Part shown: in pieces, positions 1-40,338 of the stretch
Layout: each line of letters begins with the position of its first letter
Position numbering within the stretch: position 1 is the first letter of the stretch
Source: Nitrospirota bacterium
GTDB taxonomy: Bacteria > Nitrospirota > UBA9217
Length of the DNA stretch: 40,338 nucleotides
Direction of reading: 5' to 3'
Assembly: GCA_963741205.1 (NCBI GenBank)
Contig: CAVUHW010000048.1
Coordinates: 1 to 40,338, forward strand
Notes under the pieces: generated by a model
Seen by the model: only the letters and a program-made list of their open reading frames with translations
Told to the model about the DNA's origin: nothing
Databases searched by the model: none
Program-made: the position numbers and the translations under genes

Positions 1-883
1 AAATCGGTTTTATAGGCCTTGTATTTATGGGAAAACCCATGAGCAGAAATTTGCTGAAAGCCGGCTATCAGCTTGTCGTTTTCAATAGAAGCAAGGGTGC
101 GGTGAATGAACTTGTCGCTGCCGGGGCAAGCGCTGCGGCGAATCCCCGAGAAGCGGCAAAGCAGGCGGAGATCGTCATCACGATGCTGCCCAATTCCCCC
201 CATGTCAGGGACGTTGTTTTGGGAGAAGCCGGCATTATCGAAGGCGCAGGGAAAGGTTCTGTTGTCATAGATATGAGCTCTATTGCTCCGCTGGTGAGCC
301 GTGAAATAGCTGCCAGGCTGGCTGAAAAAGACATAGAAATGCTTGATGCGCCCGTTACCGGCGGAGAGCCCAAGGCCATCGAGGGCACTCTATCCGTAAT
401 GGTGGGCGGAAAAAAGAGATTTTTGACAAGTGCTACCCTATCATGAAAGCCATGGCAAGTTCCGTTGTGCTTGTCGGAAGCGCGGGAGCCGGCAATATCG
501 CAAAACTGGCGAACCAGGTCATCGTTGCACTCAATATAGCCGCAATGTCCGAGGCCCTCGTGCTGGCTGCTAAAGCCGGTGTGGACCCGGACCTTGTCTA
601 TCAGGCCATCCGCGGCGGACTCGCCGGCAGCGCTGTGCTGGATGCGAAAGCCCCGCGCATCATGGACCGTAAATTCAATCCGGGGTTTCGGATCGACCTG
701 CACATTAAAGATCTTAATAACGTCCTGGAGACCTCGCACTCAATCGGAGTGCCATTGCAGCTTACCGCTTCCGTAATGGAAATTATGCAGGCCCTTAAAG
801 TCGACGGCCTGGGTGATGCGGACCATGGAAGCCTGGTCCGCTATTATGAAAAATTGGCCGACATTGAGGTAAAACGGAAATAA
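1..883 (+). CDS. garR: 2-hydroxy-3-oxopropionate (tartronate semialdehyde) reductase; 5' end outside the window; one frameshift at ~410-416
   Basis: IGFIGL..MG Rossmann start, MLDAPVTGG, GAGNIAKLANQ and FNPGFRIDLHIKDL motifs. ORFs 27..446 and 443..883 join if one A is added to the poly-A run at ~410. Confidence 0.85.
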
Positions 884-933
884 TCAGGCTGTTGCAGCGT
901 TGCTCGACAGAGAATGCTTTCAGCTCACATCAA

Positions 934-1024
934 CTCCCCTTGACGGGGGAGGTTAGGTGGGCGTGACGGTGATGCACGTGGAAACATCAGCTCTCCCCTT
1001 GATCCCCTCCTTTCAAGGAAGGGG
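934..1024. repeat. Pair of GC-rich REP-like hairpins in an intergenic region
   Basis: ctccccttgacgggggag (934-951) and cccctcctttcaaggaagggg (1004-1024). Confidence 0.5.
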
Positions 1025-1085
1025 TAAAAATTCTTGCTGCCCGAGACATTGGTAGGGAAATAAAAAATCTGACAGGAGGAAAAAC

Positions 1086-2366
1086 ATGATGGAAACGAAA
1101 AGTTTTATCAAAGTTTTATCTGTTGCCTTATTATCGTTGTTGCTGGTCCTAATGCCTTTCGTGTCCGCGCAAGCACAGCAGAAGGTCATCAAAATCGGCG
1201 CAGTCTATCCCTTGACCGGCAATATCGCCTCGACTGGCCTGGATTGCAAGAGGGGCGTGGATCTGGCGGTGGATATTATTAACGGGAAATACGATCTTGA
1301 TCTCCCCCTGGCGAAGAGCGAGGGGCTCCCGAACCTGGGCGACGCAAAAATCGAGATCGTATATGCCGATACCAAGGGGGACCCGAAAAACGGCATGTCC
1401 GAGGCTGAAAGACTGATAACCTCGGAAAAGGTGGTTGCCATGATCGGGGCTTATCAGAGCGCTGTGACGAAAACCGCCAGTCAGATGACAGAAAGGCTGA
1501 CGATTCCCTATGTATGCTCGGATTCATCTTCTCCCACGCTGACGGACAGGGGATTCAAGTATTTTTTCAGGGTCAGTCCCCACGACGATATTTTTGCCCG
1601 GAACCAGTTCCAGTTCCTGAAGGACCTGGAAAAGAAGACCGGACAAAAAGTTCAGAACGTCGCTGTGCTTTACGAAAATACGGAATTTGGCTCTAATGCA
1701 GGTAGGGCCTACAAGAAATATGCCGCTGAATTCGGTTACAACGTGGTTGCTGATATAACATATGCGGCCAATGCAACAGACGTGACCAGCGAGGTGGGCA
1801 AGCTCATCGTGAGCAAGCCGGACGTACTGATGCACGCCTCGTATATCACCGATGCCATTCTCTTTACCAAGACGTTCAAAGATATGGGCTTTCAGCCGAA
1901 AGGCATTATGACTATGGCGGGTTATATTGAGCCGGGCTACTTGGCGGCGATAAAAGCCGACGGCAACTACATAATTGTCCGGTCAACGTTTGCACTCGAT
2001 TTGGCCAAGAATAAACCACTCATTGGGAAGGTCAACGAGCTTTTTAAGAAAAAGTATGGCATAGACATGAGTGAAAACGCAGCCAGGAGCTTTATGGCCC
2101 CCTTTGTGCTTGCCGAGGCTATCAACAGGGCGAAGTCCACAAATCCGGATGATATTGTAAAAGCTCTTCATGAAACTAACATACCCGGAAACCAGACTAT
2201 ATACCCATGGGAGGGGATCAAGTTCGACCCGCAAACAAACCAGAACATCTACGCCAGGGGCACACTTGTTCAGATACTCAATCAGGAATATGTAACTATC
2301 TGGCCTTTTGAATCGGCCTCGAAGCAGGTAGTCTGGCCGTTCCCGTCATGGAAAGACAGAAAGTAG
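1086..2366 (+). CDS. ABC transporter substrate-binding protein, LivJ/HAAT family
   Basis: Signal peptide ending AQA, KIGAVYPLTG and YFFRVSPHD motifs; AGGAGG RBS upstream. Confidence 0.9.
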   Translation: MMETKSFIKVLSVALLSLLLVLMPFVSAQAQQKVIKIGAVYPLTGNIASTGLDCKRGVDLAVDIINGKYDLDLPLAKSEGLPNLGDAKIEIVYADTKGDPKNGMSEAERLITSEKVVAMIGAYQSAVTKTASQMTERLTIPYVCSDSSSPTLTDRGFKYFFRVSPHDDIFARNQFQFLKDLEKKTGQKVQNVAVLYENTEFGSNAGRAYKKYAAEFGYNVVADITYAANATDVTSEVGKLIVSKPDVLMHASYITDAILFTKTFKDMGFQPKGIMTMAGYIEPGYLAAIKADGNYIIVRSTFALDLAKNKPLIGKVNELFKKKYGIDMSENAARSFMAPFVLAEAINRAKSTNPDDIVKALHETNIPGNQTIYPWEGIKFDPQTNQNIYARGTLVQILNQEYVTIWPFESASKQVVWPFPSWKDRK

Positions 2367-2381
2367 AGAGGGGATCGATCG

Positions 2382-3242
2382 ATGCCTGATCAGGTGCTTC
2401 AGCAGTTTGCGGACGGCTTACTAATCGGCCTGATGTATTCATTGGTCGCCATCGGGTTGACGCTAATCTGGGGAGTCATGAACATCGTGAATTTCGCTCA
2501 CGGTGATTTCCTGATGCTCGGGATGTTCACGTCCTTCTGGCTCTTTACCCTGTACGGCATCGATCCCATTTTTTCCATTCCCATAAGTTTCATCTGTATG
2601 TTTGTCCTTGGCACGCTGATCTACCGCTTTATTGTGAGCAAGGTGATGAAGGGCCCCATGCTGGCCCAGCTAGTCGTGACCTTCGGAGTGAGCATCTTTA
2701 TCTCCAACCTTGCCGTTTATTTCTGGACCCCGGATTTCCGGCTTTTGCCGGCAACGATGCTCCAGGGTACATGGCAGATCGGCGGCGTCAACCTCAGTGT
2801 TCCCAAAGTCGCGGCTGCCATCGGGAGCGTAATCGCATCTGTCTGTGTATTTTTGTTCCTGAAAAGGACGAAAACCGGCAAGGCAATTTTGGCGACCGAG
2901 ATGGACCGCGAGGCGGCCCTGCTCATGGGGATCAATACCGACCGCATCAACTCGCTTTCTTTCGGAATCGGTTCGGCCCTCGTCGGCGTGGCTGGGGCCT
3001 TCTTATCCACGTATTACTACATCTATCCCCAGGTGGGGGGTCTGTTCGGGACCATTGCTTTTTGCGTCGTGGCCCTTGGCGGGTTCGGCAGCGTTGAGGG
3101 GGCGTTTATCGCCGGCATACTGGTAGGGTTGGCGCAGACCTTAGGCGGATTCTTCTTTGATCCGTCTTACAAGTATGCCATTGTCTTCTCGATATATCTC
3201 ATCACAATCTGGATAAGGCCGCAGGGTCTCCGGGGGTGGTAG
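2382..3242 (+). CDS. livH: HAAT-family ABC permease (LivH-like)
   Basis: GLTLIWGVMNIVNFAHG, ALGGFGS and RPQGL motifs. Confidence 0.88.
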   Translation: MPDQVLQQFADGLLIGLMYSLVAIGLTLIWGVMNIVNFAHGDFLMLGMFTSFWLFTLYGIDPIFSIPISFICMFVLGTLIYRFIVSKVMKGPMLAQLVVTFGVSIFISNLAVYFWTPDFRLLPATMLQGTWQIGGVNLSVPKVAAAIGSVIASVCVFLFLKRTKTGKAILATEMDREAALLMGINTDRINSLSFGIGSALVGVAGAFLSTYYYIYPQVGGLFGTIAFCVVALGGFGSVEGAFIAGILVGLAQTLGGFFFDPSYKYAIVFSIYLITIWIRPQGLRGW

Positions 3243-3245
3243 CGC

Positions 3246-4211
3246 ATGCGTAATTTCACGGTTCGGCAGATTATTGCGGGACTTGCTGTCCTCGTGCTGC
3301 TCATTTTCTGTCCCCTGGTTGTCCGCCAGTCCTTTTTTATTCATGTAATGATCCTTGTGTTCATGTTTGCCATGCTGGGAGTTGCGTGGAACATCATGGG
3401 CGGCTATGCCGGAATGTATTCTTTCGGGCAGGCGGCCTTTTTCGGCATCGGTGCTTATACTTCCTCCTATCTGTCTACCGTCTTTGGGGTCAACCCGTGG
3501 ATAGGACTCGTTGCAGGGGGGTGCGCCGCTGCTCTGGTGGCTGCAGCGATCGGGTATCCCTGTTCCAAACTGAGGGGCCACTATTTTGCGATCGCCAGTA
3601 TCGCCTTTGCTGAAATCGTCAGGATTGTGTTCAACAACTGGAAAGCGGTGGGCGCGGCGGAAGGCCTCACGTTGTCCATGCAGAACGAGTCCTTCGCTAA
3701 CTTCCTGTTCAACTCTTCAAAACTGCCGTATTACTATATCATGCTTGTCTTTCTTCTTATTTCACTGGCTGTTTCTTATTTCGTCGCCACTTCTAAAATG
3801 GGCTACTATTTCCGCGCGATCAAGGAGAGCCATCAGATCGCGGGATCCCTGGGTGTTGATGTCGTTTTGTACCGTCTCATAGCGATCATGACAAGCGCCT
3901 TCCTGAGCGCCATGGCAGGCACATTTTACGCGCAATATATTCTTTACATCGATCCCGGGAGCGTTATGCTTCTCGCTACGTCCATCCAGATCGTTCTCAT
4001 CGCGATGCTTGGAGGCGCGGGGAGCATAATGGGGCCCGTTATCGGCGCGGCAATACTGATACCTGCGTCAGAATACACGCGTGTCACTCTCGGGTACAAG
4101 GGAACAGGCATGGATATGGTGATATACGGGTTATTGATCACGCTCATTTCGATGTACTACCCCGAAGGAGTTTGGAAGCTTTTAGCTAGGATAGGCAGGA
4201 AAATGAAATGA
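3246..4211 (+). CDS. livM: HAAT-family ABC permease (LivM-like)
   Basis: WNIMGGYAGMYSFGQAAFFG, LRGHYFAIAS and GPVIGA motifs. Confidence 0.88.
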   Translation: MRNFTVRQIIAGLAVLVLLIFCPLVVRQSFFIHVMILVFMFAMLGVAWNIMGGYAGMYSFGQAAFFGIGAYTSSYLSTVFGVNPWIGLVAGGCAAALVAAAIGYPCSKLRGHYFAIASIAFAEIVRIVFNNWKAVGAAEGLTLSMQNESFANFLFNSSKLPYYYIMLVFLLISLAVSYFVATSKMGYYFRAIKESHQIAGSLGVDVVLYRLIAIMTSAFLSAMAGTFYAQYILYIDPGSVMLLATSIQIVLIAMLGGAGSIMGPVIGAAILIPASEYTRVTLGYKGTGMDMVIYGLLITLISMYYPEGVWKLLARIGRKMK

Positions 4212-4948
4212 ACAAGGCCATCTGTTTGAAAGTATCGGGGCTGTCGAAGCGGTTCGGCGGCCTGGCAGCAAACAACGATATCCACTTCTCTGTGGAGGAA
4301 GGGGAAATCGTCAGCATTATTGGTCCCAACGGGGCCGGAAAATCCACCCTGTTCAATTGCGTGACCGGGTTCTATAAACCGGACAGCGGCAATGTTTCCT
4401 TCTACGGCCGGGACATAACAGGCATGCGGCCCGACAAGGTCTGCAACCTCGGCATCGCGCGCACCTTCCAGATTGTGGAGGTGATCGGCGAAATGACGGT
4501 CCTCGAAAACGTTACGACGGGTGTGCTGCTGCGGTATCGCCGGATCAAGCCTGCCACGGAAAAGGCCCGCGAAATACTGGCGTTCACGGGCCTTTATGAG
4601 AAAAGGGATTTCCTCGGGACGGAGCTGACGATTGCGGATAAAAAGAGGCTGGAAGTCTCCATGGCGCTGGCTACGCAGCCGCGATTGCTCATGCTGGACG
4701 AATCCATGGCCGGACTCACGAAAGTCGAGCTGCGGGAGATCATTGATCTCATCAGGAAAATCAGGGACAAGGGAATGACCCTGATCGTCGTCGAGCATGT
4801 GATGGAGGCCGTCATGCAGATATCCGACCGTGTCGTTGTCCTGAACAGTGGTAAAAAAATCGTGGAAGGCACACCAAAGGAAGTATGCTCAAACCAGGAA
4901 GTCATCCAGGCATATCTGGGGGAAAAGTACTGTGCTAGCCTTAAATAA
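4208..4948 (+). CDS. livG: HAAT-family ABC ATPase (LivG-like)
   Basis: GPNGAGKST Walker A, GIARTFQ, LDE, VEH, and AYLG near the C-terminus. Confidence 0.9.
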   Translation: MNKAICLKVSGLSKRFGGLAANNDIHFSVEEGEIVSIIGPNGAGKSTLFNCVTGFYKPDSGNVSFYGRDITGMRPDKVCNLGIARTFQIVEVIGEMTVLENVTTGVLLRYRRIKPATEKAREILAFTGLYEKRDFLGTELTIADKKRLEVSMALATQPRLLMLDESMAGLTKVELREIIDLIRKIRDKGMTLIVVEHVMEAVMQISDRVVVLNSGKKIVEGTPKEVCSNQEVIQAYLGEKYCASLK

Positions 4949-5636
4949 TATTTCCGTTGGCTACAAGGGACTTATGGCTGTTCAGGACATTTCTTTCAGG
5001 ATCAACGAAGGAGAGATCGTCAGCCTTATCGGTTCCAACGGTGCCGGAAAATCTACGATCGTCAAAACCATTGCGGGTCTTATTCATCCCTGGAAAGGGG
5101 AAATTCTGTTCAAGAATGCCCCAATCCATCAGACCCCGCCTTTTAATATCGTAACAAAAGGCATCTCCATGATTCCCGAGGGCAGGAAGCTCTTTGGCCG
5201 CCTGTCCGTACTGGACAATCTCCTGTTAGGGGCCTATACCGTCCAATCCAGGGCTGACATAGAAAAGAATCTGCAAAGCGTCTTCAATCTGTTTCCTATA
5301 TTGAAAGAACGGCAGGAGCAGCGCTCCGATACATTCAGCGGTGGAGAGCAGCAGGAACTGGCTATTGCACGGGGACTTATGTCCAACCCGTCGCTGCTCA
5401 TACTGGATGAACCTTCGCTGGGACTGGGGCCGAAACTGGTCTCTGACATCTTCCGGATCGTCAAAGAGATCAATGCCCGGGGCGTCACCGTCTTGCTTGT
5501 TGAACAGAATGTCTATGAAGCACTTGATATTTGCTCACGCGCCTATGTTCTTCAAACAGGCCGCATCGTCATGGAGGGACAAGGGCAGGAATTGCTGAAG
5601 AGCGACCAAGTGAGAGAGGCATACCTCGGGATGTGA
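4932..5636 (+). CDS. livF: HAAT-family ABC ATPase (LivF-like); likely GTG start at 4932
   Basis: GSNGAGKST, FSGGEQQ signature, LDEPSLGL, VEQN, EAYLG. Confidence 0.9.
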   Translation: MLALNNISVGYKGLMAVQDISFRINEGEIVSLIGSNGAGKSTIVKTIAGLIHPWKGEILFKNAPIHQTPPFNIVTKGISMIPEGRKLFGRLSVLDNLLLGAYTVQSRADIEKNLQSVFNLFPILKERQEQRSDTFSGGEQQELAIARGLMSNPSLLILDEPSLGLGPKLVSDIFRIVKEINARGVTVLLVEQNVYEALDICSRAYVLQTGRIVMEGQGQELLKSDQVREAYLGM

Positions 5637-5651
5637 AAGGAGGACGAGAAG

Positions 5652-6937
5652 ATGAATATTACCATGAAATACGGCAAAACCGGACTGCCGCTTGATCTAC
5701 CCGGGGATATCGACGTGACGCTGATCCAGAAGAATGCCATGCCTGTCCTCAAAGACCCTGAGGGAGCCATCAAGGCTGCCTTTACGAATCCGGTGAACTC
5801 CAAAGCGCTCCGTGAAGAGGCGAAGGGCTGCCGCAGCTGCTGCATCCTCATCTGCGATATCACCCGGCCTGTACCGAACGGCCTTATTCTCACTCAACTG
5901 ATAAAAGAGCTGATCGAGGCCGGGATGGCCCCCGACTCGATCACGGTTCTCGTTGCAACAGGTCTTCACAGGCCGAACGAAGGGGATGAGCTCCGTGAAC
6001 TTGTCGGAAGCGACTGGGTCCTCGGCAAGGCGAAAGTCTCCAACCATTTTGCGCGGCGGGATGATGATCATGAATAATGGGAACGACATCCAGCGGCATC
6101 GAGATCAGACTCGACCGCCGCTTTGTCCAGGCCGATCTCCGTATTGTCGTCGGACTGGTGGAGCCCCATTTCATGGCCGGCTACTCCGGTGGAAGAAAAA
6201 TAATTGCCCCGGGTGTTGCGCATGAGAAGACGATACGCTCGTTCCATTGTGCGCGGGTACTGGAGGATTACCGGTCTGCGAACTGTATTCTCGAAGGCAA
6301 CCCGCTGCATGCCGCCCAGATGGAAGTCGTACAAATGGTGGGAAGGTGTCTGGCTGTCAATACGGTCAACGATGAGGACCGCCGGATATCTTTTGTCAAT
6401 TTTGGTGAAATCATAGACAGTCATCTTAAAGCGGTTTCGTTCATTCGGCCCTATGCGGAGGTCCGCCTGAAAACAAAATTCAAGACCATCTTAACCAGTT
6501 CTGCGGGTTATCCTCTGGATAAGACTTATTACCAGACAGTCAAGGGAATGGTGGGTCCCCTCGACATACTGGAGCCGGGTGGAAACCTCATCATCGTTTC
6601 TGCATGCTCGGAGGGAATGGGATCGCCCGACTATACTGAAGCGCAATTGTGTCTGATCGACAAAGGACCTGAAATGTTTCTCAAAGGAATCATTGAGAAA
6701 AAGTACGCGGCTATCGATGAGTGGCAGACGGAGATGCAGGTCAAGGCCATGAAAAGGGTCAATATCTTTCTCTACACCGAGGGCTTGACGAAAGACCAGC
6801 AGGCACTTACAGGAGTCACCGTGGTCAAATCGCCATTGGCCGCTGTCATGGAGAGCGTGAAAGCAAAGGGAGATCGCCGCATAGCCGTCATTCCCGAAGG
6901 CCCTTATGTTATTCCGCTGTTTGCGCCGGGGTCCTGA
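5652..6937 (+). CDS. larA: LarA-family nickel-pincer 2-hydroxyacid racemase/epimerase; split by one indel at ~6075
   Basis: DITRP, ATGLHR, EPHFMAGYSGGRK and YYQTVKG motifs; ORFs 5652..6077 and 6077..6937 are the consecutive halves. Confidence 0.85.
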
Positions 6938-6939
6938 AA

Positions 6940-8271
6940 ATGGTGCTCAAGACAATGGCAGGAAAAGACCCCAGGATGATCATTCGAGAGATATTCAATA
7001 AATCACTTCTGGCAGTAGACCCCTATAAAGCGGTGGTCTCATACTCCGATACAATTCGCCGGGCATACAAGAGCGGTAATTTCGGGAAACTTATTCTCGT
7101 AGGTTTCGGCAAAGCGGCCTCGCTCATGGCAAAGGCAATCGAAGACACTCTGGGAGACTTGCTCGCCGGCGGAATAATAGTAACAAAATATGGTCATTCT
7201 GTGCGGAAGGGACTAACTAGCAAAATTATAACCTATGAAGCCGGGCATCCGCTGCCTGATGAAAACGGACTAAAGGCGACCAAGGAAATTGTGAGGATGC
7301 TCAAAGAGGCGGACAAAAAGACCCTCGTCATTTGCCTTATATCCGGAGGAGGATCTGCTCTTCTTGTGGCGCCTTCCAACAACATCACTCTGGCTGATAA
7401 ACAGGAAGTCACCGGTATGCTTCTTAAAGCCGGGGCGGATATTAACGAGCTTAACACGGTTAGAAAGCACATTTCGGCGGTAAAGGGAGGCAGGCTGGCT
7501 GAAACAGCTCAATCGGCAACAATAATATCACTGATACTCTCCGACGTTATGGGAGACAGGCTGGATATGATTGCATCGGGCCCTACAGCGCCGGACAAAA
7601 CAACGTATTATGATGCGCATACTGTTTTCCAGAAATACGAGCTGGAAAGTAGATTGCCGTCAAGTGTAGCGGAAATAATAAGTAAAGGGAAACGCGGGCT
7701 TGTGCCGGAAACGCCGAAGGATGACGATTCGGTTTTTCAGAGGGTAAGTAATATCATTATTGGAAGCAACAAAATAGCAACGGATGCAGCCAGGAAGGCC
7801 GCGGAGTTGTTGGGATACAGAACAACGGTCATTTCTTCCGAACTGAGCGGTGAAGCCTCAAGCGTTGCCCGGCAACTTGCAAAAAAAGCAATTGATTCCA
7901 AAAAAGCATTAGCGCCTGGAGACAAGGTCTGTCTTATCGCCGGGGGAGAAACAACGGTTACGGTCAGAGGAAACGGCACAGGAGGCAGGAATACGGAACT
8001 AGCCCTCGTTTTCGGAATGGAAATAAATGGACTCCCGGGGATTACGTTTCTCTCAGCAGGCACCGACGGCACTGATGGACCGACCGACGCAGCAGGAGCG
8101 TTTGTGGACGGTCAATCTGTTGCAAAAGCGGCAGCGGCCGGTATCATGGCAGAGGATTACCTGAAGAACAACGATTCATATACTTTTTTTAGCAGGATTG
8201 GCGATTTATTTATTACCGGGCCGACCGGTACGAATGTAATGGATATACAGATAGTTCTGCTGGACAACTGA
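6940..8271 (+). CDS. Glycerate 2-kinase, MOFRL/TtuD family; likely start 6940 or 6955
   Basis: GFGKAA, AGHPLPD, LISGGGSAL, GGETTV, GGRNTE, GTDGTDGPT and TGPTGTNVMD motifs. Confidence 0.9.
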   Translation: MVLKTMAGKDPRMIIREIFNKSLLAVDPYKAVVSYSDTIRRAYKSGNFGKLILVGFGKAASLMAKAIEDTLGDLLAGGIIVTKYGHSVRKGLTSKIITYEAGHPLPDENGLKATKEIVRMLKEADKKTLVICLISGGGSALLVAPSNNITLADKQEVTGMLLKAGADINELNTVRKHISAVKGGRLAETAQSATIISLILSDVMGDRLDMIASGPTAPDKTTYYDAHTVFQKYELESRLPSSVAEIISKGKRGLVPETPKDDDSVFQRVSNIIIGSNKIATDAARKAAELLGYRTTVISSELSGEASSVARQLAKKAIDSKKALAPGDKVCLIAGGETTVTVRGNGTGGRNTELALVFGMEINGLPGITFLSAGTDGTDGPTDAAGAFVDGQSVAKAAAAGIMAEDYLKNNDSYTFFSRIGDLFITGPTGTNVMDIQIVLLDN

Positions 8272-8398
8272 CTTGAGTGTTCCCTTTCATGTAAGGAGAT
8301 GAACGTTAGAAGATTTCAATATTTATTTTACAATTGAGTATATGCCATTCTGGCTGGTTTGAAAAATGGTGGTTTGAATGCTTGATGGAGAGATACAC

Positions 8399-9358
8399 GT
8401 GAAGATAATTGTTTTGGATGGATATACGTTAAATCCAGGGGACCTTGCGTGGGATAAACTGGAGAGGTTGGGGAAAGTTACCGTGTATGACCGTACTCCG
8501 TCAGATAGGACAGTTGAACGCATTGGTGATGCTGAGATAATCTTTACGAACAAGACACCGTTGACAAATGAAGTTTTCAATCAGGTTCATCATGTAAAAT
8601 ATGTAGGCGTATTGGCAACCGGTTATAACGTAGTGGATGTGGATACGGCAAAGGATAAAGGAATTATAGTAACTAATGTTCCGACATATGGAACTGCCGC
8701 AGTTGCACAATTCGTCTTTGCGCTTCTGCTGGAAATGTGCCACCACATATGGGCACACAGTGAAGAAGTTAAGAAGGGCGCTTGGGCCAATTCTCCCGAT
8801 TTCTGTTTCTGGAATTATCCGCTGATAGAGCTGGCGGGTAAAACAATGGGGATTATCGGGTTCGGAAGAATCGGACAGGCAACAGCAAAGATAGCCCAGG
8901 CCATGGGTATGAAAGTGCTTGTTTATAGCAGGTCTAGGGATGAAAAACTCGAAAACGCCACCCTAAAATATGTTGAACTGGATGATCTCCTGGCCGAAGC
9001 GGATGTCATCAGTCTTCATTGTCCGCTTCTTGAAAGTACCAGGGGAATTATCAATAAAAGTAGCATAGCAAAAATGAAAGACGGTGTAAAAATTATTAAT
9101 ACCTCCAGAGGTTTGCTGGTCGTGGAAGATGACCTCGCGGAGGCGCTTAATTCCGGAAAAGTGAGCGGTGCGGCAGTGGACGTCTTATCTACAGAGCCGG
9201 CAAAGATGGACAATGTGCTTTTATCGGCAAAGAACTGCATTGTTACACCCCACATCGCCTGGGCGCCAAAAGAGTCCAGGGCGCGGTTGATGAATATTGC
9301 TGTCGACAACTTGGAAAAATATCTTGCCGGCAATCCTGTAAACGTTGTAAATAAGTAA
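8399..9358 (+). CDS. hprA: D-2-hydroxyacid dehydrogenase (glycerate dehydrogenase/hydroxypyruvate reductase-like); GTG start after GGAG
   Basis: KIIVLDGYTLNPGDL, ATGYNVVD, GFGRIG, INTSRG and TPHIAW motifs. Confidence 0.85.
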   Translation: MKIIVLDGYTLNPGDLAWDKLERLGKVTVYDRTPSDRTVERIGDAEIIFTNKTPLTNEVFNQVHHVKYVGVLATGYNVVDVDTAKDKGIIVTNVPTYGTAAVAQFVFALLLEMCHHIWAHSEEVKKGAWANSPDFCFWNYPLIELAGKTMGIIGFGRIGQATAKIAQAMGMKVLVYSRSRDEKLENATLKYVELDDLLAEADVISLHCPLLESTRGIINKSSIAKMKDGVKIINTSRGLLVVEDDLAEALNSGKVSGAAVDVLSTEPAKMDNVLLSAKNCIVTPHIAWAPKESRARLMNIAVDNLEKYLAGNPVNVVNK

Positions 9359-9440
9359 TGAAGCGCATGAATAAAATTATCCTTGCCTCTGGCTCTTTTA
9401 AAAGAACCATGAGCGCCATTAAGATATGCAGTATCATGGT
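9358..9440 (+). pseudogene. N-terminal fragment of a GlxK/GarK-family glycerate kinase
   Basis: MNKIILASGSFKRTMSAIKICSIM resembles the GlxK start (KIVIAPDSFKGSLSA); similarity ends at ~9440. Confidence 0.55.
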
Positions 9441-9441
9441 A

Positions 9442-9507
9442 AACACATTGAAGGGCTGCGTGTTAAACCGTGGCCGCTGTCCTGAGTTTCCTCGACCCGA
9501 TACCCTC
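9442..9507 (+). pseudogene. Inverted remnant of the vapC 3' end and its downstream flank
   Basis: aacacattgaagggctgcgtgttaaaccgtggccgctgtcctgagtttc nearly matches the reverse complement of ~14473-14538 and encodes HIEGLRVKPWPLS* (vapC ends HIEGLRVETWPLS*). Confidence 0.85.
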
Positions 9508-9885
9508 TATTCAATTCATAGTACATCAACTATATCTACTGCCATTTTTGCAGTCTCTGGTTCGATAAGTGAGAGGCGCAGACTACATATGAACGACGAG
9601 TTTACACGTCACGCAGCGGTTGGCGGGAATGATTTGCTTCAAGGCTGACTCTTGAGGTTCTCTGCCGACAGGTTTTGAGGAGTCACGCGAATGGCGCCAC
9701 CGCGCGGGCTGTCGGGGTCAGCTATCAAGAAGAAGGAAACGCACACGTCGACCGGCACGACCAGAAACGCGACCCAATCCGTCAGAAAGGACTCTGAGAT
9801 GAATTTCACAACTTCAGGATGCTAAACGTGCTGAATGTTACGATCGCAAACATGGTTCTCTCAAACCGAAAAGGGCCTGCCTTGC

Positions 9886-10590
9886 TCATTCTCTCTCTTT
9901 CAGGCAGTCTATGAAGCTAATAAGCAATAACCTGTCCTTATCCATCAGATCAGAGAATTCCACCCCTATTTCGTAATTTAAAAGCTCTTTATTCTGCTTC
10001 TTGCGACACGAAACAACTTTTCCCATAAAACTGACAGGATTACATGAGCTAACTGACAGCTCCATGAGAACCATGCTATCTATCTTCAACTGATGGTCAG
10101 TTATAATAATTACGCCGCTCTGGCTGATATCTTTTACTCCAAATTGCGTTGGCAGATTCAGAACTTTTTCATCAGGTGTTGTAATAGCAAACTGGATGTC
10201 GCGATAGTACCAGCCAGGTTGCACTGGCACTTGTGATTTCTTGTTATCATCAATTGAATCAAGAAAATGCTTAATCTTATCTGCTGATTCATCTTTAAAC
10301 GATATGCCTGCTGAGTAAATCGTGACCTCTCCCCTATCAGCTCTTTCTTCAATTCCACTTAATTCGGAACGAACCACTACACCATTTATCTTAATATGCT
10401 TGCCTTCGGATTCCAAAGTTATCAAATACTCTTTCCCTATATTAAGCTTCCTGTCCGCTTTTACTGCAACGCCGCCCACACTGATGTCAATTATTTCCAC
10501 TTCGCCAATCAAGCTCATCTTACTGCTTAGATCATATAGATCCAATTTTAATCTCTTGTGCCTCCTCATATTCCGCAGTCCGTATATCAT
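9886..10590 (-). CDS. Tandem PilZ-domain protein
   Basis: Domain 1 has RRHKR (RxxxR) and DISVGG; domain 2 has DISQSG and GVEF but no clear RxxxR. Confidence 0.8.
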   Translation of the reverse strand: MIYGLRNMRRHKRLKLDLYDLSSKMSLIGEVEIIDISVGGVAVKADRKLNIGKEYLITLESEGKHIKINGVVVRSELSGIEERADRGEVTIYSAGISFKDESADKIKHFLDSIDDNKKSQVPVQPGWYYRDIQFAITTPDEKVLNLPTQFGVKDISQSGVIIITDHQLKIDSMVLMELSVSSCNPVSFMGKVVSCRKKQNKELLNYEIGVEFSDLMDKDRLLLISFIDCLKERE

Positions 10591-10757
10591 CTCTGGTTTT
10601 GTATTGATAGCGGCGACTCTTGTAAATTGCTTATTCGGTATTTTCTACATTTTCGGCGATCTTTGCCGGATCTTCTCTCTTTGTCACACCTTCGCTCTGG
10701 CACCCCATAATTGAGGTCGCTCAACTTTCTTCGATCTTCACCTGATTTTCGATTCAT
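10587..10757 (-). CDS. Small Arg-rich protein (56 aa) with repeated [D/E]RR motifs; not in the ORF track
   Basis: MNRKSGEDRRKLSDLNYGVPERRCDKERRSGKDRRKCRKYRISNLQESPLSIQNQR*; its stop overlaps the PilZ ATG (ATGA). Confidence 0.55.
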   Translation of the reverse strand: MNRKSGEDRRKLSDLNYGVPERRCDKERRSGKDRRKCRKYRISNLQESPLSIQNQR

Positions 10758-11027
10758 CTGGATACTCTCTATTATTTTGTTTCTGGATGTAAAACAGTAT
10801 CAAATTTAATATGTTCCGTCAACAGTATTATGGGCTTGCGTAGACAGGCCGATTATGCGTCTAAGGGATGGGGTGGTAGCCGAAGGGTTGCCTTGATTTG
10901 TGGTTGTTGCGAGGATTGTGAACTCCAATGTTTCAGGATGTTCGACGCGTTAAATGTTACGACAGGGAGTTATTATTTTTGAGATCTGTCCTGACGTTCA
11001 GTTCAGGTCGTATTCTGCACATCCACT

Positions 11028-11059
11028 AAAAAGAGCTAATTCCTGATTGGAATTAGCTC
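11028..11059 (-). terminator. Intrinsic terminator, third copy of the element end
   Basis: gagctaattcc-tgatt-ggaattagctc hairpin followed by a T-run on the minus strand. Confidence 0.75.
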
Positions 11060-11118
11060 AAAAATTGTTCAAGTCTTCAGTGTAGTACCAATGCCCAAAT
11101 ACCAATAAAATATTTAAT

Positions 11119-11153
11119 AATCAATAACTTAAATGGTGGAGGCGGCGGGAATT
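11119..11153 (-). repeat. att-like copy of the tmRNA 3' end (11134-11153) with an adjacent IHF-consensus site (11119-11131)
   Basis: tggtggaggcggcgggaatt is identical to 20766-20785; aatcaataactta fits WATCAANNNNTTR. Confidence 0.85.
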
Positions 11154-11209
11154 TAATAGTTTGTCCAACCCACTGGTATTCCAAGATTATTTTTCAGCGC
11201 TAATACGAC

Positions 11210-11234
11210 ATACCCCAAATAGATACCCCGAAAA
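11210..11234. promoter_or_regulatory. ATACCCC direct-repeat pair, candidate integrase arm-type sites (also at 15458-15482)
   Basis: ataccccaaatagataccccgaaaa, about 55 bp inside the att core, identical in both units. Confidence 0.45.
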
Positions 11235-11351
11235 CATTGGATGTCATAAGACGGCGCCGGACTAATTCAGTCGTCATAGGACAACTGCGCGCTTGTTGAA
11301 CCTGCTGTCTTAAAATGCGTTGAGCGAAGCCGCTCTAGTCTCCTCAACTCA

Positions 11352-11380
11352 TTGTTCATTCCGGTGCTGTGTGCTAAAAT
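11352..11380 (+). promoter_or_regulatory. Sigma70-type promoter, probably giving a leaderless mRNA
   Basis: TTGTTC-17 bp-TAAAAT with TG extension, 7 nt before ATG 11388; conserved at 15603-15631. Confidence 0.55.
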
Positions 11381-11387
11381 CAGCGCC

Positions 11388-12017
11388 ATGAATTTCGAGT
11401 CTGCTGTTAATACCATGAACAATCTTCTGGCAAAGAATCAACCTCAGTCGTTTAACCGGGCATGGGTGCGCATAAACGCCCCATGTGTCTATCGCTTCGT
11501 CCAACGGGAAATCAGAGTCGAAAGCGGCGGCATCGACTGGGACCGGATGACTCGTGCCCTACATCCCAGATATCAAAGACAATGGACCGGGTTTTTTCGC
11601 AAGAAAGCCAAGCCGTATCGGGACCAGGCCGAGGTCGATACCGTTCTTCAACAATACGGTAATAAGCTCTATACATTCATCTCTTCACAAGGCAAAGAGG
11701 ATGAACACATACGGGACATCATCAGCATCGTACTCGTCAGAATTGCTCAAAAGGGGAACATCTCAGCCAAGCAGGAGATTATCAAACTGCTGAGCTCCAC
11801 AGTAGATAACTGGATCGAAAGGAATCCGAAATTGTCCGGCTGGCGAGGATATGACCAATTGATTCAGACCCGGCTTGACTGCTGCATACGTCGTTACCGG
11901 TATTCAGGGTCATTCATGCGCTATGTCTTCAAAACTTTCGAATATGCTGCCAGAGGGTTAAAACCGCTGATTGCCTACTCTCTGGATGACATAACACATT
12001 TTAGAAATAGGTGCTAA
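11388..12017 (+). CDS. Hypothetical protein (209 aa) with a sigma-70 domain-2-like C-terminal half
   Basis: Open frame, homologous copy in unit 2, and the pattern LVRIAQKGNISAKQEII...CIRRYRYSGSFMRYV...PLIAYSLDD. Confidence 0.6.
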   Translation: MNFESAVNTMNNLLAKNQPQSFNRAWVRINAPCVYRFVQREIRVESGGIDWDRMTRALHPRYQRQWTGFFRKKAKPYRDQAEVDTVLQQYGNKLYTFISSQGKEDEHIRDIISIVLVRIAQKGNISAKQEIIKLLSSTVDNWIERNPKLSGWRGYDQLIQTRLDCCIRRYRYSGSFMRYVFKTFEYAARGLKPLIAYSLDDITHFRNRC

Positions 12018-14413
12018 TCTTCGGTATAGCCGATATCCCGGAAACCGCGCAGTCGCTTTCTGTGCATCCGCAGGAGCTTCGGTACATTAACATCGACATA
12101 GTCGTAAACTCGAACTTCATGCTTACCCGGATGCTCCCGATGGAGCCTGCCCGCGTACTGTACGATGGTCCCCTTCCAGGAGAACGGCATGGCCAGAATC
12201 AACGTATCAAGTTGGGGATCGTCGAAGCCCTCGCCAAGGTAACGACCGGTTGCCGCAATGAGCCGCACTTCGCCATCTGGAATTGCCGCGAGCCTTGCCA
12301 TGGTTTCACGCCGCTCTTTGGCTGACAGTCTGCCACTTAATACGATAAGGTGCTTCACATCACCTCGCAATCCGTCTGCAAGGATGTCCAGATGTTCTTT
12401 CCGCTCCGTCAGGAGTACCGGCGATCTGCCTTCCTTTAGAGCCTGCTTAACATCGGCAAGAATAAGAGCGTTTCGCCGCTCATCCTTAACCAAGTCCGCG
12501 AAAATGTCCTGAATCGCGGCATCAGGATTTTCCATGGTAAATTCAGTTGTTCTGCAAATCAGTAGGTGTTTGAACTGCGTTATTGCCTCCTGGCTTTTCG
12601 GATGAACCGAAAAGCGGACCGGTCCGCACTGCATGTGAATGATCGGCTGGTGCCCGTCCCGGCGATACGGCGTAGCGGTCAGACCGACAACGTATCGCGC
12701 TTTCACCTCGTTCAGAACCCGCTCAAAGGATACCGCAGGGAGATGATGGCATTCATCCACGATCACCTGACCATAGTTGGCCACCAGATCGCTAACCTCG
12801 TCTTTTCGGACAAGGCTCTGGATCATTGCAACATCCAACCTCCCGTTCGGTTTGTTCTTTCCTGACCCGATCTTGCCGATTTCTTTCGGATCGATTCCGA
12901 GAAAGAGGGAAAGCCGGGCTATCCACTGATCAAGGAGCTCTTTCCTGTGGACAAGCACAAGCGTACTGCATCCTCGCGAGGCAGTGAGATACGCGCCGAT
13001 AACGGTTTTGCCGAATCCCGGTGGCGCTGACAGGACGCCGTTTTCGTACTTAAGAATTTCGTTGATGGCCTCTTGCTGTGGTTCTCTGAGTGTTCCTTGA
13101 AAAACAAATGAGAGATGAGCGGAAGCAAGGCGTTTATCCTCAAGCAAAAGCTTGACGCCGTGTTCCGAAAATAGCTCGCGGACATCGTCAATGCAGCCTC
13201 TTGGGATGGCAATATGCTCGGGGTGTTCTTCATAGCAGGAAATTACACGAGGTATCCGGGCTGTTGAGAGACGCAAGTTCTGCTTCTCGTAAAACATGGG
13301 ATTTTGAAACGAAGCCAAGCGTTTGATGCGGGTCAAAAAAGGCGATGGCAAATCCTTCTTCTCGATAAAGAGACGTTGAGCAATAACACCGTGCGTTTCA
13401 GATGGAAATTTACCGATGATTTTCTTTTTTGGTATTTTCTTCGACGCTGGCCGGTTCCATGGAGAATGATCGTCCCCGTCCTCGGCAGAATCTCTTGGTA
13501 CCCCGAGCACATCGCCTTGCCGTATCGCCTCAGTGGCGATCCGCTGGAGGGCGTCCGGCGCCAGTCGTCCGATTGATGCAAGATACTCCCATTGATCTTC
13601 ATAGGATGTGAAGCTTTCATCGAGAAATACCGTATTGCCTTTTTGTCGCGGTTCCTGTTGAAACGGCAGCGCGATCAGATTCCCGAATCCGCCCTTGGTC
13701 AGTGTGTCCTGGCTGGGAAACAACCGGTCGTAGGATTCCATGCTAAGTTGGTGACGCCGACTCATGGTTTCCGTGATCAGGTAACATCCCATCGTTCGCG
13801 CTGTAGCTGCCGGCACAGGTTCAGTAAAGAAAAACCATGCGTGCGCTCCGTTTCCCGAACGCGAACGCTCCACAGCCACGGGGATATTCATACTTTTGCA
13901 GGTTTCACGGAAAGCGCTGACATCGTCCATCCATGTTTCTTTATCGAAGTCAGCGGCAAGAAACCAGCAGGTATCGTCGGGCAGCATTGGGTAAACACCG
14001 ATCACATGACGCCCCTGGAGATGATCCATAATGACCTGGTCGGTTACTGGAAGGAATTTACGATTGGAGCACTCGCTGCATTTTACCGGCGGCTTGTGCG
14101 TCTTTCCGCATGTACCGGAAATCCAATCATTCGAACAGGCAGGAGAGTAGCCCTTCTTGCCGGCACGGCTTGTCCAAAGTTTCGGGAAGATATCCTCCCT
14201 GCCGCGAAATAACGAGCGGAACAACGACACTTTTTCCTGCGGTGTTCTGGTAGTGTAGGTTATCGGCGGCTCGGCGCACGCTGCTTCCAGCACGGCAAGT
14301 TGCTGTTTGAACGTATTGAGCCTTAAAAGCGCCTGTTCGCGTTCGCTGTCCAGCCTGGAAAGAAGGGCTTCTTCTTTTGCTATGGCCTGGAGAAGAGCTT
14401 TCTTGTCAGACAT
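12014..14413 (-). CDS. AEP primase (TOTE-type) fused to an SF2 DExH helicase, 799 aa
   Basis: N-terminus: four-Cys cluster, AADFD (DxD), SRSGNGAH, GNLIALP. C-terminus: APPGFGKT, DECH, TAT, QYAGRLHR. Confidence 0.85.
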   Translation of the reverse strand: MSDKKALLQAIAKEEALLSRLDSEREQALLRLNTFKQQLAVLEAACAEPPITYTTRTPQEKVSLFRSLFRGREDIFPKLWTSRAGKKGYSPACSNDWISGTCGKTHKPPVKCSECSNRKFLPVTDQVIMDHLQGRHVIGVYPMLPDDTCWFLAADFDKETWMDDVSAFRETCKSMNIPVAVERSRSGNGAHAWFFFTEPVPAATARTMGCYLITETMSRRHQLSMESYDRLFPSQDTLTKGGFGNLIALPFQQEPRQKGNTVFLDESFTSYEDQWEYLASIGRLAPDALQRIATEAIRQGDVLGVPRDSAEDGDDHSPWNRPASKKIPKKKIIGKFPSETHGVIAQRLFIEKKDLPSPFLTRIKRLASFQNPMFYEKQNLRLSTARIPRVISCYEEHPEHIAIPRGCIDDVRELFSEHGVKLLLEDKRLASAHLSFVFQGTLREPQQEAINEILKYENGVLSAPPGFGKTVIGAYLTASRGCSTLVLVHRKELLDQWIARLSLFLGIDPKEIGKIGSGKNKPNGRLDVAMIQSLVRKDEVSDLVANYGQVIVDECHHLPAVSFERVLNEVKARYVVGLTATPYRRDGHQPIIHMQCGPVRFSVHPKSQEAITQFKHLLICRTTEFTMENPDAAIQDIFADLVKDERRNALILADVKQALKEGRSPVLLTERKEHLDILADGLRGDVKHLIVLSGRLSAKERRETMARLAAIPDGEVRLIAATGRYLGEGFDDPQLDTLILAMPFSWKGTIVQYAGRLHREHPGKHEVRVYDYVDVNVPKLLRMHRKRLRGFRDIGYTED

Positions 14414-14494
14414 TGATTCTCCAAATCAAGGAATGGCGAGAGCATCACGAACAGGTTGAGGGGTGCGTCACGGAAGGTATCGAGACGAAGAAAC

Positions 14495-14890
14495 TCAGGA
14501 CAGCGGCCACGTTTCAACACGCAGCCCTTCAATGTGTTCAAAATGCTTTTTGTTGCCGGTAACCAGAACGGCCTTATGCGCGAGCGCCGTTGCCGCGATG
14601 AGGGCGTCAACCTCTCCTGTCGGTTTGCCGATGCCTCGCAGCCTGCTTTTGATGGTGCCAAATGAATCAGCGCATTCAAGATCAAATGGTACTATTTGAA
14701 CCACATCGAGCAACCTGGCCAGCTTATCAAGATTTCTCGAAGCATTCTGCGACGCCTTCGCGCCGAAATTCAACTCAGCAACAACTAGGGCGCTCAGCGA
14801 GACCTTGTCGATATTGTCCGCGATCCGCTCCGCTATGGCTTTATTGCCGTTCAGAAAAGCGATGACAACATTCGTGTCCAGAAGAATCAT
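14495..14890 (-). CDS. vapC: VapC PIN-domain toxin
   Basis: ILLDTNVVI, VAEL, DALIAATAL and LVTGNKKHF motifs. Confidence 0.92.
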   Translation of the reverse strand: MILLDTNVVIAFLNGNKAIAERIADNIDKVSLSALVVAELNFGAKASQNASRNLDKLARLLDVVQIVPFDLECADSFGTIKSRLRGIGKPTGEVDALIAATALAHKAVLVTGNKKHFEHIEGLRVETWPLS

Positions 14891-15129
14891 GCAAACCGGA
14901 CCTCTCTGCCGTGATACTGATGCCGCTCCTTTTCGAGTTCCTCAAAGATCGGCGCAATCGTGGTGTCATCCGCCCATGCACCGCAGAGCGAAGATATGAT
15001 CTTCCGCTTTTCGGCAGCCTTCAAGGCAGGTTCAATCTTGACGATCACCTTGGTACCTTCAGGAATTTTGACCTTTTTGGGAAGTCGAATCATACCCTTT
15101 ACTATTTTGCTCGTTACCGTGAATACCAT
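14887..15129 (-). CDS. Cognate antitoxin (VapB-like, 80 aa)
   Basis: Small gene with a GGAGG RBS and an ATGA overlap with vapC; G.IRLPKKVKIPEGTKVIV beta-rich N-terminus. Confidence 0.8.
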   Translation of the reverse strand: MVFTVTSKIVKGMIRLPKKVKIPEGTKVIVKIEPALKAAEKRKIISSLCGAWADDTTIAPIFEELEKERHQYHGREVRFA

Positions 15130-15217
15130 AGCACGCCTCCCAGCGACACATAAGAACCTCTATAAGACAGCACACGCATGACGGTTCTTACGAAGTTGCT
15201 CCTTCAAACATAGTCAT

Positions 15218-15246
15218 AAAATAGCATGGTCAGTATCATATGACAA
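15218..15246 (-). promoter_or_regulatory. vapBC-helicase operon promoter with an overlapping palindrome
   Basis: TTGTCA-17 bp-TATTTT with TG extension; conserved at 19483-19511, where tgtcatatgaca is a perfect palindrome. Confidence 0.55.
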
Positions 15247-15275
15247 GTGACATTTTTTTATACCAATGAGTTAAT

Positions 15276-15308
15276 AAAAAAGAGCTGATTTCTAATTAGA
15301 ATCAGCTC
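15276..15308 (-). terminator. Intrinsic terminator at the end of unit 1
   Basis: gagctgatt...aatcagctc plus T-run; has a compensatory base-pair change relative to the other two copies. Confidence 0.75.
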
Positions 15309-15365
15309 AATACTGCATAGGTCTTTCTGGAAAGTGCATGCTAAAATATCAATAAAACACTATAA

Positions 15366-15403
15366 AATCAATAACTTAAATGGTGGAGGCGGCGGGAATT
15401 GAA
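15366..15403 (-). repeat. att-like copy of the tmRNA 3' end (15381-15403) with an IHF-consensus site (15366-15378)
   Basis: 23 bp tggtggaggcggcgggaattgaa is identical to 20766-20788; identity ends at the T-loop. Confidence 0.9.
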
Positions 15404-15638
15404 TAGTTTGTCCAACGCTATTGATATTCCGAGATTATTTTTCAGTGCTAATATGACATACCCCAAATAGATACCCCGAAAACATTGGATGTCATAAGAA
15501 GGGCGCCGGACTAATTCAGTCGTCATAGGACAAAATGCGCGCTTGTTAGAACATGCTGTCTTAAAATGAGTTGAGAGAAGACGCTCTAGTCTCCTCAACT
15601 GATTGTTCATTCAGGTGATGTGTGCTAAAATCAGCGCC

Positions 15639-16273
15639 ATGAATTTCGAGTCAGCTGTTAATACCATGAACGAGCTTCTGGCAAAGAGACAACCTCAGAC
15701 GTTTGATCGTGCGTGGGTGCGCATAAACGCCCCATGTGTATATCGTTATATCTAACGGGAAATCAGCAGTCGAAAGCGGCGGCATAGACTGGGACCGGAT
15801 GACTCGTGCCCTACTTCCGAGATATCAAAAGAGAATGGACCGGATTTCTTCGTAAGAAAGTAAAGCCGTATCGGGACACAGGCCGAGGTCGATACCGTAC
15901 TTCAACAATACGGCAATAAGCTCTATACCTTCATTGCTCTTCGAGGACAGAGAGAGATGAACAGATACGGGACATCATCAGCATCGTACTCGTAAGAATT
16001 GCTCAAAAAGGAAACATCGCGGCCAAGCAGGAGATTATCAAACTGCTGAGTTTCACGGTAGATGACTGGATCGAAAGGAATCCGAATTTGTCCGGCTGGC
16101 GAGGATATGACCAATTGATCCAGACCCGGCTTGACTGCTGCATACGTCGTTACCGGTATTCAGGGTCATTCATGCGCTAGGTCTTCAAAACGCTTGAATA
16201 TGCTGCAAGAGGGTTAAAACCGCTGATTGCCTACTCTCTGGATGACATAACTCATTTTAGAAATAGGTGTTAA
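15639..16273 (+). pseudogene. Disrupted second copy of the sigma-2-like hypothetical gene
   Basis: Homologous to 11388..12017, with CAA>TAA (~15752), TAT>TAG (~16178) and several indels. Confidence 0.7.
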
Positions 16274-18676
16274 TCTTCGGTATAGCCGATATCCCGGAAA
16301 CCGCGCAGACGCTTTCTGTGCATCCGTAAAAGCTTCGGTACATTAACATCGACATAATCGTAGACTCGAACTTCATGTTCCCGGATGTTCCCGATGAAGC
16401 CTGCCCGCGTACTGTACGATGATCCCTTTCCAGGAGAAAGGCATGCAAGAATCAACGTATCAAGTTGTGGATCATCGAAGCCCTCTCCAAGGTAACGACC
16501 GGTTGCCGCAATGAGCCGCACTTCGCCGGCCGGAATTGCGCAGCCTTGCCATGGTTTCTCGTCGTTCTTTAGCAGAAATAGCCTACCGCTGAGAACTATG
16601 AGATGCTTCACGTCGTCATGTAAGCTAGCAGTGAGAATATCCAAATGCTTCTTTCCGCTCAGTAAGAAGCACCGGAGATCGGCCTTCCTAGAAGCGCCTG
16701 TTGAACGTACGGCGAGAATGAGAACGCGTTTCGCTGCTTATCGGTAACGAAGAGCAGCGTATATTTGCTGAATCGAAGCGTCGGGATCTTTCGATGAGTA
16801 AACTCGTTGTTCTGCAGATCAGCTGATGTTTGAATTGAGCTCTGGCTTCCTGGCTCTTCGGATGCACCTTATACCTGACAGGTCCGCACTGCATGTGGAT
16901 GATCGGCTGATGCCCATCACGCCGATAAGGCGTAGCGGTCAGGCAGACAACATAGCGTGCCTTGACCTCGCTCAGGACGCGCTTCGAAGGATACAGCGGG
17001 GAGATGATGGCACGATCACGATCACCTGACCATAACCGGCGACAACATCACTGACTTCATTCTTTCGAACCAGGCTCTGGATCATAGCAACATCCAATAT
17101 TCCATTCGGCTTGTTCTTCCCTGACTCCGATCCTGCCAATCTCCTTTGGCTCAATGCCAAGAAACAAGGAAAGCCTCGCGATCCACTTGATCCAGAAACT
17201 CTTTCCGGTGAACAAGCACAAGCGTACTGCAACCTCGCTTGGCTATGAGATGAGCGCCGATAACGGTCTTACCAAAACCAGGAGGAGCAGAGAGGACACC
17301 GAGATCATGAATGAAGTATTTCGTCGATGGCTTCTTGCTGCGATTCTCTCAACGTCTCCATGGAAAGAATACGATAGACTGGCGGGCGCAATGCGCTTGT
17401 CATCGAGTACGAGTTTCACGCCATGTTCCACGAACAGCTCGTGAAGGCTGTCGAGGCAGCCTCTCGGGATAGCGATGTGTTCAGGGTGTTCTTCGAAGCA
17501 GGATATCACGCGAGGGATTCGTGCCGTGGATAAGCGCAGACTCTGTTTCTCATAAAACATGGGATTCTGAAATGCAGCCAGCCGTTTGATGCGAGTAATA
17601 AAGTGACGACGGCAAGTCCTTTTTTCTCGATATACAGCCGTTGCGCAAATACACCGTTTGTTTCCGAGGGAAACTTACCAACGACTTTCTTATTTGGTTT
17701 TCTTCGGGATGGGGTCCTGCTCCAGGGAGACTTCTTCTTCGCCGTCTTCAGTATCTCTCGGCACGCCGAGTACATTGTCCTGCCGTTTTGCCTCATTGGT
17801 AAGCCGCTCGATCACCTCCAGCTGAAGCTTTTTGATCGACGCCAGATATTCCCATTGATCATCATAAGGTGAAAAGTTCTGTCCAAAAATACCGTATTGC
17901 TCTGTCTGTCGTGGTTCATGTTGGAACGGCAGCGCGATCAGGTTTCCGAAACCACCTTTGGTTAGGGTATCCTGGCTGGGGAACAAGCGATCATAGGATT
18001 CCATGCTAAGCTGATGCCGTCGGCTCATGGTTTCTGTGATAAGGTAGCATCCCATGATGCGCGCAGTCGCTGCGGGGATGGACTCGGCAAAAAAGAACGA
18101 AGCATGAGCCCCATTTCCCGAGCGTGATCGTTCTATTGCCACGGGGATGTTCATGCTCTTGCAGGTTTCGCGGAAAGGCGCTGATATCGTCCATCCACGT
18201 TTCTTTATCGAAATCAGCGGCAAGAAGCCAGCAGGTATCGTCGGGCAGCATGGGATAGACGCCGATCACATGACGACCCTGAGGTGATCCATAACGATCT
18301 GATCGGTGACAGGAAGGAACTTACGATTGTCGCACTCGCTGCATTTGACCGGAGGTTTACGCGTTTTTCCACAGGTGCCGGAGACCCAGTCATTTGTGCA
18401 GGCAGGAGAGTAACCCTTCTTACCGGCTCGGCTCGTCCATAGTTTCGGGAAGAGATCCGCCCTCCCGCGAAACAGCGAGCGGAACAATGCTACTTTTTCC
18501 TGCGGTGTTCTGGCAGCATACTTAATCGGCGTCTCGGCGCACTCCGTTTCCAACTCGGCAAGTTGTTGTTTGAACGTATTGAGCCTTAAAAGCGCCTGTT
18601 CACGTTCACTGTCCAGCCTGGATAGAATGGTTTCTTCTTTTGCTATAGCCTGGAGAAGAGCTTTCTTGTCAGACAT
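16270..18676 (-). pseudogene. Multiply frameshifted second copy of the AEP-SF2 helicase
   Basis: Fragments 18266..18676, 18006..18269, 17690..18223, 17243..17560 and 16270..16644, among others, match consecutive parts of 12014..14413. Confidence 0.8.
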
Positions 18677-18757
18677 TGATACACCAAATCAAGGAACGGC
18701 AAGAGCAGAAGGAACAAGTTGAGGGGTGCGTCACGGAGGGTGTCGAGACGAAGAAAA

Positions 18758-19153
18758 TCAGGACAGCGGCCACGTTTCAACACGCAGCCCTTCAATATGT
18801 TCGAAATGCTTTTTGTTGCCGGTAACCAGAACAGCCTTATGCGCGAGCGCCGTTGCCGCGATGAGGGCGTCAACCTCTCCTGTCGGTTTGCCGATGGTTC
18901 GCAGTCTGCTTTTGATGGTGCCGAACGAATCAGCGCACTCAAGATCGAACTGCACTGTTTGAACCACATCCAGCAACCTGGCCAGCTTATCAAGATTTCG
19001 CGAAGCATTCTGCGACGCCTTCGCACCGTAATTCAACTCAGCAACAACCAGGGCGCTCAGAGCGATTTTGTCGATATTATCCGCGATCCGCTCCGCAACT
19101 GTTTTATTGCCATTCAGAAAAGCAATGACGACATTCGTGTCCAGAAGAATCAT
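18758..19153 (-). CDS. vapC: VapC PIN-domain toxin, copy 2 (intact; start 19153)
   Basis: Differs from 14495..14890 at only a few residues. Confidence 0.92.
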   Translation of the reverse strand: MILLDTNVVIAFLNGNKTVAERIADNIDKIALSALVVAELNYGAKASQNASRNLDKLARLLDVVQTVQFDLECADSFGTIKSRLRTIGKPTGEVDALIAATALAHKAVLVTGNKKHFEHIEGLRVETWPLS

Positions 19154-19392
19154 GCAAAGCGGACCTCTCTGCCGTGATATTGGTGCCGCTCCTTCTCGAT
19201 CTCTTCGAAGATGGGCGCGATCGTGGCGCGCTCCGCCCACGCGCCGCAGAGAGCTGATATGATTTTCCGTTTTTCGGCGGACTTCAATGCAGGTTCGATT
19301 TTGACGATAACCTTTGTGCCTTCAGGAATCTTCACTTTTTTGGGAAGGCGAATCATTCCCTTAACTATTTTACTCGTTACCGTGAATACCAT
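19150..19392 (-). CDS. Antitoxin, copy 2 (intact)
   Basis: Near-identical to 14887..15129. Confidence 0.8.
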   Translation of the reverse strand: MVFTVTSKIVKGMIRLPKKVKIPEGTKVIVKIEPALKSAEKRKIISALCGAWAERATIAPIFEEIEKERHQYHGREVRFA

Positions 19393-19536
19393 AGCTCACC
19401 TCCCTCGCAACACCTAAGAACCACTCTAGGACAGCAAAAGCAGGACGATTCTTAAATATATTACTCCTTCAAACATAGTCATAAAATAGCATGGTCAATG
19501 TCATATGACAAGCGACATTTCAATACCAATGAGTTA

Positions 19537-20651
19537 CTAATCAGAGCAATAAATAGTTTGCATTCTGTATCTTAATATGGTATAACTTGGGCATGAAAAA
19601 ACGTGATGCCCGGTCGTTGTCCCCTGAAGCGCAAGAAGCTATCCGCCAGAAAGCGGTTAAGGCTGTCATTGGTGGTAAGAAACAGGTCGAAGTTGCACAG
19701 ATATTCGGTGTTACGCGTCATGCCGTCGGAAAATGGATCGTAGCACACCGAGCAGAGGGCGCGAAAGCGCTTGCAGCCAAGCGACGAGGCCGACCGACGG
19801 GCGGTTCGCTGAAGCCATGGCAGGCGGATAAGGTCAGCAAAACCATTCAGGATCGTCTGCCTGACCAGTTGAAACTGCCGTTTTACCTGTGGACTCGCGA
19901 AGCCGTAGCCCAGCTGATTGCTAAGAAGTTCGATATCGAGCTTTCGGTCTGGACGGTTGGCCGCTACTTGGCCCAGTGGGGTTTTACCCCGCAGAAGCCG
20001 GTGCGTCGGGCCTTTGAGCAGAACTCTGAAGAAGTGCAGCGCTGGCTTACGCATGAGTATCCCCGGATCCGTGCGCAGGCAAAGCAAGAAAAAGCCGAGA
20101 TCTATTGGGGAGACGAGATGGGGTTGCGGTCCGACCACGCTACCGGCCGGACCTACAGCCCTCAAGGTGAAACCCCTGTCATTCCAGGAACGGGGCAGAG
20201 ATTCGGATGCAACATGGTCTCTGCCATTACGAACAAAGGGCGTCTTGCGTTCATGGTGTTTCGGAAGCGGTTCCGTGACGATGTGTTCACCGGTTTCCTG
20301 AAGCGCATGGTTCGCCAGTCCACACGAAAGGTCTTTTTGATCGTAGATAGACATCCTGTGCACCGTTCCCGTACCGTAAAGAAATGGCTTGCCGAGAATG
20401 AAAAGCAAATTCGTCTGTTCTATTTGCCGTCCTATAGTCCGGAGCTTAATCCGGATGAGATGTTGAACCAGGACGTTAAAAGTAATGCTGTCGGACGGAG
20501 GCGAGCGCACACGCAGGACGAGTTACTGTCCAATGTCCGCGGTTACTTGCGAAGCCGACAGAAGAGACCGACTATCGTTCAAAGTTATTTTCAGGAGAAG
20601 CACGTTCAGTATGCTGCTTCATAAATGCAAACTATAATGTGCTCCCCTTAG
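19537..20651 (+). mobile_element. IS630-family insertion sequence, 1115 bp, TA target duplication
   Basis: Imperfect 28-bp terminal inverted repeats (ctaatcagagcaataaatagtttgcatt / aatgcaaactataatgtgctccccttag), TA at 19535-36 and 20652-53, and an empty site in unit 1 (~15265-15280). Confidence 0.92.
19593..20624 (+). CDS. IS630 transposase
   Basis: N-terminal HTH, WGDE, IVDRHPVH and YLPSYSPELNPDE DDE motifs. Confidence 0.95.
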   Translation: MKKRDARSLSPEAQEAIRQKAVKAVIGGKKQVEVAQIFGVTRHAVGKWIVAHRAEGAKALAAKRRGRPTGGSLKPWQADKVSKTIQDRLPDQLKLPFYLWTREAVAQLIAKKFDIELSVWTVGRYLAQWGFTPQKPVRRAFEQNSEEVQRWLTHEYPRIRAQAKQEKAEIYWGDEMGLRSDHATGRTYSPQGETPVIPGTGQRFGCNMVSAITNKGRLAFMVFRKRFRDDVFTGFLKRMVRQSTRKVFLIVDRHPVHRSRTVKKWLAENEKQIRLFYLPSYSPELNPDEMLNQDVKSNAVGRRRAHTQDELLSNVRGYLRSRQKRPTIVQSYFQEKHVQYAAS

Positions 20652-20657
20652 TAATAC

Positions 20658-20691
20658 AAAAAAAGAGCTAATTCCTAATTAGAATTAGCTC
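20658..20691 (-). terminator. Terminator downstream of ssrA, at the end of unit 2
   Basis: gagctaattc...gaattagctc plus T7 on the minus strand, about 75 nt after the CCA end. Confidence 0.8.
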
Positions 20692-20765
20692 AAGACTGCA
20701 TAGGTCTTTATGGAAAGTGCATGCAAAAAGATCAATAAAAAAACACAGTAATATCATAACTTAAA

Positions 20766-21120
20766 TGGTGGAGGCGGCGGGAATTGAACCCGCGTCCGAA
20801 AACCTTCAGCCAGAAGCTCATACATGCTTATCCCCTCTTTTAAAGCTCTCGCTTCATCCAGCGCCTCAGGGAAAGCTTTGGAATCGGCCAGCCCGGTTTA
20901 TCTCATCTTCCCGCCCCGGACGAAGTCGGGAAGACCAGCCTGGTTTGTGACGTCTCTGCGACTGTTCAGGCGCCGGCCGCGAAACGCGCTGACTAGTTAA
21001 TTAGGCAGCGAGTGCCAGTTCGTTATTGGCAGTTGATCTTTACCATGTGTTTAACGAGCCCCATGGTACCTCGGCATGCAACTCCTAACCTCCGTGTCCC
21101 CGTCGAAGCCTGTCGCCCCC
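20766..21120 (-). ncRNA. ssrA: tmRNA (355 nt); tag peptide (A)ANNELALAA* at 21030..21001
   Basis: 5' GGGGGCG pairs with 3' CGCCUCC-ACCA with a G3:U wobble; T-arm GCGGG-UUCAAUU-CCCGC; tag frame ends LAA-stop. Confidence 0.96.
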
Positions 21121-21187
21121 TTTCGAAATGCGGAATTCGGCGTGCGAAATTTGGAATGTAAAATCTTCCGCACTTAGATATATTACT

Positions 21188-21502
21188 CTATTCGTTCCTG
21201 ATATTCAACAACCGTTCCACGTCCTCGCTGCTCAGGCCATCGACCCGTATGGTCTTGTCTCTCGACGTCTGGCCGGAAACGATCTCCACGCGGGACTTTG
21301 CCACGCCGAGCTTTCCGGCCAGGAATTTGACCAGAGCTTCGTTCGCCGCGCCGTCAACCGGCGGCGCCGTCAGCCTGATTTTGAACCCTCCGCCTTCCAT
21401 GCGGATGAGCTCGTTCTTCGACGCCCGGGGCTGGATTTTGACCGACAACACAGCCGATGCCGCGGCCTCCTTATCCCTGGGCGGGTTCCTCTTTTGTTTC
21501 AC
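21188..21502 (-). CDS. yggU: DUF167/YggU family protein
   Basis: VKIQPRAS, APPVDGAAN and GQTSRDK motifs. Confidence 0.88.
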   Translation of the reverse strand: MKQKRNPPRDKEAAASAVLSVKIQPRASKNELIRMEGGGFKIRLTAPPVDGAANEALVKFLAGKLGVAKSRVEIVSGQTSRDKTIRVDGLSSEDVERLLNIRNE

Positions 21503-21962
21503 CGCCGGACTCCTCGAAATTGATCATTTCCTGGTGCATCTGGATGACCTTCTTCAGATCCAGGTGGAATTGGTGCTTGCGGCGCTTCATCTCCTGGAGC
21601 TCCGATTCCAGCCGTACCTTCTCCTCCTGTGCGCTTCCGATGATCTGACGACTGCGGATATCGGCGTCCTTGATGATCAGTGCCGCTTCCCTGCGCGCGT
21701 TGTCCTTCTGGTCTTCCATGAGTTTCTGGGTCATGATCAGCGTGTTTTTGATCATTTCTTCCTTCTCGTTCAACTCGCGGAGACGCTGTTCATAGGACTG
21801 CCGGAATTCCCGGAGCTCCGTCATCTCGCGAATAAGCGACTCCATCTCGTCCCGCACAAGATCGAGAAACATCCCGACCTCGGTCCGATCATAGCCCCGA
21901 AAACCGACATGGAACCGTTTCTGCTGGATGTCTATCGGCGTCACGTTGATGCCGTCAGTCAT
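21471..21962 (-). CDS. divIVA: DivIVA-domain protein
   Basis: TPIDIQQKRF..GFRGYD..EV..FLD followed by coiled coil. Confidence 0.9.
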   Translation of the reverse strand: MTDGINVTPIDIQQKRFHVGFRGYDRTEVGMFLDLVRDEMESLIREMTELREFRQSYEQRLRELNEKEEMIKNTLIMTQKLMEDQKDNARREAALIIKDADIRSRQIIGSAQEEKVRLESELQEMKRRKHQFHLDLKKVIQMHQEMINFEESGGETKEEPAQG

Positions 21963-22010
21963 AGAATGCCTCCTCGCGTTTAATGATTTGCCTCTTCCTT
22001 GCTGCCGGCG

Positions 22011-22314
22011 CTAATTCATCGTCGCCGCGATGCGGTAGAGCGTCTTGATCAACGCGGACCTCAGAAAAATGATGATCAGCGCGGCGATCAGCGGGGAAAA
22101 ATCCAGCCCGACCCGGTAGGGCGGAACGAGCTTGCGGATGGGCCGGAGCACGGGCTCGGTCATCCGCGTCAGGATCTGGACGATCGGGTTAGTAGGGATC
22201 GGGATTCACCCAGGAGATGAGCGCCCTGACGATGATGACCCACATGTAGATGTTCAGTATGACGTCGAGCACCTCGGCGATGCCGCTCAGAACGTTTCCG
22301 AATATGAACATCAT
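22011..22314 (-). CDS. yggT: YggT membrane protein; one extra base at ~22191
   Basis: YMWVIIVRALISWVNPDPY / NPIVQIL..MTEPVL.PIR..GLDFSP after removing one base; conserved gene order. Confidence 0.85.
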
Positions 22315-22406
22315 GCCTCCCTTGCATAAATTATTTTCGAAATCCTAATCGAAATGCTAAACATTTCGGTAACTGAACAATGTCTCACATTTACCATAGC
22401 TTTCTA

Positions 22407-23219
22407 TTACTTCCCCAGTTCCCTGCTTCTCGCCGTGGCCGCTTCCACGGCGTTCATCAGCGTGGCCCGGAGCTTGCCCTTTTCGAGCGCATGAAGCCCC
22501 TCGATCGTGGTCCCGCCGGGAGACGTGACCATGTCACGGAGCTTGGCCGGATGCTCCTTCGTTTCCAATACCATCTTGGCCGACCCGAATACGGTCTGTG
22601 CGGCAAGTTCAAGCGCGAGAGGACGGGGGAGCCCCGCCTTTACGCCCGCGTCGGAAAGCGCGTCGATGATCAGGAACACATAGGCGGGCCCGCTTCCCGA
22701 AAGGCCGGTCACCGCATCCATGAGTTTTTCCTCCACGATTACGGCCCTGCCCACGGAATTGAAAATGTCCTGTGCGAGCGCAAGGTCGTCGGCAGTGGCA
22801 TTTTTCCCGCCTGCAAGCGCAGCAGCGCCGGCCAGGACGAGCGCAGGGGTATTGGGCATGACGCGCACGACATGCGAACCGTCCTTGAAAGTCTTCTCGA
22901 TCTTCGTCAGGGCGATTCCCGCGGCAATGGAGATTACGAGTTTTTTGTCATCGATCAGGGAAGAGATTTCTCCGACGACCTTCTCGATCACCTGCGGCTT
23001 CACGCTTAAGATGATGACGCTTGCCTCGCGCGCCGCATCGGCGTTGGTTTTCTGTATGGTTATGCCGTAGGTCTTCCTGAGGTGCTCGCGCCGGTCGGCG
23101 GAAAGGTCCGTGACAAGGATCTGGTCGGGTTTTGCGGTCCCCGATGCAATCAGCCCCTTGATCAGGGCCTCGGCCATGTTCCCGCCGCCCAGGAACGCGA
23201 TCTTCTTATCTATTGCCAT
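22407..23219 (-). CDS. proC: Pyrroline-5-carboxylate reductase
   Basis: GGGNMA, RVMPNTP, SGSGPAY and VTSPGGTT motifs. Confidence 0.95.
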   Translation of the reverse strand: MAIDKKIAFLGGGNMAEALIKGLIASGTAKPDQILVTDLSADRREHLRKTYGITIQKTNADAAREASVIILSVKPQVIEKVVGEISSLIDDKKLVISIAAGIALTKIEKTFKDGSHVVRVMPNTPALVLAGAAALAGGKNATADDLALAQDIFNSVGRAVIVEEKLMDAVTGLSGSGPAYVFLIIDALSDAGVKAGLPRPLALELAAQTVFGSAKMVLETKEHPAKLRDMVTSPGGTTIEGLHALEKGKLRATLMNAVEAATARSRELGK

Positions 23220-23281
23220 AAAACCCCCTGCCTTATCCGTCGATGTTTCCGAATTTCATTCCGAAATCCGTTCCAATCTTA

Positions 23282-23965
23282 TTATCGCTCCCCGAATATC
23301 GCCGTCCCCACCCGGACCAGCGTCGCGCCTTCTTCCACGGCCGTTTCAAAATCTCCGCTCATTCCCATGGACAGCTCCTGCATCGATACGTTCGCGATGT
23401 TCTCTCCGGCAATGGCTGACGCCAGTTCCCGGAGTCTCCGGAAATAGGGCCGTGAATCTTCCGGATTCTCGGAATAGGGCGGCATGGTCATCAAGCCTTT
23501 GATCGCGATATGTCCGAACTTCGCCGCCTCGCGGACCAGGCGGGCGCATCCGCGAGCGCTCACCCCGGCCTTGGCGGCTTCACCCGCGATGTTGACCTCG
23601 ACAAGAACGTCCTGCAACTTCCCGATTTTCGCCGCCTGCCTGTCGAGCTCTTTCGCAAGGTCAAGGGAATCGACGGAATGAATCAGGGAAAAAAGCTTGA
23701 CCGCGAATTTTGCCTTGTTTGTCTGAAGTCGGCCGATCAGATGCCAGCTCGCATCTGGGCCGAGTTGATCGATCTTGTCCTTCGCCTCCTGCACGCGGTT
23801 CTCGCCGAGAATCATCGAACCGGACGCCAGCGCCTCGCGGATTTTCCCGACATCAACCGTCTTCGTGACGACCACCAGCTTGACCGAGGAGGGGTCGCGT
23901 CCGGCGCGCGCGGCTGCCGATGCGATCCTGTCTCGAACCGTCTTGAGGTTGTCCGCAATCGACAT
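23282..23965 (-). CDS. yggS: PLP homeostasis protein YggS
   Basis: GENRVQE, WHLIGRLQTNK, LSMGMSGD and VRVGTAIFG motifs. Confidence 0.95.
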   Translation of the reverse strand: MSIADNLKTVRDRIASAAARAGRDPSSVKLVVVTKTVDVGKIREALASGSMILGENRVQEAKDKIDQLGPDASWHLIGRLQTNKAKFAVKLFSLIHSVDSLDLAKELDRQAAKIGKLQDVLVEVNIAGEAAKAGVSARGCARLVREAAKFGHIAIKGLMTMPPYSENPEDSRPYFRRLRELASAIAGENIANVSMQELSMGMSGDFETAVEEGATLVRVGTAIFGER

Positions 23966-23980
23966 GAGAAAATAATTGCC

Positions 23981-24079
23981 TCTCGCAAAGGACGCGAAGG
24001 TCGCAAAGAAAACCGAAAAATAAGTAGGGTAATTTCGTTGTTTAAATCTTTTCTTGGCGTTCTTTGCGCCTTTGCGAGA
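23981..24079. repeat. MITE-like inverted repeat built from cgcaaag units
   Basis: tctcgcaaaggacgcgaaggtcgcaaag ... ctttgcgcctttgcgaga; same family as 34956..35074. Confidence 0.7.
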
Positions 24080-24088
24080 AAACAGGCT

Positions 24089-24832
24089 TCACGGTTTTAT
24101 CATGACCACCGCAAGCATCCTGCCGGTCCTGCCCTCGGCCCGGAAGGAATAGAACAGGTCTCTTCTGCACGAGGTGCACAATCCGAGAGCATGGATGTTC
24201 CGCTCCTTGAGCCCTGCCTGGACCAGCTCCGTCCTGTTCACCTCGACGAGGTCGAGGTTCCACTTGCCGTTCCCCCGCTGGGCTGCCACCTCTTTCCAGA
24301 AGGAGAAGGCGTCCCGAACCGGCGCCATCACCGGCTCGTCAACCTCGTAGCATTCCGGTCCGATGGCCGGTCCGATGGCGGCGATAAGACTCCCGGGGGC
24401 GGAGCCGAATTCGTCCTCCATTCTCTTTACGGCCTTCCGGACGATCATCTTGACCGTGCTTCTCCAGCCCGCATGGACAGCAGCCACCGCCGGTGTTTCG
24501 GGATCGACCAGCAGGACCGGCACGCAGTCGGCAGTCTCAACTCCAACGGCGATGCCGCGAGCTTTTGTAACCATGGCATCGGCCTTCGCGGTCCTGATGC
24601 TTCTGTAGTTCCGGCCGTCTACAACAACGATATGCTCTCCATGGACCTGATTGACGGTGACGACCCGGTCGGCCTCGATACCGAACAGTCCGGCGACCGC
24701 ATTCCAGTCATCGGGCAGCTTCATGCCGCTGCTTCTTCCGCCAAGCCCGTTCTGCCGGGTCGTAAAGGCGTGCTTTATCCCGATCCCATTTCAGCGAGGG
24801 CGGGAAGTGTAAGATACTTGACTATCAGTCAT
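24089..24832 (-). CDS. pgeF: PgeF/YfiH family protein; indels in the 5' ~60 bp, start approximate
   Basis: HAFTTR, QVHG, TADCVP, HAGWR, IGPAIGPECYEV and FYSFR motifs. Confidence 0.88.
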
Positions 24833-24938
24833 AGCGTCTTCGGCCTCAACCAACAAAATCTCATCCCCCGCTTGAATCTTGCCCTCGAATGGTTCTTTTG
24901 AGGGCTTTAATCGGGGATAGAGGATTTTTTTAAAACCC

Positions 24939-24968
24939 AGATTCCCGATACTGGTATTCGGGAATGAC
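24939..24968. repeat. REP-like palindrome (GTCATTCCCG...CGGGAATC type)
   Basis: attcccga-tactggtat-tcgggaat-gac hairpin. Confidence 0.55.
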
Positions 24969-25039
24969 GGCTTAGGTCGCTTTTGTATTTGATGGCTGGG
25001 ATTTATTCGAGATTTAGCGCTTGCCCTTTGGCGCTTGCC

Positions 25040-26767
25040 TTACTTGCACACTCCGCAGCTCTTGCAGGACCCGACGCTGCAGGGCGGCGTGAACTTACCT
25101 TCCCGGGCGCGCTCGTATTCATTTCTAAGATATTCTTTTCTCACGCCGATGTCAATAAAATCCCATGGCAGCGCCTCGTCGAAGGCCCTCCGGCGGTAGA
25201 CGTAAAAGTCCGTATCAATGCCCGTTGACTTTGCGGCCTTCTTCCAGTCCCCGCCGGCCGCGTGAGCTGCGGCGAGAAGTCTTCCGAGCCTCCTGTCCCC
25301 TCGCGAGAGGAGCGCCTGGACATATTCCCACTTCGGCAGGTCGTGGATGATGTTCATATTCCCGATCTTCTTGACCGCCTTATCCAAGGAGCGAAGCTTT
25401 TTGTTCAGGCCCTCGACAGGCTCCATGGGCTCCCACTGAAACGGAGTAAAAGGCTTTGGCACGAAGGAGTTCACGGAAAGCGTGATTCTGCCGATTCGGC
25501 CTTTCGGACGAGCATGCTGGAGCTGCACCTCGTGCACGCGACCGGCCAGCGCGATGATTCCGTCCACATCCTCCTGGGTCTCCGTGGGAAGGCCGATGAT
25601 GAAATAGAGCTTAAGGTTCGGAATGCCGCTCCCGAATATCATATCAGAGGCGCGGAGAATGTCCTCTTCGGTGATCCCCTTGTTGATGACCTTCCGGAGA
25701 CGCTCTGATCCCGCCTCGGGCGCGATGGCGATCGTCTTGTGCCCGCTTTGAGCCAGCCGCGCGATGAGGGCTTTGCTCACCGAATCCGCGCGGAGCGAGG
25801 AAACCGAGACCCCGCCTTCGATTGCGGCGCACAACTCGCCGATCTCCGGGTAGTCCGAGATCGCCGCGCCCACGAGCCCGATCTTGCCGCAGAGGTCGTC
25901 GGCCCTTCGGGCCTGTTCCCTGGCCTCGTCGATGCGAAGATTACGCGGCGGGAGGTAGATATAGCCCGCCATGCAGAACCTGCAGTGCCTGCCGCACCCG
26001 CGAGTGATCTCAGCCAGATGCCTGTCGCTGAATTCGGTGTCCGGCGTAAGGATCACCGATGCCGCCGGAAATCGCTCGATATGCTCGACCGTTCTCTTGG
26101 CGATTCGGTCCGGCGCAGACGGCTCGAGTTTTGTGCGGGCCTCGATCGTGCCGTCCCCGCGATAAGCGGCCTCGTAAAACTCGGGCACGTACACACCGGG
26201 TATACGGACCAGGGCGGCAAGCAACTCTCTGCGGTCCCGGCCGCTGTGTGCCTTGAACACATCGATAAACTCACCGACGACTTCTTCGCCCTCTCCCACG
26301 ATCACGACATCAAAAAAATCCGCAAGCGGCTCGGGGTTGAAGAAGGAACAGATGCCGCCGAGGACCACGAGCGGGTCGGCTGCGGCGCGGTTCCGTTTGT
26401 CCGCGGGGATCCCCGCGAGTCTGAGCATCTCGAGGATATTCAGATAATCCTGTTCAAAGGAAACGGAGAACGCAAGAATATCGAATTCCCCGACCAGCCG
26501 CTTGCCCTCGAGACTGAAGAGCTTCGAGCCGGTCTTTTTATAGTCTTCAAGGTCTTCATCATCGGGCAGGAACACGCGCTCGCACACGGTGTCGGGACGG
26601 GAGTTCAACAGGGAGTAGATCTGGTGCAGGCCGAGATTCGACATGCCCACGTGGTAGGTATTGGGGTAGGCTAGTGCGACCGCTACTTCCGCGCCCTGCG
26701 GCTTGAATACGGTTCCGCGCTCGGCCGCAAGCAGCGCATCGGTCTTTTCCTGAAGTCGCCGGGACAT
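25040..26767 (-). CDS. Radical SAM protein (B12-binding/YgiQ-like family)
   Basis: YPNTYHVGMSNLG, RGCGRHCRFC (CxxxCxxC), APEAGSERLR, FVPKPFTPFQW and a C-terminal Cys cluster. Confidence 0.9.
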   Translation of the reverse strand: MSRRLQEKTDALLAAERGTVFKPQGAEVAVALAYPNTYHVGMSNLGLHQIYSLLNSRPDTVCERVFLPDDEDLEDYKKTGSKLFSLEGKRLVGEFDILAFSVSFEQDYLNILEMLRLAGIPADKRNRAAADPLVVLGGICSFFNPEPLADFFDVVIVGEGEEVVGEFIDVFKAHSGRDRRELLAALVRIPGVYVPEFYEAAYRGDGTIEARTKLEPSAPDRIAKRTVEHIERFPAASVILTPDTEFSDRHLAEITRGCGRHCRFCMAGYIYLPPRNLRIDEAREQARRADDLCGKIGLVGAAISDYPEIGELCAAIEGGVSVSSLRADSVSKALIARLAQSGHKTIAIAPEAGSERLRKVINKGITEEDILRASDMIFGSGIPNLKLYFIIGLPTETQEDVDGIIALAGRVHEVQLQHARPKGRIGRITLSVNSFVPKPFTPFQWEPMEPVEGLNKKLRSLDKAVKKIGNMNIIHDLPKWEYVQALLSRGDRRLGRLLAAAHAAGGDWKKAAKSTGIDTDFYVYRRRAFDEALPWDFIDIGVRKEYLRNEYERAREGKFTPPCSVGSCKSCGVCK

Positions 26768-26861
26768 AAGGGATTATACGAGACCTGGACGCCGCGTGCA
26801 AAACGATTAGGCGCGGCCGACTTTCCTGTGACTGCGGCGCCCTCTGCATGATGCGGTCGTT

Positions 26862-29196
26862 CTACTTCCCGTCCAGGACCTCCCGCACCTTTCTCAGGAG
26901 GTCGTTGATCGCCACGGGCTTGAGTATGAAGTTGAATTCTTTGTCGAGCAGGCCTTTCTGGTCGATGATATCGGCGGTGTAGCCGCTGAGGAAGAGGGCC
27001 TTGATGTCGGGTTTGAATATTCTGATCTTATCAAACACCTCTTTGCCGTTCTTCTTCGGCATTATGACATCGAGGAGCAGCATGCGGACCTTGTCCCGGT
27101 TCTCGCTGAATTTTTTGACCGCCGCCTCCCCATCCTCAGCCTGGATCACCGAATACCCGAACTGCGTCAGCACGCTTGCGGTAAGATTTCTCACGGTCTC
27201 ATCATCCTCGGCAACAAGTATCGTTTCCGTGCCTCCCTCGAGGGGACTCAAAACGACGGACCGGGAGGCGTCCGTCTCTTCGTCAACGACAGGCAGATAA
27301 ATTTTGAACGCCGCCCCCCTTCCTGGTGCGCTTTCCACCTCGAGAGAGCCGTTGTGCTGTTTAATGGTGCCGTACACAATGGCAAGCCCCAGTCCCGTGC
27401 CCTTCCCCACCTCTTTCGTCGTGAAGAAGGGCTCAAAAATCCGCTCTCTGGTCTTTTCTTCCATGCCGACGCCCGTATCGGTGACCGTCAGAAGGGCATA
27501 CGTCCCGGGCCTGCGGAGACCGCGGGCCTTTGCCTCATCCTCGCCCAGCTCAATGGTCTCTGTCTCAAGGAAGAGGCTCCCTCCCCCGGGCATGGCATCG
27601 CGAGCGTTCGTTACCAGGTTCATCAGGACCTGCTCGATCTGTCCTGTGTCCGCCAGGACCGTTATGTCCTTCTCGGCCAGGACGCTCCTGAGCTCCACGT
27701 CTTCGCCGATGAGCCTGGCAAGAAGCTGCTCCATATTCCTGATAATTTCGTTGAGGTCCACCGGCTGCGGGTTCAGGATTTGCTGTCTGCCGTAGGCAAG
27801 CAGACCGCGGGTCAGGCCGGCGGCCCGGTTTGCCGCGCCAATTATCTGCTCCACATAGAACCGCAGCGGATCGTGCTCGCCTATTCCTTTTGAAGCAGGT
27901 TCCCGTAGCCGATGACGGCTGTAAGGATATTATTGAAGTCGTGAGCGATCCCGCCGGCGAGGGTGCCGATGGATTCCATCTTCTGGGCTTGGCGAAGCTG
28001 GTCCTCGAGCCGCTTGCGTTCCGAAACGTCGATGCCCACACAGACAAGATACTGCTGGTCGTGTATGATAAGCCGGAATCCCGTCAGCAGAAAGGGTATG
28101 CGTGCGCCGCTCTTCGTAAGAATCCTGGCCTCCGTGGAGGCCTTGCCGGTGTCATAGACCTCCTTCATCTTGGCTGCCATGAGCTCCCGGTCCTCAAGGA
28201 ACAGACCGGATATATTCATGCCTGACAACTCTTTGCCGGTATATCCCGTCACCTCTTGTACGTTCTTGTTCCACCGGATCAGCGATCCCTGTTCATCGCA
28301 AATATAAAATGTCCCTGGCAGGTTGTCGATGACCGCATCGGAAAATCTTTTCTCCTCCAGCAGAGCTTCCTCGGCCCTCCGGTGCTCGGTTACATCGATG
28401 CCGGTCGGAATAATGTATTCGACCGAGCCGTCCGCCGCAAGAATCGAGGTGTTCGCCCAGGAGATCAGCCTCCGCTGCCCGTTCTTCGCCACCCAGTAGT
28501 TCTCGTATTTGTTCGGAAACATGCCTGCATTGAGGTTTTCAAAAACTTTCTTAACTTCTTCCACCTGCTCCTGCGGGATCAGGAAGTCCCAGACATGCCG
28601 CCCCTGAACTTCCTCGAACCGGTACCCGCTCACTTCCTCACAGGAGCGGTTGAAACGAACAATCCTGCCGTCGCGGTCGAGAACAACGACCATCGAGCCC
28701 ACCGTATCGAGCACCGCCGCAGTGAAATCACGCTCTTTTTTGAGGGACTCTTCCGTCTTTTGCGTTCGGTAACATCACGGGTGATCCCCAGGAGGGCTAC
28801 GATTTCGTCCTGGTCGTTGCGGAGGGGAACAGCATGGGTCTCGAGCCAGAGCCGCCTTCCCTTGACGCCGCACATCTCAAAGGTCAGGGTCCCCGGCTTT
28901 CCCTGGAAAACCCCTTCGGTAAGTTTTATGAAGGCCTCCCGATATTCCGGCAGGATGAGAGGATAAATCGATTTGCCCCTGGCCCGGTCGAGCGAGCTCA
29001 CCTGGATCATGTCCAATCCGGCGCGGTTCATCATGATCAGGGTCCCGTCGGAGGCGACAAGCTTCACACATTCCGGCTCGGTTTCAATGATCGCCTGGAG
29101 AAATTTTCTGTTCTCTCCGAGAGCCCTCTCCAACTCGCTGCGATCTGAAGCGGGCCCGGTGGGGACGATGCCCGGTATTGTTTTTTTCTCGGTCAT
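26862..29196 (-). CDS. Multi-PAS hybrid histidine kinase with a receiver domain; frameshifts at ~28750 and ~27875
   Basis: Three PAS/PAC segments, H-box [35 protein letters not shown] and receiver DVIMP, spread over three consecutive ORFs. Confidence 0.85.
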
Positions 29197-29235
29197 GCTG
29201 TTGTACGCCACCCTGCCCGTTCTTGTTGCCCGCCG

Positions 29236-31025
29236 CTACTCCGCCCGGACCAGGTCCTCGAACCTGATGTCCACGCCGAACACGCCGATGATCTCGTTCT
29301 GCTCGTCTGCTGATCGGCGCCGACACCGTGATGCAGAGCGCTCCGGTGATCTTCGAGGTATAGAAGTCGGAAACGAAGCTCCTGCCGTCCTTCATGGGGT
29401 TGATGAACCACGGACGGTCGGAGAAATTGTCGCCCAGCCCGGAATGCTCGAACTGCGCCTTGTACTGGATCTGGGTGATGTTCTTCGTGATCTTGTTCCC
29501 GTCCCGGTTTACCACGTAGGCGAACTGGATGAAGGGGTTCTCTTCGAGAAGCTTCTGGATGACCACCTCCTGCATGGCATGGTCCATGGACCGCATTTCC
29601 TTCCGCTCCACCATGCCTTCCACGAGATGCAGGGCGATCTCCTGCGCCTTCTTTTTGAGCTTGTCCAGGTCCGAAACGAAGTATTCGGGCAGGTATTTCT
29701 TCGCCTTCTCCAGAAGTTCGTCATGCGAGATGCTGGTGGTCCTGCCCTGTTCGTACTGCTCCAGCACCCATTTGTTCATCTTGGCCAGGCCGGGGTGACG
29801 TTTGTCGATCTTCTTTTCCGAATCGAGGTCGAGATGGCTGTTCACCCAGTGGGCGATGCCCGCGACGCCGGACTTGTCGGTGATGATGACGCCCATGGGC
29901 CGCTTCAGGACCTTCGTGGTGTCGAAGATGTTGTAGATCTCCTCGTTCTTCATCATGCCGTCGGCATGGATGCCGGCGCTCGTGGAGTTGAACTCGGAGC
30001 CGACAAAGGGGTAGTTGGCCGGGATGGGGAATCCCAGTTCCCTGCGGAAGTACTCGGCCACCTCCGTGATCGCCGGCGGTGTCGATGCCCGCGTCGTTGC
30101 CGGTCAGGCTGATGTAGTCGATGAGCATGGCCTCCACCGGTGTATTGCCCGTGCGCTCGCCGAAGCCCAGAAGCGCGCCGTTTACCGACGAGCAGCCGTA
30201 CATCCACGCGGCCATCCCGTTCACGAGCCCCTTGTGGAAGTCGTTGTGGCCGTGCCACTCGAGCTGTTCCGACGGAACGCCGCCGTCGTGGATCAGGGCG
30301 TAGAATATTTCCGGGACGCCGCGCGGCAGGGCCGTACCGGGGAATGGAAAGCCGTAACCCATGGTGTCGCAGGCCCGGATCTTGATCGGGACCTTCGACT
30401 CTTCGGAAAGCTTCATCAGCTCCTGCGCAAAGGGGATGACGAAGCCGTAGAAGTCCGCCCGGGTGATGTCTTCGAGATGGCAGCGCGGCTTTATGCCCTG
30501 TTCGAGCGCCGTTCTGACGATGTCGAGATACTGCTGCAGGGCGTCCTTGCGCGTCATGTTGAGCTTCAGAAATATATGATAGTCCGAGCATGACGTGAGG
30601 ATGCCCGTCTCCTTGAGCCCCATGTCCTTCACCAGCTTGAAGTCCTTCTTGTTCGCCCGGATCCAGCCCGTGATCTCGGGGAACCGGTACCCCCGCTCCA
30701 TGCAGAGCCGCACCGCCTCGCGGTCCTTCTCCGAATACAGGAAGAACTCGGTCTGGCGGATCACGCCCTCAGGCCCGCTCATGCGGTGCAGAAAATCGAA
30801 GATGTCGGCGATCTGCCCGGGCGTATAGGGCGGACGGGACTGCTGCCCGTCGCGAAACGTGGTGTCCGTGATCCAGATGTCCTTCGGGATGTTCGTCTGG
30901 ATGAGCCGGTCCTCCAGCACCACCCGGGGCACGCTGGCGTAGGGAAACATGTCGCGGTAGAGTTCCGGCTCTTTCACGTTCTTGAGCTCAAAAGGAATTT
31001 TTACCGTCTGTTTTTTGATGGTCAT
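29236..31025 (-). CDS. DRE-TIM metallolyase, Re-citrate-synthase-like, with a C-terminal Cache/PDC-like domain; frameshifts at ~30075 and ~29310
   Basis: TDTTFRDGQQ, SCSDYHI, HLEDITRAD, HGHNDF, GERTGN and AGIHADG motifs; tail has DRPWF...SDFYTSKITGALCITVSAPI. Confidence 0.75.
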
Positions 31026-31148
31026 GCAACACTCCTGGTATTCAATCAAATTCAATATTTACTGTTCAAAATTCAAAACATCGAACGGTGAAGAGAGAAA
31101 TAAATTCGAAACTCGATATTCAGGTCCTTGAATCCTGAGTATTGAATT

Positions 31149-31808
31149 TCATTCGCCCCTGATCCCCCGGATCGCCGCCGCGTAGTCCTTCTTGCCGAAC
31201 ACCGCGGAACCCGCGACAAGGATGTCCGCGCCGGCTGAGATGACCGACGCCGCGTTCTCGGGCTTCACGCCTCCATCGACCTCGATCTCGGTCCCAAGAC
31301 CCAGCTCGTCGATCCGCCTCCGGAGTTTCGCGATCTTGTCCAGCGCCGAGGCGATAAAGTTCTGGCCGCCGAACCCGGGGTTCACCGACATGATGAGCAC
31401 CATGTCTATGTCGCTCAGGATATAGTCCAGGGCCGTCAGCGGCGTCGCCGGGTTGAGCGAGACCGCCGCCTTCACGCCCTTGTGCTCCTTGATGGACTGC
31501 ACGAGCCGGTTCAGATGGAACGCGGTCTCGGCGTGCACCGTAATATAGTCGGCCCCCGCCTTCGCGAAATCGGCAATGTACAGCTCCGGGTTGGTGATCA
31601 TGAGGTGCACGTCAAGGGGCAGTTTCGTGCTCCTGCGGGCGGCTTCCACGATAAGCGGCCCAATGGTGATGTTCGGCACGAAATGCCCGTCCATCACGTC
31701 GACATGGATCAGGTCCGCGCCCGCGGCCTCGACCGCCTTTATTTCCTCGCCCAGCCGGGAGAAATCGGCCGAGAGGATGGAAGGAGCGACCTTGATTTTT
31801 TTTGTCAT
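31149..31808 (-). CDS. rpe: Ribulose-phosphate 3-epimerase
   Basis: [31 protein letters not shown] and VDGG motifs. Confidence 0.97.
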
Positions 31809-31941
31809 GAGTCTTCCTCAACAATATCACAAACTGCAGATGCAGAGTTGCGAAATTGGAAATTTACAAGTTAGCGCCTGAGTTTCGCAATTTAAAGACT
31901 TTAATTTGTGATCTCAACTCGCAATTGCTGCATGTATTCTC

Positions 31942-32660
31942 TCACTTGCTCACCACGATATCCACCGTCGTATCAGCGGAAACCGGGAATCCCGCTGCCG
32001 GGTTTCTGGCTGATGACGGTCCGCTCTACGCCCGGGGGCCTGTCGCCGGCTGCCTGCGATGCGACCCGGTGCTGCAAGCCCCATGCGGTCAATAATCCGG
32101 AGGGCCTCCTCGGCCTTTATCCCGGTAAGCTTCGGCATGACGAGAAGTTCGGGCTTCCTGCCGCTGCTTACGAGCATGCTGATCGTTCCGCCTTTTTCGA
32201 GCTGGCTGCCGGCCTGCGGATATTGGGCCATCACGGTATCGCGTTCGACCGCGTCCGAGAAAGCCCGCGATATGTCCCCGGGCACGAACCCTGCCTGCCG
32301 TATCATGATATCGGCCTTGCGGAAATTTTCTCCCACCACCTTCGGCGAAAGCAGCTCGCTGGGGCCCTGGCTCACGACGACCCGGACCTGCCGCCCTTTC
32401 TTGATCCCGCTCCCCGGCGCCGGCGTTTGCGAGATAACGGTGTCCCGCGGCATGGTGGGATGGGGCTCCCGGCGGTCGACCTTGAGTTGAAGGCCCTGCT
32501 GGGTTGCCAACTCGATCACGGACACGATGTCCCGGCCGGTAAGGTCCGGAACGCGGACTTCCTCCTGGCGGAGGAGCAACGCGATGACCGCGAAGGCGCT
32601 GGCGATGCCGACACCGACCAGCGCGATAAAGATGCCGAGGCCTTTAAAAAACCGCTTCAT
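31942..32660 (-). CDS. Membrane-anchored PASTA-domain protein; indels in the third repeat
   Basis: N-terminal TM helix, then VPDLTG...SQTPAPG...VVSQG repeats; probable true end VDIVVSK*. Confidence 0.8.
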
Positions 32661-32797
32661 GTCAGAGCCCGTATTTTACCATAGTTCAAGGCAGATGCAA
32701 GAACAATGATGAAGATGCAGGATGTCAGAGGTGCAGGATGCAGGCTTAATCCGTAACGGAAACAGCTATCCTGCATCCTGTATCCTGGCATCCTGTA

Positions 32798-34120
32798 TCA
32801 TTTCTTCCTTACCATCCTCACCCCGAAGAACCCGTCCATCTCCGGCGCCTTCGGATAGGTGTGGAGAAAACCGCGTCCGTCAACCAGTGCGGAAGCCCGC
32901 TGAGGCAGATACGGCCTGGGATCATCGACAAAAAACCCGCTGCCGGGTCCCGCAAGAAAGGCGTCAACAACCTCTTCGTTTTCTTCCGGTTCCGTGGTGC
33001 ACGTGGCATAGACGAGCGCGCCGCCCGGCCGAAGAAGTTTCGCGCAGTTTTCGAGTATCCGCTGCTGCGCTGCCGCCCGTTCCCGGATCGTCCCCTCGCC
33101 CTTGTTCCATCTGCCGTCGGGATGCCGCCTGAGCACGCCGAGGCCGGAGCAGGGGGCGTCGATCAATACCCGGTCGAAGCCCTCGTCCGCGTAAATCGCC
33201 GCGTCGCCCTGTTTCGGTACGATGATCGATATGCCCAGCCGACGGCTGTTCTCGCTGATCCGGGCGATCCGCGCCGCATCGCGCTCGAGCGCAACGATCT
33301 TTCCCTTGTCACACATCAGCTCGGCCAGGTGCGTAGCCTTGCCGCCGGGCGCCGCGCAGGCATCCAGCACGCGCTCTCCCGGCTCGGGGGCAAGCATCAG
33401 GCCTATGAGCTGGGCCGCCTCGTCCTGCACCATGAACCGTCCCTCTCCGTAGCCCGGAAGAGCGCGGATGCCCGGCGACGAAAGGATTTCGAGCCCCGCG
33501 GGCGAATAAACCGTCTCGACTGCGCGTGCGCCCGCGCGTTCAAGGTCGGCCTTGAGCTCTTCCCGCGTCGTCTTGAGCGTGTTTACCCGAAGCACGAGCG
33601 GAGCGGGCGCGTTGTTTTCGCGCAGAAGCGTTTCTGCCGTTTCGGTTCCAAAGCGCTGGATCCAGCGCCTCACCAGCCATTCAGGATGTGAATAGAGGAC
33701 GGAGAGCCGGCGGACTGGATTTTCCGCACCCGGATAGGCGACTCTGTCCCGCTTCCGGTCGAGGTTCCGGAGCAGACCGTTCACGTAGCCCTGTTTCCTG
33801 CCGTATGCCTTGGCGAGCTCGACGGAAGTGTTCACCGCGGCGCTGGGGGGGACCCTGTCCAGAAACAGCAGCTGGTAGGCGCCGAGCCGCAGGATGTTTC
33901 TGGTCGAGGCGTCGGTTTTTTCAACAGGCTGGGCTGAAAACCGGTCCAGCGCCCAGTCGAGGCGCAGCCGGTTTCTGAGCACCCCGTACACCAGTTCCAG
34001 CAGAAAGGCGCTGTCACGCGCGTCGAAGGACCGCCGCGCCTCTTCGAGCAGCGCGTCCGCGAAGACGCCGTCCTCGACTTTCCGGAGGATTTCGAGCGCC
34101 TTGTCCCGCGGCCTATCCAT
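32798..34120 (-). CDS. rsmB: 16S rRNA m5C967 methyltransferase
   Basis: NusB-like N-terminus, VQDEAAQ, DACAAPGGK, DAPCSGLG and YATCT motifs. Confidence 0.95.
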   Translation of the reverse strand: MDRPRDKALEILRKVEDGVFADALLEEARRSFDARDSAFLLELVYGVLRNRLRLDWALDRFSAQPVEKTDASTRNILRLGAYQLLFLDRVPPSAAVNTSVELAKAYGRKQGYVNGLLRNLDRKRDRVAYPGAENPVRRLSVLYSHPEWLVRRWIQRFGTETAETLLRENNAPAPLVLRVNTLKTTREELKADLERAGARAVETVYSPAGLEILSSPGIRALPGYGEGRFMVQDEAAQLIGLMLAPEPGERVLDACAAPGGKATHLAELMCDKGKIVALERDAARIARISENSRRLGISIIVPKQGDAAIYADEGFDRVLIDAPCSGLGVLRRHPDGRWNKGEGTIRERAAAQQRILENCAKLLRPGGALVYATCTTEPEENEEVVDAFLAGPGSGFFVDDPRPYLPQRASALVDGRGFLHTYPKAPEMDGFFGVRMVRKK

Positions 34121-34893
34121 CGATCGCCGCTGGATTTACCGCGGCCGTTCGCGAGGAATTCGAGGGCTTCGGCGACCTTGCCGATATCGACGCTCGTATT
34201 GAAGCACGGTCCGAAGGGACGGTCGTTCAAGATACCGATGACGGGAAGCGGATAGGCGTCCTGGATGCCGCTCGTCAGGTCACGCTCGCACGCCACGGCG
34301 ATGATGGCCTGGGGCTTTGCCTCCGCCACCCTCCTCCTGGCGAGCGTACCGCCGGTTGCGACCGAGAGGTGCACATCATGCTTCTTGGCGAGCATCACCA
34401 GGTCCTTGATCTTGCATTTGCCGCAGGCCTGGCACTTGTAGGCATCGGTGGTGATCTTGATGGCGCAGTCGTTGAACTGCAGACAGTGCGGCATGAGGAG
34501 CAGGATGCGGCTGGGCTTGATGTCCCTCATCTTCGCCTTGACCAGGAGATTATTCACTTCAACGAAGGACTGCTGCACTTTTTCCTTGGAGATGCCGAGG
34601 AGCTTGCCCAGGACGATCATGATGGGGAAGAGGACCTCAATCACGATGCCCCGCAGCCGGGTGGCAAAAAAAATCTCCCTGCCGCGGATAAGGGTCAGGA
34701 TGAGCAGCCCCACGCCGAGGATCAGGACACTGAGAGTCCCGCCCATGGTCAGGCACACGACCCTCGGCGCCAGGGGATGAATATTCTTGAGCCCGACGTA
34801 GGGTATCAGGTACAGCCCCACGGTCACCGCGGTAATGAGCAGGACCGTGAAGACGATGAGGCCGATGAAGATTCTTTTCTTGGGTTCGGACAT
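34121..34893 (-). CDS. DUF116-family membrane protein; 3' end uncertain (frame runs on into rsmB, probable indel)
   Basis: LLMPHCLQ, C..CGKC, VATGGTLAR and AVACERDL motifs; lies between fmt and rsmB. Confidence 0.75.
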
Positions 34894-34955
34894 AACGTTA
34901 AAGCAAATCCTAAATTCGAAGTTCCAAACTCTACACAATAAACGGCAAGCATTTT

Positions 34956-35074
34956 TCTCGCAAAGACGCAAAGGGCGCAAAGGAAAAGCTGACTTAATTC
35001 AAAAGCTTTAATTTTTGGGTTTTACAACCAGAACAAGCCGTTCCCATCTTTGCGAACTTTGCGTCTTTGCGAGA
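34956..35074. repeat. MITE-like inverted repeat built from cgcaaag units
   Basis: tctcgcaaagacgcaaagggcgcaaa ... tttgcgaactttgcgtctttgcgaga. Confidence 0.7.
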
Positions 35075-35115
35075 GATGCCTTTTGCTTCTGGCTTTTGGG
35101 TTTCGCTCGTCCGGG

Positions 35116-36057
35116 TCAGGATTTAAAGCTTCGTGCTTCAAATTTCCTTCCTATAACCCCCCGGTGCCCCCGCAAAAACTCGGCTGCCGTCATGGGTTTT
35201 TTCCCCTCGGGCTGAATGCTCAGGATGCGGAGCCGGCCGCTGCCGGCGCCGACAATCAATTTGTTGTCGTTCTCCTGATACAATTTTCCAGGCTCCCCGC
35301 TCCCGGCGGAGACCTCCGACTCGATAATCTTGACGATCTTTCCTTCCAACTTGCCGAAGGCGCCAGGCCAGGGCGTAAGCCCCCGGACGCGATTATGGAT
35401 TTCGACGGCGGTCAGATTCCAGTCGATGAAACCGTCTTCCTTCTTGAGCAGCGGCGCCAGAGTTGCCTGCGCGCTGTCCTGCGTTACCGGGACGAGCGTG
35501 CCGTCGGCGATCAGAGGCATAGCCCTGGTGATGAGCCTTGCACCGATCTCCGACAGTTTCTCGGTCAGCGTTCCCGCCGTGTCGTTCGGGTCGATCGGGA
35601 TGCTCTCCTTCAGCAGGACGGCGCCGGTGTCCATTCCCTCGTCCATCTGCATGATGGTGACACCGGTCTCCCTGTCGCCCCGGATGATCGCCCAGTTGAT
35701 GGGAGCCGCGCCGCGGTACGACGGTAAAAGAGACGCGTGAACGTTAATACAGCCGAATCTCGGCGTGGCCAGGACATCTTTCGGGAGGATCTGTCCGTAA
35801 GCAGCGACGACGATCACCTCGGGGTGAAGACCGCGCAGCGTCGTAAGGAACTCGGGGTCCCGCACGCGCCGAGGCTGGAACACCGGGATGCCCAGTTGCT
35901 GCGCAGCGATCTTGGTCGCCGGCGTTGCGAGCACGCGGCCCCTCCCCGCCGGCTTGTCTATCCGCGTTACGACGCCCGCGATCTCGTGCCCCGCTGCTGC
36001 AAGGGCGCGGAGCGGCTGCACGGCAAACTGCGGTGTACCCATGAAGACAAGTCTCAT
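35116..36057 (-). CDS. fmt: Methionyl-tRNA formyltransferase
   Basis: FMGTPQFA, NVHASLLPSYRGAAPI and MDEGMDTG motifs. Confidence 0.96.
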   Translation of the reverse strand: MRLVFMGTPQFAVQPLRALAAAGHEIAGVVTRIDKPAGRGRVLATPATKIAAQQLGIPVFQPRRVRDPEFLTTLRGLHPEVIVVAAYGQILPKDVLATPRFGCINVHASLLPSYRGAAPINWAIIRGDRETGVTIMQMDEGMDTGAVLLKESIPIDPNDTAGTLTEKLSEIGARLITRAMPLIADGTLVPVTQDSAQATLAPLLKKEDGFIDWNLTAVEIHNRVRGLTPWPGAFGKLEGKIVKIIESEVSAGSGEPGKLYQENDNKLIVGAGSGRLRILSIQPEGKKPMTAAEFLRGHRGVIGRKFEARSFKS

Positions 36058-36059
36058 AG

Positions 36060-36190
36060 AAATTCCAAATCCCAAGCACTAAGTTCTCAATAAGCTCCAA
36101 TGACCGAAATCCGAATCGTCAAGCAGTTTCGCCCAGGATTGATTGGAAATTGGAGTTTGTTGAGAATTTGCTATTTGGAGATTGGAAATT
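36060..36190. repeat. Intergenic imperfect inverted repeat of ~7-mer units
   Basis: aattccaaatcccaa... versus ...ttggagattggaaatt. Confidence 0.6.
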
Positions 36191-36201
36191 GCCGGTCTCT
36201 T

Positions 36202-36720
36202 CTAGGCTTTCTCGACCGCTATCTTCCTGTATCTCCGCTTGAAGATGCTTTTTTTGAGAGGGCTTAAGTGGTCCACGAAAAGCAGGCCGTTCAGATGATC
36301 GATTTCATGCTGGAACGCCTTTGCCAGGAGCCCTTCGGCCTCGATCTCGAAGGTTTTGCCCGTCCGGTCCTGAGCCCGGACTCTGACCTTGGCGGCGCGC
36401 TTCACTTTTTCGGAAAAGTCGGGAATGCTGAGGCAACCCTCTTCTTCAACGGCGGCCCCTTCCTGGGAGATGATTTCCGGATTGATGAACACGAGAAGAG
36501 GATGACGGTCCTCGGCGTCTTCCCGCGAGCTCAGATCGATCACCGCCAGTTGAAGCGAAACCCCCACCTGGTTCGCGGCAAGACCGACGCCGGGCGCGGC
36601 GTGCATGGTTTCGACCATGTCCTGAATAAGTCCGTCCAGGGACCCATCAATTTTTTTCACACGCGCCGTTTTGGTCCGGAGGACCGGGTCCGGGTAAACC
36701 CTTATCGTTCGGATAGCCAT
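36202..36720 (-). CDS. def: Peptide deformylase
   Basis: GVGLAANQVG, EGCLS and QHEIDHLNG motifs. Confidence 0.97.
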   Translation of the reverse strand: MAIRTIRVYPDPVLRTKTARVKKIDGSLDGLIQDMVETMHAAPGVGLAANQVGVSLQLAVIDLSSREDAEDRHPLLVFINPEIISQEGAAVEEEGCLSIPDFSEKVKRAAKVRVRAQDRTGKTFEIEAEGLLAKAFQHEIDHLNGLLFVDHLSPLKKSIFKRRYRKIAVEKA

Positions 36721-36791
36721 AAGGGACTTTTTAACATGATTGCCTTTTAAAATCAAGGCGAATTCTGGAGATACCTCTACGAACCTTCACT

Positions 36792-36960
36792 TCGCGTAAG
36801 CGAGCGAATACGATAGTACTCTAAACCTCAAGAATCGAGCTCCCGATCCCCCGGGATGCTCAATTCTGGAATAATAGAACTCGCGCAAGCGAAGCGAATA
36901 CGATACTATTTCAAACCTTAATAATCGAGCTCCCGGCCATCAGGGGAGCTCAATTCTGGA
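36792..36960. repeat. Two imperfect ~80-bp tandem repeats (36792-36870 and 36881-36960), each with a hairpin
   Basis: tcgcg.aagcg..gcgaatacgata...aaacct...aatcgagctcccg...gctcaattctgga occurs twice. Confidence 0.8.
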
Positions 36961-37012
36961 GCCAGGGCAACGACTCCCACGTCAGGCGCCGCGGCCATGA
37001 CCCATGATAGTG

Positions 37013-37042
37013 TTGACACTCCGGCGAGCTTTATGGTATTTT
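37013..37042 (+). promoter_or_regulatory. Sigma70-type promoter for the TPR gene
   Basis: TTGACA-18 bp-TATTTT with TG extension, 6 nt before ATG 37049. Confidence 0.55.
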
Positions 37043-37048
37043 AAATTC

Positions 37049-40000
37049 ATGGCGATCGACAAAAATGCAATTATGAATGAAGCCCGGAAATTTGCCGCCA
37101 AGGGCCAATATGATAAGGCGATTGCCGAGTGGAAGAAGCTTCTTAGTGAAACGCCGCATGACGCCAATCTCTATAATACGATCGGCGACCTCTGCATCAA
37201 AAAAAACTCCCGGGCGGAGGCCGTGGATGCCTACAAGCGCGCGGCCGACATCCTTGCGGAGGACGGCTTTACCTCGAAGGCCATAGCCCTCTACAAGAAA
37301 GTCCTCAACATCGACATTACAAGGGTAGAAGTCCATCTTGCCCTCGGCGACATGCATGCCGAGAAGGGCCTCACCGGCAACGCCCTCGCGAACTACAAAT
37401 ACGCCGCCGATCTCTTCAATAAGGAAAACAATATCGCCCAGGCCCTCGGCATTTACCAGAAGATGGCAGATCTCAACCCCGACAATGTCACCTTCAGGAT
37501 CAAACTCGCCGACATGTACGCAAAGCAAGGCATGAAAGCCGAGGCCGCCAAGGCGTATCTCTCCGCAGCGGACGCGCACTTGTCGAAGGAAGAGCTCAAG
37601 GAAGCCCGCCACCTGTTCGAAAAGGTCCTCACGATCGATCCGGACAACAAGGCCGTTTATTTCAAGGCCGGCATCGTTTATCTGAAAGAAGGAAAGTTCG
37701 GCGAGGCGTGCAAGGCCCTGAAGCCGGCCTTCGAAAACGACCCGGACAACCGTGAGCTTTCCGATACCTATCTTGAAGCGCTCACGAGGGCCGGCAAGGA
37801 CGCTGATGCTGAGCATGTGATCATGAAGATCCTGGCCGCGGACCCCGGCAGGACCGATCTGCACGAAAAATTGTACCATATTTACATAGCGAAGAGTGAA
37901 TTCGAAAAGGCACTCGACACGGCCTCGTCCCTCGCCCGCGGCCGCATCGAATCGAACGACCATGGTGGCGCCGAGGAGATCCTTACGAGATTTGTCGCCG
38001 ACAGCCCGCGTTTTATCCCGGGCAGGCGGGCTCTCGCCGAACTGTACGTTTCGCTGAAGCGGGGCGGGGAAGCCGCCGAAACATTCGTGCAGGCGGCGAA
38101 ACTCCTCGCGGAGGAAGGGAACGTCGAAAGCGCCACGGCGTCGCTCAACAGCGCGCTCAGGATCGTCCCCGATTTTCAGGAAGCAAGAGATCTGCTCGAC
38201 CAGATCACGTCTCCTCCCCCTGCGCCTGCGCCGCCGGAACCGGAGATCTCAATAGAGGAAACCGCCCCGCCGGACTTTTCGGCCGAACCGGAGCCGGCAG
38301 TCGAAGAGCCCACTCCAACTGCTTTCGAAATGCAGGCCGAGAAATTACCTCCGGTCGCTCCCCGGGAAGAACCAGTTGCCGAAGTCCAGGCAGCCCGGGA
38401 TGAATATGATGATCCCGCCATAGCCGAAGCGATGACCGAAGCAGATGTCCTCGTGAAATACGGCCTGTCTACAAAAGCGATCGAACAGCTCGAGGGCTTG
38501 GCGTTAAGGTTCCCCGAAAGCATGCAGATTCGCGTCAAGCTGCGCGATCTTTATGGTGATCAGGGGCAAATGCGCAAGGCAACGGCGCATATGCTCGTCA
38601 TGGCGGACCTTTATCATAAGCGCGGCATGAAGGACCAGGCGGAACAGGTCCTGCATTACGCTCTTGAGATCGATCCCTCCAATAACGAGATCAGCTCCCG
38701 GCTCGGAATCGCCGGGCCTACCGTCGTGCCTCCTGAACCGGCCCCGACCCCGTTCGAAGACTTTTCTTCTCCGGAGGACGTGACTGAACAAATCGCCGCT
38801 GCGGCAGTAGAAACCGCGCCGACGTTGGAAGAGCCGCGACCCGTTATCGAGCCGGCCCCGACCGACGCAATCGTAATCGAAGGACTCGATGCCGGATTGC
38901 CTCACCGGGAAGAGGAATTTCCCTTCCCCGCCGCGTGCCCGCCTGCAGATGAAATGCCTGCGACTTCTACGCACGAGCCCGACACCCTGTCTGACTCCGG
39001 CATCGATGCGACCGGCGGGAAACCGGAACCACGGGTCCCTCATGACGACATTCCTCCCTCGTTCGGATTAGACGCAACTCTGTTAGACGAAACATCGACC
39101 GATCTTGACTTTTCTTCCGTCGAGGAAGGAACGAACTCATCGCCCGAGGAGACGCCCCCTGATCAGACGTCCGACATGCGACCTGCCATGGCCGAGTCCG
39201 CGCCGGATGTCGAAGAAACGGCACAGCAAGTCGAGGAACGGCGTGATTCGCTGCCGATCGCCGAAGAACGGGTTGAACCAGAGGCCCCGGCGCCGGAATT
39301 GGCAGCCCCGAGCGACGTCGGTGAAATCTGGGCAGAGGCGGAGTTCTACTTCCAGCAGGGACTATTCCATGAAGCCAAAAAGCACTACGCCAGGATCATC
39401 GGGCTGAACCCCGACGAAAGGAAGGCGATCGACCGGCTCGCGGAGATTGCCCGGGAAGAAGAGGACACCAGGGAATTTTCGAAGCTAGCCGAAGCCGTGG
39501 AAGAACTGGAGGACGCCCTCCCCCCGGAAAAGCTCTCTGAAGTGGAGATGCCGCTCAGTGAATCGGATGAGGAAGCCGTCCGCAGTCTCATGAAGGAGAT
39601 TTCGCTGCTTAAGCAACCTCCCGAAGAAATCGTCCCCCCGCAGGCGGACGAAGACATTAGAGCGTCCTTGCGAACGGCTGCTCCGCCCCAGCAACCGGTT
39701 TCCCCTGCCTCTGCGCAGAAACTTTCCGACGACGCGGGGCCCGCCGCGCCAGATGCAGAGGAAGACTATTTCGATCTCGGCGCAGAGCTGGCCGAAGAGA
39801 GCGACGCAAGCGCCCCCGCAAAGAGGGAGGAACCGTCAAGCGACTTTTTCGATCTTGCCTCGGAGCTCCGGGACGAATTCAGCGTCGAGGCGCCAGCCCC
39901 TCGCGAAACCCCTGCCGAGGAACAGAGCCTCGATGAAATCTTTGAGGAATTCAAGCGCGGCGTCGAAAAACAGTCCATCAAAGAGGACGCGGACACCCAT

Positions 40001-40338
40001 TATAATCTCGGTGTGGCATACCGGGAAATGGGGCTCCTGGACGATGCCATCGCAGAATTTATCCTGACGCCCGAGAACGAGACGAAGTACGTTCAGAGCC
40101 GGTACATGCTCGGCCTCTGCTACATGGGGAAGGCAGACTACCAGAACGCAACCCGCGAGATTCAGAACGCCCTTGGTTACGCCGGGACTGCCGGAGAAGG
40201 AGGACAGAACCTTATCGACATGCACTACGATCTCGGGCTTGCCTATCAAGGGGCGGGAAACATCTCCGGCGCCGTGAGAGAATTTCAAAAAGTCCAGGGC
40301 ATGGACCCGCATTATCGGGATATCTCGGATAAGCTGAA
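37049..40338 (+). CDS. Large TPR-repeat protein with an acidic Pro/Glu-rich linker (SgmX/FimV-like architecture); runs off the window
   Basis: MAIDKNAIMNEARKFAAKGQYDKAIAEWKKLL..., EADVLVKYGL, EAEFYFQQGL, DADTHYNLGVAYREMGLLDDAIAEF. Start and window end are in the same frame; absent from the track presumably because no stop falls in the window. Confidence 0.8.
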   Translation, partial: MAIDKNAIMNEARKFAAKGQYDKAIAEWKKLLSETPHDANLYNTIGDLCIKKNSRAEAVDAYKRAADILAEDGFTSKAIALYKKVLNIDITRVEVHLALGDMHAEKGLTGNALANYKYAADLFNKENNIAQALGIYQKMADLNPDNVTFRIKLADMYAKQGMKAEAAKAYLSAADAHLSKEELKEARHLFEKVLTIDPDNKAVYFKAGIVYLKEGKFGEACKALKPAFENDPDNRELSDTYLEALTRAGKDADAEHVIMKILAADPGRTDLHEKLYHIYIAKSEFEKALDTASSLARGRIESNDHGGAEEILTRFVADSPRFIPGRRALAELYVSLKRGGEAAETFVQAAKLLAEEGNVESATASLNSALRIVPDFQEARDLLDQITSPPPAPAPPEPEISIEETAPPDFSAEPEPAVEEPTPTAFEMQAEKLPPVAPREEPVAEVQAARDEYDDPAIAEAMTEADVLVKYGLSTKAIEQLEGLALRFPESMQIRVKLRDLYGDQGQMRKATAHMLVMADLYHKRGMKDQAEQVLHYALEIDPSNNEISSRLGIAGPTVVPPEPAPTPFEDFSSPEDVTEQIAAAAVETAPTLEEPRPVIEPAPTDAIVIEGLDAGLPHREEEFPFPAACPPADEMPATSTHEPDTLSDSGIDATGGKPEPRVPHDDIPPSFGLDATLLDETSTDLDFSSVEEGTNSSPEETPPDQTSDMRPAMAESAPDVEETAQQVEERRDSLPIAEERVEPEAPAPELAAPSDVGEIWAEAEFYFQQGLFHEAKKHYARIIGLNPDERKAIDRLAEIAREEEDTREFSKLAEAVEELEDALPPEKLSEVEMPLSESDEEAVRSLMKEISLLKQPPEEIVPPQADEDIRASLRTAAPPQQPVSPASAQKLSDDAGPAAPDAEEDYFDLGAELAEESDASAPAKREEPSSDFFDLASELRDEFSVEAPAPRETPAEEQSLDEIFEEFKRGVEKQSIKEDADTHYNLGVAYREMGLLDDAIAEFILTPENETKYVQSRYMLGLCYMGKADYQNATREIQNALGYAGTAGEGGQNLIDMHYDLGLAYQGAGNISGAVREFQKVQGMDPHYRDISDKL

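Follow-up and report, generated by a model that had tools for sequence, protein, structure and literature searches.

An array of integrase-less islets with a toxin-antitoxin pair and a primase-helicase gene at the tmRNA gene of a Nitrospirota bacterium

Background

P4-like satellites and PICIs are small elements integrated at tDNAs, in which the specificity of a P4-type integrase goes together with a primase-helicase gene for replication, and IMEX elements at dif and integron cassettes are recombinase-less units that form arrays at one site by means of an enzyme encoded elsewhere. Displaced 3' fragments at tDNAs are described as an established mark of tyrosine-integrase insertion, and the tmRNA gene is reported as the most enriched target among Islander islands (PMC4383910). 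CIMEs, as presented for the Streptococcus ICESt1/ICESt3 family, are integrase-less and att-flanked and accrete in tandem at tDNAs (PMC5704250), and 15 Dehalococcoides ssrA islands without an integration module have been suggested to be CIMEs (PMC3146451). TOTE conflict systems take their name from TPR, OB, TBP and Effector, by the definition quoted in bioRxiv 10.1101/2025.09.15.676423. Here we describe integrase-less islets, each with a toxin-antitoxin (TA) pair and a primase-helicase gene, that are stacked at the tmRNA 3' end in a window of 40,338 nt (the whole stretch of DNA analysed) from a Nitrospirota bacterium. A preliminary description of this DNA had named the array the best candidate for an undescribed system; that label is not supported, since the CIME and accretion concept is published and integrase-less ssrA arrays are described for Dehalococcoides (PMC5704250, PMC3146451). 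The array is a known kind of island, represented here by a widespread family.

Results

We found one tmRNA in the window, placed identically by ARAGORN and Rfam, together with two displaced 3' fragments that are directly oriented; the crossover falls in the T-loop (Table 1). The final 22 nt of the tmRNA recur exactly at 15381-15402 and with one mismatch at 11134-11155, which bears out the three ssrA 3' ends reported earlier at 20766, 15381 and 11134; an exact 22-nt repeat in 40 kb is far beyond chance. The shared block spans 33 nt, comprising the 23-nt tmRNA 3' end and 10 nt downstream, with copies at 20756-20788, 15371-15403 (100% identity) and 11124-11156 (97%), and it begins within the T-loop, at TTCAATT, where its edge had been placed before. 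The repeat had been equated with the ssrA end, which accounts for 23 nt of it; about 105 nt with a terminator hairpin also come after each att copy. The att repeats cut the DNA into two colinear units, A of 4247 bp, as stated earlier, and B of 4306 bp once the IS630 (19556-20632) and one TA are removed; the earlier figure for B, 4268 bp, differs by 38 bp through placement of the IS ends. Each unit contains VapBC, an AEP primase-polymerase/SF2 helicase and orf221, a conserved gene of no assigned function. Separately, a 66-nt relic of the vapC 3' end and downstream sequence lies at 9442..9507 (+), 91% identical to 14473-14538 and inverted relative to the units.

Table 1. Features of the tmRNA locus and the two units, listed in the direction of the tmRNA.
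Feature	Position	Strand	Basis or remark
tmRNA (ssrA), tag ANNELALAA	20766..21120	-	ARAGORN; Rfam RF00023, 194 bits
att copy 1, final 23 nt of tmRNA	20766..20788	-	
Proximal arm of unit B, element-borne, downstream of tmRNA	20660..20765	-	hairpin 20665-20691; repeat families D12, D16; hairpin search
IS630-family insertion sequence with TA duplications	19554..20634	+	IS proper 19556-20632
vapB-like antitoxin B, intact	19150..19392	-	92.5% aa identity to A; dN/dS 0.04
vapC (PIN) toxin B, intact	18758..19153	-	93.9% aa identity to A; dN/dS 0.12
AEP primase-polymerase/SF2 helicase pseudogene B	16270..18676	-	12 stops in read-through
orf221 pseudogene B, two frames	15603..16270	+	tblastn pieces 15603-15956, 15827-16270
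Distal arm of unit B, abutting att copy 2	15403..15483	-	GGGGTATCTATTTGGGGTA ... TTGGACAAACTATT
att copy 2, displaced tmRNA 3' fragment	15381..15403	-	23/23 identical; repeat comparison
Proximal arm of unit A, terminator-bearing, after att copy 2	15277..15380	-	hairpin 15282-15308; then vapBC promoter-like site 15246-15218
vapB-like antitoxin A, AF2212-like fold family	14887..15129	-	Pfam PF01954 7e-5
vapC PIN toxin A	14495..14890	-	Pfam PIN 7e-21; NCBIfam VapC models
AEP primase-polymerase/XPB-like SF2 helicase fusion A, 799 aa, intact	12014..14413	-	Pfam/NCBIfam domains
orf221 A, conserved hypothetical, convergent with helicase	11352..12017	+	388 homologues
Distal arm of unit A	11156..11235	-	GGGGTATCTATTTGGGGTA ... 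TTGGACAAACTATT
att copy 3, displaced tmRNA 3' fragment	11134..11156	-	1 mismatch, in T-loop; repeat comparison
Segment after att copy 3; chromosome continues below	11028..11133	-	hairpin 11033-11059

Unit A, the distal one, has kept its genes intact and evolves under purifying selection. Its vapB and vapC overlap by 4 nt, and its helicase combines a PF22548 AEP-TOTE domain at residues 60-291 (E 3e-99, whole model covered) with an XPB-like SF2 helicase at residues 441-759, the translation showing the motifs DFD, SGNGAH, GFGKT and DECH. The product of orf221 A is probably 209 aa long, with a start at 11388; it has no match in Pfam, NCBIfam, PHROG or PADLOC, and its predicted structure, which is all-helical (pLDDT 79), gave no clear fold match and no recombinase-like match in the structure search. 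Unit B is a decaying copy, and VapBC alone is intact in both units. When compared with its nearest relative, L042, helicase B carries 23 frameshifting indels in the reading frame and one nonsense substitution. The IS630 in unit B has terminal inverted repeats GTTTGCATT/AATGCAAAC and a TA duplicated at 19554-19555 and 20633-20634, its transposase ORF (19587-20624) matches Pfam DDE_3 (1e-37) and NCBIfam transpos_IS630 (220 bits), and contigs that join across it come from two other samples. Next to the IS site, B has a 41-nt insertion. The comparison of the units that had been proposed earlier gave 84.3% identity in a global alignment with 85 gap columns, and dN/dS was 0.04 for vapB and 0.12 for vapC (Table 1) and was 0.05-0.10 for the helicase, measured against four relatives.

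Next, we consider the ancestry of the helicase, the single gene common to all family members. In the helicase tree B is sister to L042, a tRNA-Glu element of another genome (86.8% nucleotide identity, support 0.996), whereas A joins L041 and L044, which are other tmRNA elements (86%); A and B share 79.7%, the tree splits them with support 0.996-1.0, and their similarity pattern is a mosaic. The tree and the mosaic pattern show that units A and B were acquired separately, with no local duplication. This upholds the earlier view of diverged units that are not a recent exact duplication, which had quoted two peptides that prove to be the N-termini of the helicase copies, with the correction that B is no intact paralogue, its helicase and orf221 being broken. 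Helicase A and that of L041 share 89% amino acid identity against 56-70% for syntenic flanking genes, which points to horizontal spread. Full-length homologues of about 50% identity are present on 98 plasmid records, and in the six plasmid contexts examined they lie amid conjugative-plasmid maintenance genes and TA pairs, with three tandem tyrosine recombinases adjoining the homologue in two of the six. Full-length matches numbered zero in 50,697 phage records, and there were none in viral contigs.

Both units belong to a recurring family of small, integrase-less elements bounded by tDNA sequence. We observe the same integrase-less, tDNA-repeat-bounded unit in other Nitrospirota genomes and in metagenome contigs, at tmRNA with T-loop crossovers and at tRNA-Glu with anticodon-loop crossovers. 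Direct-repeat-bounded examples without an integrase are a 4.0-kb unit with a HigB-type TA at the tmRNA of genome G016 (L037), L042 at tRNA-Glu, and the second of two tandem units in L051, also at tRNA-Glu. A tmRNA fragment follows the helicase after 83-190 nt in L046/G020, L047 and L043, and 19 of the 33 close metagenome loci have either att features of the tmRNA or tRNA-Glu type or a tRNA gene next to them. A multi-junction array that includes a VapBC-helicase unit is found in L128, a further array in G004/L132, and a relative at 68% identity adjoins tRNA-Asn. The preliminary description had anticipated a family of small integrase-less elements and their array-like accumulation, and both are borne out, the latter by L051, G004 and L128. 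Farther afield, an integrase lies within 5 kb at one of 12 single-gene loci of the wider family, and L065, a distant member from a MAG of the Bacillales located at tRNA-Leu, has two tyrosine integrases inside its direct repeats, indicating that the helicase gene rides in integrase-mobilised elements.

Upon searching the unit genes with Pfam, NCBIfam, PADLOC and PHROGs, we detect no integrase, and the sole recombinase is the IS630 DDE transposase in B; the earlier statement that neither unit encodes a recombinase is right for integrases and wrong for this transposase. PF00589 was found by Pfam in 0 of the 5 repeat-bounded AEP-helicase units (window A, window B, G016/L037, L042 and L051b), and recombinase families other than DDE transposases in 0 of 60 neighbouring ORFs at 17 close metagenome loci; none of these close relatives has an integrase in cis. 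The window's own genome holds seven PF00589 matches, every one on other contigs. In nine junctions from five genomes the distal arm module reads GGGGTA, 7-8 nt, GGGGTA and then a TTGGACAAAC box, with 25 columns invariant, and in the window's own genome the GGGGTA pair is confined to the two units (control, 0). A search for a tyrosine integrase with the same arm repeats, as suggested earlier, gave a candidate type at the tmRNA of congeners: in G006 and G020, three copies of GGGGTAAC separate a P4-type integrase (domains Arm-DNA-bind_3, Phage_int_M and Phage_integrase) from the terminator of the tmRNA, and G020 has both this integrase island and an AEP unit. The window's own assembly yielded a fragment only. 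That fragment ends a junction on contig C19, which runs through two copies of GGGGTAAC, TTGGACAAACAATT, a tRNA-like core, a terminator and a further GGGGTAAC.

Discussion

Among described systems, the islets share with CIMEs the attL/attR flanks, the lack of integration and transfer genes and the tandem position at the 3' end of a target gene, and both are thought to be mobile only with an enzyme from an integrase-bearing neighbour, a supply that we infer here from sequence (PMC5704250). CIMEs are portrayed there as sporadic decay products of ICEs and IMEs, whereas the layout here is uniform across genera with two or three att types, and the islets own a conserved primase-helicase gene, with no integrase-bearing parent found among close relatives. 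The Dehalococcoides islands likewise stand in tandem downstream of ssrA, with ~20-bp repeats of the ssrA 3' end and T-loop insertion, but as described they have a serine recombinase module (DsiB) and rdhA cargo and are much larger (PMC3146451); for the islets, both the arm repeats and the candidate helper suggest a tyrosine integrase of the P4 type, and the cargo is a TA pair and the AEP-helicase. As in Islander islands, the target gene is rebuilt from DNA of the island and the far end is recognisable by a displaced 3' fragment, and both Islander crossover classes are present, T-stem/loop in tmRNA units and anticodon-centred in tRNA-Glu units; the Islander procedure, as set out in its report, requires an integrase gene of its own for each island or array member, so that integrase-less units are filtered by design (PMC4383910). 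P4-like satellites and PICIs resemble the islets in being small, tDNA-integrated and equipped with a primase-helicase gene and a P4-type integrase specificity (a candidate here), but the islets lack an integrase and capsid-redirecting or phage-related genes, and their primase, which belongs to the AEP type, forms a fusion with an XPB-like SF2 helicase. The AEP domain matches the TOTE model PF22548, but a TPR-OB or TBP partner is absent from the unit and was not seen in most relatives examined, one TPR protein lying near the G026 helicase copy. IMEX elements and integron cassettes are also recombinase-less units stacked at one site that depend on an enzyme from elsewhere, as the islets would, but differ in site, enzyme families and end structures, and no XerCD/dif site, IntI or attC takes part here.

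The observation made in the preliminary description is confirmed and its interpretation partly supported. We favour, as probable, a tandem accretion of two separately inserted, related CIME-like islets at the tmRNA that relied on a borrowed integrase. Two separate site-specific insertions of att-bounded integrase-less islets would have built the array, the tmRNA 3' end copy and terminator at the front of each islet repairing the split gene. In the direction of the tmRNA, an islet consists of this copy and terminator, a TA pair (VapBC here), the AEP/helicase, orf221 in this case, and the distal arm, whose two GGGGTA hexamers and TTGGACAAACTATT box abut the T-loop crossover point. Insertion would be the work of a tyrosine integrase encoded outside the islet, which an island resident in the same cell or newly arriving would provide; the strongest candidate is the P4-type integrase that congeners carry immediately beside their tmRNA, with GGGGTAAC repeats as its flanks. 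Several observations count against such accretion. Among the short, low-depth contigs of the public runs, none of which crosses the units, no excision product, circle junction or empty site was seen. The wider family is mostly a lone helicase gene among defence-like neighbours, and the close helicase copies G026, G021 and L133-L135 have no nearby tDNA. In the window's own assembly (84% complete) the sole trace of the GGGGTA-type integrase is the fragment, which has stops, and an intact integrase of the G006/G020 family is present in one, G020, of the eight genomes with a close helicase (G000, G004, G010, G016, G019, G020, G021 and G026), so there is no positive co-occurrence. The TTGGACAAAC box was not found in the integrase-bearing genomes G006, G003 and G013, so the link between islet and integrase stands on the GGGGTA repeats and adjacency, and homologues of that integrase (64-75% identity) are located at other tRNAs, where GGGGTA repeats are lacking. 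In the window units these repeats are on the distal arm only, so the units may be poor recombination substrates.

It is less likely, though worth serious weighing, that the array is fixed wreckage, in which the integrase was deleted from once complete islands that have no mobility of their own and owe their persistence to the TA pairs and possibly to a useful helicase. The decay of unit B is plain, CIMEs are decay products by definition (PMC5704250), and in several genomes an 'empty' unit of ~200 nt directly after the tmRNA resembles the scar of a deleted island (terminator, two GGGGTA, TTGGACAAAC box and degenerate core in L041, L043 and L054; the first three parts in L112). Additionally, G003 retains just the final 64 integrase residues beside its tmRNA, and L051a a 121-aa integrase tail (26.7 bits; cut-off 27.1). 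However, the integrase-less layout is uniform and not ragged, with the helicase stop 83-240 nt from the distal core (L042, L043, L046, L047, L051b and L059), and it recurs with at least two att modules, tmRNA T-loop and tRNA-Glu anticodon-loop, around helicases 85% identical in nucleotides; the close relatives surveyed have no cis integrase, and purifying selection on the helicase is strong, its copies being closer between genomes than the core genes of these are.

The other alternatives are far less probable. Local tandem duplication, by unequal crossing-over between the flanking att repeats of one unit with later divergence, is already disfavoured: the units are colinear and their ends 91-95% identical (orf221, distal arm, vapC 3' part and helicase 3' end), but the central 1.5 kb of helicase B is 85-95% identical to L042 and only 68-84% to A, the tree splits the two, and similar ends better fit recombination or gene conversion between two residents than a shared recent origin. 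We give equally little credence to the AEP/helicase itself copying or inserting the unit next to 3' ends of tRNA-like genes, by a route such as priming or template switching, even though it is the one gene that every unit has, follows tmRNA, tRNA-Glu, tRNA-Asn, tRNA-Thr or tRNA-Leu genes closely and in their orientation in three phyla, and has no cis integrase found in Nitrospirota; the ends resemble classical att sites, with arm repeats and crossovers at two canonical tDNA sublocations, the att modules vary while the helicase is constant, most family members are away from tDNAs, and the tRNA-Leu member has two integrases. An assembly artefact, joining two strain variants of a single-copy island through the shared att repeat, is just as improbable: the window equals one complete contig of a MAG whose contamination is 4.9%, and public runs give short, low-depth contigs with no read or contig across both units, yet the units are 16% diverged with their own distinct junction sequences, single-copy flanks are continuous with the array at both sides, and like arrays occur in the independent assemblies L051, G004/L132 and L128.

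If the array was built by accretion with a borrowed integrase, the proximal unit B would have decayed after its insertion, with its helicase and orf221 broken, the IS630 taken in and VapBC kept; addiction modules tend to stay intact. The array in this genome is probably immobile now, because the assembly has an integrase fragment only. Two roles are conceivable for the helicase: replication or priming of the element after its excision or on its entry, or conflict with other DNA that invades the cell.

Two tandem units behind the tmRNA gene

The tmRNA gene of the window is followed by two displaced copies of its own 3' end. A 33-nt block, made of the last 23 nt of the tmRNA and 10 nt downstream, recurs unchanged at 15371-15403 and with one change at 11124-11156. 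Of the last 22 nt of the gene there is a perfect copy at 15381-15402 and a copy with a single mismatch at 11134-11155, so that, together with the gene called by ARAGORN and Rfam, the 3' end of ssrA is present three times, as the preliminary description held. Along the tmRNA strand, identity of the repeats with the real gene begins at TTCAATT, in the T-loop, where the same description had placed the crossover. An intact tmRNA gene with displaced 3' fragments in direct orientation (15381-15403 and 11134-11156) and a crossover at the T-loop, a canonical sublocation, are features of tDNA islands, and both attL and attR are kept, as in cis-mobilizable elements (CIMEs). Each copy is followed by ~105 nt ending in a terminator hairpin, which makes the repeat an att-like module, more than a gene tail. 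The source MAG, of which the window is an entire contig (C48), is 84% complete with 4.9% contamination in 50 contigs.

Features of the two units and of related loci (positions on the window unless a contig or locus is named)
Feature	Location	Strand	Remarks
tmRNA gene (ssrA)	20766-21120	minus	ARAGORN and Rfam; sole tmRNA found
Unit A	11134-15380		4247 bp, four genes
VapB-like antitoxin, unit A	14887-15129		4-nt overlap with vapC
VapC PIN toxin, unit A	14495-14890		PIN 7e-21; NCBIfam VapC 113 bits, under equivalog cut-off 140
AEP-helicase, unit A	12014-14413		799 aa; PF22548 AEP-TOTE E 3e-99, 331.7 bits; ResIII/DEAD/Helicase_C
orf221, unit A	11352-12017	plus	opposite strand to other unit A genes
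Unit B	15381-20765		colinear with unit A; IS630 inside
IS630-family element	19556-20632		TA duplicated on both sides
Orphan att-like junction, own genome (G000)	contig C19 ~8720-9216 = locus L113 1248-1750		second copy at the end of contig C21
tmRNA upstream of helicase	L041, L043
tRNA-Glu upstream of helicase	L042, L048
tRNA-Thr upstream of helicase	L056-L058		three Chromatiaceae
tRNA-Leu upstream of helicase	L065		Bacillales MAG

The two units that these copies delimit are colinear, as first described, and measure 4247 bp (unit A) and, with the IS removed, 4306 bp (unit B) at 84.3% identity. Their PIN toxin gene preceded by a small overlapping antitoxin gene is the arrangement of type II VapBC systems. 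In unit B the VapBC pair is intact (92.5% and 93.9% amino acid identity to unit A; dN/dS 0.04 and 0.12), the helicase gene, set against its nearest relative, is disrupted by 23 frameshifting indels and a single nonsense codon, and orf221 is split. The many synonymous and conservative changes reported between the units are therefore found in VapBC and in the first 136 codons of the helicase, but not across the whole unit. The frameshifts of the unit B helicase (16270-18676) are mostly 1-nt insertions outside homopolymers, with 15 insertions against 8 deletions in the reading frame; this insertion bias is odd for bacterial pseudogene decay, and mis-polishing from a mixed population is possible. 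The IS630-family element has a DDE_3 transposase, terminal inverted repeats and a TA target duplication. Two contigs from two runs bridge it (19536 to 20658 and 19534 to 20652, with sides of 40 and 46, placed at 90% likeness), which fits an IS-free relative. No sequencing run contained more than 0.14 of the sampled words, and four runs gave short low-depth Logan contigs, none of them bridging a unit or the A/B junction. A contig skip from 11151 to 20765 was set aside as junction evidence, because one of its sides is only 21 letters, the repeat itself, and says nothing. Beyond the PilZ gene, an inverted 66-nt relic at 9442-9507 (plus strand) is 91% identical to unit A 14473-14538, the 3' end of vapC and sequence downstream, and hints at older island debris past the third att copy.

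Gene content and orf221

Upon searching Pfam, NCBIfam, PADLOC and PHROGs, we found no match to integrase, resolvase or transposase families among the unit genes except the IS630 transposase. The earlier statement that neither unit encodes a recombinase thus holds for integrases, by these family searches, but has to be amended for unit B, which contains that transposase. All seven PF00589 matches in the own genome lie on contigs other than the window's. The units therefore lack the integrase that a tDNA island carries inside it, and integration and transfer genes are absent, as in CIMEs. No ORF of at least 25 aa in 11100-11420 had the size or place expected of an excisionase.

For the orf221 product, Pfam, NCBIfam, PADLOC and PHROGs gave no family match. 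The product has 388 homologues, mostly ~209 aa, without a Pfam domain and many on short contigs, whose names point to Nitrospirota and Thermodesulfovibrionales, and the gene is often convergent with the AEP-helicase (metagenome loci L135, L137, L141 and L148). In the congener G004, orf221 also occurs in a unit without the helicase. The predicted structure (29 homologues used; pLDDT 79) is an all-helical bundle with no Foldseek match at E <=0.001 (best E 2.9); in VIA, AAA lid domains score highest (Z 7.0), and ECF sigma region-2 chains reach Z 5-6. That orf221 would be a hidden recombinase appears unlikely, given the missing family match and fold matches of the model that stay within the noise for helical bundles.

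A recurrent family at tRNA and tmRNA genes

The helicase has matches at E <=1e-20 in 15 of 61 related genomes, and six genomes have close copies (78-89% amino acid identity): one is a congener, and the remaining five belong to other genera within its family. Scanning one genome per species gave 62 helicase loci, eight of which have a co-oriented tRNA or tmRNA gene at most 1.5 kb upstream. The last 20 nt of the tDNA recur past the helicase in L042, L043, L051 (twice) and L065, which in L051 indicates two tandem units at tRNA-Glu. Pfam scans of the relatives' ORFs covered 51 of 104 from a first listing and 51 of 65 from a second. Within this scope, the repeat-bounded AEP units of G016 (L037, the site also listed as L043), L042 and L051b, the second L051 unit, combine a TA or HTH gene with the helicase and have no integrase. 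Two tyrosine integrases lie between the repeats of the L065 element. A different element makes up the first L051 unit; it encodes a DnaB-type helicase, an unknown protein of 606 aa and an integrase tail of 121 aa that falls just below cut-off. The L051 array spans 4855-14486 at the tRNA-Glu gene of another Nitrospirota MAG; its second unit is a broken AEP-helicase unit, and immediately past the last repeat there is a group II intron reverse transcriptase.

Metagenomes added 33 close relatives, of which 19 have a tmRNA- or tRNA-Glu-type att or an adjacent tRNA gene, one being a tRNA-Asn case. At 17 of the metagenome loci, 60 of the 75 ORFs of at least 130 aa were scanned (the other 15 being far-flank housekeeping genes of L131, L137 and L155 and L182 ORFs matching those of L181), and none of the 60 matched a recombinase family other than DDE transposases. 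Another multi-junction array, L128, contains a VapBC-helicase unit 87-94% identical to the window's at the amino acid level; its positions 1-4160 hold junctions in a row, including a ~80-nt degenerate tmRNA 3' copy, and then an IS4/IS5-type transposase. In G004 at least three junctions follow the tmRNA gene. The preliminary description proposed to survey the ssrA-downstream regions of relatives; recurrent integrase-less bounded units and arrays are indeed present in relatives, at tmRNA and at tRNA-Glu (L042, L043, L051, L128 and G004).

Ends of the units, separate acquisition and selection

Next, we compared the ends of the units. The distal arm of the tmRNA type consists of GGGGTA, 7-8 nt, GGGGTA, ~37 nt and then TTGGACAAACTATT, which abuts the core, the displaced tDNA 3' fragment. 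Nine distal-arm junctions from five genomes share 25 invariant alignment columns, and in the own genome the GGGGTA pair is found only in the two units (reversed-pattern control 0). The tRNA-Glu units have different arm repeats, TGTCGTAGAATTGTAGTAG, on both arms, and their repeat of the tRNA comprises 44 nt, counted from the anticodon loop; crossover in the T-loop and crossover in the anticodon loop are the two classical types for tyrosine-integrase islands (PMC4383910).

Unit B and L042, a tRNA-Glu unit, are homologous over VapBC and the helicase alone (3.1 kb at 85%), with the homology ending at both att modules, and with other relatives it covers just the helicase, from at most ~80 nt upstream of its start. 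This limitation indicates that the helicase is the constant part and that TA pairs and att modules can be swapped. A nucleotide tree of 14 helicase genes places unit B as sister to L042 (86.8%, support 0.996) and unit A with L041 and L044 (~86%); the helicase genes of the two units are 79.7% identical to each other. Upon sliding comparison, the ends of the units (3' part of vapC, 3' end of the helicase, orf221 and arm) are 91-95% alike, whereas the centre of the unit B helicase is 85-95% like L042 and only 68-84% like unit A. This mosaic argues against a local duplication, which the similar ends alone might recall, and for two elements with a later exchange of ends. The helicase is under purifying selection, with dN/dS of 0.05-0.10 against four relatives. 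Furthermore, the helicases of the window and L041 share 89% amino acid identity, whereas the syntenic flanking genes share 56-70%, which points to horizontal spread.

The primase-helicase and its contexts

The constant protein is an AEP primase-polymerase fused to an XPB-like SF2 helicase. In sequence comparison its helicase half resembles archaeal XPB (6p4f_A, E 6e-20) and its AEP half the chains 7nqd_A and 7nqf_A (E about 1e-11); the NCBIfam CRISPR-associated primase-polymerase model scores 102 bits, below its cut-off of 200, and the motifs DFD, SGNGAH, GFGKT and DECH are present in the translation. The AEP-TOTE effector domain (PF22548) of TOTE systems, an acronym for TPR, OB, TBP and Effector as quoted in bioRxiv 10.1101/2025.09.15.676423, is found, but VapB, VapC, the helicase and orf221 match no TPR, CSD or TBP family in Pfam. 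Distant relatives (Treponema, Oscillospiraceae, Eremiobacterota, lactobacilli) are lone genes among Abi, TA, Fic and restriction-type neighbours; at the 12 distant loci an integrase lies within 5 kb in one, and no TPR-OB or TBP partner was seen. In metagenome loci L133 (807-2635) and L134 (2450-4278) the helicase directly follows an AAA_21 ATPase and DUF4276 gene pair, with no tDNA near.

Full-length homologues at ~50% identity occur in 98 plasmid records, and in the six contexts examined, on conjugative rhizobial plasmids, the neighbours of the helicase are ParB, ArdC-like, DUF736 and TA genes. Two of these contexts, L120 (Agrobacterium pusense pA) and L121 (Gemmobacter fulvus p3), have three tandem tyrosine recombinases next to it, a layout that we take to resemble 'recombinase in trio' elements. 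Phage records gave no full-length match, viral contigs no relative, and the PHROG matches of the unit genes are to helicase and primase families only. A phage or satellite origin of the units was rejected on the two former grounds; moreover, the integrase and the phage-interference or packaging genes of P4-like satellites and PICIs are absent. The plasmid and defence-like contexts, with no phage match, identify the helicase as an accessory gene of mobile DNA. It may serve in priming or replication, or else in conflict, as the Pfam name implies. No experimental test of a PF22548 AEP/XPB-like helicase turned up in the literature searched, and the constant pairing with toxin-antitoxin genes, in islets and conjugative plasmids, makes it a good candidate for experimental study of element replication or conflict.

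A candidate helper integrase

The regions downstream of tmRNA differ among congeners and offer no equivalent of the PilZ flank, for which reasons a synteny-based empty site was discarded. In G006 the tmRNA gene and terminator are followed by three copies of GGGGTAAC, a P4-type integrase (Arm-DNA-bind_3, Phage_int_M and Phage_integrase domains) and, behind it, a defence-gene island. In the related genome G020 a 97% identical integrase lies directly at the tmRNA gene, and another contig holds an AEP unit ending in an arm module and tmRNA fragment; this co-residence is the only hint of mobilisation by a neighbour. Several findings limit the link to this integrase. Among eight genomes with a close helicase, only G020 has an intact integrase of this family. 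The TTGGACAAAC box was not found in the integrase-bearing congeners G006, G003 and G013, and integrase homologues that are 64-75% identical occur at other tRNAs, where the repeats are missing. The integrase islands of G031, G029 and G025 were rejected as a source of far ends, because the homologues there lie next to tRNA-Glu(ctc) and tRNA-Ala and lack the motifs.

In the own genome, the orphan junction on C19 consists of two copies of GGGGTAAC, then TTGGACAAACAATT, a tRNA-like core, a terminator, a further GGGGTAAC and only residues 100-182, with stops, of an integrase of this kind. The last 2386 nt of C21 are 99.9% identical to C19, and no tRNA gene was found near the junction in the scanned 20 kb of C19 and 15 kb of C21. 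Upstream of the C19 junction lie a DUF2760 gene and two Hsp70-like genes, one with DUF3731. In this genome no intact integrase is associated with the arm box or with the GGGGTA pair, and the tyrosine integrase with the same arm repeats that had been anticipated there comes down to the C19/C21 fragment. We infer from sequence that the units may be mobile and that the P4-type integrase at the tmRNA of congeners is a candidate helper.

Origin and significance of the array

Taken together, the region is probably a tandem accretion, at tmRNA, of separately inserted, integrase-less, CIME-like islets. Insertion into a tDNA that regenerates the gene and leaves a displaced fragment is established (PMC4383910), and integrase-less att-flanked elements stacked with others correspond to the CIME and accretion concept (PMC5704250). 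The tmRNA arrays of Dehalococcoides (PMC3146451) have 20-bp ssrA repeats, T-loop insertion and 15 islands without an integration module. In contrast to these, the present family has a uniform integrase-less layout with a constant primase-helicase gene, swappable TA and att modules, and a spread across genera and two or three tDNA targets. The preliminary description had proposed minimal satellites mobilised in trans and an undescribed system; the recurrent integrase-less family and the separate acquisition of its units lend the former partial support, but the kind is already known, and what is new is a coherent variant family.

Two readings of the origin of the islets were considered. The units could have arisen by decay of an ICE or IME; no integrase-bearing close relative was found, the distant L065 element has two integrases, and the plasmid homologues lie in conjugative backbones. 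Alternatively, and taken as a whole possible though rather unlikely, the units would be a lineage 'born' without an integrase, not wreckage, in which minimal replicons, each a TA pair and an AEP primase-helicase with att modules that can be interchanged, parasitise the integrases of tDNA islands, a P4-type one at tmRNA and others at tRNA-Glu and tRNA-Asn; after excision the circles would be amplified by their own primase-helicase, and the target would carry an exchangeable cassette array. If true, such elements would be to tDNAs what integron cassettes or IMEX elements are to their own sites, and finders that require an integrase miss them. Islander-type finders, according to PMC4383910, demand one integrase per island and would thus discard such units.

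If the islets are merely decayed remnants, the site is an ordinary integration hot spot. If they are mobilised in trans, they would constitute a widespread class of mobile DNA overlooked in annotation, and in environmental phyla, Nitrospirota among them, tDNA hot spots would serve as platforms for cassettes.
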